A DNA stretch of 60,452 bases from an uncultured Mycoplasmatota bacterium. GTDB taxonomy: Bacteria > Bacillota_I > Bacilli_A > RF39 > UBA660. A program made the translations under genes and the position numbers. Within the stretch, counting starts at the first letter, position 1. Every line of letters begins with the position of its first letter. Of this stretch, positions 1 through 60,452 are shown piece by piece. The stretch is taken from positions 1 to 60,452 of the forward strand of contig CAMMOI010000002.1 of NCBI GenBank assembly GCA_946498375.1, read 5' to 3'. The notes under the pieces were generated by a model. The model was not told the origin of the DNA and ran no database searches. It worked only from the letters and a program-made list of their open reading frames with translations.

Positions 1-188
1 TTTCATTCTTTTCAAATATTTTTTTCATAATTATCTCACTTTCAAATTACTATTTGTTGTTTAGATAATTATATCATTTTTCTTGCATAAAAACTATTCC
101 CAAATAGTAACAAAAGTATTATAATGTATGTAGTGATTGATTCATATATCAATTACCTTTGGTAAAAGTTGTAGATAACTTCCTCAAC

Positions 189-227
189 GGCACCATTTTA
201 GAAATTTATTCGAACTATTCGAGTTTT
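189..227 (+). repeat. Copy of the tRNA-Leu 3' end (GGCACCA) plus its downstream hairpin, inverted relative to 40577..40616
   Basis: 17-nt perfect match GGCACCATTTTAGAAAT. It is followed by a TTCGAA-nnn-TTCGA(G/A)-TTTT hairpin region. Over 39 nt I count 4 mismatches and 1 indel against the reverse complement of 40577..40616. No tRNA body lies upstream of 189. Confidence 0.75.
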
Positions 228-383
228 AAATATATATCAAGTTCAAATATGACTAATTTTTATTTTTATAAAAAATACTCAGTATATTTTGATATTTGTG
301 TCAAGATACCTAGGAAATTAAATGTTTGGTCACAGTAAAATATAATTGGCTTATGTAATAAAAAGCAATAGAAAGTGATATAC

Positions 384-908
384 ATGAAAAAACTAATTAA
401 TAATTACTTAATTAACAAGTTAAAAGATGGCAATAATTTGAATATTGTTCTATTATCATATAATGAATACTGGCCTGAGATTCAAGAATTAGATAATCAT
501 TTTGAAAATTGTAATGTTGTAGTTCTTAGGAATTTTACTTCTTATATAAAATTAGCAGACATTCAAAAGCGTAATCAAATTGAAAATAGTGATTTAATTA
601 TTTTCTATAGTTCAGAATTTTATAATGAAAAGGAAATTGCTGAATTAGAAGATATTGCATTTAGAATATCAACTGATAAAAATAAAAGAGTTAGCATAGG
701 GTATTTATATTGTCTTCCAGTTAGACAAAGACCGCACGAAAGTATATCGAAACAAATTCAAATCATTAGTTTTAAAAATGATGAAGAAGTTATCGAAGAA
801 ACATATCCAACACCGTATTTTTCGGCATATGACTTAGCAGAACTTACTTTAGCAGTAGCTGATGATTATGACATTGTCAAACAACAGAAGTTAGAGAAGA
901 AGTTATAG
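384..908 (+). CDS. hypothetical protein
   Basis: ORF 375..908. The track start is GTG and I prefer the in-frame ATG at 384. A hairpin terminator follows at 969..995. No recognisable motif. Confidence 0.5.
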   Translation: MKKLINNYLINKLKDGNNLNIVLLSYNEYWPEIQELDNHFENCNVVVLRNFTSYIKLADIQKRNQIENSDLIIFYSSEFYNEKEIAELEDIAFRISTDKNKRVSIGYLYCLPVRQRPHESISKQIQIISFKNDEEVIEETYPTPYFSAYDLAELTLAVADDYDIVKQQKLEKKL

Positions 909-968
909 ATATCTATTTTATTCGTAACATGAAATATAATTATCACACTCATATGGTGTTAATATAAG

Positions 969-995
969 TCAATCAGAAATATGATTGATTTTTTT
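969..995 (+). terminator. rho-independent terminator
   Basis: Stem TCAATCA / TGATTGA with a 6-nt loop, followed by TTTTTTT. Confidence 0.6.
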
Positions 996-1103
996 ACAAA
1001 AAAATCGTAGGCAAAGCTGACTTTAAAATAGAAATCTAATAAATATGTGCTAAGATAATGATATAATATAATGTAGTTACTACCTGTTTTATGGAGGAAT
1101 ATT

Positions 1104-1340
1104 ATGCAGAATGAAAATAGTAAAAAAATAGAAATAGCAAGGCAATTTTGTCAAGAAGTTAAAGAAATTGCTAAAAAATATAACTTACCTTTTTTTGTTG
1201 TAACTGAAGGAGCCAGTGCAACGTCTAATAATAATTGTGTAGCAGTTAAAAATGCAAGAGATAATCATATTAAATGGGAAAAGGAAAATGGTTATGATCC
1301 TTATGAAGATTGGAGTAAAATAGATGGACCAAAAAATTAA
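1104..1340 (+). CDS. small hypothetical protein (78 aa)
   Basis: ATG preceded by GGAGGAATATT. Overlaps the next ORF by 17 nt, which suggests translational coupling. Confidence 0.5.
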   Translation: MQNENSKKIEIARQFCQEVKEIAKKYNLPFFVVTEGASATSNNNCVAVKNARDNHIKWEKENGYDPYEDWSKIDGPKN

Positions 1341-2418
1341 TGATATAATGAATTTAATGGATTCTATTGAATACGGTTTTAAAGATGAAAATGATGAAAA
1401 TATAATTAATGTCAATTTTCAGAAATGGGAAGATGAATTTTCTAAATTTTATTATTTACAAACTCCTGAAGAATTATTAAAATCTAAATGTGGTGTTTGC
1501 TGGGATCAAGTAGAATTAGAAAGAAAGTTATTTCAAGATAATAATATTAAATTTATAACTTATTTTATCTATATAGTTGACAACAATGTGTTACCATCAC
1601 ATACTTTTTTAACTTATGAAAATAATCATAAATACTATTGGTTTGAACATTCTTGGGGAGCATATAAAGGAATTCACGAATATGATACTGAATTAGAATT
1701 ATTATTAGATGTTAAAAAAATATTTAAAAAAGAACATAATTATGTCAGCGAAAAATCATTCATATATATTTATGAATATCAAAAGCCAAAAAAACATATA
1801 ACTTGTGACGAATTTTATGAATATATTGAAACTCAAAAAATTATTAAGACAAATGAGCCATTATATTTTTATCATTTAGTAAATAAATATGCTGACATGA
1901 GCAAAGGTTTATTAAGTCTTCAATACATGTATAATAATAAGATGTATGATTTATTTGATAAAAATATTGAAAAATACAAAGACAGAATAATAAATGCTTG
2001 GAACATAAAAAAGTACAGAGGAAAAAACAACTTGACTCGTGAAGAATATATTGACGCATTAAATATTTTTAGGGGAAAATATGGCTCAAATTATATATAC
2101 TTTTTTAAATATCCTCCATATAAAAATCTAGGCAATAAAATAAATGAATTGTCCAAATATAAAGATATTTATAGAATTAATATAAACGATGAAGAAGTTC
2201 AAAAATTAATAACAGATATTTTCTATGGTTATGATATGAGTGATAGTATTAATAAACCATTAAATAAAAAATATTATGAGAATATTTCAAAAAAAGAATA
2301 TTTTTCTAAATATGATGATACTCTTTTAATGAATTTTAGTACTTTAAATCATATTAGTATAAGTTTTAAAAATGGATATTGTCCAAAGCAATTTTTAGAA
2401 AAAATAAATTGGGAATAA
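1324..2418 (+). CDS. hypothetical protein with an N-terminal Cys/His motif (possible transglutaminase/papain-like fold)
   Basis: RBS TGGAG lies 8 nt upstream of the ATG. Motifs are LLKSKCGVCW ... SHTFLTY ... FEHSWG. The same C ... HTF ... WG pattern occurs in the protein at 39481..40440. Confidence 0.5.
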   Translation: MDQKINDIMNLMDSIEYGFKDENDENIINVNFQKWEDEFSKFYYLQTPEELLKSKCGVCWDQVELERKLFQDNNIKFITYFIYIVDNNVLPSHTFLTYENNHKYYWFEHSWGAYKGIHEYDTELELLLDVKKIFKKEHNYVSEKSFIYIYEYQKPKKHITCDEFYEYIETQKIIKTNEPLYFYHLVNKYADMSKGLLSLQYMYNNKMYDLFDKNIEKYKDRIINAWNIKKYRGKNNLTREEYIDALNIFRGKYGSNYIYFFKYPPYKNLGNKINELSKYKDIYRININDEEVQKLITDIFYGYDMSDSINKPLNKKYYENISKKEYFSKYDDTLLMNFSTLNHISISFKNGYCPKQFLEKINWE

Positions 2419-2938
2419 CAAGGTTAGAAAAATCAAAAAATGCATGTTAAATTATATTTTTGATTTTTTCGTTTTGTGAAAAGGTAGTAATTTTAATACT
2501 TGTGTTACATTGATTATGTCTTTGGCAATTATATGATTAGGAATTATCTGAAAAAGTAATCACAGATATTGTAAGGCAAGATAAGTATAATGTTCTATTT
2601 AAATGAAGATGGTGTTTCTTTAAATAATTTAGCTAAACATAGAACATTTTCCAATATTAGAAAATAATTCTCTGATATAAAGAAAGAGAGTGATAAAAAT
2701 AGCAGATGATAAATCGATAATAAAAGCAACTACTCCAAATAGTATTCAAAATTATAGACACAACAAATGATATTTTAGAGCACACGGATGTTAAGGATTA
2801 TTTAACTACAGCTTTTATGAGATATTTTAAAAATGATTTTGATGATAACTTTGTTTCACAAGAAGATATTGAGCATTATTATACAGTCGCATCAGTAATT
2901 GTCAAAGCAATTAATTAAAAAAGTCAAAAGGAGGATTT

Positions 2939-3694
2939 ATGGAATATAATTTTAGTAATGATGTAAAATTATTTATGGTTTTTGATATATTAGGAGATAC
3001 ACAAAGAACAGGTCCTTTACTATGGCAAATAGATAGAAAAAGACTTGAAGATGTTAAAAATCATATATTAGATTTATTGTTGATTGCAAGAATATTAAAA
3101 AAATACTTTCCAACTAGTTTAGATTATAACAAAATTAACGATTATATAATGTGCCATGATTTACCAGAAGCTATAACTGGAGATATAACTAAATTTGAAG
3201 GTGTTTCAAAAGAAGAAATAAAAAGAGTGACAAATTTAGCAATTGATTATTTATCAAATAAATTTGATAATGTATTAAATTTTGGAACGATATTGAATGA
3301 ATATGAAAGTAGAATCGATATTGAATCTAAAGTAGTTAATATGATAGATAAAGTCCATTCTTCTACTACTTTTATAAAATATCAAAGTGAACAAAATATT
3401 AATATGAATGATCCAAGAATTATTCCAGAATTAAGAAATCATCCGTTTGTTGTAAAGAAAATAAATGAAGGAAAAGATTTAGCTGATATTTTCTTTGAAT
3501 TTCATATGATGTCTGTTGATATTACAGATGAAGAATGTGAAAGATATGGTATAAGTCGTGATAATGCAGATAAAATAGTTAATGCCATTAGAGCGTTTGC
3601 TAATGAAATGTATAATCAAAAATTAAATGGAACTCTATTAGATGTAAAAAAAGATTTTCCAAGTGAAGCAATGAAATACAATAGAAACAGATAA
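2939..3694 (+). CDS. HD-domain phosphohydrolase (YfbR-like 5'-deoxynucleotidase family)
   Basis: RBS AAAGGAGGA. Motifs are H (KNHILDLL) ... HD (MCHDLPEAITGDI) ... D, as in HD-superfamily nucleotidases. Confidence 0.65.
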   Translation: MEYNFSNDVKLFMVFDILGDTQRTGPLLWQIDRKRLEDVKNHILDLLLIARILKKYFPTSLDYNKINDYIMCHDLPEAITGDITKFEGVSKEEIKRVTNLAIDYLSNKFDNVLNFGTILNEYESRIDIESKVVNMIDKVHSSTTFIKYQSEQNINMNDPRIIPELRNHPFVVKKINEGKDLADIFFEFHMMSVDITDEECERYGISRDNADKIVNAIRAFANEMYNQKLNGTLLDVKKDFPSEAMKYNRNR

Positions 3695-3840
3695 AAAGTT
3701 ATCAATTTTTGCAAAAAATATGTTCTAATGAATATAGATATTATATCTATTAATTCTGCTTTTGCTTAAGAGTTCAAAATAGGATATGTAATCGTAGCAG
3801 ATTGATATAAAACTTGAACTTTTAGTTTGAGATTAAAATA

Positions 3841-3874
3841 AAAAGATATCAGAGATTTAAATCTGATATCTTTT
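3841..3874. terminator. bidirectional terminator between convergent genes
   Basis: AAAAGATATCAGA / TCTGATATCTTTT, about a 10-13 bp stem flanked by an A-run and a T-run. Confidence 0.7.
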
Positions 3875-3924
3875 GCCATTTTAAAGATACATTTGAATAA
3901 TGTTATGATTGTTATATGGGTATA

Positions 3925-4815
3925 TTAATTATTATTAGTCATCATTGCAATTAATTTCTTTACACTATAATTAGGAGTCTTTTTATCTATAGTGGCGATA
4001 CCAATAAATCTTTTAGGAACTTTAGGAACTACTTCAATCTCATACAATGAGTTATTTTCTAATTCAGTTTTTATAAATTCTTTTGTGGCATATCCAATAC
4101 CAAATCCGGCTTTAACTAAATCCATAATTAAATTATAACTTACAACTTCTAGTTGTGGTTTTAAATTTGCATTATTATCTTTTAAATAATTGTTTAAATA
4201 TGTTCTTGTGTTTGAAGGCAATTTTTGAAAAATTAAGGGAAAAGAATTCAAATCCTTTATATTTAGCTTACCTTTTGTTAAATCATAATACTTTTTATTA
4301 CCAACAAAAATATCTTGTACTTCAGTTAAGAAAGTTATTTTTAAATCTTTAGTTTCATACATTGGCATATTTAAGAATAATATATCAATATTTCCATTTC
4401 TTAATTCTTTAATTAAATCAGTTGTAAGATTATTGACTATTTGGATATCGATTTTAGGATACAATTCATGAAATATTTCAAGATATGGCATTAGAACATG
4501 TCTACAAACTGTAGTTGATGCTCCAATTCTGATAATACCACTATCTAAATTTTTTAAATTAGATAATGCATTTTCACCGTTTGCTATACTTTCTATTCCA
4601 TTTTTAACATAATCAAATAAAACTTTTCCTTCATCAGTTAAAATAACTCCATGTTTTGTTCTTGTAAATAGACTAATACCTAATTGATTTTCTAATTTCT
4701 TTATTTGAAAAGTTATTGCCGGTTGAGATATAAAAAGTGCTTTAGCTGCAGCAGAAATACTTCCATTTTTTGCAACTATATAAAAAATACGATATAAATC
4801 TAAACTAATATTCAT
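3925..4815 (-). CDS. LysR-family transcriptional regulator
   Basis: N-terminal wHTH: MNISLDLYRIFYIVAKNGSISAAAKALFISQPAITFQIKKLE. C-terminal substrate-binding-type domain. The track start is TTG at 4839 and I prefer the ATG at 4815. Confidence 0.85.
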   Translation of the reverse strand: MNISLDLYRIFYIVAKNGSISAAAKALFISQPAITFQIKKLENQLGISLFTRTKHGVILTDEGKVLFDYVKNGIESIANGENALSNLKNLDSGIIRIGASTTVCRHVLMPYLEIFHELYPKIDIQIVNNLTTDLIKELRNGNIDILFLNMPMYETKDLKITFLTEVQDIFVGNKKYYDLTKGKLNIKDLNSFPLIFQKLPSNTRTYLNNYLKDNNANLKPQLEVVSYNLIMDLVKAGFGIGYATKEFIKTELENNSLYEIEVVPKVPKRFIGIATIDKKTPNYSVKKLIAMMTNNN

Positions 4816-4905
4816 AATATAACCATTTCTTATAACCAATATAAATAATATATATTATATTTATATCATATTTTTATGTATACTTCAATTAGGAGAGATA
4901 AAATT

Positions 4906-6177
4906 ATGATTGAAATAGAATATAAAGAAAAAGAAAAAGTAGATAATCTTTATAATCAAATTAAAAATATTATATTATCTAAAAAGGATAATAAAAGTTT
5001 TAACTATAATTACAAACAGCATTCCTTATATGAAGAATTAGAATATCCGGGTATAAGTAAAAATTATTATAACGAAAGTGGAGAAGTTGAATTTGAAAAC
5101 ATTAATGGAAATACTATAAGAATAGAAATTTCTCGCTGGCATGTCCATAAGCATAATGGCTATAGTGGATTAAATGGAATTCCCTGTCTTAGTGCGACAA
5201 TTTATATAGTAGAAAAAGCAGAAAAACATGTAGTATGGGAGTTAAATGTTAGATCAGGAACTTTATATTATAAAGCTAAGATATCAAGTTTAGAAATTCC
5301 AAATGATATTTTGCAAGAAAAACATATTTATTTAGGGGCTAGTATTAAAAAAAATAAAGCAATATCAATGCCAGAAGATAAAATAGAAAAAGAAAGTCAA
5401 ATTATTAAATCGCAAGAAACAAGAATATTATTTGATGAAATTGTAAACTTGTATAATAAATATAAGTTTGCCGAACAAACTAAAGAAAAGCTTTTGTTAA
5501 AAAGGCAACAAGAGATAGAAGAAACAACTGAAAAAATTATTAAATATTATTCTCCAAAACTACTTAAAAATAATGAAGATATTATCGCTATAAAAAAAGA
5601 ATTAAATGATTTTAATAAATTATTTACAAAATACTCAACATTCAATATTGACTTAATTGGACAAGCAATACAACAATTAATGACACTTGTAGAAAGTGAA
5701 GAGTATTTATATAAACAAGTCACATATGTGGTAAAAAAAAGAGTACATGGTGTTATGGATAGTTGGGATGAAGATATGCAAATAAAAGCAAGTATTGTGC
5801 TTAGGAAAGAAAAGTTAATAAATTATTATAATAGTTCATATGAAGATGAAAGCAAAATTAATGTACTCATAAAAAATGAAGCTGCATTATTGTTATTTGA
5901 ACAAGATATAAATAATTATAATAAAAAAATAACTTTTTATACTTTGCAAGATGGCAAGGTTTTGGATAATATTAATTTTGGTAAATTTGATTACATAAAA
6001 GAATTTATAGACAATATAGTTCAATATAGATTTCAAAATAATATGACAGATTTTTCCAAAAAAGATATGCTTTCATTTATGAAAAATTTTTTAATTAAAC
6101 ATAAAGATATTATTATGAAAAATTATGATTCTAAAATTAAAGAAAAAGTATTAAGTTTAAAATTGGATATTTCATAA
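4906..6177 (+). CDS. hypothetical protein (divergent from the LysR gene)
   Basis: ORF 4876..6177. The ATG at 4906 is preceded by AGGAGAGATAAAATT. No recognisable motif. Confidence 0.5.
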   Translation: MIEIEYKEKEKVDNLYNQIKNIILSKKDNKSFNYNYKQHSLYEELEYPGISKNYYNESGEVEFENINGNTIRIEISRWHVHKHNGYSGLNGIPCLSATIYIVEKAEKHVVWELNVRSGTLYYKAKISSLEIPNDILQEKHIYLGASIKKNKAISMPEDKIEKESQIIKSQETRILFDEIVNLYNKYKFAEQTKEKLLLKRQQEIEETTEKIIKYYSPKLLKNNEDIIAIKKELNDFNKLFTKYSTFNIDLIGQAIQQLMTLVESEEYLYKQVTYVVKKRVHGVMDSWDEDMQIKASIVLRKEKLINYYNSSYEDESKINVLIKNEAALLLFEQDINNYNKKITFYTLQDGKVLDNINFGKFDYIKEFIDNIVQYRFQNNMTDFSKKDMLSFMKNFLIKHKDIIMKNYDSKIKEKVLSLKLDIS

Positions 6178-6309
6178 TTTAATATACTCATATCGAATAA
6201 TAGTTATTGCTAATCATTTTTTTAGTTTGAGGCATCATAAGTGTTTAATCTAAGCCTTAAATTATTACTTATTATTAAAAAATATGATAAAATACAGATT
6301 AAAGTTGTG

Positions 6310-8265
6310 ATGATGATTATGAAAAAGAGTAAATATTTTTATAATGGTATACCTTTATTTACATATTGTAAAGATAATAACATTAATTATAAGTCTATTC
6401 TAACAAGAATAAGTAAATTAAAAAAAGATGATAAATATATTAATTACCCGGAATCTGAAATTGTAGATAAAGTTATCGAAGCTTACGGAACAAATACAAA
6501 ATATTTTTACAAAGGAATGTCTTTAAGGCAATACTGTTTAAACAATAATATAGTTTTTGGCTCTGTTGAGAATCGGATCAATAGATTAAGGGCATATTAT
6601 CCTAAACTCACAGATAATGAGTTAGTTGTATTGGCGCTGGAGGTATATACTAATGGTCATTATAAACTATTTTATAAAGATGAACCTCTAATTGAGTATT
6701 GTCAAAAAAATCCTCATTTAAATTATGATACTATAAGATTACGCATTAGGCGAGAAAAACAGATAGAACCTAATATAACATCAACAGAAATAGATGAAAT
6801 AATTGAAAATTATATAGAAGAAGAACATAAAGGAATTTATACTTATTATTATTTGGGTATTCCATTAAAACAATATTGTGAAGAAAACAATATGAATTAT
6901 AACAGTGTTATGGCATTTATTTATAGATATAAAAACAAGTATAAAGATAGTAATTTATCAAATAATGAATTAGTTCAAAGAGCAATGGCCATTTATCATC
7001 CATATATTCCAAAATATCAATATAAGGGTATTCCCTTACAACAATTTTGTAATGAGCATAACATAAATGCTAGTTCTGTTAGGCATAAAATAGTAAAGGA
7101 GATATTAAAATCAAATAAATTATTACAAGAAATAGTTGATGAATGTGTAGAGCATTATTTAAATAGTCCACAAATTATACCAATAGAAACAAAATACTAT
7201 TTCAATAATCAAACTTTAACAAAATTTTGCGATTTTATGGGATATCCATATCTAGCAATTTGGAGACGAATTAAAAGATTAGAAGCTAAAGCTGAGTTAA
7301 TAAATAGTGAACAAATTATAGCCACAGCAATAAAAAAATATGAAGATAAATTACAAATAGATAAAATAAATGAAGCATTTAATAATTTAAGAAGTAAAAG
7401 AGTAAAAAATATTAATGAAATAGAAAATATATGTGATTTTTTAAAGATTAATTTTGAAAAAGTAAATTATTTAGTTAGCATGGATTTTTCATATAATCAA
7501 GCTATTAATTTAATATGGTATTTTTATGATGAACTAGCTTATAATGATTATAAGATTATTACTGATGAAAAATTAGAGTATTTATTATCTTTAGTAAATA
7601 AATTAGAACAAGCTAATGAATCAAATATTGTTGATTTTGAATTGTATGATCTAATAGGAATATATAAAAGTGAATTATATGATTCAAGAACTGAAATATT
7701 ATTAAGGCAAAAAAAATATATAAATAAAACATTATTTTCATTATGTACAAGCTATGAAGTTGAAATTAATAAAAATAATTATGAAGATTTTGAAAATGAA
7801 ATAAAATATTATTTACTAAAAGTAATAGAGCGTTCTAATTTAAATATCGTTGGGCAAATAGTTAAATATATGGATTTAACAGTTAAAGGATATTTTAGAG
7901 ATTATTTAAAAAAATATAAGAAATATAATAATAATTTATCACTTAATGACGCTAAATACGTTAATGATAAAAACACCAGTAAAGAAAAATCAAGAATAGA
8001 TTATATTGCTATTTCCAATAATCCATACGAAAAAATAGAACACACTTTATTTAGCTCTGATATGATGAGAGCACTATCTAATTTATCACAACAAGATTTA
8101 TTATTTATTGTATTAAAATTTCAAGAAAATTATAATGATGATGAATTAGCAGAATATTTTCATATAAGTATAGATGAACTTGAAAAAAAAGAAAATTTAA
8201 TACTATCTATATTAAAAAATAATGATAGTATTAAAGCAATAAAAAAGTTAAAGAAGGGAATTTAA
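6310..8265 (+). CDS. sigma-70-like protein with six N-terminal tandem HTH-like repeats
   Basis: Six units of [YF]Y.G.[PS]L..[YF]C..N.[IM]N[YF].[ST][IV]...R[IL]. The C-terminus has a region-4-like HTH (LSQQDLLFIVLKFQENYNDDELAEYFHISIDELEKKE) and a region-2-like segment (EDFENEIKYYLLKVIERS). The start codon is uncertain (GTG 6241, ATG 6310/6313/6319). Confidence 0.5.
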   Translation: MMIMKKSKYFYNGIPLFTYCKDNNINYKSILTRISKLKKDDKYINYPESEIVDKVIEAYGTNTKYFYKGMSLRQYCLNNNIVFGSVENRINRLRAYYPKLTDNELVVLALEVYTNGHYKLFYKDEPLIEYCQKNPHLNYDTIRLRIRREKQIEPNITSTEIDEIIENYIEEEHKGIYTYYYLGIPLKQYCEENNMNYNSVMAFIYRYKNKYKDSNLSNNELVQRAMAIYHPYIPKYQYKGIPLQQFCNEHNINASSVRHKIVKEILKSNKLLQEIVDECVEHYLNSPQIIPIETKYYFNNQTLTKFCDFMGYPYLAIWRRIKRLEAKAELINSEQIIATAIKKYEDKLQIDKINEAFNNLRSKRVKNINEIENICDFLKINFEKVNYLVSMDFSYNQAINLIWYFYDELAYNDYKIITDEKLEYLLSLVNKLEQANESNIVDFELYDLIGIYKSELYDSRTEILLRQKKYINKTLFSLCTSYEVEINKNNYEDFENEIKYYLLKVIERSNLNIVGQIVKYMDLTVKGYFRDYLKKYKKYNNNLSLNDAKYVNDKNTSKEKSRIDYIAISNNPYEKIEHTLFSSDMMRALSNLSQQDLLFIVLKFQENYNDDELAEYFHISIDELEKKENLILSILKNNDSIKAIKKLKKGI

Positions 8266-8271
8266 AATAAA

Positions 8272-8979
8272 TTATCCTTTTTTTATTAAATTTAAAAGGT
8301 ATTTATCATTATGGGCTTTATTAAAAGCTTTTAAATATGCGTTTTGAGTAATACCACAAGAATCCATTTTTTGTAATTCTTCAAAACTTAATTCGTTAAT
8401 TTTTGCTAATTTAAATAATTTTAATAAATTAGATATGTTTTTACCATCAAGTATTGTAAATCTTTCTTGTTCTAATAATTGTAAAATATATAAAGATTCG
8501 GGTAGTTGAATAATGTTTTTCATTCTATAATTTTTCCCGCTATTATCAAATCCTAAATAATTATAATCGTTATCAGATAAAAGAAAATATTTTATCATCT
8601 TTAAATATTGAATTTGAACTACATTTTTATCTGCTAATTGACCATTATAATATAAATTTAATAATATTTCATTATCTTTCTGGCACATATTATCAGTTTT
8701 TAAAACATGATATCGATGATATGCATTATCAATACTATTTTTTCTATCTTCATTATCTGCATATTCAGCTAAAAGTGTTTTGCTATTATGTGGAATTTTT
8801 GTATAGTTTTCAAAAAGTAATAACTCATTATATGGATCAACGTGTGTCTCTGCTAAAAATATTCTTTCGTTTTCTGGAATTGTTTTCATTTGTAATATTC
8901 GATAATTTATTAAATCATCTTTATTTGCATTAAATTCATAAACTTCAAAAGCTTTGTCTTTTTGGTCATATAAAAACAT
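8272..8979 (-). CDS. hypothetical protein
   Basis: Long ORF with a GGAGAAAATATAT-type RBS region upstream. No recognisable motif. Confidence 0.5.
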   Translation of the reverse strand: MFLYDQKDKAFEVYEFNANKDDLINYRILQMKTIPENERIFLAETHVDPYNELLLFENYTKIPHNSKTLLAEYADNEDRKNSIDNAYHRYHVLKTDNMCQKDNEILLNLYYNGQLADKNVVQIQYLKMIKYFLLSDNDYNYLGFDNSGKNYRMKNIIQLPESLYILQLLEQERFTILDGKNISNLLKLFKLAKINELSFEELQKMDSCGITQNAYLKAFNKAHNDKYLLNLIKKG

Positions 8980-9112
8980 ATATTTTCTCCTTTTCTATTA
9001 CTATTTTATCATAAATTTATTTAGTTTATTTTTTTATATTTAAAAAGTTTTAAGGTTTAAGCAAATAATATAAAGTTATGGTATAATATTTAATAAATAT
9101 GGAGGTTATAAA

Positions 9113-9919
9113 ATGAAATATGATGATCAATTTTTTAATTTAAGCACTGAGGCATATACTAAAGTAGAATTATCAGCTAATTGTGAAAATGAAGAGATTT
9201 TAAAAAAACAATCCCAATTACTTAAAATATTATTAAAAAGATTTCAAGCTGAATTAAAAAGTAAAAAGCTTAACAATTCAGGAATTTTAAAAGTTAAATT
9301 TCAAAATTCATTTTCACAAGAATCTGATTTAGGATATAATGAAATCGATGAATTAGTAAAAAGTAATAATTTTGATGCTTTTGCAAGCCAATATTGTTTT
9401 TATTTAAAAGATGTAGAATATAATTGCGATGAATCTTTGCCTGCTTATTATGAAATAATATGGGATTACAAGACTTATTTTGAACAATTAAGTATGCAAC
9501 AAATTAATATTACCAATCAATCAAATATAAGTAATAATGAATTTATAAAAGCTATAAATGACTTTCAACAATTACCTATTAAATATCAAATTGATATTTT
9601 AAAATCTTTTGTTCAAAGTGTTGAAAAAGGAAAAAATAGTAATGAACATGATATAGCAGTTAATACTTGTTTAAAAGAAGGACATCTATTTGACGAGTGG
9701 AAAACAAGAAGTTGGCCAACTAAAGAAGTATATTGGGATGCTGGTCCTCAAGAATATATTGATATCCATAAAACATGGTGGAGAACTTGTATGCGATGCG
9801 GTTATAAAGATGTATTTAATCATGAGCCACAAGAATTAATTGATGCAAGAAAAGCAAAATATAGAAAGTCAAGAATTAAGAAATTAGAAAGTGAACTAAA
9901 GAAGTTAAAGAATGAGTAA
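9113..9919 (+). CDS. hypothetical protein
   Basis: RBS TGGAGG lies 8 nt upstream of the ATG. C-terminal CMRCGYKD plus a basic coiled tail. No family recognised. Confidence 0.5.
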   Translation: MKYDDQFFNLSTEAYTKVELSANCENEEILKKQSQLLKILLKRFQAELKSKKLNNSGILKVKFQNSFSQESDLGYNEIDELVKSNNFDAFASQYCFYLKDVEYNCDESLPAYYEIIWDYKTYFEQLSMQQINITNQSNISNNEFIKAINDFQQLPIKYQIDILKSFVQSVEKGKNSNEHDIAVNTCLKEGHLFDEWKTRSWPTKEVYWDAGPQEYIDIHKTWWRTCMRCGYKDVFNHEPQELIDARKAKYRKSRIKKLESELKKLKNE

Positions 9920-9976
9920 ATTGTAGTTATTTAATTAAAATATAGTAACTAATACAAAAAATATACAAATTGTTGT

Positions 9977-10010
9977 AAAAAAAATAATTGAGCAGATCAA
10001 TTATTTTTTT
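9977..10010. terminator. bidirectional terminator overlapping the stop of 9997..10431
   Basis: AATAATTGA / TCAATTATT stem flanked by an A-run and a T-run. Confidence 0.5.
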
Positions 10011-10431
10011 TAGTAATATATAATTTACTTAACATAGAAATTATTAGAATTATGAGTTTCATAATGCCTAATATTATTAAATATAATATTAAAAATATGG
10101 GAACTAATATATATTCAAGACCACTAAACATTCCAGTTGTAGTTGGAAGCAAATTCCATATCCAAGATTTAGTAAAAAGTAAGTATGTAATTAATATTCC
10201 TACTGATATCCAAGATATTAGTGCATATACGTAAAATAAATGTTTATCTAAATTAATAGTTTTATATATTTTTTTGGAATATATAAAGTGGATAATTATA
10301 TATATAATTAGTATTAAAATTGGCAGAATAATTACATAATCACCATTTATACTTACAGAAAGGCCAAAGAATCCTAGAAAGATTAATTGCTTAAATAAGA
10401 CAATTAAAAATATTATAAAAAAATTCATCAA
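9997..10431 (-). CDS. small polytopic membrane protein
   Basis: Four or more hydrophobic segments. No family recognised. Confidence 0.45.
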   Translation of the reverse strand: MMNFFIIFLIVLFKQLIFLGFFGLSVSINGDYVIILPILILIIYIIIHFIYSKKIYKTINLDKHLFYVYALISWISVGILITYLLFTKSWIWNLLPTTTGMFSGLEYILVPIFLILYLIILGIMKLIILIISMLSKLYITKKNN

Positions 10432-10450
10432 TTATCACCATTATTCTAAT

Positions 10451-11617
10451 TTAATAAGTACTAGTTATTCCAAAGTAATCCTCCATTGTTAGCCAATTAC
10501 CATTATTATAAAGTTTAGTTGCTAAATCTATTCCAACATATCTAAAATGCCATGATTCATATTTATAGCCAGTCTCATTTGTTTTTCCCTCTGGGTATCT
10601 TAAAATAAAGCCATATTTATAGCAATTTTGAGCAAGCCATTGAGCTTGAGGTGTATTATCAAAATTGGAATTAATACAAGCATTTTTACCATCTAAATTG
10701 TGACTACAAACATCAAAAGCTAAACCAGATTGATGTTCTGAATGACCGGGTCTTGCTGAAAATGTATCAGCTTTATTAACACCATCTCTAGCAACATAAT
10801 TATTATATAATGTATTTTGTCTTTGGTATGATCTAAATCCACTAGATATATATAAATCAATTCCCTCTAATAAAGCTGCAGCTTGCATTTGGGCAAACGC
10901 CTCAGTAGTTTGAGAAGTTAGTGCGCTTCCGTAGTTAGAGGGTAGAGAATAAGTTTTGTTTACTATTAAATATCCATCAATATAAGTGACTCCATTTTTA
11001 ACAACGCCATTAAATCCTTTAGAAGTCGTAAATGTTGTTTCGTTATTTATATTATTTGCACTAGTATTTTGATTAGAAGTAGTATTTTTCTTTTCAGTCA
11101 CAGTTAAGGTAAATTCTTCTTTTGTTTCATTATTGCTTGAGTCTTTTGCTACATAATACAGTGTGTAACTACCAGCTTTATTAAAATCATATTCGCCTTC
11201 TATATTAACTTCTATATTTTCATTACTATTATCTTTTACAGTAACATCTTTTAATAAGTCAATCTCAGAACCTACTTCAGTTTCTAAATTTTTACTAAAC
11301 GTAATTTGAGGTTTTTCATCATCATAAATATTTACTTGAAAAAAGTAGTCCTTTTTTTGTCCCCAAAAATTTTTAATAATTATTTTTACTTTTTGGGTTC
11401 CAATTTTACTTGTATCAATTAATTCTTTATTGTTAATAACAGTACCATTTTTTAATTCTTTTAAATAATCAGTATTATATTTTTTGTCGTTTAAAGCAAT
11501 TTGTACATCATTTTCAATATTTACTTTTAATTTTTTAAAATTTATAAAAACTAATATTCCAATAATTACAATTAAAATTATTATACTTAATATAATGATT
11601 ATTTTCTTTTTTTTCAT
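10451..11617 (-). CDS. membrane-anchored VanY/LdcB-type M15B D-Ala-D-Ala (LD/DD) carboxypeptidase with an Ig-like domain
   Basis: N-terminal TM segment. Ig-like segment (ITFSKNLETEVGSEIDLLKDVTVKD ... YTLYYVAKDSSNNE). Zn-peptidase motifs SGFRSYQRQ, HSEHQSGLAFDV and ESWHFRYVG. The track start is TTG and I prefer the ATG at 11617. Confidence 0.8.
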   Translation of the reverse strand: MKKKKIIIILSIIILIVIIGILVFINFKKLKVNIENDVQIALNDKKYNTDYLKELKNGTVINNKELIDTSKIGTQKVKIIIKNFWGQKKDYFFQVNIYDDEKPQITFSKNLETEVGSEIDLLKDVTVKDNSNENIEVNIEGEYDFNKAGSYTLYYVAKDSSNNETKEEFTLTVTEKKNTTSNQNTSANNINNETTFTTSKGFNGVVKNGVTYIDGYLIVNKTYSLPSNYGSALTSQTTEAFAQMQAAALLEGIDLYISSGFRSYQRQNTLYNNYVARDGVNKADTFSARPGHSEHQSGLAFDVCSHNLDGKNACINSNFDNTPQAQWLAQNCYKYGFILRYPEGKTNETGYKYESWHFRYVGIDLATKLYNNGNWLTMEDYFGITSTY

Positions 11618-11764
11618 TTTTATTTCCCATTTCACCAATAGTATTTTGTCAGATATTGCTAAATATATATTAGCATAAATAATTGCTTTTTTAAAGATTT
11701 AAATATAACTAAAAATAGCAATGTGTGATATAATATTAAACATTTAGGAAAGGGTTTATGAAAT

Positions 11765-12589
11765 ATGAATAGAAATAATGAAATGATTTTAAAATTGCCA
11801 ACTGATTATGTTCAAGATGACTATTTACAATTAATGATTACATATCGAGAGTTTTTAATGCTGTATGGAAATAATAAATTGTTATTTTATAAAAATTATT
11901 TACAAGATGATTATTTGGATAATTATACAAATGACTATTTAAAAGATCCAAGAAAGGAATTTTTCCCATATTCTAATATAGCTGAACATATAGAAAAAAT
12001 AAAATTTTGGAAAATGCACGTTATAAATCAAATTTTAGATTTTAATAAAACTTATATTAGTGTAAATGATGGCATGATTAATAAACTTATAGCATTTAAG
12101 GATAATAATAATTCTTTTGTTTATTCTAAGCTTTTGAATAATAAAGATGTACAATCACCTAAAACTAAAATAGTTAGTACTTTAGAAATAAAAAATTATC
12201 TAATATCTGGTATGATGAAAGAAATAGATGACGAGCAGTATGATTTTATAAGTATACTAAATACAAATGGATTTTTATATCAAAAAGAGAATATTATTGA
12301 TTCTTTAGTATATCTTTTAGATAATGTTTCTAAAAAATTTATGATAAAGTCTAAGAAAGATGGAACTATAACTATTGATACTTTTGCTGTATATTATATA
12401 GCTCCTGATAAGTATGAAATTATGATTTCTCCTATACCAATTAATGAAATGGATTTTTCATTTTCTAATACAAGTGCAATATTAAAAAAATTTAAAAATC
12501 CTAAAATTAATTTAAAATTAAATCCAAATATTACTAAAGATCAATTAGAAGAAGAAAAAAGAAAAGTTTTAATAAGCAAAAGAAAATAG
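11765..12589 (+). CDS. hypothetical protein
   Basis: Long ORF with a GGAAAGGG RBS region. No recognisable motif. Confidence 0.45.
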   Translation: MNRNNEMILKLPTDYVQDDYLQLMITYREFLMLYGNNKLLFYKNYLQDDYLDNYTNDYLKDPRKEFFPYSNIAEHIEKIKFWKMHVINQILDFNKTYISVNDGMINKLIAFKDNNNSFVYSKLLNNKDVQSPKTKIVSTLEIKNYLISGMMKEIDDEQYDFISILNTNGFLYQKENIIDSLVYLLDNVSKKFMIKSKKDGTITIDTFAVYYIAPDKYEIMISPIPINEMDFSFSNTSAILKKFKNPKINLKLNPNITKDQLEEEKRKVLISKRK

Positions 12590-12714
12590 AAAAAATATAC
12601 TATATTAAATTTTAAGATTATTTTATTGTTAGTTTACAAATTTGCAAAAATTGTCAAATAATTTCATCAATCTTTCACATCAATGCTATAATATAGAAAT
12701 AAGGGTGATTTGTA

Positions 12715-13380
12715 ATGAATTTGTTAATTGTTGATGATGAAGAATTAATCAGAAATGTTATAAAGGAATATGCGACTTTAGAAAATTATCAAGTGGATGA
12801 AGCTAGTACTGGTTTAGAAGCAATTGAAAAAGTAAAAACAAAAGATTATGATGTCATTATTATGGATATAATGATGCCTAAAATGGACGGGTATAAAGCC
12901 GTAGAAGAAATAAAAAAAATTAAAAATATTCCTTTTATAATGTTATCAGCCCGCTCAGAGGAGTATGATAAATTATATGGATTTAATTTAGGTATAGATG
13001 ATTATTTAACAAAACCCTTTTCACCCAAAGAACTAATGGCTAGAATTAAAGCAGTTAGTAAAAGAAATAATAAGGAAATAAAAAAATATGTTTTTGATGG
13101 GTTAGTAATAGATGATGATGCTCATGAAGTAACAATTGATAATGAGCCGATATTTTTAACTCCTAAGGAATATGAATTATTAAAATATTTAGTTCAAAAT
13201 AAAAATATAGCCTTATCTAGAGATGCTTTGTTAGAAAATGTATGGGGTTATGATTTTTATGGAGACGATAGAACTATAGATACCCATATAAAAACTTTAA
13301 GAAATCATTTAAAAGAATATCGTAAATATATTGTTACTGTAAGAGGGATGGGGTATAAATTTGAATATAAAGAATCATAG
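12715..13380 (+). CDS. OmpR-family response regulator
   Basis: Receiver motifs (DDEE ... DIMMPKMDG ... K) and a winged-helix output domain (LTPKEYELLKYL ... VRGMGYKF). RBS AAGGGTGA. Confidence 0.9.
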   Translation: MNLLIVDDEELIRNVIKEYATLENYQVDEASTGLEAIEKVKTKDYDVIIMDIMMPKMDGYKAVEEIKKIKNIPFIMLSARSEEYDKLYGFNLGIDDYLTKPFSPKELMARIKAVSKRNNKEIKKYVFDGLVIDDDAHEVTIDNEPIFLTPKEYELLKYLVQNKNIALSRDALLENVWGYDFYGDDRTIDTHIKTLRNHLKEYRKYIVTVRGMGYKFEYKES

Positions 13381-14740
13381 CATTAATTATAAAACTTTAA
13401 GTTATTTAATTTTATTCTCATCTTCTATACTAATAATTTTATGGGTATTTCAAATATTATTTTTAAGAGTTTTTTATGAAAAATATCAAATTAAAACAGT
13501 TAATAAAATATCTAAAGAAATATTATCTACAAAAGAAGACTTAAATGTTGAACTTGAGGAAATAGCCTATCAATATGATGTGTGTATAGAATATAAAGAT
13601 ATCAACAATAATACGATATCTTTTAATAATAAGAAGCCTACTTGTTTATTAAATCAGAAAAATTCTGATATTAAAATTTATAAATATCAGTTAATTAGTA
13701 AGGCTCAAGAGATTAGTACTTTAAAATTAACAAATCAGGAATATGAAATAAAAGGATTATTATCGGCTGTAAAATTAGATAAAGGTACAGTATTTGTTTA
13801 TACTGATCTAGAAGATGTTCATTCAACAACAGTTGTTTTAAAAAGTCAATTAATATATATAACTTTAATAACTATTATTATTTCTTGTTTAATAGCATTA
13901 TTTCTATCTCGTCGTTTAACAAAACCAATAGTTAATATAACTAATGAAGCCAGAAAGTTAAGTAAGGGAAATTATAATGTTGAGTTTAAAAAAAGTGGTA
14001 TTAGGGAAATTGATGAGCTTGCAGATACTTTAAATTATACTAAAGAAGAATTATCTAAAATAGATGAACTACGCCGAGATTTAATGGCTAATGTATCTCA
14101 TGATTTAAAAACACCACTTACTATGATTAAGGCTTATGCTGAAATGATTAAAGACTTTTCTTATAAAGATGAGAAAAAACGTAATCAGCATTTAAATATT
14201 ATAATTGATGAAACAGATAGACTAAATGTTTTAGTAAGTGATATTTTATTGCTTTCTAAAACTCAAGCTAGAGTTGAACAATTAAATATTGAAGAATTTG
14301 ACTTAATTAAAGAAATTAAAAATGTTATAAAAAAATATGAAATAATTAAAGAAACAGAAGATTATCGTATCATTTATAAGGGTCCAAAAAAAGCAATGAT
14401 TAAAGCTGATAAGAAAAAAATAAATCAAGTAGTATATAATTTAATTAATAACGCAATTAATTACACGGGTAAAGATAAAACTGTTACAGTAAATGTAGTA
14501 GAAGAAGAAAAAAAATATTGTGTTCAGATAATAGATACTGGTAAGGGCATAAAAAAAGAAGATATAAAGCATATTTGGGATAAATACTATAAAAATGAAA
14601 AAAATCATCAACGAAATGTAGTAGGTACAGGTTTAGGTTTATCAATTGTTAAATCTATTTTAGAGCAGCATAATTTTAAATATGGTGTAACTTCTATATT
14701 AAAAAAAGGAACAACATTTTACTTTGAAATAAACAAGTAA
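13361..14740 (+). CDS. sensor histidine kinase (HAMP-HisKA-HATPase)
   Basis: Two TM segments. H-box ANVSHDLKTPLT, N-box LINNAINYT, G-boxes DTGKGI and GTGLGLSIV. TTG start overlaps the regulator stop. Confidence 0.85.
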   Translation: MNIKNHSINYKTLSYLILFSSSILIILWVFQILFLRVFYEKYQIKTVNKISKEILSTKEDLNVELEEIAYQYDVCIEYKDINNNTISFNNKKPTCLLNQKNSDIKIYKYQLISKAQEISTLKLTNQEYEIKGLLSAVKLDKGTVFVYTDLEDVHSTTVVLKSQLIYITLITIIISCLIALFLSRRLTKPIVNITNEARKLSKGNYNVEFKKSGIREIDELADTLNYTKEELSKIDELRRDLMANVSHDLKTPLTMIKAYAEMIKDFSYKDEKKRNQHLNIIIDETDRLNVLVSDILLLSKTQARVEQLNIEEFDLIKEIKNVIKKYEIIKETEDYRIIYKGPKKAMIKADKKKINQVVYNLINNAINYTGKDKTVTVNVVEEEKKYCVQIIDTGKGIKKEDIKHIWDKYYKNEKNHQRNVVGTGLGLSIVKSILEQHNFKYGVTSILKKGTTFYFEINK

Positions 14741-14882
14741 CATTCACTTTTTTTTCACAATAATTTCATAATGCTTTGGTATAGTAATAATATCAAAGGA
14801 GAGTGATAGAATAGATTAAGACATTTTCATAAACTACTACTAAAAAAATTGAATTAAAATATAAATAAACACACCTAAAATC

Positions 14883-14911
14883 AAAACAGTCATTAGCTAA
14901 ATGACTGTTTT
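14883..14911. terminator. bidirectional terminator
   Basis: AAAACAGTCAT / ATGACTGTTTT, an 11-bp stem between convergent genes. Confidence 0.75.
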
Positions 14912-14918
14912 ACTTTTA

Positions 14919-16187
14919 TTAATTATGATTTTTAGAACTAATCTTAGAAGCTTTTAATTTACGATATATTTTTAATAATTTAGGTAATAGCTTATACCAA
15001 ATAGGTTTATTTATTAGATCAAATTCTCCAATAAATTCTATATATTCTCCGCCAAATTTTCGTTTAAATTCGTGTAGACCAGCTAGATTTTTATAAGTGG
15101 TTTTTGGATCACCTACTGTGCCAAATAAATCATAAAAATCCATGTGATTTTTAAAAGCATCTAATAAAGCTTCATAATAAACACGATTAACAGCAAAAGT
15201 ATGCATTCCTAATGAATCGTTGCCAATATATAAAGTCCATGCAGCATGGTTAGTATAACTACATATAAGAGAACATACTACTTTACCATCAGGATATTTA
15301 TTTTGATATGGTTTAAAAATTTCTAAATCCTTTTCTAAGCGTTTAATTTGATTATTAGTATCTATAACTTTTTTTTTGTTAATTTCATTATTTGCTAATT
15401 TGTTTTTTAAATTTTTTAACTCTTCGCTAACTTTCTTTATAATTTTATCTGGATAGCAAATAGCATTAAAAATTTTAACATGATTATATTTTTTAAAATT
15501 ATTAAAAAAAGCTTGATAATATTCTAGATTATAGGCTGAAAAGTTATCTTTGTGAGCATTATTTTGAATTAAATCATAAAATGTATTAACTTCATCACCC
15601 ATTTTTATTTCAAGATCATACGTATAGCTTCTTTTAACTGTTTTCATAAAGGTTTTAGAAATATTTTTATTAATAGTATCTATATCATTATGTAAATTAA
15701 TTCTAACTGTATATCTTGGTTGATTTCCCTCATATAGCTTATAAAATCCAGTATGTTTATAACCTAAGTTTATAAAGTTATTAAATATTTCATAATTATT
15801 TTGGCCATTTTTTATAGGATTTGCCATTGCATCAATATCTTGATATTTTATTCCTGGATCAACTTTTAAGTAAATAGCATTTTCTTCTTTTAAATATTTT
15901 TTTAAACCATTTGTAAATTCTTCAAAATATTTTTCATTTGTATAATCTATTACAAATCCTCTAGGAGCATAAAAATAGCACATATTTAAAGGAGTTTTTC
16001 TTTTTAATAATAAGGCTACAGCTACTACATTATTATCATCATCAATTAAACCAACATAAGAGGGGATAAGACCTCGCCCTTCTTTTTGCGTTAATCCCCA
16101 TTCATATGATTGCAAAAAATGGGCATCTTTTTGAGCATTAAAAAAACTAATATAATCATTTTTATTCAGATTAGATACGAATTTCAT
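14919..16187 (-). CDS. FemAB-family peptidoglycan interpeptide-bridge aminoacyltransferase
   Basis: Typical N-terminus (F ... HFLQSYEWG), a central coiled-coil insert and a C-terminal GLHEFKRKFGG. ATG at 16187 is preceded by AAAGGTGAG; the track start is GTG. Confidence 0.8.
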   Translation of the reverse strand: MKFVSNLNKNDYISFFNAQKDAHFLQSYEWGLTQKEGRGLIPSYVGLIDDDNNVVAVALLLKRKTPLNMCYFYAPRGFVIDYTNEKYFEEFTNGLKKYLKEENAIYLKVDPGIKYQDIDAMANPIKNGQNNYEIFNNFINLGYKHTGFYKLYEGNQPRYTVRINLHNDIDTINKNISKTFMKTVKRSYTYDLEIKMGDEVNTFYDLIQNNAHKDNFSAYNLEYYQAFFNNFKKYNHVKIFNAICYPDKIIKKVSEELKNLKNKLANNEINKKKVIDTNNQIKRLEKDLEIFKPYQNKYPDGKVVCSLICSYTNHAAWTLYIGNDSLGMHTFAVNRVYYEALLDAFKNHMDFYDLFGTVGDPKTTYKNLAGLHEFKRKFGGEYIEFIGEFDLINKPIWYKLLPKLLKIYRKLKASKISSKNHN

Positions 16188-16278
16188 AAATCTCACCTTT
16201 AATATTATAGCATATCTTAAAAATTATTATTTAAATTTAGACAAAAATTTGATATAATTTTTAATATAGGTGAACAAT

Positions 16279-17310
16279 ATGAGAAAAAAAGCATTAGTGG
16301 GGGTTTCAATATTATTGGTACTAAGTGTACTACTTTTAATTATACGTTTAACTGATAATAGTAGTTATGCTTTACCAGATAATATCACAAATGGTGAAAA
16401 TTATGATCAAGAACAGGATACTCAGGATCCACAAATAGAGGTAAAAACAAAAGAAGAGGCAAAAAAAGAATCTGATTATATAGATTTAGTATCTTTAGAA
16501 ACAACTGATGGAGTAGTTGATTTAAGGGGAAGTGAATTTAGTATCCCTCAAAATTTACTAGATGATTTAAATAATACAATTAATAGCTATACAGCAGGTT
16601 CATCTTTTATAGTAGTAAGCTTAAATGACGGTATGTCTTTTGGATATAATATAGATCAGGCTTATGCCTCAGGAAGTACTATTAAAGTATCATATGCTCT
16701 TTATATTTACAAATTAATAGACGCTAAAAAAGCCTCATTAGATGATAAAATAGCATATGAAGCAAAATTTTATAATAAAGGGACAGGAATAGTTAAGAAT
16801 AGTGCATATGGCACCGAATATAGCGTAAAAGATTTACTTTATTATATGATTCATGAAAGTGATAATTCGGCTTATTTAATGTTGTTAAATAAATATGGTT
16901 GGGATGGATTTAATCAGATGCTTGATGATTTAGGAGCTACTGAATTACATTTAGGAAATATTTCTCGTTGGGGAAAACTTTCATGTCGTTCATCTGCTAT
17001 AATATGGCAAGAAATATATCGTTTTGGTAAAGAAGAGGGAGCAGGAGCAGAGCTTTTTGATTTAGTTTTAAATGCTAAATATAATTATTTTAAAGAGATT
17101 CTTCCTGATGTTCCTAGTGCTAGTAAATCTGGTTTTACAGAGACTGTTGTTCATGATACAGGAATTATAATGGATGAACAAAATCCTTATATAGTAATTA
17201 TTTTATCAAATACCAATGGTAGTATGAATTCAGCATATAACCATGTTAAAAATATGTTTTCAAAAATTGCTCCAATTATGCAAGCTTATAATGAATACTT
17301 AGGAAAATAA
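16279..17310 (+). CDS. membrane-anchored class-A beta-lactamase-like serine hydrolase
   Basis: N-terminal TM segment. Motifs S-x-x-K (GSTIK), SDN (HESDNS) and KSG (SASKSGFT). ATG at 16279 follows GGTGA. Confidence 0.7.
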   Translation: MRKKALVGVSILLVLSVLLLIIRLTDNSSYALPDNITNGENYDQEQDTQDPQIEVKTKEEAKKESDYIDLVSLETTDGVVDLRGSEFSIPQNLLDDLNNTINSYTAGSSFIVVSLNDGMSFGYNIDQAYASGSTIKVSYALYIYKLIDAKKASLDDKIAYEAKFYNKGTGIVKNSAYGTEYSVKDLLYYMIHESDNSAYLMLLNKYGWDGFNQMLDDLGATELHLGNISRWGKLSCRSSAIIWQEIYRFGKEEGAGAELFDLVLNAKYNYFKEILPDVPSASKSGFTETVVHDTGIIMDEQNPYIVIILSNTNGSMNSAYNHVKNMFSKIAPIMQAYNEYLGK

Positions 17311-17343
17311 AATATGGATTTAATCTTTAAATCCATATTTTTC
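17306..17343. terminator. bidirectional terminator overlapping the 3' end of the GT2 gene
   Basis: 12-bp stem ATATGGATTTAA / TTAAATCCATAT with a 3-nt loop, flanked by an A-run and a T-run. Confidence 0.65.
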
Positions 17344-18252
17344 TTTTATAATATAAACTGGTCTTTTTTTTGTCTCAATATATGTTTTAGATAGATATTC
17401 GCCTAATATCCCTATAGTTATTAGTTGAATGCCACCTAAGAACAATATTGCACACATAATAGTAGGATATCCTGATACAGGATTATTCCAAAAGATTTTT
17501 TCAATTATTACTTCAATAAATAAAAGTAGGGCAATAAATGAAGAAAAAAAGCCAATATAAGTAGCAAGTCTTAAAGGTTTAACACTAAAGGCTAATATAC
17601 CATCTATAGCGTATTTAATACTTTTTTTAAAACCAAATTTACTTTGACCATTTTGTCGCAACTCAACATTATAGCTCATATAACAGGTATTAAAACCTAC
17701 CCACGAAAATAAGCCTTTAGAAAATCGATTATTTTCTGAAAGCTTAACTATAGCCTCAACCACATTTTTACGCATCATTCTAAAATCACTAGCACCATCG
17801 ACAAATTTAACATCGCTTAAAGCATCAAGTAATTTGTAAAAACACCTTTTTAGAAAGATAGTTAGCTTTTTTTCTTTACGATTACTATTTATCATTGCAA
17901 CTTGATCATAGTCTGAATTATGTTCTAAACACTTAATCATTTGAGTTATATATTTAGGATTTTGTTGCATATCAGCATCAATAATACACGTATATTTAGC
18001 ATTAGAATATTGCATACCGGCAAAAATTGCAGCATCCTTATTAAAGTTTCGAGAAAAACTAATTATTTTAGTATGTTTTTTATCTGTTTGATATATGTTT
18101 TTTAACACTGACAAAGTATTATCAATACTACCATCATTTACATAAATTACTGTATAATTAATGCGCTCAAGATTATCTTTAATACTATTATGAAATTGAT
18201 TAATATTCATCTCCTCATTAAAACAGGGAACAATTATATCTAAAGTTTTCAT
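17320..18252 (-). CDS. GT2 polyprenyl-phosphate sugar synthase (CsbB/GtrB-like)
   Basis: LDIIVPCFNEE ... NDGSIDNT ... SRNFNKDAA ... IIDADMQQNP, plus two C-terminal TM helices. This is the GtrB/CsbB architecture. RBS GGTGA. Confidence 0.8.
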   Translation of the reverse strand: MKTLDIIVPCFNEEMNINQFHNSIKDNLERINYTVIYVNDGSIDNTLSVLKNIYQTDKKHTKIISFSRNFNKDAAIFAGMQYSNAKYTCIIDADMQQNPKYITQMIKCLEHNSDYDQVAMINSNRKEKKLTIFLKRCFYKLLDALSDVKFVDGASDFRMMRKNVVEAIVKLSENNRFSKGLFSWVGFNTCYMSYNVELRQNGQSKFGFKKSIKYAIDGILAFSVKPLRLATYIGFFSSFIALLLFIEVIIEKIFWNNPVSGYPTIMCAILFLGGIQLITIGILGEYLSKTYIETKKRPVYIIKEKYGFKD

Positions 18253-18290
18253 TATTACTTCACCATATAAATTATACCACTTTTTTATAA

Positions 18291-18316
18291 AATAAAAATA
18301 TCTACTTTGTAGATAT
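18291..18316 (-). terminator. rho-independent terminator after the A1 subunit gene
   Basis: ATATCTAC / GTAGATAT, an 8-bp stem with a T-run on the minus strand. Confidence 0.65.
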
Positions 18317-18321
18317 CTTTA

Positions 18322-18972
18322 TTAATAAGCACTAGTAGGTGCTGTTGTAGTACCACTTTGATTTTGGTCATTATAATAAATATCTCCAGAACCACTAGTA
18401 GTAACTTCAATTTTTCCTACGAATGATTTACCTTGATTACTATTTTGATTACTAGCTGTTTCTAAAAAGTGAACTTGCATAGTATAAGTATGAGTATCTC
18501 CACCGATTCCTAGTGAACCAGAACCAATAATACCAGCAGCTGTAGGTGCAGTAGCATAACTATTACCTTCGTCATATCCTGGTGCTTCAGTAAAATCTAC
18601 TAAAGTTCCTGAACCTGTTTTTTCACTACTTAATGTATATACTAATTCACTAGTAGGATTAAAGCTATTTGTTACATTTACCCATCTTATATCATATGGA
18701 AGTGCTACAGTGTTGTCTACTGCAGAAATAGTAAACTCTATTTCATTACTATAAGCTCCAGGATAAGCATTGTCCATTTTAATTTCATCCCCATTTTCAT
18801 AGACAATATTTCCTAAAGTTGCAGTATTAACAATTACTGAACTTGCAGTATTATTACCTTGAACACTGGCAGTGAAGTAAGCAAATGTTGCACCCACTAC
18901 AGCAACTAATAACGTTGCAACAGCAATTACAGTAAGTAATACGGTATTTCCTTTTTTTTGATTATCATTCAT
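18322..18972 (-). CDS. SipW-type signal peptide, TasA/camelysin-like secreted subunit, type A copy 1
   Basis: RBS GGAGGAGG. N-terminus K-rich, then TVLLTVIAVATLLVAVVGATFAYFTAS (SipW-cognate signal pattern). C-terminal motif ETASNQNSNQGKSFVGKIEV resembles the N..QG motif of TasA/camelysin. Collinear paralog of 30633..31280. Confidence 0.75.
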   Translation of the reverse strand: MNDNQKKGNTVLLTVIAVATLLVAVVGATFAYFTASVQGNNTASSVIVNTATLGNIVYENGDEIKMDNAYPGAYSNEIEFTISAVDNTVALPYDIRWVNVTNSFNPTSELVYTLSSEKTGSGTLVDFTEAPGYDEGNSYATAPTAAGIIGSGSLGIGGDTHTYTMQVHFLETASNQNSNQGKSFVGKIEVTTSGSGDIYYNDQNQSGTTTAPTSAY

Positions 18973-19067
18973 TTTACTTTCCTCCTCCTATTATCCATAA
19001 TATCAAAAAAGAATTTAAAGATCAATAAAATGTGAAAAAATATGTCAAATGAAAATACATTTTTTAA

Positions 19068-19103
19068 TAAAAAAACATTTATAAAATTCATATAAATGTT
19101 TTT
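19068..19103 (-). terminator. rho-independent terminator after the B1 subunit gene
   Basis: 13-bp stem AAAAACATTTATA / TATAAATGTTTTT. Confidence 0.6.
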
Positions 19104-19111
19104 TCAATATA

Positions 19112-19720
19112 TTAATAAGCTGTTGGTCTAGTTGTAGTACCAGATCTAGCACTATCAGTATAGTAAACGCTGTTTCCTGTGCTATCTGCACTCAATTGTA
19201 GTTTACCACTGAATGATTTACCTTGGTTACTATTTTGATTAGATGCTGTTTCTCTAAAATGAAGTGTTAAAGTACAAGTTTGAGTTACTCCGGCTCCAAT
19301 TGTTCCTGCTACAATATTTTGGGCTGAACTACTAGTTGAAGGTGCAGTAGTTTGAGCTTTTGTGGCTCCGGAATTACTACAAGATATTGAATAAACTAAA
19401 TCCGATTTTACAGCAAAACTATTAGTTACACCTGCTGCCCATTGAATAGTATATTTTAATTGTGTAGCAGAATTGTTTTTAATAGTAAAAGTTTTAGAAT
19501 CACTTGCACCAGGGTAAGCATTTGCTAAATTAATAGTATCTGTGTCTTTAAATGTTAGTGTTAAATTACTTGCAGTTTTAACAATTACTGAGCTTGCAGT
19601 AGTATTTCCAGTTACTGATGCAGTGAAGTATGCATATGTCGCACCAATTACTGCTACAAGTAAAGTAGCAATAGCAATTACAGTTAAAACAATACTATTT
19701 ACTTTCCTTTTATTTTCCAT
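19112..19720 (-). CDS. SipW-type signal peptide, TasA/camelysin-like secreted subunit, type B copy 1
   Basis: RBS AGGAGG. Signal IVLTVIAIATLLVAVIGATYAYFTAS. Shares the HFRETASNQNSNQGKSFSGK motif and a tail ending PTAY. Collinear with the pseudogene 40789..41403. Confidence 0.75.
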   Translation of the reverse strand: MENKRKVNSIVLTVIAIATLLVAVIGATYAYFTASVTGNTTASSVIVKTASNLTLTFKDTDTINLANAYPGASDSKTFTIKNNSATQLKYTIQWAAGVTNSFAVKSDLVYSISCSNSGATKAQTTAPSTSSSAQNIVAGTIGAGVTQTCTLTLHFRETASNQNSNQGKSFSGKLQLSADSTGNSVYYTDSARSGTTTRPTAY

Positions 19721-19768
19721 TCTTTCTACCTCCTACGATAATAATGGTATAAAAAAACAATATAAATG

Positions 19769-22279
19769 TCAATTTTTTTTGCCTTTTTTGCCATTTATAT
19801 TGTAAATTATTGTTAATATTATACCTATTGCAGAAATAGTAAAGCCTAAAATTAAACCTCTTGGTATGTAATCTATTGTAATTATATTTTCTCCTTTATT
19901 TAATTTAATACCAATAAAAGTATCAAAAATTAAATCTGGATCAACTTTTTTACCATTCACTTTAATACGCATTCCTTTTTCATAAGGAATAGAAGTATAA
20001 AGATAATCATAATTTTCATCTTTAACATTAATTTTAGTCTCTAATAAATGTTCTTCATTTATTTTTATATCATTAAAATCATTATATGTAGATAATTTTT
20101 CCATAACATAATTGTAATCTTCTTCTTTCAAATATTTAAATTTTACTATATTAGAGTCTTCTTCACTTTGAACAAAGCTAATATCAAATTTAACTTTATC
20201 ACCTTTTTTTACATATAAATATGAACTATTTAATGTAACTTGCTCATCATTTATATAAACATTAGCACTTGATTTTATATCTCTGTATTGTGGAATTATA
20301 AACATATTTTCTGAGGCAGTAAAACTTACTATTGCTTTTGCTTCTTCATTAATATCAATTTTATCGTATTCATCATAATCTTCATTATAAGCACTATTTT
20401 CTAATTCTATTTGGGCATCAGTAATATAGTAATACAATTTAAGTTCTTCATCTATCATATCTCCATAAATTTTTTCGATATTACTATGAAACTCATTTTT
20501 TGAAAGTTTAGTATCTTTAATATTTTCATTAACTAAAAAAGCTACAGATAATGCATTAGGATTTTGATATAAATTATTTGCCACCATTGAATAATAGTAT
20601 AAATTAGAACCATTAATAAAATATTTAATATTAAATAAAGACATCAAATATGGATCAAAAGATTTTAGTGAAATACTACAATGACTATCTACAATAAAAT
20701 TTAAATAATATTCAGCTAAGTTAATAACTTTTTGATTACGTAATGAGTTAAAATAACTAATTCCATTATAATTAAATAGCATACCATCATTAGAAGTGTA
20801 ACTATCTACCAGTTCTGCTCTATAAAAACTATTATCTAATTGTTTCATAGCATCAACAGTTTTAGAAATAGAATCTTTTGTAATTTTATCAAAAGCCAAG
20901 GTATCTTTATTATTGTTTTCTTTTACATTTATAAATGTATTTAGTCCTAATTCACAAAATATTAATATTAAAATTATATATTTATATTTAGAATTTTTAC
21001 TTTGAAATAAGAAAATATAGTTAATTAATAACAAAATAGAAAAAATTACTATAAATATTCGATATTTTTCTAAATTACTTACTTCTTTTCCAAGCCAAAT
21101 ATAACCAAGAACTATAAAAAGCGTAATGACTACAAATATAAAACATTTAATTAAAATATGAGGTTTGCATTTATTAAAATGCATTAAATTTTTATAAGCA
21201 AGTAACATTAAAAAGAATGATAGGGTAAATGAATAGCGATGTTGCCACCATACTGGACGTTGAAAAAATTGCCATGAATAATCTACTAAATTAAACGTGT
21301 AAGATAATAAATAATATGCCAAAATAATTCCACTAATAATTTTAACTTTAAATTTTATATCTTTATTAAAGAAAAATAGTATTGCTTGAACTACAATAAA
21401 TAAAGTACAAAAATTTTGAGCATAACCATAAGCCACTTGAGAAGAATCATAATTTCCAGGAATAAGAGAATAAATTACATATTTTATATTTTTATTATAA
21501 TCTAAATATTTAGTAAAACTGCTATCGGTGTATCCTTGTGATTTGCCATTTATTAGGGTAAAAAAACTAGGAACTAATACTATAGCTGAAATTAAAATTA
21601 CTAAAAAAGTAGCTATTAAAAATTTTTTTATTATTTGTTTATCTTTATATTTGTTAGTTTCTATTAGTTTATAAATAAAATAAATAATACTAAATATACC
21701 AATCATATATCCGGTATAAAAACATAAAATAATAGCTATACTAAAAGTAATTAAGTAAAAATTAATTTTCTTTTTATCAACAATGTCATTTATACCCTTA
21801 AGTACTAACGGCAACATAATTAAGCCATCTATCCAAAATGTATTATAATAATAAGTGGAAATAAATCCAATTAAAGCATAAATAATACTAAAAACAATAG
21901 ACCATAATTTTTCAGTCTTTTCTTCATGAGATAAAAAATATTGCATTGCAAGAGAACATAAACCGAATTTAAGACTTATAATTATATAATAAAACGTATT
22001 ATATTGATTTATATCAAAAAATTTAATTATCCAATAAATTGGATTTACCAAATAATAAGTAAATGTTCCCAAAAAATTAAATCCAAGACCTAAATTAAAG
22101 GAAAAAAAATCAAAGTTTTGTAAACCGTAAAAAAATCCTTGGTATTGAACTCTAGAATCGTATATACTAATTAAATATTCTCCTAAAGGAGCAATATTAT
22201 TAATTAGTAAACAGATATTAAAAATAATAATAGGAACAAAAAAACATATTAAATATCTTAATACTTTACTTCTTTTCAT
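19769..22279 (-). CDS. YfhO-family (GT-C type) membrane glycosyltransferase
   Basis: About 836 aa. The N-terminal polytopic region has YfhO-type motifs (D.R.QY..FF ... GLGFNF.GTFTYYL.NP). Large extracytoplasmic C-domain and a final TM helix. Start uncertain (GTG 22288 or ATG 22279). Confidence 0.75.
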   Translation of the reverse strand: MKRSKVLRYLICFFVPIIIFNICLLINNIAPLGEYLISIYDSRVQYQGFFYGLQNFDFFSFNLGLGFNFLGTFTYYLVNPIYWIIKFFDINQYNTFYYIIISLKFGLCSLAMQYFLSHEEKTEKLWSIVFSIIYALIGFISTYYYNTFWIDGLIMLPLVLKGINDIVDKKKINFYLITFSIAIILCFYTGYMIGIFSIIYFIYKLIETNKYKDKQIIKKFLIATFLVILISAIVLVPSFFTLINGKSQGYTDSSFTKYLDYNKNIKYVIYSLIPGNYDSSQVAYGYAQNFCTLFIVVQAILFFFNKDIKFKVKIISGIILAYYLLSYTFNLVDYSWQFFQRPVWWQHRYSFTLSFFLMLLAYKNLMHFNKCKPHILIKCFIFVVITLFIVLGYIWLGKEVSNLEKYRIFIVIFSILLLINYIFLFQSKNSKYKYIILILIFCELGLNTFINVKENNNKDTLAFDKITKDSISKTVDAMKQLDNSFYRAELVDSYTSNDGMLFNYNGISYFNSLRNQKVINLAEYYLNFIVDSHCSISLKSFDPYLMSLFNIKYFINGSNLYYYSMVANNLYQNPNALSVAFLVNENIKDTKLSKNEFHSNIEKIYGDMIDEELKLYYYITDAQIELENSAYNEDYDEYDKIDINEEAKAIVSFTASENMFIIPQYRDIKSSANVYINDEQVTLNSSYLYVKKGDKVKFDISFVQSEEDSNIVKFKYLKEEDYNYVMEKLSTYNDFNDIKINEEHLLETKINVKDENYDYLYTSIPYEKGMRIKVNGKKVDPDLIFDTFIGIKLNKGENIITIDYIPRGLILGFTISAIGIILTIIYNINGKKGKKN

Positions 22280-22333
22280 ACTAATCACTATCTAATAGTA
22301 ACAAACAAAAAAGTATTTTTCAATTTAATATGT

Positions 22334-22582
22334 TTATTCTTCTTCAAAAAACTTATCCATGGTTACATTTAAGACAATAGATATTTGATACAGCCTGTAT
22401 AAAGAAATTCCTTCTTTTCCTTTTTGAGATTCAAATCTTCTTAAATAATCAGGAGACATAGATATATCTACTGCTAATTGTTCTTGAGTAATACCGGCTT
22501 TTTTTCGATATTTAATAACATTAGTAGCTATTACTTCTTTAATATTTTCATTAAATTGAAAATCTCTTTTAAAAGTTGTCAT
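22334..22582 (-). CDS. XRE-family HTH transcriptional regulator
   Basis: IKYRKKAGITQEQLAVDISMSPDYLRRFE is a Cro/C1-type HTH. ATG at 22582 follows GGTGAAAG. Confidence 0.75.
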   Translation of the reverse strand: MTTFKRDFQFNENIKEVIATNVIKYRKKAGITQEQLAVDISMSPDYLRRFESQKGKEGISLYRLYQISIVLNVTMDKFFEEE

Positions 22583-22753
22583 AACTTTCACCATTTATAA
22601 TTTTAGCTAAAAGCATAAAATTATTCTGTTAAGTACTACTTATGGCAATAAAAGAAAATTTTGATCTAGATAATTCATAATTTTGTTTAACAACTTGATT
22701 GAATTATAATTATTTGATAATATTTTATATAGATAGAATGAGAGTAGATAACT

Positions 22754-24259
22754 ATGAAGCCAAAAATTTCTAAAGGATTACGTATTTGTGTATTTATAGT
22801 GTTAATAGTTGTTTTAATTTTGGGACTTTCGTATGGATATATGTCTTTTAGTTCTTCTCAAGAAGAAGCTAATCTTTTAAAAAGTGCTTGCTTTGATGTT
22901 ACATATCAAGAAGACGTAGAAGGCGTTAATATGAAATATTACATACCTATAAGTGATGAAGATGCTATGAAGCAAGATGCTTATACAATTACACTAACTA
23001 ATAATTGTCAAGAGCCATTAACATACGATGTGTATTTAAATATTATGAGCGAAAGTTCTACACCTGATAGTATAATTAGAATGAATTATAATGATGAAAT
23101 CGCAAATTTAACTGATTTTAATCAAACTACTGCCCAAGTAAGTGGGGCAAAAAGAGCATATAAAATATCAACAGCTTTTATAGCCCCGGCTCAAACTACA
23201 ACGTTAAGTTTTAGAACCTGGATGTCATCAGAAGTTACAACTGAAGGTCAAAACTCTCAATTTGTTAATAAAATATCAATTAATACCAACGCTATTGAAG
23301 AAAATTTATTAGCAAATAAAATTTTCACTTCTAATACTTTAATAACAGCTACGCCTGATTTTAGTAAAGGCGAGCCACCAAGTAGTACTAGTGTAACTAA
23401 TACGGGAAGTGGTCTTTATATGGCCCAAGATGATGATGGTAATAGTTACTATTTTAGAGGAGCGATAAGTAATAATTATGTGTCCTTTGCCGGATACACG
23501 TGGCGAATAGTGCGTATTAATGGTGATGGAACAGTTAGATTGATTTTAAATGGGGATACTGGAGAGCTTGTTAGTTTTAATAATAACGTTATAAATCATA
23601 AAAATATTGCTTACACATATGATAATACAAGTGCGTGTACGATAAATTCACCATGTATTAGCACATATCATAGTACAACTAAAATATTTACTAATAACAA
23701 AAATGTAACAAATAGTACAATAAAAGAATATTTAGAAAACACTTGGTATCAAGAAATAGCCAATTATGACAAATATATAGCCCAGGGAACTTTTTGCAAT
23801 GATACTAGCATAACTAATTCTTCAGGGACAACTAATTATTATGGTGCTTATCAAAGAGTATACGTTGATAATGAGCCTACTTTAAAGTGTCCCGCTACTG
23901 ATCAAACTTATGGAGGGTATTATAAAAGCAAAATAGGATTATTATCAGTTGATGAATTAGTAATGGGTGGATACAGTATAGAAGGAAACACTAATAATAA
24001 TTTTTTATATTCCAGTGATGGTAGCTTTTGGAACATGAGCCCTGGATTTTCTGAAAGTTCAACTGTATATTCTGGAGGAGTTTTTAATGGTAATACTAAC
24101 GGTAATGTAGATAGTTTTAATGTATTAAACGGTTTAAGTGGTAGTTATTTATTTACTTCTGATAAGCTAGGTGTTCGACCTGTTATAAATCTAAGATCGG
24201 ATGTAGCCATCGCCTCAGGAGATGGAACAGAATCTAATCCTTATGTAGTTGAAACTTAA
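22754..24259 (+). CDS. secreted modular protein: SipW-type signal, TasA-like module, then a C-terminal domain of unknown function
   Basis: Signal CVFIVLIVVLILGLSYGYMSFSS. Module motifs YTITLTNNCQEPLTYDV and GQNSQFVNKISI. The C-domain has YTWRIVRINGDGTVRLIL, KIGLLSVDELVMGG, FWNMSPG and LGVRPVINL. Confidence 0.6.
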   Translation: MKPKISKGLRICVFIVLIVVLILGLSYGYMSFSSSQEEANLLKSACFDVTYQEDVEGVNMKYYIPISDEDAMKQDAYTITLTNNCQEPLTYDVYLNIMSESSTPDSIIRMNYNDEIANLTDFNQTTAQVSGAKRAYKISTAFIAPAQTTTLSFRTWMSSEVTTEGQNSQFVNKISINTNAIEENLLANKIFTSNTLITATPDFSKGEPPSSTSVTNTGSGLYMAQDDDGNSYYFRGAISNNYVSFAGYTWRIVRINGDGTVRLILNGDTGELVSFNNNVINHKNIAYTYDNTSACTINSPCISTYHSTTKIFTNNKNVTNSTIKEYLENTWYQEIANYDKYIAQGTFCNDTSITNSSGTTNYYGAYQRVYVDNEPTLKCPATDQTYGGYYKSKIGLLSVDELVMGGYSIEGNTNNNFLYSSDGSFWNMSPGFSESSTVYSGGVFNGNTNGNVDSFNVLNGLSGSYLFTSDKLGVRPVINLRSDVAIASGDGTESNPYVVET

Positions 24260-24325
24260 TATAATGATTTAGTAATTCATAAAATATTATGAATTGCTTT
24301 TACTATTAAAGAATAGAGGTATATT

Positions 24326-27300
24326 ATGAAAATTAAAGATGGAAATAAAGCAGTATCTGATGTTGCTTATCTTTTTAGTGAATTATGTGCAATTTATCCT
24401 ATAACGCCATCTTCTCCAATGGCATCTAATATAGATAATTTAGCTATTAAAAATCAAAAAAATATGTTTGGGGATACAGTTAAGGTTATTGAAATGCAAA
24501 GTGAGGCAGGAGCGGCTGGGACTTTACATGGTGCTTTAAGTGCTGGAATATTAGCTAGTACTTTTACATCATCTCAAGGATTACTTTTAATGATTCCTAA
24601 TATGTATAAAATAGCCGGGGAAATGTTACCAGCTGTATTTCATGTTGCAAGTAGAAGTATTTCGACTCATGCTTTATCAATATTTGGCGATCATCAAGAT
24701 ATTTATGCAACTAGACAAACTGGATTTTGCATGTTAGCTTCTTCCTCTGTAGAAGAAGCTCAAAGTATGGCTGCCATTGCTCATTTATCTGCAATAAGTT
24801 CTAGCTTGCCTTTTTTACAATTTTTTGATGGATTTAGAACTAGTCATGAAATTAATACTATTGATGATTTTCCAACTGATAAAATTATTAATTTAGTTGA
24901 TAAAGAAAAAATTAATGAATTTCGCTCTAGAGCTTTAAATGTTGGAAATAATATTCAAAAGGGAATGGCTCAAAATGAAGACATTTATTTTCAAACTACA
25001 GAGGCTCGTAATTTAAATTATGAACAAGTTCCTAACATAGTAGAAAATTATATGGATAAGATTAATGAAATAATGAATACTAATCTAAAACCATTTAATT
25101 ACTATGGTGATAAAAATGCTGAGAATATTATTATAGCTATGGGAAGTGTTTGTGACACTATTAGATTGGTTGTAGATGATTTAAATAAAAAGGCTCAAAA
25201 AGTAGGAATGATTGAAGTTCATTTATACCGACCTTTTTGTAAAAATTATTTAAAAAAGGTATTACCAAAAAGTGTAAAAAATATTGCTGTATTAGATAAA
25301 ACAAAAGAAGCTGGTTCAATTTATGAACCACTATGTTTAGATGTTATTGCCTCATTAAAAGATATGTCTTTAAATATTGTTGGCGGAAGATATGGATTAT
25401 CTTCTAAAAATGTTTCACCAGCTCAGATAAAAAGTGTTTTTGATATGTTAAAAAATAAATTACAAGATCACTTTGTAATAGGAATAGTAGATGATGTAAC
25501 TAATTTAAGTTTACCACTGTCTGATTATAAATTAAATGTAAAGGCAAATGAAGTTGTAGTTTACGGTTATGGTAGCGATGGAATGGTAAGTGGATGTAAA
25601 GAAATAGCAACAATTGTAAATACTGTTAATAATAAATTTGTTCAAGCTTATTTTGAATATGATTCTAAAAAAAGTGGCGGGGTTACTAAAAGTTCTTTAA
25701 GAATTGGCAAAGAAAAAATTAAAGCACCATTTTACATTGATAATCCTAAATGTGTAGTCATTACTAAAGATGATTATTTACATATGTTTGATACTATATC
25801 TAATATTAAAGAGTATGGGTTAGTTTTATTAAATACAACTCATGAAAAAGATATAGATGATTTCTTACCTAACAGTTTTAAAAAAAATATTATAGATAAG
25901 CATTTAAAATTGTTAGTTATCGATGCTTATAAGATAGCAAATAAATATAATTTAAGTGGTAAGATCAGTAAAATTATGGAAATTATTTTATTAGAATTAT
26001 TAGGTGTTAGTGATGCTATAAGCATTTTAAGTGAACAAATAAGGCAAAAATTTCAGACTAAAGGTAGGGATGTAATTGAAAATAATATTAAAGCAATTGA
26101 AAACACCTTAGATAAAGTGGTTTTAATAGATGAAGATTTAAATGTAATTGATGAAAAGCCTCATTTTAGTCATAGTATATTTGATATAATTGAAAGAAGA
26201 GAGGGAAACACTCTAAAGGTAAGTGATTTATTAGAGTATGCAGATGGTGCAATTCCTTGTTCATTTTCTAAACATAGCAGTAGTGTTAAAGTAAGTAAGA
26301 TTCCACACTGGAAAAGTGAAAATTGTATTCAGTGTGGAAAATGCTCTTTTGTATGTCCTCATGGAGTTATAAGACCATTTATTGTTAAAAAGGGAGGAAT
26401 ACCTTTACTTGGTGATAAAACTAATTTAAAACAATTTTTAATTGGCATTAATGGAGATAAGTGTACTGGATGTGGTTTGTGCATTAATGTTTGTCCAGGA
26501 ATTTCTAATAAGAAAGCTTTGAGCTTTGGTAAAAATACAACATCAACTTATGTTAAAGAACTATTTGAAAGTCATGAAAATGAAGTTCCAGCTAATATTT
26601 TCAATGTAAAAAACAGTCAATTAATGAGACCAAAATTTTGTTATTCTGGAGCTTGTGCTGGTTGTGGTGAAACCTCTTATATAAAATTGTTAACGCAGTT
26701 ACTGCAAGAAAAATTAATTATAGCCAATGCTACTGGATGTTCAAGCATATATGGTGGAAGTATGCCAAATACAGTGTATAATATTCCTTGGGCAAGTAGT
26801 TTATTTGAAGATAATGCTGAATTTGGTTATGGGATTTATATGGCTTATAAAACATTACGAAATAGAATTAGAAATTTAATGACTAGCACTTATGAGTATG
26901 TTGATGAACAAGTAAAAAAAGAGTACGATAAATATTTTAATAATTTTGATGATTATAAAATTACTTTACAAGTAAAGCAAAATCTAGAAAAAAGTAGTAT
27001 TCCATCTTCTTTAAAAAAATTGCTTAATTATATTCCAGCCAGAGATGTATGGTGCATTGGTGGTGATGGTTGGGCATATGATATTGGCTTTAGTGGTATA
27101 GATCATATTTTATCTAGTAATGAAAATATTAATATTTTACTTTTAGATACTGAAAGTTATTCTAATACTGGAGGCCAAGCCAGTAAAGCAACAAGTAAAG
27201 GAGCTATAGCTGAATTTGCTAGCAATGGTAAAAAGACTAATAAAAAAGATTTATTTAAAATGGCTATGTCTTATCCAAATGTTTATGTTGCAAGTGTTAG

Positions 27301-27667
27301 TTTAATGGCTAATAATAATCAATGTATCAAAGCTTTTAAAGAGGCAATTGAACATAAAGGCCCATCAATAATTATAGCTTATAGCACTTGTATTGAGCAG
27401 GGTATTAAAAGTGGAATGGCTACTTCTTGTAATCAGCAAAGCGCTTTAGTAAATTGTGGATATTTACTTCTTATGCGTTATAGTAATAATAAATTATATT
27501 TAGATTCTAAAGAACCAGATTTTGAAAAATACGAAGAAGTCTTAAATCAAGAAGTAAGATATAATGCTTTAATGATAAAAAATAAAAAGCAAGCCCAAAC
27601 TTTGCTTGCTTTAAATAAACAAAATGCGATTGATCGATATAACTATTTTAAAAACTTAGCAGAATAA
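24326..27667 (+). CDS. nifJ: pyruvate:ferredoxin (flavodoxin) oxidoreductase
   Basis: 1113 aa. N-terminal PFOR domain (AYPITPSSPM). Two 4Fe-4S ferredoxin motifs (CIQCGKCSFVCPH and CTGCGLCINVCP). TPP-binding GGDGWAYDIG. Confidence 0.9.
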   Translation: MKIKDGNKAVSDVAYLFSELCAIYPITPSSPMASNIDNLAIKNQKNMFGDTVKVIEMQSEAGAAGTLHGALSAGILASTFTSSQGLLLMIPNMYKIAGEMLPAVFHVASRSISTHALSIFGDHQDIYATRQTGFCMLASSSVEEAQSMAAIAHLSAISSSLPFLQFFDGFRTSHEINTIDDFPTDKIINLVDKEKINEFRSRALNVGNNIQKGMAQNEDIYFQTTEARNLNYEQVPNIVENYMDKINEIMNTNLKPFNYYGDKNAENIIIAMGSVCDTIRLVVDDLNKKAQKVGMIEVHLYRPFCKNYLKKVLPKSVKNIAVLDKTKEAGSIYEPLCLDVIASLKDMSLNIVGGRYGLSSKNVSPAQIKSVFDMLKNKLQDHFVIGIVDDVTNLSLPLSDYKLNVKANEVVVYGYGSDGMVSGCKEIATIVNTVNNKFVQAYFEYDSKKSGGVTKSSLRIGKEKIKAPFYIDNPKCVVITKDDYLHMFDTISNIKEYGLVLLNTTHEKDIDDFLPNSFKKNIIDKHLKLLVIDAYKIANKYNLSGKISKIMEIILLELLGVSDAISILSEQIRQKFQTKGRDVIENNIKAIENTLDKVVLIDEDLNVIDEKPHFSHSIFDIIERREGNTLKVSDLLEYADGAIPCSFSKHSSSVKVSKIPHWKSENCIQCGKCSFVCPHGVIRPFIVKKGGIPLLGDKTNLKQFLIGINGDKCTGCGLCINVCPGISNKKALSFGKNTTSTYVKELFESHENEVPANIFNVKNSQLMRPKFCYSGACAGCGETSYIKLLTQLLQEKLIIANATGCSSIYGGSMPNTVYNIPWASSLFEDNAEFGYGIYMAYKTLRNRIRNLMTSTYEYVDEQVKKEYDKYFNNFDDYKITLQVKQNLEKSSIPSSLKKLLNYIPARDVWCIGGDGWAYDIGFSGIDHILSSNENINILLLDTESYSNTGGQASKATSKGAIAEFASNGKKTNKKDLFKMAMSYPNVYVASVSLMANNNQCIKAFKEAIEHKGPSIIIAYSTCIEQGIKSGMATSCNQQSALVNCGYLLLMRYSNNKLYLDSKEPDFEKYEEVLNQEVRYNALMIKNKKQAQTLLALNKQNAIDRYNYFKNLAE

Positions 27668-27906
27668 AAAAAGAAACTGCCCCCCTGAAGAGCAGTTTCC
27701 AAAAAGAATAAAAAGGGGTTGGCTAGTGTGATACTAGCACCAATTCGCCTTAAAAGTGAATTGGTGCCTTATATACTAATGGAAAAGGTGTGAAAAGTCA
27801 ACACTTTTTTTTAATTTTTTAACTTTTTTAAATATATCTCTTTTTGGTTTTAAAAGATAGACAAATAAATGTTTGTTTTATATAATAAAATTATAAGTAA
27901 GGTGTT

Positions 27907-29898
27907 ATGATGCAATTAGAACAAATCTCAGGAATTGGCCCTAAGATGTTAGAAAATTTAGCAAAGTTAGGAATAAATTCATTTGAAGAGTTAATAACTT
28001 ATTATCCATATAAATATTTAGTGTTAAGACCTAATTCTATTTACTCTTTGGAAAATGGTGGGGTATTAGTAGGGAAAATTGATAGTATTGCAAGAGTAGT
28101 TTATATTAAAAAAAATTTGAATTATTTAACATTTAGAGTTAATAGCAATAATAATTTAGTAAAAATAATTATTTTTAATAGAGCCTTTTTAAAATCAAAA
28201 TTAAAAATTGGCAGTGATATAACTTTAATTGGAAAGTATGATAAACAGAAAAATACTTTTACAGCAAGTGATATTCGTTTTTATAAATTAACTAAAACTT
28301 TAATTGAACCTAAATATCATTTAAATAGTGGTATTAAAAATAATAATTTTCTTAAAATAATTAATAACGCTTTAGTTCAAAACTTTGATTTAGTAGATTA
28401 TATTCCAGTATATTTATCTAAGACATATAATTTTTTAGATAAAAAAAATGCTGTTAAAATAATGCATAAGCCTTTAACAAGTGCTAGTTTAAAACAAGCT
28501 AAGTTAAGACTAATATATGAAGAATTATTTGTATTTACATTTAAAATTAATTATTTAAAATTCAAAAATACAATTAATTCGAGTAGTTTAAAAAGAGATA
28601 TTGATTGTGAGCAAATTAAATCATTTATTGATCAGTTACCTTTTGCACTTACTTCAGATCAAACTACAGCTGTAGAAGAAATTATAAATGATTTTAATAG
28701 TAAAAAAAGAATGAATAGATTAATTTTGGGGGATGTTGGTAGTGGTAAAACGATTGTAGCATTTATTGCTTTATATGCTAATTATCTAAATTCATATCAA
28801 GCAGCTATGATGGCACCTACTGAAATTTTAGCTAAACAGCATTATGAGGCAATAAATAATATTTTTTCTAATTATAATATTAAGACTGCTCTTTTAATAG
28901 GAAGTTTAACCAAAAAAGAAAAAGTAAAAATAAAATCTGATATTTTAAATAATAAAATTGATATTTTAATTGGTACTCATGCTATTTTATCAGAAGATTT
29001 AGAATTTAAGAACTTAGGTTTAGTTATAACTGATGAACAACATCGTTTTGGCGTAAACCAACGAAGTTGTTTGCAAAATAAAGGCCAAAAACCTGATGTA
29101 TTATATATGAGCGCTACGCCAATTCCAAGAACATATGCCTTAAGTTTGTATGGTGATATGGATACTTCACTTATTAAAACTAAACCTAAAGGACGTAAGC
29201 CGGTAAAAACTATAGTAAAGAAAAATGCTGAAATAAAAGATGTTTTACATCAAGTATTAGAACAATTAAAAATGGGTCATCAAATATATATTGTAGCTCC
29301 AACTATAGATCAAAATAGTAATGAATTAGAAAATGTAAATCAGTTAAAAGAAAAATTTAATAAAGCTTTTAATAATATTGTTAAAATTGGAGTATTACAT
29401 GGTAAGCAACAGCCATCATTAAAAGAACAGATAATGTTAGACTTTAAAAATAAAAAATATAACATTTTAATTTCTACGACAGTAATAGAAGTGGGAATTG
29501 ATGTAGAAAATGCTACGATGATTATTATTTTTAACGCAGAACGTTTTGGTCTTGCAACACTACATCAATTACGTGGAAGAGTAGGTAGAAATTCATTTGA
29601 TTCTTTTTGCTATTTAATTAGTGATCAAAATCCAGAACGTTTAAAAGTTTTAGAGAGTAGTAATGATGGTTTTTATATAAGCGAGCAGGATTTCAAACTT
29701 CGTGGTGAAGGAGATTTGTTTGGAACTCTTCAAAGTGGAGATATGAATTTTAAAATAGCTAATTTACAAAGAGATTACAAAATCTTAATTCAAGCTAAAA
29801 AGGATTCTTTAGAGTTTTTAAAAAATAATATTGAAAGTAATTTTAAAAATGAAAAAATATATTCAAATATTATATCTAAAATGGATTTAATTGATTAA
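27907..29898 (+). CDS. recG: ATP-dependent DNA helicase RecG
   Basis: Wedge/OB N-domain. Walker A GDVGSGKT, DEQHRFG, TATPIPRT and QLRGRVGR. Confidence 0.9.
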   Translation: MMQLEQISGIGPKMLENLAKLGINSFEELITYYPYKYLVLRPNSIYSLENGGVLVGKIDSIARVVYIKKNLNYLTFRVNSNNNLVKIIIFNRAFLKSKLKIGSDITLIGKYDKQKNTFTASDIRFYKLTKTLIEPKYHLNSGIKNNNFLKIINNALVQNFDLVDYIPVYLSKTYNFLDKKNAVKIMHKPLTSASLKQAKLRLIYEELFVFTFKINYLKFKNTINSSSLKRDIDCEQIKSFIDQLPFALTSDQTTAVEEIINDFNSKKRMNRLILGDVGSGKTIVAFIALYANYLNSYQAAMMAPTEILAKQHYEAINNIFSNYNIKTALLIGSLTKKEKVKIKSDILNNKIDILIGTHAILSEDLEFKNLGLVITDEQHRFGVNQRSCLQNKGQKPDVLYMSATPIPRTYALSLYGDMDTSLIKTKPKGRKPVKTIVKKNAEIKDVLHQVLEQLKMGHQIYIVAPTIDQNSNELENVNQLKEKFNKAFNNIVKIGVLHGKQQPSLKEQIMLDFKNKKYNILISTTVIEVGIDVENATMIIIFNAERFGLATLHQLRGRVGRNSFDSFCYLISDQNPERLKVLESSNDGFYISEQDFKLRGEGDLFGTLQSGDMNFKIANLQRDYKILIQAKKDSLEFLKNNIESNFKNEKIYSNIISKMDLID

Positions 29899-29936
29899 AA
29901 AAAGGGTATATAATATAGTTATTAGAGGTGAAGAAG

Positions 29937-38746: not shown

Positions 38747-39334
38747 CTAATTATTAATTATATTAGTTATTTGATAATATACATCATACCAGGTATATGC
38801 TCTAAAAATATTTTTGCCATTACACATTTTATTATATCCAGCATTAAAACAAATTACAGGTATAATCTTGGATATATTATTAATGTTTTCAACCTTATCT
38901 TCTATCATAATATCTATATTATTTTTCTTGCATATTTCAAGCTTATCTTCAGGGCTAAAAATTATTTTATCATAATTAATTTTGTTACGTTTTAACCAAT
39001 CTTTTACGATTTTTCTCATTTCTTTTCCTAAGTTATCATTTCTATTTGTAAGATATCTTGCTGTGATTATATATATTTTATAACCATTATTTTTTAATTT
39101 ATCAATAACTTCATTTGAAAATTTTCTTGCCGGTTCATTTTTAGCATAGTCATATAAATAATAGTTCCAAAACTCAGAATCCATTTCTTTTGTTGCATTA
39201 AAAACAACATCACTATCATAGCCATCTGGAACGACAATATTTTTATTATATTTTAAGAAAAATTTACTTCCAACATCTAATTGCCATTTTTCAAAATCAG
39301 TTAAAACACCATCTATGTCTATTCCTATTTTCAT
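38747..39334 (-). CDS. HAD-superfamily 5'(3')-deoxyribonucleotidase-like hydrolase
   Basis: The N-terminal MKIGIDIDGVLTD contains the DxDG HAD motif I. Size and layout match NT5C-like proteins. Confidence 0.6.
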   Translation of the reverse strand: MKIGIDIDGVLTDFEKWQLDVGSKFFLKYNKNIVVPDGYDSDVVFNATKEMDSEFWNYYLYDYAKNEPARKFSNEVIDKLKNNGYKIYIITARYLTNRNDNLGKEMRKIVKDWLKRNKINYDKIIFSPEDKLEICKKNNIDIMIEDKVENINNISKIIPVICFNAGYNKMCNGKNIFRAYTWYDVYYQITNIINN

Positions 39335-39480
39335 AAAACCTCAAATATTATTCAATTATATTATTTTTTGTTATCTTAAATTAAGATATTTATTTATAAT
39401 GATTATATCATAAAGATTTTTATATAAGTAAAAAATTAGTTATATTTTAATATTGTTTAAGTAGAAGCGATATTACTAAA

Positions 39481-40440
39481 TTAAAATAAATTTTTATATC
39501 TTTTTACTAACTCTAATATTTTTTGTTTAGTATTCACTTTTGAGGGAGGTATTTCTTTATGATAATTTTCTAAGATTTTTGCATTTTTTTCTTTTGTATC
39601 TTTATGCGGACTATCTAATGTAAAATCAAATTCATCATCAGCAAATGAAAATAAATCATTAGTTGGATACTGTATTTGAAAATCGATTATTGGTTTAAAA
39701 TGAAGTGACATTCTCCAATCATCTAGACAAGCACTATTAGAGGTTTGATATAAACATCTAGTTATAAAGTCTTGTAAATGACTGTTATTAGAGTTTGAAT
39801 AATTTTTACAAATATCCATATATTCATGTAGCATTAAACTGTACTTTTCATATACTTCATCTTCATGTAATTCACTTTCATAAGAAGGACCAATATCATA
39901 TATTCTTTTTTTTATATATTGATATATTTCTATATTTTTTAATTCGCTAGAATGTATAATTTTAATTTTATCTATATTAAAAATGTATTTATAAGTATCA
40001 TAATCGGTAATCATTCCCCATGTTGTATCAATAACTGTTCTTTTATTTTTAAAATTTATTACGATAAAAGTATGTTCAAATTTATCAATTTTGCTATTAG
40101 ATTTTTGATTATAATGATTTGCATAATTTATTAAATTACAAGTGATTATTTCGAAATTATCAAAATATAAACTTAATGCAACAGCACAAGCATGACAATA
40201 CCCTCCAGAATAACATGATTTTAGTAACGCTTTAACTGGAAAACATAAAAAATAGTAATTAGGTAAATTTTGTAAAAATGCTGCATAATATTTTGCTCTT
40301 TCAATTTTATATGGTCTGTTCCAATCATCATTAATAAGGCCAGTCCACCAACCAGCAGCTCTTTTATAACTTAAATAATCGTAAAAAATGACTTTATCAT
40401 TATCTTGTGCATCTTTCATTCTTTGTTCATACAAATCCAT
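39481..40440 (-). CDS. hypothetical protein with a Cys/His motif (possible transglutaminase/papain-like fold)
   Basis: LLKSCYSGGYCHACAVAL ... FEHTFIVI ... VIDTTWG. The pattern is shared with 1324..2418. Confidence 0.45.
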   Translation of the reverse strand: MDLYEQRMKDAQDNDKVIFYDYLSYKRAAGWWTGLINDDWNRPYKIERAKYYAAFLQNLPNYYFLCFPVKALLKSCYSGGYCHACAVALSLYFDNFEIITCNLINYANHYNQKSNSKIDKFEHTFIVINFKNKRTVIDTTWGMITDYDTYKYIFNIDKIKIIHSSELKNIEIYQYIKKRIYDIGPSYESELHEDEVYEKYSLMLHEYMDICKNYSNSNNSHLQDFITRCLYQTSNSACLDDWRMSLHFKPIIDFQIQYPTNDLFSFADDEFDFTLDSPHKDTKEKNAKILENYHKEIPPSKVNTKQKILELVKRYKNLF

Positions 40441-40576
40441 AATATCTCCTTTTTAAAAACTGTTTTATATAATATCATAAAGGCTAAATTTTGCAATTTA
40501 ATTTTAAAGATTAATAATATTAATGGAATTATTATAAATAAAAAAACAACTCATAACCAGAGTTGATATTTATATC

Positions 40577-40616
40577 AAAAGTTCGAATAATTCGAACATA
40601 TTTCTAAAATGGTGCC
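40577..40616 (-). repeat. tRNA-Leu 3' end plus terminator hairpin; partner of the inverted copy at 189..227
   Basis: Includes hairpin GTTCGAA-tta-TTCGAAC followed by TTTT (read in the tRNA orientation), which acts as the tRNA terminator. Confidence 0.75.
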
Positions 40617-40696
40617 TGTGGTGGGAGTCGAACCCACACGATATTGCTATCACTGGATTTTGAGTCCAGCGCGTCTACCAATTCCGCCACACAGGC
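40610..40696 (-). tRNA. tRNA-Leu (anticodon CAA)
   Basis: Cloverleaf read by hand. Acceptor GCCTGTG/CACAGGC, anticodon arm CTGGA-CTCAAAA-TCCAG, long variable arm, T-arm GTGGG-TTCGACT-CCCAC, encoded CCA. Confidence 0.9.
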
Positions 40697-40788
40697 ATAA
40701 TATAATTATAGCAGATATTTAAATTTTAATAAAGATAATATTAAAAAATTGCAATAAAAAAGTACTTTAATTCAAAAAGTATCTTTTA

Positions 40789-41403
40789 TTAATATGGAGA
40801 AGGAATAGTTGTAGTTCCACCATCTGATGTTGCATAATCAGTATAATATACTTCATCTCCATTATCAGTTGCACTTAATTAAAGACGAGCTGCAAAAGTT
40901 TTCCCTTGGTTACTATTTTGATTAGCTCCAGTTTCTTTAAAATGAAGTGTTAAAGTACAAGTTTGAGTTACACCAGAATTAATAGTTCCTGATATAATAT
41001 TTTGAGCATTAGTACTTGTAGATGGTGCAGTAGTTTGAGAACGATTAGGACCAGAGTTATTACAAGATATAGAATATACTAAATCTGATTTTACAGCAAA
41101 ATTATTAGTAAGTCCAGCTGCTCACTGAATTGTATAAGTAAGAGGAATATCAGCATTATTTTTTATTTCAAATGTTTTAGATGCACTTGCTCCTGGATAG
41201 GCGTTAGTTAAATTTATTGTATCAGTATCAGCAAATGAAAGCGTTAAATTTTTAGCTGTAGTTACAATAACAGAACTTGCAGTAGTATTTCCCGTAACTG
41301 ATGCAGTAAAATATGCATAAGTCCCGGCAATTAAAGCCACCAATATAGTTAAAACAACAACTAGAGTTAAAACAATATTTTTATTAATTATCTTATTACT
41401 CAA
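40789..41403 (-). pseudogene. type B TasA-like subunit, copy 2, disrupted by two in-frame nonsense codons
   Basis: 205 codons collinear with 19112..19720. TGA (41122-41124) sits where the paralog has Trp (IQWAAG). TAA (40879-40881) sits where it has Gln (KLQLSA). TTG start follows AGGAGA. Confidence 0.8.
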
Positions 41404-41629
41404 GTTATATCATCTCCTAAAGTAATTATATCATAAGAATTGAAAAACAAAATTAATAAATTGCAAAATAAAATTGTAAATGAATAGAATTTAATATAGT
41501 AAGCTATTTCATAAATTCTAATAGTTGCTAAAATAAAAAAGATTAGTTAGAATATAGATAAAGGGGAATTTTGAATTATTGATATTAAATTATGACAAAT
41601 ATATTTATATTAGTAAAAGGATTATGATT

Positions 41630-42391
41630 ATGAAAAAAAATAAAAAGAAAGAAAAGTTAACTTTTTCTAAAAAATTATTTTTATTACTAAGATTTGTAGT
41701 AATAATTATTTTAGTTCATAATATTATAATTAAAAATTATGAAAATGTTTTTGTTTGTATTTTAACCCTTATTTTGTTTGTATTGCCATTTTTTATTGAA
41801 CATAAATTTAAGATAGAAATTCCTGATTTTTTAGAGATAATTATATTGTTATTTATATTCAGTGCGGAAATTTTAGGAGAATTAAATTCTTTTTATACAT
41901 TATTTCCAAATTGGGACACTATTTTACATACGGTAAACGGTTTTATAATGGGAGCCATTGGTTTGTCATTAATTGATCTTTTAAATAAATCTAAAGAAAC
42001 TAAGATTAATCTTTCACCAATTTTTGTGTCAATAGTTGCTTTTTGTTTTTCTATGACTATAGGAGTTTGTTGGGAATTTTTTGAATTTGGAATGGATAAT
42101 ATTTTTAAATTAGATATGCAAAAAGACACTATAATTAATGAAATTAATTCAGTAAGTTTTGATGAAGATAATTTAAATAAAGTACATCATGTACAAATAG
42201 ATTCGATAATAATTAATGGTCAGGATTGGCAAAAGTTATATGGAGGATATATTGATATTGGCCTAATAGATACAATGGAAGATTTATTTGTTAATTTTAT
42301 AGGAGCATTAACATTTTCGATAATTGGATATTTTTATAGTGCAAATCACTCTAAGCATCAAATGAAAAGATTGCTTATTGTATCTAATTAA
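41630..42391 (+). CDS. polytopic membrane protein of unknown function
   Basis: ATG at 41630 lies 8 nt after AAAGGA; the track start is TTG 41579. Several hydrophobic helices. Confidence 0.5.
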   Translation: MKKNKKKEKLTFSKKLFLLLRFVVIIILVHNIIIKNYENVFVCILTLILFVLPFFIEHKFKIEIPDFLEIIILLFIFSAEILGELNSFYTLFPNWDTILHTVNGFIMGAIGLSLIDLLNKSKETKINLSPIFVSIVAFCFSMTIGVCWEFFEFGMDNIFKLDMQKDTIINEINSVSFDEDNLNKVHHVQIDSIIINGQDWQKLYGGYIDIGLIDTMEDLFVNFIGALTFSIIGYFYSANHSKHQMKRLLIVSN

Positions 42392-43314
42392 TTTAAATCG
42401 ACCTTATCGCCTTGATAAATATTTCTTTTAACCATTTCTTTATCGATATCATTTAAAACACAAAATTTTTTTAATAACCAAGAAGGTGCAACTAGATCTT
42501 CTTTTTTTGGATCCCCCGTTATACGATGAATAACAATATTTTTATTTAAATATCTTAATTGTTCACATACAATATCGATATATTCATCTTTGTTAAGAAC
42601 ATGAAATTTTTGAGTATTATATATTTGTTCTAGTTTAGTATTTTTTAATATATATAACATATGAATTTTAATGCCATCAATTTTTAAGGAATTTAAATAC
42701 TTAGCGGTTTGTATCATATCGTTTTTAGTTTCATATGGTAATCCATTAATAATATGTACAACTACATTTATATTTCGTTTTTTTAACTTTTTAACCATCT
42801 GTTCAAAATTATTTAAATCATGTCCTCTATTAATAAATTTCAGAGTTCTATCGTGCATTGATTGTAATCCTAGTTCAACTGTTAAAAAAGTTCTTTTATT
42901 TAAATCTGTTAAATAATCTAAAACCTCTTGGCTAATTGCATCGCTACGAGTAGCAATATTTAATCCCATAACGTTGGGAAATTTAATTACTTGTTCATAT
43001 TTTTCTTTTAAAATATCTAAAGGCGCATAGGTATTAGTATTAGCTTGAAAGTAGGCAATATATAATGCATTTGGCCATTTTTTATCCATTTTAGTTTTAA
43101 TATTGTCAAATTGTTCTTTTAAATTTTTATTCTTATCTCCAGCAAAATCACCACTACCTGATAATGAACAAAAAATACAGCCCTGGTTATTTTTAAAATT
43201 AGGACATGAAAAATTACCATTTAAACTGATTTTACTGACCTTTTTTTTAAATTTAGTTTTATAATAATAATTCAGCGTATGATATCTTTTATTATCTAAA
43301 GATTTATCAAACAT
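42388..43314 (-). CDS. radical SAM protein (TIGR01212/YhcC-like)
   Basis: The Cys cluster CPNFKNNQGCIFCS near the N-terminus is characteristic of the TIGR01212 family. Confidence 0.75.
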   Translation of the reverse strand: MFDKSLDNKRYHTLNYYYKTKFKKKVSKISLNGNFSCPNFKNNQGCIFCSLSGSGDFAGDKNKNLKEQFDNIKTKMDKKWPNALYIAYFQANTNTYAPLDILKEKYEQVIKFPNVMGLNIATRSDAISQEVLDYLTDLNKRTFLTVELGLQSMHDRTLKFINRGHDLNNFEQMVKKLKKRNINVVVHIINGLPYETKNDMIQTAKYLNSLKIDGIKIHMLYILKNTKLEQIYNTQKFHVLNKDEYIDIVCEQLRYLNKNIVIHRITGDPKKEDLVAPSWLLKKFCVLNDIDKEMVKRNIYQGDKVDLN

Positions 43315-43379
43315 AGTACCACCATTTAAAATTATAACATTAAATAATGAAATTTGAACACACTATAAGTGGTGGTTTA

Positions 43380-44483
43380 ATGAAACTAACAGAAATGAAA
43401 AAATTTAATTTATTTGTTTTTTTTACAATGCTGGCTAAATTTTCAGTAGATTTGTTTTTGCCAGTTATTTTATATAAATTAAATTATAGTATTAATTTTA
43501 TTTTATTATTTTTATTAATATCTTATATTTTCAATATTATAATTGCTATTCCTATTACTAAAATAGGTCAAAAATATAGTTTCAAATACTTATTACTTAT
43601 TAGTTTAATATTTTTTGTTTTACTTTATTTGGCTGTTAGTTTTATGAAAAAAAGTTTATTATGGTTTGTAATTATTGTTATTTTAAATAGTCTTTCCAAT
43701 ACTATGTATTATTTATCTAGACATAATTATGCATCTTTAGCATTAAATAAAAAAAATAAATCTCTTGGTGTAGGGAGTATATTAAATGTAACAATTTTAG
43801 CTAGTATAATAGCTTCGTTGGCTTCAAGTTTGTTGTTAGAAAAAATATCTATGAAATATGTAGTTATTATAGTTTCTATAACTTATTTTCTAGGTTGTTT
43901 ATTTATTTTTAAGATTAAAAGTCCTAAACCTTCAACTCACGATAGTATATTATCTGTTCATAAAAAATTACCTTTAAATTATAAAATATTTTATTTATTA
44001 GAGCAGTTTAAAGTGCTTTTTTTTACACTTTATCCATTATATGTATATATTTATATTCAAAATACTTATACTTATATTGGCATTTTATACCTTATTACAG
44101 GAATTGCTAGTATTATTTTTATTTATTTTTATACTCATAAAAATAAAAATGGCGATTATCTTAAAACAGCTAGTATTTTATTAAGCATATTGCTTTTTTT
44201 AGATATGTTAAATTTAAATAAATATTTGATATTAATAATTGTTTTTTTAGAAGGATTATTTACTCGATTGTATGATTTAAGTATAACTAAAAATATGTAT
44301 GCAATGCAAAAATCTATAGAAGGAAGTTCGTATTTTTTATATATGGAAATTTTATATGAAATAGGTAGAATTGTTATAATTAGTTTAGTATGGATGTTTA
44401 AATTAAAGTTAAAGACTATTTTATATATTTGTATTATTTTTATATTAATAAGCGGATTTATAAATTTAAAAATAGAAGATTAA
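43380..44483 (+). CDS. polytopic membrane protein (MFS-like transporter?)
   Basis: About 10-12 hydrophobic segments. ATG at 43380 follows GGTGG; start uncertain. Confidence 0.4.
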   Translation: MKLTEMKKFNLFVFFTMLAKFSVDLFLPVILYKLNYSINFILLFLLISYIFNIIIAIPITKIGQKYSFKYLLLISLIFFVLLYLAVSFMKKSLLWFVIIVILNSLSNTMYYLSRHNYASLALNKKNKSLGVGSILNVTILASIIASLASSLLLEKISMKYVVIIVSITYFLGCLFIFKIKSPKPSTHDSILSVHKKLPLNYKIFYLLEQFKVLFFTLYPLYVYIYIQNTYTYIGILYLITGIASIIFIYFYTHKNKNGDYLKTASILLSILLFLDMLNLNKYLILIIVFLEGLFTRLYDLSITKNMYAMQKSIEGSSYFLYMEILYEIGRIVIISLVWMFKLKLKTILYICIIFILISGFINLKIED

Positions 44484-44579
44484 TTTTAATATGTTGTCTA
44501 ATAATGTAAAAATTATTTTTAAATTTATAGAAAAAGAGTTCTTAAAATGATATTATGAGAATAGAGGTGGGATTTAAAG

Positions 44580-46994
44580 ATGAGTAAGATTCCAGAGTAT
44601 TTAAAAATAAATACTGATAATGCAACTTCTAAAGAAGAAGCCATATTTAAAGGGCAAAAGTATCGAATTACAATATTAAGTGAGCTTTTAATTCGTTTTG
44701 AATATGCTGAGGATGGTATCTTTTTAGATAGACCAACTGAATTAGTAATTAATCGTAATTTTGATGTCCCTCAAATGGAAGTTGATGAGGATGAAAAATT
44801 TCTAATAATTGATACTAAGTATTTTAAATTACAATATATTAAAAATCGTCCTTTTATTGGATCAAAAGTTGCTCCAGATGCTAATTTAAAAGTAACTTTA
44901 AATGGAACTGATAAAATGTGGTATTTTAATCATCCAGAAGCTAGAAACTTTGGAGCAAGCAGTATATCTTTAGATAATAGTGAAGCAGATGTTAAACTAA
45001 ATAAGGGATTATATTCAACAGATGGATTTGCTACATTGGATGATTCTAAAACATTAATAATAGATGATGATGGATCTCTAATCAAAAGGGATGCAATAAA
45101 AATAGATACTTATCTTTTTATGTATAGGCGTGATTTTGGACTTTGTCTTAGAGATTATTTCCATTTAACTGGATATCCGGCTTTAATTCCTAGATATGCT
45201 TTAGGAATTTGGTGGAATAAAAATGAAGCATATTCATTTGAAGATGTGAAAGATTTATTAGTTAATTTTAATAAATATGGAATTCCAATGAGTGTTTTTT
45301 TATTAGGTGATAATTGGCATATTAAAGATGCTACTCAACCTGATAAATTGAAAACCGGATTTACTTTTGATAATGAGGCTTTCCCTGATCCTGAAAATTT
45401 AACAAGCTACTTGCATGATCGAGGAGTGTATATGGGACTTAATATCGATCCAAGTGAAGGTATCATGCCTCATGAAAAAGCTTATTCAGATATATCAACA
45501 GATTTAGGATTAGCTGATAAAAATGTTATTCCATTTAATATATTTGATAAATTTTATATTGCAAATTATTTAGAAAAACTTATTAAACCATTAAATGATA
45601 TTGGTACAGATTTTATTTGGATAGATTATTATAATAAAGAAGATTTATTGTCATTAAGAGCATTAAATTATTATCAATTTAACATGTATAAACAAGGACC
45701 TAATCGTCGTGGATTTATTTTATCTAGAAATGGAGGAGTAGCTGCTCATCGTTATCCTGCACTTTATTCAGGACAAACTATAGTTAGCTGGAAAACTTTA
45801 AAAAATTTGCCATTTTATAATAGTGCAGCTAGTAACATAGGACTATCTTGGTGGAGCCATGATATAGGTGGATATAAAGATGGAATTGAAGATTCGGAGT
45901 TATATGTAAGATATGTTCAATTTGGAACATTTAGTCCAATTTTTAGATTTGCATCTAAAGAAGGACGCTTTTATAAAAGAGAACCATACAAATGGGATGT
46001 AAAAACTTTAGGAATTGTAAAAGAATATTGTAATTTACGACATCGTTTAATACCTTATTTATATTCTGAGGCATACAAATATTCTAAAACAGGTCTACCA
46101 TTAATCCAGCCCATTTATTATATAAATCCGGAGATTTATGATGAGCCATTATATAAAAATGAATATTTTTTTGGTGGGGAATTATTTGTTTGTCCAATAA
46201 CTTCTAAAAAAGATTTAGTAATGGATCGATGTGTTGAAAGAGTATTTTTACCTAATGGTGTCTGGTATGATTTTAAAACTGGTAAAAAAATAATTGGCAA
46301 TAAAAGATATGTGTTATTCTTTAAAGATGAGGATTATCCTGTATATGCACGTAGTGGATCGATAATTCCTTTAGCTATTTTAGAAAAAAATAAAAATGAT
46401 ACTAGCCCACCAAAAGCCATGGAAATACATATTTTCCCTGGAAAAAACAACTTTTATAACTTGTATGAAGATGATGGTGTAACTCGTTTATATGAAGATG
46501 GATATTATATTATAACTAGAATTGAATATAATTATCTGGCAAATAATTACACTTTAATTATTAGACCAATGGAGGGCAAAAGTGGTATTATTCCTGATAC
46601 TAGAGATTATAAAATCAGATTTAGGAACACAAAACTTGCCGATCAGGTAACAGTATCATTAGATCAAGATAATATAGCTTTTACCTCATATGTAGAAGAT
46701 GCAGATTTTATAGTAGAAGTAAAAAATATTTCTACACTTCGTCAATTAACAATTAATTGTCGAGGTCAAGATATTGAAATTGATGCTGTTAGATTAATAA
46801 ATGAAGATGTTGAATCAATAATTAATGATTTGCCAATCCCAACTATTTTAAAAGAAGAAGTTGCCAATATTTTCTATAGTGAAGAAGAGATATCTAAAAA
46901 AAGAATTAGTATCAAAAAATTAAGAAGAAAAGGCTTAAAAGAAGTATTTATAAGTATGTTTATTAAATTACTTGAATATATTGCTGAAATATAA
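44580..46994 (+). CDS. glycoside hydrolase family 31 (alpha-glucosidase/alpha-xylosidase-like)
   Basis: RBS AGAGGTGGG. GH31-type motifs DFIWIDYYN (nucleophile region) and WWSHDIGGY. Confidence 0.75.
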   Translation: MSKIPEYLKINTDNATSKEEAIFKGQKYRITILSELLIRFEYAEDGIFLDRPTELVINRNFDVPQMEVDEDEKFLIIDTKYFKLQYIKNRPFIGSKVAPDANLKVTLNGTDKMWYFNHPEARNFGASSISLDNSEADVKLNKGLYSTDGFATLDDSKTLIIDDDGSLIKRDAIKIDTYLFMYRRDFGLCLRDYFHLTGYPALIPRYALGIWWNKNEAYSFEDVKDLLVNFNKYGIPMSVFLLGDNWHIKDATQPDKLKTGFTFDNEAFPDPENLTSYLHDRGVYMGLNIDPSEGIMPHEKAYSDISTDLGLADKNVIPFNIFDKFYIANYLEKLIKPLNDIGTDFIWIDYYNKEDLLSLRALNYYQFNMYKQGPNRRGFILSRNGGVAAHRYPALYSGQTIVSWKTLKNLPFYNSAASNIGLSWWSHDIGGYKDGIEDSELYVRYVQFGTFSPIFRFASKEGRFYKREPYKWDVKTLGIVKEYCNLRHRLIPYLYSEAYKYSKTGLPLIQPIYYINPEIYDEPLYKNEYFFGGELFVCPITSKKDLVMDRCVERVFLPNGVWYDFKTGKKIIGNKRYVLFFKDEDYPVYARSGSIIPLAILEKNKNDTSPPKAMEIHIFPGKNNFYNLYEDDGVTRLYEDGYYIITRIEYNYLANNYTLIIRPMEGKSGIIPDTRDYKIRFRNTKLADQVTVSLDQDNIAFTSYVEDADFIVEVKNISTLRQLTINCRGQDIEIDAVRLINEDVESIINDLPIPTILKEEVANIFYSEEEISKKRISIKKLRRKGLKEVFISMFIKLLEYIAEI

Positions 46995-46997
46995 TCT

Positions 46998-47025
46998 AAA
47001 AAAAGAGAACATCAATTCTCTTTTA
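46998..47025. terminator. bidirectional terminator
   Basis: AAAAGAGAA / TTCTCTTTT between convergent genes. Confidence 0.55.
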
Positions 47026-47733
47026 ATTTGGCTTTTTTTTAACTAAAATCAAATTAGAATTAAAACCCATTGTTTTAATAAAATAAATTGAAAATACTTC
47101 TTTATTAAACATGCTTTTAATATCTTTTTGAGATAATAAATTAAGATTATTTATATCAGCCCAAAAATCGCCTTTTAAAATTTTAACAATTTTTTCAAAT
47201 AATTTTCTTGGTAACCAATGACAAAATGGTAAAAAAGTATGCATCTCTATTGGAAAATATCTATTGGGCGTAGTAATAAAAACATTTTTAGATACCCTTA
47301 AACATTCTTCTAAAAAAAATTTCTGATCGTTATGATTTCCTACATGTTCTAATACTGCAGAGCAAAATAGCTGATCAAATTGATTATCTTTAAAGGGAAG
47401 AGGTTCTTTAGCTTTATTTTGGACAAATTCTTTTAAACCATATTTTTGACACAAAAAATTATAATCTTCTATTGATGCTATTGTTAATTTATTTTTATAG
47501 GGATATAATTTTTCAAAAAAATTAGAGTCAGCCAAGGAAGTATCTGGAGTTACACCAAGGTCTAATACCTCATCAGTTGGTTTAGGATTACAAAATTCCA
47601 AAAATTTATTGTACATTTTATTCCTTGCTTTAAGAGAAAATTTAGTTTTAATTTTAAGTAAAGGGTTATTATATCCAAAATAGTCAATAACTTCATTATC
47701 CTTTTTGCTAATATTTAATTTTTTCTTTTTCAT
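47023..47733 (-). CDS. class I SAM-dependent methyltransferase
   Basis: Motif I-like VLDLGVTPD and FDQLFCSAVLEHVGN (Methyltransf_11-like). Confidence 0.65.
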   Translation of the reverse strand: MKKKKLNISKKDNEVIDYFGYNNPLLKIKTKFSLKARNKMYNKFLEFCNPKPTDEVLDLGVTPDTSLADSNFFEKLYPYKNKLTIASIEDYNFLCQKYGLKEFVQNKAKEPLPFKDNQFDQLFCSAVLEHVGNHNDQKFFLEECLRVSKNVFITTPNRYFPIEMHTFLPFCHWLPRKLFEKIVKILKGDFWADINNLNLLSQKDIKSMFNKEVFSIYFIKTMGFNSNLILVKKKPN

Positions 47734-47798
47734 AATTTTACCTTCTAATCTAAAAATAATATATTATATATTTAAATTCTAAAGCAAATCCTATTTAA

Positions 47799-47827
47799 TT
47801 GACAAATTAATGTAAATGTGCTATAAT
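47799..47827 (+). promoter_or_regulatory. consensus sigma-A promoter
   Basis: TTGACA (47799-47804), exactly 17 nt spacer, TATAAT (47822-47827). Confidence 0.7.
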
Positions 47828-47874
47828 TAAACTAGCAATGGGGATTGGTTAGTTTAATTATCATGTGTATTTCA

Positions 47875-47902
47875 AAAGAATCCTTATTGTTAAGGATTTT
47901 TT
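47875..47902 (+). terminator. intrinsic terminator inside the 5' leader of the kinase-like genes
   Basis: AATCCTTA / TAAGGATT stem with loop TTGT and T6. It lies between the promoter and the RBS AAAGGGGGA. Confidence 0.6.
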
Positions 47903-47923
47903 ATATTAAAGGGGGATTTGGTT

Positions 47924-48742
47924 ATGAAAATTATGTATAATGGAAAAATAGTTGATACTAACGATATGAAAGTACTTGGTGGTAATTTTGAAGGAATGGT
48001 GTATGAATATAATGGATCAGCTTTAAAAGTTTATCATCAAAATCCAGACAAAATAGTTTTGCCACAAGATACTTGTAATGATTTTACAAAAATAAAGACA
48101 AATGCTATATTAATGCCAGATAATCTTGTATATGCTTATGATGAAAATAATCAATTGTATTATCGCGGTTGTGGAACAAAACTAGTTAAAGGAGAAATTC
48201 CACTATCAGAAATGTGGCAAACACTATCAAAAGATAAATTACAACAACAGGGTGATATATTATATGATGATTTAGAAACTCTTACAAACAATAATGTTGA
48301 GATTTCAGATTTAGAATGTTTGGGTAATTTTATATATAATGGAAATATGTATTTTTGTGATTTTGGTAATTTTAAATTTAGTACTATGCCAAATTTGTAC
48401 AATAGTAATTTAAACGCTTTAAATGAAGCTTTGCATAGTCAATTAATACTTTTGGGTAAATCCAAAGAATTTCTAGAAGAAGAATTTTGTAATATGACAA
48501 ATTCTAATTTGGAATTTACAGAAGATTTTTATAATTTTATAATGAAAATTTATAACGATACTTATGAGGAAAATTTTTTGTATCTATATAAAGATTATTT
48601 AGTATTTTTAGAAGAAATATTAGAAGAATATGGTAGTATTGAAAATTATAAAATGGAATTATTAAATAATGCTTTGGATAGTGGAAGATATGAATTTAAT
48701 GAAGAGGAAAATGTGGAAGCTTTAAATAAAGTTTTACATTAA
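47924..48742 (+). CDS. minimal protein-kinase-like protein, paralog 1
   Basis: LGGNFEGMVYEY (Gly loop), ALKVY (AxK), ISDLECLGN (D...N) and CDFGNF (DFG). ATG at 47924 lies 7 nt after GGGGGA. Confidence 0.55.
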   Translation: MKIMYNGKIVDTNDMKVLGGNFEGMVYEYNGSALKVYHQNPDKIVLPQDTCNDFTKIKTNAILMPDNLVYAYDENNQLYYRGCGTKLVKGEIPLSEMWQTLSKDKLQQQGDILYDDLETLTNNNVEISDLECLGNFIYNGNMYFCDFGNFKFSTMPNLYNSNLNALNEALHSQLILLGKSKEFLEEEFCNMTNSNLEFTEDFYNFIMKIYNDTYEENFLYLYKDYLVFLEEILEEYGSIENYKMELLNNALDSGRYEFNEEENVEALNKVLH

Positions 48743-48752
48743 TGGGGTGTCT

Positions 48753-49565
48753 ATGAAAATAATGTATCAAAATGAAATATTAAACACTGATGATTTAGAA
48801 AAATTAGGGTATGGTGATGAAGGTGTAGTTTATAAATATTTAGATAAAGCTTTAAAAGTTTATTGGCATACGCCACGAAAAAGAATTTTATCTTATGATT
48901 TTTTAAAAGATTTAATGACTATTAAGACACAAAGAATTTTACTACCAACCGATTATATTTATAAATTAGAAGATGATGATTGTGGATATTATAATGGATA
49001 TTCTATTAAATTAATTGATCATAAAATACCTTTAACCAATATTGAATTAACTTTAGATAAATTAAATTATGAAGAAGAAAAAATAATTAAAGATTTAGAA
49101 ATATTAGAAAAAAACAACTTAGAAATAATTGATTTAGCATCAAAAGGGAATTTTATTTATAATAATGAATTCTATTTTGTTGATCCTGGTAGTTATCATT
49201 ATTCTAAAGAACAAAATCTAGGGATAAGTAATTTAAATGAAGTTAACAATGCTTTAAATACTAATTTGTTTTTAATGAATAATAAAAAATCAGATTTAAA
49301 AAATGAATTAAGTGAAATATTACAAATAGATAAAAATTTAATTACGGATGATATATTATCTTTATGTAGGCAAATTTATAAAAATACAACATCTACTATT
49401 CAATTTACTAAAAAAAATTATTTTACCTTTTTAAAAGAAGTTATAAGTTATTATCAAAGTATAAAAAATTATAAGTTACAGTTAATTAGACAAGCTTTAA
49501 GCAATCAGAATATAGAAGATAATTATTTGGAAGCTCAAGATCAATTAAAAAGGATATTATCTTAG
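48753..49565 (+). CDS. minimal protein-kinase-like protein, paralog 2
   Basis: LGYGDEGVVYKY (GxGxxGxV), ALKVY, IIDLASKGN and VDPGSY (DFG replaced by DPG). ATG at 48753 follows GGGGTG. Confidence 0.55.
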   Translation: MKIMYQNEILNTDDLEKLGYGDEGVVYKYLDKALKVYWHTPRKRILSYDFLKDLMTIKTQRILLPTDYIYKLEDDDCGYYNGYSIKLIDHKIPLTNIELTLDKLNYEEEKIIKDLEILEKNNLEIIDLASKGNFIYNNEFYFVDPGSYHYSKEQNLGISNLNEVNNALNTNLFLMNNKKSDLKNELSEILQIDKNLITDDILSLCRQIYKNTTSTIQFTKKNYFTFLKEVISYYQSIKNYKLQLIRQALSNQNIEDNYLEAQDQLKRILS

Positions 49566-49617
49566 AAAGTGGCTAAAAATAGTTGAATAAAATATTTTAA
49601 TTTATTATAATAAAAGC

Positions 49618-49813
49618 AAGCGATGAAAAAAGAGTAGTAATATAATAATGCTTTATAAGAAAGCTAGTGGTTGATGTAAACTAGTAAGTAAAATTATATG
49701 AACTTGCTTTTGGATGTGATGGGCTAATCTCCCTTATAGATATCAAGGTAAGTAATACTTGCAAATTAAGGTGGTACCACGGCATTTCGTCCTTAGGAGA
49801 AATGTCTTTTTTT
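49618..49813 (+). promoter_or_regulatory. T-box leader with Leu (CUU) specifier and a terminator
   Basis: Stem I elements AGCGATGA, AGAGTAG, AGAAAG and GGTTGATGTAAA. Candidate specifier GAA-CTT-G at 49703-49705. T-box sequence AAATTAAGGTGGTACCACGG (49763-49782). Terminator CATTTCGTCC/GGAGAAATG followed by T7. Confidence 0.8.
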
Positions 49814-49836
49814 GATTTTTGAAAGGGTGAAGTTTT

Positions 49837-50220
49837 ATGATCTTTAATTTATGTTTCTTTGCTGGTATTTTTGTCATTGGATTTATAATATTTTATTTAA
49901 TAAATCTTAGAAGAGTTAAGAAAAAAAAGTTTAATAAAATTAAAGAGGCGAATTATTTAATTGGCAGATTTAAATTAGATAAGCAAAAGATTAATTATAA
50001 CAAGCTGATTATATTTATTAGTTTAGTAAATTCTTTTATAATAGCATTTGTATGTACAATTATTAGTATTATTCCTTTAGAGTTAATTTGGAAAATGTTA
50101 ATAGGATTTGTAATGCTGTTTATTATGATTTTTCTCATATATGAATTGATGGGGAAAATATGTTTAAAGAAAGGTTGGGGAAAAAATGCAGGAATTAAAT
50201 CACAAAAAAATAGAAAGTAA
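49837..50220 (+). CDS. small membrane protein (127 aa) between the T-box and leuS
   Basis: RBS AGGGTGA lies 6 nt upstream of the ATG. Three hydrophobic segments. Overlaps the leuS start by 35 nt. Confidence 0.55.
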
Positions 50221-53011
50221 ATGGCAAAAATATTGGGAAGAACATGAAACCTTTAAAACTGATGTTTGGGATTTTAGTAAACCAAAGTATTATGTTTTAG
50301 ATATGTTTCCTTATCCAAGTGGAGTAGGATTACATGCAGGGCATGTTTCAGGATATACTGCAACAGATATTATTTCACGTATGAAAAGAATGCAAGGGTT
50401 TAATGTATTACATCCAATGGGATATGATTCTTTTGGATTGCCTGCAGAACAATATGCTGTTACTACTGGTAATCATCCAGATGGATTTACAAAGAAAAAT
50501 GTTGAATATTTTACGCAGCAATTAAAGTCATTAGGTTTTGATTACGATTGGTCTAAAAAAATTCTTACTAGTGATCCCAAATTTTATAAATGGACACAAT
50601 GGATTTTTAAACAACTATATCTTGATGGATATGCTAAATATGTTGATATGCCAGTTAATTGGTGTGAAGAGTTAGGCACAGTTTTATCTAATGATGAGGT
50701 CATAGATGGCAAATCAGAAAGAGGGGGATATCCAGTAGTTCGCAAAAATATGAAACAACTTTGCATAGATCAGGTAGCTTTTGCAGAAAAATTATTAGAA
50801 GGATTAGATCACTTAGATTGGCCAGAATCTACTAAGGAAATTCAAAGAAATTGGATTGGAAAAAGTATAGGAGCTCATGTAACTTTTAAAGTGGCTGATT
50901 TTGATGAAGAATTTGTTGTTTTTACAACAAGATGTGATACTTTATTTGGGGCTACTTACTGTGTTTTATCTCCAGAACATAAATTAGTTGATAAAATAAC
51001 TAGCGAAGATAAAAAGCAAGAAGTAGCTGACTATAAAAAAATATGTGCCTCTAAAAGTGATTTAGAAAGAACAGAGTTAAATCATGAAAAAACAGGAGTG
51101 TTTATAGGAGCATACGCTATTAATCCTGTTAATAATAACAAAATTCCAATTTATATTAGTGATTATGTTTTAGCAAGTTATGGTACAGGAGCAATAATGG
51201 CAGTTCCTGCTCATGATACAAGAGATTATGAATTTGCTACTAAATTTAATATTCCAATTATTCAAGTTCTAGAAGAAGAAACGGGTATCAAACAGGAAAA
51301 TGAAACCAAAAAAGAATCTATAGTTGCTATTATTTATAATAAGAATAGTAATAAATATTTAACTCTTAATTGGAAACAAATGGGAGGACGTCTATTTATT
51401 GGAGGCACCAAAAATAATAATGAATCTTCTTTAGAATGCGCACTAAGAGAAATAAAAGAAGAAACAGGATATATAAATGTAAAATTTATTAAAGAGCTTC
51501 CAAGAATTAATCACCATTATTATGCTAAAAATAAAAATATTTATTTTAATACTGATGCTACGCCCTTGTATTTTGAATTAATTGATGAAAAACAAGTAAA
51601 ACAAAATTTAGATGCTGATGAAAGTTTTGAAATAGAATGGGTAGATGCACAAATTATTGAACAAGAAGTTGTGGATGAATTACATAAAAAGTCATATGAG
51701 TATACTTTAAATAGCGGAGCAATGATAGGTGATGGAATTCATATTAATAGTGAATTTTTAAATGGCCTTAATAAAAAAGATGCTATTAATAAAATGTTAG
51801 AATATTTGGAGCAAAATAACATTGGCCAAAAACATGTAAATTATAAATTTAGAGAATGGATATTTGCTCGTCAAAGATATTGGGGAGAACCTGTTCCAAT
51901 AGTTCATATGGAAGATAACACCGATTATGTTTTAGAAGACATTGAACTACCATTGGTTTTACCTAAATTAGAAGATTATCAAGCTCATAATGGCAAGGCG
52001 CCACTAGAAAATGCTACCGAGTGGAAAAATTATGTTTCTAAGGATGGTAAAAAGGGAATTAGAGAAACATCTACAATGCCAGGATCAGCTGGCTCTAGTT
52101 GGTATTATTTTAGATATATTGATCCTAATAATGATAATATGTTTTGTGATCCTAAGTTGGCTAAGCATTGGTTACCAGTAGATTTATATTTAGGTGGCCC
52201 AGAACATGCTGTAGGTCATTTAATATATTCCCGAATTTGGAATCGTTATTTATATGATAAAGGATTATCTTTTGTTAAAGAGCCATTTAAAAAATTAGTT
52301 CACCAAGGAATGATTTTAGGAGAAAATGGCATAAAAATGGGAAAAAGATATCCTGAATATGCTGTTGACCCTAAAGATATATGTGAAAAATATGGTGCAG
52401 ATACGCTAAGATTATATGAGATGTTTATGGGACCAATTGAGGCTAGTAAGCCATGGAGTTCCAAAGGAGTAGATGCAGCTCGTAAATTTATTGAACGAGT
52501 TTGGCGCTTTTTTACTAATAAAGAAAATATTTCTAATTCAGAGGTTAAGCAACTAGATAAAATTTATAATACAACTGTAAAAAAAGTTACTAATGATTTT
52601 GAATCATTAAATTTCAATACAGCTATTTCGCAAATGATGATTTTTGTTAACGAATGTTATAAAATAGGAACTTGTTCTTTAGAATACGCTCAAGGATTCA
52701 TTAAAATGATTAGTTGTATTATTCCACATACTGCTGAGGAAATATGGCAAATACTTGGTCACAATGAGACTATAGCCTATGAGTCATGGCCTAGTTATGA
52801 TGAATCTAAAATGGTTGATGAAAATGTAAACATTGCTATATCAGTAAATGGAAAATTACGAAATACAATAAAAGTTCCTTTAAATAGCGAAAAATCTTAT
52901 GTTGAAAAATTAGCATTAACTGATCAAAAGGTTAGTAAGCATTTAGAAAATAAAGAAATAGTAAAAATTATATTTGTACCAAATAAAATAATAAATATAG
53001 TAGTAAGGTGA
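50186..53011 (+). CDS. leuS: leucine--tRNA ligase with an inserted Nudix domain
   Basis: N-terminus [16 protein letters not shown]-type HAGH, CP1 editing domain and KMSKS-type KMGKR. About 150 extra codons (51272..51727) carry the Nudix box [23 protein letters not shown]. Confidence 0.9.
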
Positions 53012-53015
53012 TGAG

Positions 53016-53729
53016 ATGAATAATAAATTACCTAATCATGTTGGTTTAATTATGGATGGTAATGGACGATACGCTCAAAAATTAGGGAAGCCTAGAAGTT
53101 ATGGGCATCAAAAAGGTGCTCAAAATTTAAAAAAACTTTGTAAATATATTTACAAAAAGAAAATCAAATATTTGTCAATTTACGCTTTTTCTACAGAAAA
53201 TTTTAACCGTCCGCCAGAAGAAGTAGACTATTTAATGAATTTGTTTGTAAAGATGTTTACAAAAGAATTAAATTTTTTAAAAAATGAAGGCGTAAAAGTT
53301 ATTTTCTCAGGAAAAAAAGATAATTTAAATAAAGATGTTTTAAATGCTATGAAAACAATTATTAAAAGTACTCAAAATAATCAAAAAGCAGTTTTAAATA
53401 TTTGCCTAAATTATGGGTCACAAGATGAAATAGTTGATATGGTAAAACAAATTTGTAATAAAGTAGTTTGTAATGAACTATCCATAAAAGATATAAATAA
53501 AGAAGAAGTTTCTAAAAATTTATATCATAATTTACCACCACTTGATTTAGTTATTAGAACAAGTGGAGAACAAAGACTTAGTAATTTTATGTTATGGCAA
53601 TCTGCTTATGCTGAATTTTATTTTCCTGAATGTAACTTTCCGGAATTTGATGAGCAACAATTAGATAAAGCCCTGGAAGTTTATGCCAATCGTGATCGAC
53701 GTTTTGGCTTAATAAAAGAAGTAATTTAG
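53016..53729 (+). CDS. uppS: isoprenyl transferase (undecaprenyl diphosphate synthase)
   Basis: HVGLIMDGNGRYA ... IRTSGEQRLSNFMLWQSAYAEFYF. Confidence 0.9.
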   Translation: MNNKLPNHVGLIMDGNGRYAQKLGKPRSYGHQKGAQNLKKLCKYIYKKKIKYLSIYAFSTENFNRPPEEVDYLMNLFVKMFTKELNFLKNEGVKVIFSGKKDNLNKDVLNAMKTIIKSTQNNQKAVLNICLNYGSQDEIVDMVKQICNKVVCNELSIKDINKEEVSKNLYHNLPPLDLVIRTSGEQRLSNFMLWQSAYAEFYFPECNFPEFDEQQLDKALEVYANRDRRFGLIKEVI

Positions 53730-53765
53730 AATCTATTAATATCTATTATTAATAGATTTTTTATA

Positions 53766-53798
53766 TAAAAAAACCTCTAATATATAGAGGTAATTTTT
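53766..53798. terminator. bidirectional terminator between uppS and the tRNA pair
   Basis: CCTCTA / TAGAGG stem flanked by an A-run and a T-run. Confidence 0.55.
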
Positions 53799-53803
53799 CA
53801 ATA

Positions 53804-53880
53804 TGGTAACCCGTACGGGTTTCGAACCCGTGAATACCACCTTGAGAGGGTGGCGTGTTAAGCCGCTTCACCAACGGGTC
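53804..53880 (-). tRNA. tRNA-Glu (anticodon CTC)
   Basis: Acceptor GACCCGT/ACGGGTT, anticodon arm CCACC-CTCTCAA-GGTGG, T-arm ACGGG-TTCGAAA-CCCGT, encoded CCA. Confidence 0.85.
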
Positions 53881-53885
53881 ATATT

Positions 53886-53961
53886 TGGCTGCCCCAGTTA
53901 GATTCGAACTAACGGAATGTCAGGTTCAGAGCCTGATGCCTTACCACTTGGCTATGGGGCA
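53886..53961 (-). tRNA. tRNA-Gln (anticodon CTG)
   Basis: Acceptor TGCCCCA/TGGGGCA, anticodon arm TCAGG-CTCTGAA-CCTGA, T-arm GTTAG-TTCGAAT-CTAAC, encoded CCA. Confidence 0.85.
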
Positions 53962-54001
53962 ACAACAAACAAATTATACCATTAAATGTTTAAATTGTCA
54001 T

Positions 54002-54964
54002 TTATTTCTTTATTTTTTTATAAACTAATGGTGTAGATTCATTATAGTTTAATCCAGTTAATGAAGAAATTGGTCCAAAAACATTTAAGACTTCTTCGCT
54101 AGATTTAGATGGATCTTTAATTATTTGTTCTATTTGATTAATTATGTCAATAGATTCAAATTTTGCTTTTCTAATTAAAGAACACATGCCTGATTTTTCA
54201 TATTGTTTAGTATAAGGATTTTCCCAGATTATTGGGATATAATCATAAAGATCATATTTATGTCCATTATCTGGATAAATTAAATTTCCTATTTTAATAT
54301 TTTCATCTTGGTTAAATTCATCAAATGTTTTATATAAATTTTTTTTAATTGGATTAACATTATAACGATGCTTTTTTATAAATTTTAAGTCTTTTCCTAA
54401 ATTATATGTTAAATTAAAACTCATTTCATGGTTGTGATATGTTTTTTGACATGCATAATCAATCACATTTTGCAATCTCCAGAATAATATTGAATCATTT
54501 TGTTTAGTATCAAATAAATAATTTAATGTATCTTCTAAAGATAAATTATAATATGATGCCCAGAAATTTAAACTAGCAATATCGTATCTTGAGGCATAAT
54601 TATCTATTGCTGCTTGAGTAACCTGTGGTTGCTCTTCTTTTAAAATTTCACTTTCAATAAAGGCATTTGTATGTTTATCATAAATATAACTACTTATAAA
54701 ACCATATAAAAAGCTTTTTAGATTATTATCATAACTTAAATGATTGATTTTAATATAATTAATAAAATGATAAACGAATTGATCAAAATCTTTGTGTTTT
54801 AAATTATTAATTTGTTGATAATTTTTTAAATAGGTATATGGACTAGAAATAAGTAAATCAAAACCCCCCGTAGCATTTTTAAAAGTTGCTTGTTCAAGGT
54901 TAACATTATCTAAATTATTAACTACTTCATTACCAAAAATTCTTTTACTTATATTGCTTAACAT
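54002..54964 (-). CDS. hypothetical protein
   Basis: Long ORF with RBS AAAGGAGGA upstream. No recognisable motif. Confidence 0.5.
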   Translation of the reverse strand: MLSNISKRIFGNEVVNNLDNVNLEQATFKNATGGFDLLISSPYTYLKNYQQINNLKHKDFDQFVYHFINYIKINHLSYDNNLKSFLYGFISSYIYDKHTNAFIESEILKEEQPQVTQAAIDNYASRYDIASLNFWASYYNLSLEDTLNYLFDTKQNDSILFWRLQNVIDYACQKTYHNHEMSFNLTYNLGKDLKFIKKHRYNVNPIKKNLYKTFDEFNQDENIKIGNLIYPDNGHKYDLYDYIPIIWENPYTKQYEKSGMCSLIRKAKFESIDIINQIEQIIKDPSKSSEEVLNVFGPISSLTGLNYNESTPLVYKKIKK

Positions 54965-55099
54965 TTAATCCTCCTTTGAATAATTAGTATATTAACATGT
55001 TCAATATTAATTGTCAAACAAATGTCTACAAAGATAATGTTTTTGAGTTATTTATTAAATATAGGATATAATAATTTATATAATAAAAAGGAGTTTAAT

Positions 55100-57466
55100 A
55101 TGAAAAGAAAAATAAAAAAAGTACTTACTTTAGAAGAGGTAGAATTAACTGATAGATATTTTAGAGCTGCAAATTATTTATCTGCTGCTCAATTATATTT
55201 ATTAGATAATCCTTTATTAAAAGAAGAATTAAAACCTGAGCATATCAAAAAGAAAATAGTAGGACATTGGGGAACTACTCCTGGACAAAATTTTATTTAT
55301 GTTCATTTGAACAGAATAATTAATAAATATGATTTAAACATGCTATATGTTTCTGGTCCGGGTCATGGTGGTCAGGCAGTTGTTAGTAATGTTTATTTAG
55401 AGGGGACTTATTCTCAAATATATCCTAATGTATCACAAGATTATGAAGGATTAAAAAAATTATGCAAGCAATTTTCTTTTCCTGGGGGAATTTCTTCCCA
55501 CGTTGCTCCAGAAACTCCTGGATCAATTAATGAAGGAGGGGAACTGGGTTATAGCTTAGCTCATTCTTATGGAGCAGTTTTAGATAATCCTGATTTAATT
55601 GTTGCATGTTGTATTGGCGATGGGGAGGCCGAAACTGGCCCCTTAGCAACAAGTTGGCATATAAACAAATTTATTAATCCTAAAACGGATGGAGCGGTTT
55701 TACCTATATTACATTTAAATGGTTATAAAATTGCTAACCCATCAATATTAGCAAGGATTAGTGAAACTGAATTAATATCTTATTTCCAAGGTTGTGGTTA
55801 TAATCCTATTGTTGTAGAGGGAAATGTTCCCAAAATAATGCATCAAAAAACGGCCTCAGCATTAGAAGAATGTGTAAGCTCAATTAAAAATATTTGGCAG
55901 AAAGCTCGTCAAAAAAAAGTTGAGGGACGTCCGCTTTGGCCAATGATTATTTTAAAAACTCCTAAAGGATGGACTGGGCCTAAAATTTTTGAAGAAAAGC
56001 AAATTGAAGGGTCATTTAGAGCACATCAAGTTCCAATTACAATTGATCCTAAAACGCCACAAAATATTAAATTATTAGAAAATTGGTTATTAAGTTATCG
56101 ACCAAATGAATTATTTGATGAGGATGGAAAGCTAAAACCAGAATTAAAAAAATTAGCTCCAAAGCCAGGAAAAAGAATGGGCGAAAATATGCATGCTAAT
56201 GGAGGATTGTTATATAAGCCCCTTAGAACTCCTGATTTTAAAAAATATGGTATAGATGTTAAACCTGGAGTTACTGAATCACAGGATATGTTAGAATTAG
56301 GTAGGTATATTAAAGATGTTTTAGCTTTAAATGAAGAAAATAAAAATTTCAGGATTTTTGGTCCTGATGAGGCTTTATCAAATCGCTTAAACCATATATT
56401 TGAAGTTACAAATCGTCAATTTGATGCAAATATATTAAAAACAGATGAATACTTATCATCTAGTGGAAGAGTAATAGATTCTTATTTATCAGAACATGTT
56501 TGTCAGGGTCTTTTAGAGGGCTACTTACTTACCGGAAGACACGGATTTATTCATAGTTATGAGGCATTCATTCGTATTATTGATTCGATGGTTAGCCAAC
56601 ATGCAAAATGGTTAAAGGTTTGTAATGAATTGGATTGGCGTGCTGATATAGCTAGTTTAAATATTATATTATCATCTCATGTGTGGCAACAAGATCATAA
56701 TGGATATACTCATCAAGATCCAGGATTTTTAAATCATTTAGTTACCAAAAAAGCTGATATTGTTCGTATGTATTTACCAGCTGATACTAACTGTTTAATT
56801 TCTTGTTTTGATCATGTTATTAAAACAAAAAATTATATTAATGTAATAGTAGCAAGTAAGCATCCAACTAAGCAGTGGTTATCAATGGATGAGGCAGTAA
56901 AACACTGTACGAAAGGAATTGGAATTTGGCCATTTGCATCTACTTATGTAAAAGATAATCCAGATATTGTAATGGCCTGTTGTGGAGATACGCCAACATT
57001 AGAAACAATAGCAGCAGTTGAGATATTAAAAGAAAACTTTCCTCAATTAAAAATTAGAGTAGTTAATGTCGTAGATTTAATGAAATTACAATCAAATACA
57101 ATTCATCCTCATGGGCTATCTGATAATGATTATAATTCTTTATTTACAACAGATAAACCTATTATATTTGCTTTCCATGGATATCCTTCTTTAATCCATG
57201 AATTAACATATCGCCGCCAAAATCAAGATTTACATGTTCATGGATATTTAGAAGAAGGAACAATTACTACACCATTTGATATGCGTGTTCAAAATAAAAT
57301 TGATCGTTTTCATTTAGTCTTAGATGCTTTAAAATATTTATCAATGTTAAAAGATAAAAGAGCAGCTTTAGAAGAATGGTGTAAAAATAAATTAATTGAA
57401 CATAAAGAATATATTCATGAATATGGAATTGATTTAGATGAAATTAGAAACTGGCATCTAAAATAA
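55100..57466 (+). CDS. xfp: phosphoketolase (xylulose-5-P/fructose-6-P)
   Basis: ATG at 55100 follows [39 protein letters not shown] and GDGEAETGP. Confidence 0.9.
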
Positions 57467-57526
57467 TATACTTGAAAGAAGAATTGGAATTTGCTATAAT
57501 TCTAAATAGAATAGCGAGGGATACAT

Positions 57527-57787
57527 ATGCTTGATAAAATAAGTATAAAAAAAGACGATGGAACTGTTGCTGATGCAGAGTTAATTACTGCTTTTGAAAT
57601 TCCTGATTTTGGCCGTAAATATGTAATTTACACTTTTAATGAACCTGATCCTAATGGACTTGCTCGTCTTAGTGTATCACAATTAATTGAGGCAAATGGA
57701 GCTTATCAATTAAAAAGTATTGAAACAGAGGATGAGTGGACTAGAATTAAGGAAGTTATGCGCGAAATTATAAAAGGAGGTAATTAA
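57527..57787 (+). CDS. DUF1292-family small protein
   Basis: The pattern DGTVADAELITAFEIPDFGRKYVIYTFNE resembles DUF1292. Assigned from memory. Confidence 0.55.
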   Translation: MLDKISIKKDDGTVADAELITAFEIPDFGRKYVIYTFNEPDPNGLARLSVSQLIEANGAYQLKSIETEDEWTRIKEVMREIIKGGN

Positions 57788-57788
57788 A

Positions 57789-58535
57789 ATGACTACTTTT
57801 AATTATATACCAATTGATTTAAAACTTCCGTTTATGACAACTGCTAGTAATACTCCTAAATTAATTGCAGTAAAAAAGGATGCTTCAACTGCTATGAAAA
57901 CTCATTATAAACCAACTGTTGTTAATCCCACAGTAAATAATATTCAACAGTCAAGTGTTGCACCTCAGCCAGCTCCTGTTCAAACTCCTGTTACAAATGT
58001 AGTAAATGGTGCTGAGTTTCAGGCTCCACCTGCTGAATTAGCTCCTGATGCACCAATTGATACAATGGTACAACCTTTTGATATAAATTCTCAAATTGAT
58101 GTACCTGATACATTAGATACAAATCCGGCTATTGATATAACTATACCTTCTAATAATCAATCTACTAATTCAGTTTCCAACCAACAAGAAGAATCATTTG
58201 CTAATGCTATGCCATCAAATTCTTTAGATAGCAGTACGCAAATAAAACAAAATAATGTGCAAAGTCCAAATCAATTAAGTGATGAAAATTTAATTGTTGA
58301 AATAAAAAAATTAATTGATCAAAGTAGTATTAAAGATGAAGTTATTAAAACTGAAATAGAACTAGCAATAAGAAAAGCACTTAATGATGCTAAACTTTTA
58401 GAACAAATAAAATATGCCAATGCTGTAACTGAACTTGCCAATGCTACAGTAAATTTAGCAAAAACTAATAAGCAAAATTCTATTCAGAATATTGCCCCTC
58501 AAGTAGAAAGTTTGAACATGCAAAGAACTGCTTAA
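57789..58535 (+). CDS. hypothetical protein, Q/N/P/S-rich with a C-terminal helical region
   Basis: Starts 1 nt after the previous stop. Low-complexity central part. Confidence 0.45.
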   Translation: MTTFNYIPIDLKLPFMTTASNTPKLIAVKKDASTAMKTHYKPTVVNPTVNNIQQSSVAPQPAPVQTPVTNVVNGAEFQAPPAELAPDAPIDTMVQPFDINSQIDVPDTLDTNPAIDITIPSNNQSTNSVSNQQEESFANAMPSNSLDSSTQIKQNNVQSPNQLSDENLIVEIKKLIDQSSIKDEVIKTEIELAIRKALNDAKLLEQIKYANAVTELANATVNLAKTNKQNSIQNIAPQVESLNMQRTA

Positions 58536-58569
58536 GTCATAGACTTAAGTTTTTTTCATATAATTTAAT

Positions 58570-59493
58570 ATGAAAAGCGATATAGAATATTTTTATAATA
58601 TAAAATTAGATAGTTTTAACCAAATAAGAGATTATTATGCCTTTGAGCTTAACTTAGATAAATATTATTTTTGTCCTTTTAAAAGGCCATTAGAAGATTT
58701 TGAAGATTTATTAAAAGTTAGTAATGAATTAGAAAATAAAAATATTTTATGTCATAAATTTATGCTTAATAAAGATAAAAAATATATTACTACTATAAAT
58801 AATCAAAATTATATTCTTTTGAGAATTAGGATAAATGAAGCAGAAGAAATAGATTTATTTGAGATTGAAAAAATTCAAAATAATTTAATTCTTAATTCTG
58901 AAAAAAGTAAATTATATCGTAATAATTGGGGTAAATTATGGAGTGAAAAAATAGATTATTTTGAATATCAAATTACTCAACTAGGAAAAGAAAAAGAATT
59001 GATTTTAAATACCTTTAGTTATTATATAGGATTAGCCGAAAATGCAATTAGTTATGTTAATAATACCGTAGAAAACTATACTCCTAGTTATAAATTAACT
59101 TTATCGCATAAAAGAATATATTATCCTAATTATGCTTTAAATTATTATAACCCATTATCTTTTATTTTTGATTTAAGAATCAGAGATATTGCCGAGTATG
59201 TAAAAAGTGCATTTTTTAATAATATTTATATTATTAATGATTTAGAAGCTTATTTTAAAAAAGCTAATTTATCTAATTATGAATACCGGTTATTATATGC
59301 TAGATTATTATATCCTTCATATTATTTTGATTTATATGAAGAAGTAATGAATCATCAAAAATCCGAACAAGAAATATTAAAAATTATTAATTTGGTAGAT
59401 GAATACGAATTATTCTTAAAAAATGTATACCTATTAATAAGTAAATATAGTCCAATTGATAGTATAGAATGGATAATGAAAAAAGAAGCCTAA
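58570..59493 (+). CDS. hypothetical protein (a CotS/APH-like fold is possible but unsupported)
   Basis: Long ORF. Only a weak IFDLRIRDIAEY resemblance to phosphotransferase motifs. Confidence 0.4.
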   Translation: MKSDIEYFYNIKLDSFNQIRDYYAFELNLDKYYFCPFKRPLEDFEDLLKVSNELENKNILCHKFMLNKDKKYITTINNQNYILLRIRINEAEEIDLFEIEKIQNNLILNSEKSKLYRNNWGKLWSEKIDYFEYQITQLGKEKELILNTFSYYIGLAENAISYVNNTVENYTPSYKLTLSHKRIYYPNYALNYYNPLSFIFDLRIRDIAEYVKSAFFNNIYIINDLEAYFKKANLSNYEYRLLYARLLYPSYYFDLYEEVMNHQKSEQEILKIINLVDEYELFLKNVYLLISKYSPIDSIEWIMKKEA

Positions 59494-59708
59494 GCTTCCT
59501 TTACATCTTTAATTCCATCAATATTATCTTGTAACATACTTAACACAACAGATTTTATAGTATCATTACGATAAGCACAGCCACTACAAGCACCATACAA
59601 TTTTACATAGACAATTCCATCTTCAAATTTTTCAAAATCAATATCGCCACCATCACTATTTAAGTATGGCTTTATTTCATTAATTATTGCTTTAATATTA
59701 TCTTCCAT
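59490..59708 (-). CDS. NifU C-terminal domain (Nfu-like) Fe-S scaffold/carrier protein
   Basis: IKPYLNSDGGDIDF ... GACSGCAYRNDTIK contains the CxxC motif. Confidence 0.8.
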   Translation of the reverse strand: MEDNIKAIINEIKPYLNSDGGDIDFEKFEDGIVYVKLYGACSGCAYRNDTIKSVVLSMLQDNIDGIKDVKEA

Positions 59709-59794
59709 TTTTTCTCACCCTTAAATATTATACAAAAATAAAAACTTTATGTCTATTAAATAAAATGTTATAATTTAAATGGTGGTTAACAATT

Positions 59795-60130
59795 ATGAAA
59801 TATAAGATAGGTGATATAATAAAATGCCGGGTTACAGGAATTGAAAATTATGGTTTTTTTGTTGAGGTTGATAAAAATTATAAAGGATTGGTTCATATTT
59901 CAGAAATATCAAATTCTTTTGTTAGAAAAATAGAAGATTACGTTTCTTTAAATGAACAAATAAATGCTAAAATAATAGATATTAATTATAAAACTCATCA
60001 ATTAAAATTATCTATAAAAAACATAAATTATAATAATGATTCAAATTTTTCTGATTCAACTGGCTTTACATCTTTAAAAAATAATTTAAATATTTGGATT
60101 AGAGAAACCTTAGAAAAGAATAAAAAGTGA
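59795..60130 (+). CDS. S1 RNA-binding domain protein
   Basis: GDIIKCRVTGIENYGFFVEVDKNYKGLVHISEIS ... LKLSIK. Confidence 0.8.
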   Translation: MKYKIGDIIKCRVTGIENYGFFVEVDKNYKGLVHISEISNSFVRKIEDYVSLNEQINAKIIDINYKTHQLKLSIKNINYNNDSNFSDSTGFTSLKNNLNIWIRETLEKNKK

Positions 60131-60150
60131 AATGATTCAGCATTTCACTC

Positions 60151-60189
60151 AGACTGTTGACAAAGTAAAAAATGAGTCAACAGTCTTTT
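60151..60189 (+). terminator. rho-independent terminator
   Basis: 11-bp stem AGACTGTTGAC / GTCAACAGTCT followed by TTTT. Confidence 0.6.
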
Positions 60190-60325
60190 AATTATGAAAA
60201 AAATATATTATAATGAATATGTAAGGTTGCTTTATTATTTCCAAATTAAAAGCTTACTAACCTTACTTTTTTAATATATTTTTGATATAATTATATCGGA
60301 AATAATAAGGAAAGTAAGTGATAGT

Positions 60326-60452
60326 ATGTTAACAAAAAGACCTCAAAAACAATATATAAGTGAAATAGTAAATTTAGAAGATATGGTACCACAAAACCAT
60401 TTCTTAAGAGTAATAGAAAAATATTTTGATTGGAACTTTATATATGAAGAAG
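60326..60452 (+). mobile_element. 5' end of an IS1182/IS5-like transposase gene (truncated by the window edge)
   Basis: MLTKRPQKQYISEIVNLEDMVPQNHFLRVIEKYFDWNFIYE matches the L.D.VP..H.LR.I...D..FI N-terminal (DUF772-type) pattern of these transposases. Confidence 0.65.

Follow-up and report, generated by a model that had tools for sequence, protein, structure and literature searches.

Gene content of the locus

The window, i.e. the whole stretch of 60,452 nucleotides that was analysed, belongs to an uncultured Mycoplasmatota bacterium and carries the features collected in Table 1. The minus-strand order XRE regulator, YfhO, B1, A1 and GT2 given in the initial annotation was recovered with all five genes in place; the XRE gene extends to 22594, 12 bases beyond the limit of 22582 set there for the region. 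Among relatives, an HTH_3 gene 5' of YfhO is found only in L160 and is absent from that position in L084 and L080. In other assemblies of the same species, A1 is followed by GT2, a β-lactamase-like gene and FemAB.

Table 1. Features of the surface-protein and glycosyltransferase region, in coordinates of the window.
Feature	Position	Strand	Description	Basis
GT2	17320..18252	-	Polyprenyl-phosphate sugar synthase of the GtrB/CsbB/PgfS type, 310 aa	PF00535
Extended -10-like element	18271..18279	-	TGgTATAAT, 18 nt 5' of the GT2 start codon	Sequence reading
Hairpin after A1	18291..18323	-	AT-rich, followed by a U run, intrinsic-terminator-like	Folding against shuffles
A1	18322..18972	-	Subunit, 216 aa, SipW-type signal peptide, GNNTASS, β-sandwich core, Thr-rich tail	
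Hairpin after B1	19068..19106	-	AT-rich, followed by a U run	-13.3 kcal/mol, z -5.2
B1	19112..19720	-	Subunit, 202 aa, SipW-type signal peptide, GNTTASS	PF12389
Promoter-like site of B1	19744..19772	-	TTGACA-17-TACCAT, overlapping the YfhO stop codon	Consensus
YfhO	19769..22288	-	GT-C membrane glycosyltransferase of the YfhO family, 839 aa, member of the fibre-linked clade	PF09586
XRE	22334..22594	-	XRE/HTH_3 regulator, 86 aa, 5' of YfhO	PF01381, E 3.1e-9
P501	22754..24259	+	Secreted protein, 501 aa, N-terminal signal-anchor resembling the SipW type	
A2	30633..31280	+	Subunit, 73% identical to A1, directly 5' of SipW	
SipW	31372..32109	+	SipW-type (archaeal/ER-type) signal peptidase I	TIGR02228
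P444	32212..33546	+	Secreted glycine-rich protein	PF12810, E 9.8e-8
B2	40789..41403	-	Pseudogene copy of B1, in-frame TGA (41122-41124) and TAA (40879-40881)	

The YfhO protein matches the family profile over its full length (positions 2-835 of 835, E 1.4e-136, 457.5 bits, cutoff 28.5). It has about ten or more transmembrane segments, an extramembrane domain of approximately 350 residues and a C-terminal transmembrane segment; Asp44, located directly after the first membrane helix and invariant in nine members of its clade, stands in the context YDS, which is not a canonical DXD motif. GT2 (E 2.5e-25, 89.8 bits against PF00535) has the architecture of GtrB and CsbB, its DXD motif (DAD, residues 92-94) being followed by two membrane helices at the C-terminus (residues 227-256 and 262-287). 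The top-scoring NCBIfam models were those of the Pgf system, namely PgfS for GT2 (296.9 bits, cutoff 500) and PgfM2 and PgfM1 for YfhO (232.7 bits, cutoff 1500, and 189.1 bits, cutoff 1400, respectively). As these scores lie far under the equivalog cutoffs, the identities of PgfS, PgfM1 and PgfM2 were rejected for the window enzymes, which are not orthologues of those of Streptococcus mutans.

The subunit A1, with about 1978 homologues, stays below the PF12389 cutoff (18.3 against 22.5 bits), whereas B1 exceeds it with 31.7 bits, matching positions 9-78 of the 196 in the profile only. The signal profile TIGR04088 gave 17.9 bits for A1 and further scores of 16.2 and 18.1 bits, all just below its cutoff of 19. 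The peptidase, by its score of 103.9 bits (cutoff 51.85), is of the SipW type, and its gene adjoins A2 in the window and subunit homologues in most of 79 loci picked by their subunit genes. P444 follows SipW also in close relatives (L001, L080, L084 and L087, all syntenic) and contains runs of serine and threonine, e.g. STTTASPTGSTSSS. P501 is possibly a further member of the locus, to judge from weak homologues near the fibre loci of relatives.

Strong stems, each with a U run behind it, were confirmed at the two hairpins reported after B1 and A1; for the A1 hairpin (-13.1 kcal/mol, z -6.1) none of 200 shuffled sequences folded equally well. Both had been missed by a consensus terminator scan because it demands at least three G-C pairs. 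The A1 hairpin is probably leaky, by analogy with the terminator between cnm and pgfS of S. mutans, which is read through (PMC5856776). GT2 would probably be expressed by read-through, as in cnm-pgfS, and/or from its own extended -10-like element; the latter, as a consensus match alone, is no evidence of function, and the site before B1 is a putative promoter by the same kind of match. Every subunit gene has a promoter-like site and a hairpin of its own.

Linkage of a YfhO clade to the subunit genes

The window YfhO is a member of a discrete clade, encountered in metagenomes only, at 31-62% identity. When the 79 genome loci picked by subunit were inspected, YfhO and/or GT2 stood directly beside subunit genes in 11 of them, in four arrangements. 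Conversely, in 58 metagenome loci picked by YfhO alone, homologues of about 330 bits or more adjoined subunit and SipW genes (13 of approximately 17 loci), while none of the approximately 40 lower-scoring homologues was subunit-adjacent, some of them having the classic upstream GT2. In the YfhO-picked samples together, 16 of 19 clade members have genes of SipW-dependent subunits as immediate neighbours, as opposed to none of about 42 homologues from outside the clade. A third sample displayed a gap in scores, 36 YfhO proteins reaching 349 bits or more and the remainder 285 or less, and single look-ups found linkage at 32, 35 and 36% identity and its absence at 29%.

In the tree of 63 full-length YfhO proteins, every linked gene belongs to one clade: 27 of its members are linked, L094 and L095 are not, nor is the sister sequence L140, and linkage was seen for none of the 33 proteins outside. 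The outer neighbours of YfhO vary by lineage and comprise XRE, GT2, TsaD, an amidase, a β-lactamase-like gene or a large secreted protein; the junction between YfhO and the subunit genes persists in spite of these changes and in several different gene orders, down to approximately 32% identity. This clade-specific linkage constitutes new comparative-genomic evidence on the locus.

The expectation that GT2, YfhO and TasA-like genes would recur together in related genomes held for the YfhO clade, which adjoins subunits in most relatives; the exact split order, with subunit genes between YfhO and GT2, recurs only in its two nearest lineages, L160 (YfhO 62% identical) and L084 (53%). In other relatives YfhO and GT2 are adjacent, as in L145-L148, or GT2 is missing nearby, the latter being the case in most linked lineages (L080/L087, L003 and the L088-L126 group). 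GT2 proteins of the same type, at 52-58% identity, are very widespread and occur also alone beside a ribosomal operon, i.e. GT2 is not fibre-specific.

Relatedness of the subunits to TasA

The names fibre subunit and TasA-like, under which these proteins had been introduced, could be borne out only in part: the likeness to TasA is confined to the N-terminal third, and no match to the TasA fold was obtained. In the subunit family, 37 of 99 members match PF12389 at E below 0.001, and the motif L-x-N-x-x-PG...F-x-V in the N-terminal part aligns with TasA. Comparison by hhalign with TasA, its sequence verified against 8AUR, gave a probability of 2.9% over about 65 N-terminal columns. AlphaFold2 modelled the core with pLDDT above 90 and left the first 20 or so residues of the mature subunit disordered in the monomer. 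Foldseek searches of the PDB with these models returned no match that reached E ≤ 0.001. The first 50 matches included neither TasA nor the archaeal bundling pilus protein AbpA; those that scored best were weak, namely the donor-strand pilins FimA and FimG and CBM/PA14 domains, with TM scores about 0.3. The disordered N-terminus and the weak pilin matches are no more than indirect hints at a fibre built by donor-strand exchange, in which each subunit would have its fold completed by the N-terminal strand of its neighbour. A TasA-like jelly-roll fold was therefore rejected for the subunits despite the confidently modelled core. A TapA-like gene was not recognised at these loci. To our knowledge, glycosylation of TasA has not been reported, and none of the papers covered by the literature search names YfhO together with TasA.

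Candidate acceptor sites

The acceptor-like stretches named in the initial annotation are present, TAPTAAG at residue 141 of A1 and TTAPSTSSS at residue 124 of B1, and so are the Thr-rich C-terminal tails (SGTTTAPTSAY and SGTTTRPTAY). As signs of a glycosylation substrate, Ser/Thr richness and the tail fail to track YfhO: linked and unlinked subunits differed neither in Ser/Thr content (p 0.10) nor in their richest 12-residue Ser/Thr window (p 0.53), and most of the loci that have the conserved Thr-rich tail lack YfhO. The TAPTAAG loop inside A1 is modelled as ordered (pLDDT above 90). A candidate acceptor is the motif GNxxASS, situated where the mature subunit is flexible near its N-terminus. 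The presence of this motif tracks YfhO: it occurs in 24 of 28 YfhO-linked loci and, among the 41 unlinked loci whose flanks are visible, in one, in counts uncorrected for shared ancestry. The motif coincides with the position of the donor strand in TasA, an awkward place for a glycan.

Proposed glycosylation of the surface proteins and alternative explanations

Since this YfhO lineage keeps its place beside the subunit genes in distant relatives, it probably glycosylates the TasA-like surface proteins of the locus. In the reading that we prefer, with a probability slightly better than even (roughly 0.55), the region would represent half of a surface-protein locus that is conserved among uncultured gut Bacilli and in which SipW-processed β-sandwich subunits related to camelysin and TasA are combined with a dedicated two-enzyme glycosylation by lipid-linked sugar. 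The enzymatic steps, substrate and sugar transfer that we infer would run as follows. GT2, by its family, DXD motif and architecture, would load a sugar from a nucleotide sugar onto undecaprenyl phosphate at the cytoplasmic face, and the lipid-linked sugar would be flipped across the membrane; neither a flippase nor a sugar epimerase was found in the cluster. YfhO, as suggested by its clade-specific linkage and by the precedents of PgfS/PgfM1 and GtrB/PgtC2, would pass the sugar, outside the membrane, to serine or threonine residues of the subunits as they are exported. By analogy with Cnm and PrsA, the glycan could shield the subunits from gut proteolysis or tune their assembly into a presumed fibre.

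Teichoic acid is the established acceptor of related pairs, CsbB-YfhO of Bacillus subtilis adding GlcNAc to lipoteichoic acid and Lmo1079 of Listeria to wall teichoic acid (PMC5836110). A similar role here, with the fibre anchored or assembled on the polymer or the genes simply sharing an envelope neighbourhood, would suit the generic, widespread GT2, the envelope genes of the window (FemAB, a class-A β-lactamase-like gene and VanY) and the missing discriminating Ser/Thr signal in linked subunits. It is nevertheless unlikely, given that the linkage is specific to subunit and SipW genes and survives the replacement of the envelope neighbours by TsaD/TsaE, an amidase and others, that YfhO homologues outside the clade, classic GT2-YfhO pairs included, never stand beside subunit genes, and that no teichoic-acid synthesis genes were seen in the locus. 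The substrate of YfhO might instead be another SipW-dependent product, such as the glycine-rich P444 or one of the P501-like proteins of 500-700 aa. In L089, L091, L092, L097, L111 and L126, large proteins whose N-terminus resembles that of the subunits are indeed convergent with or adjacent to YfhO, and P444 has both its place after SipW in close relatives and its Ser/Thr runs; yet the large proteins occur in some lineages only and the small subunit is the sole consistent class of neighbour of the clade, which makes this quite improbable.

A non-catalytic or additional role of the clade, as a membrane platform or chaperone that handles the N-terminal donor segment in place of TapA, could account for the co-occurrence of GNxxASS with YfhO, for the lack of a recognised TapA-like gene, for the frequent absence of GT2 from the locus and for the large extramembrane domain. 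This architecture is, however, common to the whole family, the clade has kept Asp44, which lies in the first outer loop, and numerous further residues unchanged, as would be the case for an enzyme, and a non-enzymatic YfhO has no precedent; we regard such a role as very unlikely. Finally, all linked loci derive from metagenome-assembled genomes of related uncultured Bacilli, so that conservation is partly due to vertical inheritance, and several share NMT1/ABC and FemAB/β-lactamase-like flanks. Adjacency as inherited synteny devoid of any functional link is nonetheless very improbable, because the junction was lost in two clade members only and has outlasted inversions, changes of outer neighbours and insertions, such as GH3 in L160 or subunit genes between YfhO and GT2, to the low identity given above.

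A further and unlikely reading is that the fibre-linked clade acts on the N-terminal GNxxASS segment, at the place of the TasA donor strand, and that glycosylation of this segment or the binding of YfhO gates or stabilises polymerisation. If true, uncultured gut Bacilli would widely possess a SipW-dependent fibre under the control of glycosylation, served by its own dedicated GT-C enzyme and lacking TapA.

Comparison with known systems

The tapA-sipW-tasA operon of B. subtilis resembles the locus in that a gene for a SipW-type peptidase adjoins genes for small secreted proteins with SipW signals; it differs in the likeness ending after approximately 65 columns and in TapA, missing here. In the actinobacterial Ppm1/Pmt system, a polyprenyl-phosphate sugar synthase and a GT-C transferase modify secreted proteins during export, i.e. 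by the same general logic as proposed for the window pair, although with a GT39 PMT instead of a YfhO-family enzyme and by Sec-coupled mannosylation. The protein-glycosylation logic for which this analogy was originally drawn is experimentally established for GT2/YfhO pairs in streptococci (PMC5856776, PMC12041528), which are closer counterparts than Ppm1/Pmt itself.

CsbB-YfhO and Lmo1079 represent the same two families with the same three-step lipid-carrier logic, and GT2 and YfhO genes are normally neighbours in one operon (PMC5836110). Their acceptor is a teichoic acid, whereas the window pair lies beside, and is split by, genes for secreted proteins and its YfhO belongs to a separate clade.

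Ser/Thr-rich extracytoplasmic segments, in secreted as well as membrane proteins, are glycosylated both by PgfS/PgfM1 of S. mutans and by streptococcal GtrB/PgtC2 (PMC5856776, PMC12041528). The latter pair, a GT2 Und-P-sugar synthase with a YfhO-family GT-C as in the window, attaches a single sugar to disordered, often terminal Ser/Thr segments in the protein glucosylation of S. pyogenes and S. pneumoniae and thereby shields them against proteolysis (PMC12041528). It serves many unlinked membrane proteins, whereas the window clade is tied to one locus, and the window YfhO shares no more than 25-27% identity with its streptococcal counterparts. The Pgf substrates are LPxTG adhesins with long Thr-rich repeats, in contrast to the SipW-processed β-sandwich subunits of an uncultured gut Bacilli lineage proposed as substrates here, and the window has no epimerase and a single YfhO in place of PgfM1 and PgfM2. 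The Pgf cluster (pgfS, pgfM1, pgfE, pgfM2 and cnm/cnaB/cbpA) encloses its substrate genes, which are transcribed together with it through a leaky terminator (PMC5856776, PMC12041528); with the window it shares a GT2, a GT-C with the YfhO domain, clustered genes of actual or candidate substrates, and a hairpin between a substrate gene and the GT2 gene, which in S. mutans is read through.

The YfhO cluster and the remainder of the putative fibre locus

The window has a G+C content of about 24%, and the five-gene minus-strand cluster reported in the initial annotation was found between 17320 and 22594, comprising the XRE, YfhO, B1, A1 and GT2 genes (Table). The GT2 carries a DAD motif at residues 92–94 and two C-terminal membrane helices, and its predicted architecture is that of the undecaprenyl-phosphate sugar synthases CsbB, GtrB and PgfS. 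The N-termini of the small secreted subunits A1 and B1 are SipW-type signal peptides (...GATFAYFTAS...) scoring slightly below the TIGR04088 cutoff, and B1 lies above the Pfam camelysin/TasA cutoff, though matching no more of the profile than its N-terminal third. The Ser/Thr stretches and Thr-rich tails previously quoted from A1 and B1 are present, and the two hairpins claimed after A1 and B1 both fold (−13.1 kcal/mol, z −6.1, after A1; −13.3 kcal/mol, z −5.2, after B1), each being followed by a U run. Promoter-like elements, as judged from sequence matches, precede each of B1, A1 and GT2, and no regulatory RNA was found by an Rfam scan of the window from 17 to 34 kb.

Table. Coordinates of the fibre-locus genes and neighbouring features in the window
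Feature	Position	Strand	Remarks
GT2, 310 aa	17320–18252	−	PF00535 match
Subunit A1	18322–18972	−	
Subunit B1	19112–19720	−	
YfhO protein, 839 aa	19769–22288	−	PF09586 end to end, E 1.4e-136
XRE/HTH_3 protein, 86 aa	22334–22594	−	
P501, 501-aa secreted protein	22754–24259	+	Divergent from XRE
Subunit A2	30633–31280		73% identical to A1
SipW-type signal peptidase			Directly after A2; TIGR02228 103.9 bits vs cutoff 51.85
P444, secreted glycine-rich protein	32212–33546	+	PF12810
tRNA-Leu(caa)	40610–40696		Adjoins B2
B2, B1-like pseudogene	40789–41403	−	Two in-frame stops
T-box leader	49615–49797	+	98.7 bits vs gathering score 93; upstream of a small ORF and the 941-aa ORF
941-aa ORF	50186–53011		Resembles leucyl-tRNA synthetase by eye

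The YfhO half of the locus is separated from the half with A2, SipW and P444 by approximately 8 kb (22300–30600) containing XRE, P501, a 1113-aa ORF of pyruvate:ferredoxin-oxidoreductase size, RecG and a DUF975 protein. In the related locus L084 the halves are contiguous: one strand carries GT2, a single subunit gene and YfhO, and the opposite strand encodes two subunits together with SipW and P444. The gap in the window is therefore a lineage-specific interruption; both halves are likewise contiguous in L080. P444, encoded after SipW, has an ALK/LTK-type glycine-rich domain behind a SipW-like signal and is kept in close relatives (L080 and L156). In other assemblies of the window's species, A1 is followed by GT2, a beta-lactamase-like gene and FemAB; contigs of these assemblies (L151–L155) tend to end in the interval between B1 and A1, close upstream of A1, the likely reason being that assembly treats the A1/A2 and B1/B2 paralogs as repeats. 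The stops of B2 are a TGA at a conserved Trp codon (41122–41124) and a TAA at a Gln position (40879–40881). An alternative genetic code, prompted by the former, was rejected because the second stop is of the latter kind and the other genes are all read through with table 11.

Conservation of the YfhO-subunit adjacency

The comparison of gene order suggested in the initial annotation was run in three ways, and the YfhO-subunit junction proved to be conserved within one YfhO clade. When a subunit alignment was used to scan genomes, one for each species, 79 loci were obtained, all from uncultured Bacilli or 'Tenericutes'-labelled gut MAGs, the commonest layout being one to several subunits followed by SipW; YfhO and/or GT2 stand immediately beside the subunit genes in 11 of them, in four different arrangements. 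The reverse scan of metagenomes with a YfhO alignment, in which subunits were disregarded in the selection, gave 58 loci. Subunit and SipW genes were adjacent in 13 of the approximately 17 loci whose YfhO scored about 330 bits or more (32% identity or more to that of the window) and in none of the approximately 40 with lower-scoring homologs, some of which carry the classic upstream GT2 instead.

In a neighbour-joining tree of 63 full-length YfhO proteins, all linked YfhO genes, i.e. those adjacent to subunit genes, fall into one clade, whose only unlinked members are L094 and L095; its sister L140 is also unlinked, and the 33 proteins falling outside the clade are all unlinked. The clade is discrete also in a large protein database, where 36 YfhO proteins match that of the window at 349 bits or more, followed by 285 bits and then by 222 bits or less, the streptococcal YfhO being among the last. 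All 36 originate from MAGs or metagenomes, no cultured carrier being found. Context look-ups agreed, YfhO proteins at 32, 35 and 36% identity being linked and one at 29% unlinked.

Two loci, L089 (1–5900, with a clade YfhO) and L140 (260–10300, with two tandem YfhO genes), adjoin an apparent Tad/Flp-type pilus cluster, recognized by eye from N-terminal sequences only and including a CpaF-like ATPase, TadB/C-like proteins and a short Flp-like prepilin (MKEATGELNMTV...).

The split order and the GT2 partner

The order in which YfhO and GT2 are split by subunit genes recurs in L084 (YfhO 53% identical) and in the closest relative, L160 (YfhO 62% identical), where it reads XRE, YfhO, an inserted GH3, subunit and GT2. 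The glycoside hydrolase family 3 gene of L160 (3623–4996) separates YfhO from the subunit-GT2 pair and runs in the opposite direction. YfhO directly adjoins GT2, beside the fibre operon, in L145–L148, and the split order is therefore derived from an adjacent pair. Several linked lineages have no GT2 nearby; YfhO rather than GT2 is the partner specific to the fibre locus. A fibre-specific GT2 subfamily was considered and rejected, there being thousands of GT2 homologs at 52–58% identity, one of them alone by a ribosomal operon. The 1035-aa protein P0308, distantly homologous to YfhO, carries a fused GtrA-like domain (PF04138); the putative flippase of lipid-linked sugars belongs to this family, of which no gene was seen in the window's cluster. 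A search for solved structures of YfhO relatives found none.

Nature of the subunits

About 1978 members of the subunit family were retrieved at E ≤ 0.001, none of them named, and PF12389 is matched by 37 of 99 family members. AlphaFold (AF2) models based on a 99-sequence alignment have a confident β-sandwich core (pLDDT above 90), a disordered segment of about 20 residues past the predicted SipW cut and a C-terminal tail of moderate confidence. TasA was absent from two Foldseek searches of the PDB with the full-length and mature models, in which nothing reached E 0.001 or below, and the highest-ranking weak matches were carbohydrate-binding jelly rolls and pilins of the donor-strand type (FimA, FimG). 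When the PDB was searched with a profile, E was no better than about 0.2, for archaeal AbpX, and hhalign against Bacillus subtilis TasA, using a sequence checked as identical to 8AUR, aligned only the signal peptide and first strands, with a probability of 2.9%. The subunits are best described as SipW-dependent secreted β-sandwich proteins, distant kin of the TasA/camelysin family, for which fibre formation is plausible.

Candidate acceptor sites

The acceptor features named in the initial annotation, i.e. the Thr-rich tail and the Ser/Thr stretches, do not separate YfhO-linked from unlinked subunits. The C-terminal tail (YYNxxNxxGTTTxP) was rejected as an acceptor: many linked subunits lack it, and it is frequent at loci that have no YfhO. 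Numerous subunits lacking a YfhO gene closer than 10 kb carry it; it is found at the C-termini of A1, A2 and B1 and of subunits of L015, L022–L024, L030, L033, L038, L040, L048, L053 and L064. Ser/Thr richness was likewise discarded as a mark, since linked and unlinked subunits differ neither in their fraction of Ser and Thr nor in the richest 12-residue window of these residues, and the internal TAPTAAG loop is ordered in the AF2 model.

One feature tracks YfhO, namely the motif G-N-x-x-A-S-S of the flexible N-terminal segment, which occurs in 24 of 28 linked loci but, where the flanks are visible, in only 1 of 41 unlinked ones (Fisher p 2e-13, shared ancestry not corrected for). It lies within the 20 disordered residues that follow the predicted SipW cut, at the mature N-termini of A1 (18835–18855), A2, B1 and B2, at the position where TasA has its donor strand. 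Since the test ignores shared ancestry and the motif coincides with the donor-strand site, it is regarded as a lead and not as a finding. Among the peptides of A1, A2 and B1 that might carry Hex or HexNAc on Ser/Thr are YFTASVQGNNTASSVIVNTATLGNIVYENGDEIK and the C-terminal peptide.

Possible substrates of YfhO and relation to known systems

The reading favoured here, with a probability of roughly 0.55, is that a GT2 supplies the window's YfhO, which in turn glycosylates the subunits once exported. The original interpretation to this effect is supported in part: the YfhO-subunit linkage is conserved, whereas the named acceptor features do not discriminate. The linkage is clean and offers a testable substrate prediction for the YfhO clade, the chemistry being putative. 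Decoration of teichoic acid, possibly tied to fibre anchoring, is a considerably less probable alternative: CsbB-YfhO of B. subtilis glycosylates lipoteichoic acid and the Listeria homolog wall teichoic acid (PMC5836110).

It is rather unlikely that the substrate is another secreted product of the locus, which encodes P501 and P444 besides the subunits that adjoin YfhO. A non-catalytic role of YfhO in assembly appears improbable. Inherited synteny alone, on which the adjacency would carry no functional meaning, is very improbable; the far-side neighbour of YfhO changes among XRE, GT2, TsaD, amidase, a beta-lactamase-like gene and a large secreted protein, while the subunit junction persists.

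If subunit glycosylation is correct, YfhO-type extracytoplasmic protein glycosylation, so far shown only in streptococci, would gain a second substrate class, namely SipW-processed TasA-related matrix or fibre proteins, and there would be a YfhO clade with a substrate predictable from gene context, which would help in assigning acceptors to the many YfhO paralogs of Firmicutes. It would also describe a structure, probably in contact with host proteases and host immunity, on the surface of gut Bacilli that are abundant but uncultured. Subunit, SipW, YfhO and GT2 form a compact, heterologously testable gene set.

The adhesins Cnm and WapA of Streptococcus mutans are modified by PgfS, a GT2, together with PgfM1/M2, which have YfhO domains; cnm is part of the cluster and shares with pgfS a transcript that spans a leaky terminator (PMC5856776). 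Proteins of S. pyogenes and S. pneumoniae are glucosylated by GtrB with YfhO-family PgtC2, and GalNAc is added in S. mutans by PgfS with PgfM1; the targets of both pairs are extracytoplasmic Ser/Thr-rich disordered segments, and the modification shields these segments from proteolysis (PMC12041528). The mechanism put forward in the initial annotation is therefore of a known kind and no longer surprising after the streptococcal work, the new part being the discrete YfhO clade tied to SipW/TasA-like loci; a literature search found no paper naming both YfhO and TasA. The best NCBIfam models for the cluster enzymes are S. mutans PgfS, PgfM2 and PgfM1, but all score far below the equivalog cutoffs, and the enzymes of the window are therefore members of the same families as the S. 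mutans Pgf proteins rather than their orthologs.

Follow-up and report, generated by a model that had tools for sequence, protein, structure and literature searches.

A Nudix hydrolase domain nested inside the CP1 editing domain of a bacterial leucyl-tRNA synthetase

The leuS gene of an uncultured Mycoplasmatota bacterium encodes a bacterial-type leucyl-tRNA synthetase (LeuRS) of 941 amino acids in which a Nudix hydrolase domain is nested inside the CP1 editing domain. The gene (50186..53011; all features described here are on the forward strand) lies in the window analysed, a stretch of 60,452 nucleotides from contig CAMMOI010000002.1 of assembly GCA_946498375.1. Few enzymes are as conserved as the aminoacyl-tRNA synthetases, and in LeuRS the CP1 domain is a proven target of the benzoxaborole antibiotics. 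A second, unrelated active site inside CP1 creates a domain-in-domain-in-domain architecture and a natural test of the amount of inserted sequence that this mobile domain can accommodate. The earlier note, made from the sequence of the window, knew of no LeuRS-Nudix mosaic, and our literature search of freely accessible papers likewise found none describing a fusion of Nudix to LeuRS or to another aminoacyl-tRNA synthetase; a survey of the entire Nudix clan published in 2017 contains neither 'tRNA' nor 'synthetase' (PMC5389931). On balance, the insert is probably a catalytically competent Nudix pyrophosphohydrolase in a CP1 surface loop, an autonomous enzyme that is co-expressed with an intact LeuRS, acts on a small (di)nucleotide and is not needed for leucylation or editing.

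A complete Nudix domain with an intact Nudix box, as the earlier note had proposed, is borne out by profile searches, by the box itself and by the predicted fold. The Pfam scan that the note had suggested matched NUDIX (PF00293) with 38.1 bits (E 1.9e-9) for the whole protein and 42.9 bits (E 6e-11) for the 152-residue insert alone, against a gathering score of 21.1, and the insert and flanks that it quoted are identical to the translation of 51200..51790. In an alignment with Thermus thermophilus LeuRS (1h3n), residues 1-364 of the window protein match Tth 1-364 and residues 516-712 match Tth 380-579, so about 150 residues replace a loop of about 15. The linker and Nudix domain occupy residues 365-512 (51278..51721). 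The open reading frame is indeed 941 codons long, compared with about 800 for typical LeuRS and for insert-less relatives, and close relatives of 798-800 residues have just 6-10 residues at the insertion point. The note had placed the insert inside LeuRS; this can be refined to the inside of the CP1 editing domain, where the PF13603 match is split around the Nudix domain. The Nudix box (G407-Y429, 51404..51472) fits GX5EX7REUXEEXGU exactly and includes the catalytic residues R421, E422, E425 and E426. Across 111 unique insert-bearing LeuRS, G407, E413, R421, E422 and the EETG of the box (with E425, E426 and G428) are each at least 98% conserved, and mean identity over the insert as a whole is 60%.

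AlphaFold2 (AF2) models the whole LeuRS with a mean pLDDT of 81.3 and the Nudix region with 82-93; modelled alone, the insert reaches 87.6 with a pTM of 0.83. In the full model the insert is an ordinary Nudix domain continuous with CP1. A Foldseek search of the predicted insert against the PDB returned 455 matches at E<=0.001, and the best 50 are all Nudix proteins at a probability of 1.00, with a top TM-score of 0.76. The fold is thus predicted with confidence to be an alpha/beta/alpha Nudix sandwich. The domain is acidic (net charge -9, pI 5.0) and carries an aromatic pair, Y445-Y446 (51518..51523), 16-17 residues after the box, at the putative specificity position of the X-loop. These two positions are F or Y in 151/165 and 150/165 family modules (about 91%), and in a sequence alignment, as distinct from a superposition, the pair lines up with the HYWY stretch in 3i7u, the Ap4A hydrolase from Aquifex. 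A tyrosine in the X-loop correlates with ApnA hydrolase activity according to the clan survey (PMC5389931).

The top Foldseek matches are 2azw (TM 0.76), many structures of Escherichia coli RppH, including RppH with Ap4A (7sp3, TM 0.66), and the Ap4A hydrolases 4ijx and 3i7u. A profile of the family, searched against the PDB, best matched 2azw, 3smd, AvrM14 Nudix effectors and the Aquifex and lupin Ap4A hydrolases, and the best single-sequence PDB matches of the insert are Dcp2 decapping enzymes. The PDB relatives together span RppH, Ap4A hydrolases, MutT-like proteins, NUDT15 and ADP-ribose pyrophosphatases, and identity to any characterised Nudix enzyme is 14-22%. Against the NCBIfam equivalogs the insert scores 28.6 bits for NudB (PRK09438), 27.9 for YtkD (TIGR02705), 26.3 for MutT (TIGR00586) and 19.1 for RppH (PRK00714), far below their cut-offs of 98-154, which places it outside all four. 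Assignment of a substrate by homology was therefore rejected: at 14-22% identity and with every equivalog below its cut-off, homology does not define a substrate class. The module is best explained as a distinct subfamily, probably related to the group of RppH/NudH, Ap4A hydrolases and decapping enzymes, and it has a signature of its own (L.WKK..W...GG.E.GE....REi.EETGY...FyA.HK..NR). The acidic domain and the putative X-loop aromatic pair point to a small molecule rather than RNA as the substrate; RNA is a possible alternative, since the Dcp2 enzymes are the best single-sequence matches and RppH acts on RNA ends. The suggestion of the earlier note that the domain might clear Ap4A would fit these data, with RppH/NudH and Ap4A hydrolases among the nearest relatives and an aromatic pair at the putative X-loop position.

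The insert is under purifying selection. In close pairs its dN/dS is 0.03-0.4, comparable to that of the remaining leuS sequence; saturation inflates the values of most pairs, and only the closest are informative. It is extremely unlikely that the insert is an artefact or a selfish element, be it a mis-assembly, a chimeric contig or an intein-like or mobile insert removed before the enzyme works. Its GC content (0.24-0.25) is slightly below that of the flanking leuS sequence (0.29-0.33) and several different domains are inserted in related LeuRS, as such an origin might predict. Mis-assembly and chimerism can nevertheless be rejected, as the same in-frame insert is shared by 25 species-representative genomes and by over 80 protein clusters at 90% identity, from independent assemblies, and GC is continuous across the junctions. 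An intein or mobile element can be rejected too: the insert matches NUDIX alone in Pfam, neither Hint, intein nor homing-endonuclease domains being detected, and it has no flanking or terminal repeats beyond chance. The purifying selection and the ordinary Nudix fold, continuous with CP1, also speak against this origin.

The LeuRS itself appears to be complete. It scores 969.7 bits against the bacterial LeuRS model leuS_bact (TIGR00396; cut-off 548.4), matching over its full length in three stretches split by the insert, and contains the Pfam domains tRNA-synt_1, tRNA-synt_1_2, Anticodon_1 and NUDIX. The HIGH-type signature of the synthetic site reads HAGH (residues 50-53, 50333..50344), and none of 92 relatives departs from H50, G52 or H53. 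The N-terminal part of CP1 (residues 221-364, 50846..51277), with the PF13603 match beginning at residue 221, contains the threonine-rich region TTRCDT (residues 247-252, 50924..50941) and an AHDTRD segment with D344 and D347 (51215..51226). The C-terminal part (residues 513-545, beginning GDGIHINS; 51722..51820) follows the insert and corresponds to Tth LeuRS from residue 380. T247, T248, R249, D251, T252, G333, G335, D344, R346 and D347 of the editing site, as well as G517 and H519, are invariant in the 92 relatives. The editing-site residues correspond to those of the E. coli and T. thermophilus enzymes, the conserved aspartates being equivalent to E. coli D342 and D345. The second half of the catalytic domain and the anticodon-binding and C-terminal domains follow (51821..53008; Anticodon_1 at residues 793-904). 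Here the KMSKS-type loop reads KMGKR (residues 717-721, 52334..52348), with K717-R721 invariant in the 92 relatives, and the leucine-specific domain is absent, the alignment to 1h3n skipping Tth 580-652. From the conservation of these residues, the best explanation is that the LeuRS is fully functional, with both aminoacylation and CP1 post-transfer editing likely intact.

The gene sits in an operon controlled by a T-box leader (49615..49797; Rfam RF00230, 98.7 bits against a gathering score of 93). The specifier appears to be CUU (Leu), judging from the alignment GAA-CUU-G, and a terminator-like hairpin with a U-run ends near 49812. The first gene of the operon is a conserved ORF for a small membrane protein of 127 amino acids (49837..50220), which overlaps the start of leuS by 35 nt and has no family match in a Pfam search. 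In two relatives, L028 and L031, homologues of this ORF also lie upstream of leuS and T-boxes occupy the same position.

Among uncultured gut 'Bacilli' MAGs the insert has become fixed in a large clade, and it also occurs widely in bacteria of the candidate phyla radiation (CPR). At 50% identity the wider family falls into at least 187 clusters. Most are LeuRS of CPR bacteria, which contain one to three Nudix domains, sometimes together with Ham1 (ITPase), HAD or alpha/beta-hydrolase inserts. A separate search with a Nudix-only profile, which scored 1,047 word-matched candidates, yielded mostly short proteins, a sample unfit for estimating the LeuRS-embedded fraction. The earlier note would have taken it as a refutation if such insertions were common and already annotated in characterised LeuRS families, and half of this applies: common they are, but characterised they are not. 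The insert-bearing proteins are labelled merely 'leucine--tRNA ligase', and NUDIX already appears for them in precomputed Pfam tables. One example comes from a Moranbacteria genome (GW2011_..., KKP58971.1), which we take from its name and accession to be an early CPR-survey deposit of about 2015. The LeuRS of minimal-genome bacteria is a hot spot that hosts housekeeping hydrolases (Nudix, Ham1, HAD and alpha/beta-hydrolase).

The Nudix box residues are nearly invariant in the wider family, and the strict box is kept in about 80% of all its modules. Part of the family has a degenerate box (GQT...A-x-EI.EETGY) that has lost the arginine and first glutamate, either as the second copy in a multi-Nudix LeuRS or as the sole copy in some Saccharimonadales and Moranbacteria LeuRS. 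Non-catalytic Nudix domains are known from NrtR-type regulators and the C-terminal domains of MutY. The degenerate copies would suit a similar role here, as a nucleotide sensor or structural module that modulates LeuRS activity or interactions through a nucleotide ligand, and a place within the mobile CP1 domain could allow allostery. We consider this role improbable for the window protein, however, given that its type of insert has every catalytic residue, at 98% conservation or more, that most family modules keep the strict box, and that the insert has been lost cleanly elsewhere without compensating changes in LeuRS, which argues against an integrated regulatory role.

Such loss is implied by LeuRS of 799 residues that have no insert and are nested inside the insert-bearing clade. 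This sister lineage (L031/L032) has no free-standing Nudix gene next to leuS, and fission of the Nudix domain to a neighbouring gene was rejected for it; only L028, whose own leuS has been replaced, shows that arrangement. In L028 the resident leuS gave way to a xenologous one (about 45% identity), and the old CP1::Nudix piece persists as a gene for 276 amino acids just upstream of it in the same T-box operon, its Nudix domain 67-69% identical to embedded copies. It is one of the free-standing 'mini-CP1::Nudix' proteins (about 275-350 residues, about 17 clusters), which arose repeatedly from LeuRS-embedded copies. Further copies lie away from leuS among nucleotide-metabolism genes, one of them beside CYTH, nucleoside deoxyribosyltransferase-like and nucleotide-kinase genes, and another occurs in a DPANN archaeon (Aenigmarchaeota). 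True stand-alone family members without CP1 also exist (P0287); an apparent stand-alone type-A Nudix, P0290, was rejected as part of a LeuRS gene that frameshifts break up in a poor assembly. Embedded, duplicated (two or three copies), lost and escaped forms make up an evolutionary series that shows a nested domain becoming a new protein family.

The free-standing proteins bear on whether CP1 takes part in the Nudix function. The subfamily overwhelmingly occurs attached to CP1, and this holds for the free-standing proteins and for the copy transferred to an archaeon as well, so CP1 could contribute to function rather than being a mere relic of the domain's history. About 17 free-standing clusters retain P341, H343, A351, G517 and mostly D347, and the L028 gene remains in the leuS T-box operon. 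With RNA-end Nudix enzymes (Dcp2, RppH and AvrM14) as the nearest characterised relatives by sequence or structure, and a HAD phosphatase also present in some LeuRS, CP1 and Nudix might form one functional unit whose target is the acceptor end of tRNA or a ligand of the aminoacyl-adenosine type. A76 or an aminoacyl-adenylate-like moiety would be bound in the CP1 pocket, and the Nudix domain would cleave a pyrophosphate-containing lesion or toxin product, for instance an aminoacyl-nucleotide antibiotic, a capped RNA end or a CCA end that toxic RelA/SpoT-type enzymes have 3'-pyrophosphorylated. This is rather unlikely. The residues that bind and hydrolyse aminoacyl-A76 are eroded in the free-standing forms: of 16 such proteins, 13 have L in place of T252, only 2 retain T247 and T248, and a single one retains D344, which becomes N or I; the GTG motif has gone, and D347 persists in 12. 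The acidic Nudix domain, the copies away from leuS, the stand-alone members and the clean losses also weigh against it. A related reading, in which CP1 or mini-CP1 positions a CCA end or aminoacyl-adenosine-like ligand while Nudix removes a pyrophosphate-type block as a composite catalytic unit, is unlikely; if true, both LeuRS and the free-standing proteins would have a role in repair or immunity. In a broader version, likewise improbable, the LeuRS of minimal-genome symbionts (CPR, DPANN-associated and gut Bacilli) would be a dedicated scaffold that couples the nucleotide-sanitising hydrolases Nudix, Ham1 and HAD to translation capacity.

We favour a Nudix activity mechanistically independent of LeuRS, on account of the clean losses, the free-standing escapes, the nucleotide-metabolism neighbours and the Ham1 and HAD co-inserts. 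Autonomy is further suggested by stand-alone members such as P0287, by the eroded editing residues of the free-standing forms and by L028, which keeps its CP1::Nudix gene after replacement of leuS. The domain would be an Mg2+-dependent hydrolase of small (di)nucleoside polyphosphates, with non-canonical NTPs and/or by-products of the Ap4A/ApnA type from aminoacyl-adenylate chemistry as candidate substrates, and would serve in nucleotide salvage or 'house-cleaning'. It would be tied to LeuRS mainly by physical co-expression, as one polypeptide from a T-box(Leu)-controlled operon, which would place it beside a source of adenylate-derived by-products; it would not be a required step of leucylation or editing. 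LeuRS is not known to be among the strongest producers of Ap4A. The fusion is nonetheless a candidate physical link between aminoacyl-adenylate chemistry and the turnover of (di)nucleotides such as Ap4A, and the long-discussed connection between synthetases and Ap4A has, to our knowledge, never been seen as a fusion. Should the Nudix domain be an ordinary house-cleaning enzyme, its interest would be chiefly evolutionary and structural.

The known systems closest to the window protein include bacterial LeuRS that carry CP1 (T. thermophilus 1H3N/2BYT, E. coli 4AQ7 and the Streptococcus pneumoniae CP1 structure 4K47). It is collinear with these over its full length (651 bits to 1h3n), retains the motifs for synthesis as well as TTRxDT, GTG and D344/D347 for editing and, like Firmicutes leuS, is under T-box(Leu) control. 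Unlike 1H3N-type LeuRS, it has a Nudix domain of about 150 residues in place of the loop of about 15 residues between Tth 364 and 380, reads KMGKR for KMSKS and does without the leucine-specific domain.

The predicted insert shares its fold (TM 0.60-0.76) with RppH/NudH and the asymmetric Ap4A hydrolases (4S2X/7SP3, Aquifex 3I7U and human NUDT2 4IJX), as well as the canonical box and, judging from sequence alignment, one or more putative X-loop aromatics about 16-17 residues past it; its best structural match, 2AZW, is an uncharacterised Nudix protein of Enterococcus faecalis. It differs from RppH and the Ap4A hydrolases in being only 14-22% identical, acidic rather than basic, marked by its own signature, and nested rather than free.

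The free-standing editing factors AlaX, YbaK and ProX likewise represent editing-domain fragments encoded as separate genes. The mini-CP1::Nudix proteins have lost the catalytic residues of editing and are therefore not trans-editing factors of the AlaX/YbaK type, and we know of no described free-standing family derived from LeuRS CP1. Fusions of aminoacyl-tRNA synthetases to accessory enzymes, such as that of IleRS to an N-acetyltransferase (NCBIfam NF040702), likewise put an extra enzymatic domain on an essential synthetase; in the window, by contrast, the added Nudix domain is nested inside CP1 rather than attached at an end.

The leuS gene of the window (50186..53011, plus strand) encodes a 941-aa LeuRS that scores 969.7 bits against TIGR00396, the bacterial LeuRS family of NCBIfam (cut-off 548.4). 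It matches five Pfam families: tRNA-synt_1, tRNA-synt_1g, tRNA-synt_1_2 (the LeuRS editing domain), Anticodon_1, and NUDIX. The NUDIX match (PF00293) lies at residues 380-500 and scores 38.1 bits (E 1.9e-9) in the whole protein, while the 152-aa interval proposed as Nudix in an earlier note scores 42.9 bits by itself, well above the gathering score of 21.1. Translation reproduces both the flanking LeuRS sequence quoted in that note and the intact Nudix box, a perfect match at 51404..51472 (plus strand). When the protein is aligned to Thermus thermophilus LeuRS (Tth; PDB 1h3n), Tth 1-364 pairs with residues 1-364 and Tth 380-579 with residues 516-712, so that about 150 residues stand in place of a loop of about 15. 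The extra codons can thus be placed more exactly, inside the CP1 editing domain, which is itself an insertion in the Rossmann fold (Tth residues 224-417). Three domains are nested here, one inside the next. The insert has a pLDDT of 82-93 in an AF2 model of the entire protein (mean 81.3), and of 87.6 when modelled in isolation (pTM 0.83). The leucine-specific domain is absent, Tth 580-652 having no counterpart.

A T-box leader (49615..49797) lies upstream of the leuS operon, and alignment gives its specifier position as CUU (Leu). Under this T-box is a conserved 127-aa predicted membrane ORF with no Pfam match, which overlaps the start of leuS by 35 nt; leader and ORF together span 49615-50220. 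Homologous small ORFs precede leuS at two compared genome loci, L028 and L031, which also share the synteny of the window's ordinary neighbours: a GH31 glycosidase, a phosphoketolase, and uppS. Genes for tRNA-Glu(CTC) and tRNA-Gln(CTG) lie just downstream of uppS (53804-53961, minus strand), and one for tRNA-Leu(CAA) at 40610-40696.

Mis-assembly, raised as a possibility in the earlier note, and a selfish element are both highly improbable explanations. Base composition (GC) is continuous over both insert junctions, and a search for flanking repeats found nothing meaningful. Further, scanning a single genome for each species of bacteria and archaea returned 27 loci. At 23 of them the insert recurs (57-67% identity) in a complete LeuRS of 935-942 aa; in two more, the gene is cut by a contig end. 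Most of these come from rabbit gut and are labelled 'uncultured Bacilli bacterium', others from buffalo reticulum, and a Saccharibacteria-labelled locus encodes a 964-aa LeuRS whose insert is 34% identical. A full-length protein search found the LeuRS+NUDIX architecture in more than 80 clusters at 90% identity, named, where a name is given, only 'leucine--tRNA ligase'.

The insertion is thus common and its sequences are public, with NUDIX already listed for them in precomputed Pfam tables. A search of the accessible literature found no description of a LeuRS-Nudix or other aaRS-Nudix mosaic, in agreement with the earlier note, and a Nudix-clan survey (PMC5389931) does not mention synthetases. 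The LeuRS-Nudix mosaic is therefore undescribed, although it opens no new category, since synthetases with an accessory enzymatic domain are already known. Its interest is structural and evolutionary, and it suggests a connection, open to testing, from the chemistry of synthetases to the turnover of nucleotides.

Among 111 unique insert-bearing sequences, mean pairwise identity is 60% for the insert, 75% for CP1, and 69% for the rest, whereas conservation of the box residues G..E..RE..EETG is 98% or higher. In the closest pairs the insert has a dN/dS of 0.03-0.4, like the remainder of the gene. These patterns indicate that the insert is under selection for catalysis. A non-catalytic sensor is quite unlikely, given the conserved catalytic box in proteins of the window's type. 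The host enzyme is intact: 92 relatives show no variation in the HIGH motif (HAGH), in residues T247, T248, R249, D251, and T252 of the Thr-rich editing region, or at G333, G335, D344, R346, and D347. The KMSKS-type loop reads KMGKR (52334-52348) and is likewise invariant in these relatives.

Searching 1.84 billion representative proteins with a CP1+Nudix profile yielded 187 clusters at 50% identity (E<=1e-30). Dissection of the best 150 by local HMMs resolved five kinds of architecture. The first is the window's, Ncat-CP1a-Nudix-CP1b-Ccat-Cterm (940-1030 aa). The second carries two or three Nudix domains, with some copies lying upstream of CP1 (P0132, P0133, P0137, P0147, P0278) and others within the second half of the catalytic domain (P0187, P0223). 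In the third (P0049, P0061, P0070; 1102-1105 aa), type-B and type-A inserts stand in tandem around a duplicated CP1b-like segment, GAMTEDGVHINS, which points to recombination, either among LeuRS genes or involving a free-standing cassette. The fourth, from CPR hosts, also holds a Ham1 domain (P0177), a HAD phosphatase nested besides the Nudix (P0210), or a Ser_hydrolase alpha/beta-hydrolase (P0158, P0179, P0233). In P0177/P0280, a 1330-aa Paceibacterota LeuRS, the Ham1/RdgB ITPase occupies residues 984-1167 and gives the protein its NCBI name. The fifth comprises about 17 free-standing proteins of 273-354 aa, in which a shortened CP1 (mini-CP1) carries Nudix in the same loop. Named family members belong to Candidatus Saccharimonadales, Paceibacterota, and Moranbacteria. 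The strict Nudix box is kept in about 80% of modules; one sub-type, GQT...A-x-EI.EETGY...FYHVPK, has lost the Arg and first Glu. P0287 is a truly stand-alone Nudix member without CP1. At L033 (4456-6710), a low-quality assembly, a LeuRS-Nudix gene is split into many small ORFs; such fragments resemble stand-alone Nudix or CP1 proteins in databases and can mislead architecture counts.

The insert can also be lost or escape. A quick neighbour-joining distance tree of non-insert columns nests the 799-aa insert-less LeuRS within the insert-bearing clade and places a separate 798-aa sequence beside the window's branch. These positions imply clean secondary loss in both lineages, with recombination as an alternative. 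The L028 operon (7437-11268) comprises a T-box, a 118-aa membrane ORF, a 276-aa mini-CP1::Nudix (P0003), and an 806-aa LeuRS only about 45% identical to the clade's enzyme, with the synteny of L031 preserved. The P0003 Nudix is 67-69% identical to LeuRS-embedded copies and hence nested in their diversity. This is most simply explained if a foreign leuS took over from the resident one (xenologous displacement) while selection kept the Nudix-bearing CP1 fragment. P0172, a 287-aa mini-CP1::Nudix of bacterial LeuRS type (L035, 5001-5864), is encoded in CP066684.1, a complete genome of 0.87 Mb that one paper cites as a Candidatus Aenigmarchaeota archaeon (DPANN) (PMC12993457). Its gene neighbours, among them fibrillarin, topA, and a SET-domain gene, suggest inter-domain transfer. 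Its Nudix is nearest (63%) to a LeuRS-embedded copy. P0140 (L038, 2459-6438; also L039 and L040) is flanked by two CYTH genes, a nucleoside 2-deoxyribosyltransferase-like gene, and a large multi-nucleotide-kinase gene, a cluster that could serve nucleotide metabolism or nucleotide-based conflict. The type-B P0008 (L029, 1769-4182, and L030) adjoins a radical-SAM/SPASM enzyme, a 49-aa ORF, and an S8 peptidase in a RiPP-like cluster, with an IS200-type Y1 transposase upstream.

Of 16 free-standing proteins, 13 have L in place of T252, two retain T247 and T248, one retains D344, and the GTG motif is lost. All 16 preserve the structural positions P341, H343, A351, and G517, and 12 preserve D347. 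With editing residues eroded and structural positions retained, mini-CP1 resembles a scaffold more than a deacylase. This erosion, the insert losses, and the acidic charge of the Nudix domain (net -9, pI 5.0; family median -5) make it unlikely that CP1 and Nudix form a composite unit working on tRNA ends or aminoacyl-nucleotide ligands, despite their persistent association and the existence of Nudix relatives that act on RNA ends. The acidity also fits small-molecule substrates better than RNA.

We lean instead towards reading the insert as a Nudix (di)nucleotide pyrophosphohydrolase that is active and works autonomously. Lodged in a CP1 loop that tolerates insertion, it would be made together with LeuRS under T-box control, and its putative activity would be dispensable for leucylation and editing. 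Ap4A/ApnA, suggested in the earlier note, is a reasonable candidate substrate class; sanitation of non-canonical NTPs is equally plausible because of the Ham1/HAD co-inserts and nucleotide-metabolism neighbours. An aromatic pair, Y445 and Y446, lies 16-17 residues past the Nudix box, at the putative 'X-loop' position, where about 91% of 165 family modules have F or Y; a Tyr in that loop correlates with ApnA hydrolase activity, according to the clan survey (PMC5389931). The insert falls far under every cut-off of the NCBIfam equivalogs NudB, YtkD, MutT, and RppH. In single-sequence comparison, Dcp2 Nudix domains are the best PDB matches (E ~3e-6) and RppH is weak. The family profile scores best against two uncharacterised Nudix proteins, 2azw and 3smd, the AvrM14 Nudix effectors, and the Ap4A hydrolases of Aquifex and lupin. 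Structurally, 2azw ranks first (TM 0.76); numerous RppH entries from E. coli follow, among them 7sp3, a complex with Ap4A (TM ~0.66), and behind these come YmfB, NUDT15, and two Ap4A hydrolases, 4ijx and 3i7u. Such comparisons set the module close to the RppH, ApnA-hydrolase, and decapping members of the Nudix superfamily, without fixing its substrate. All the structural matches are at 14-22% identity.
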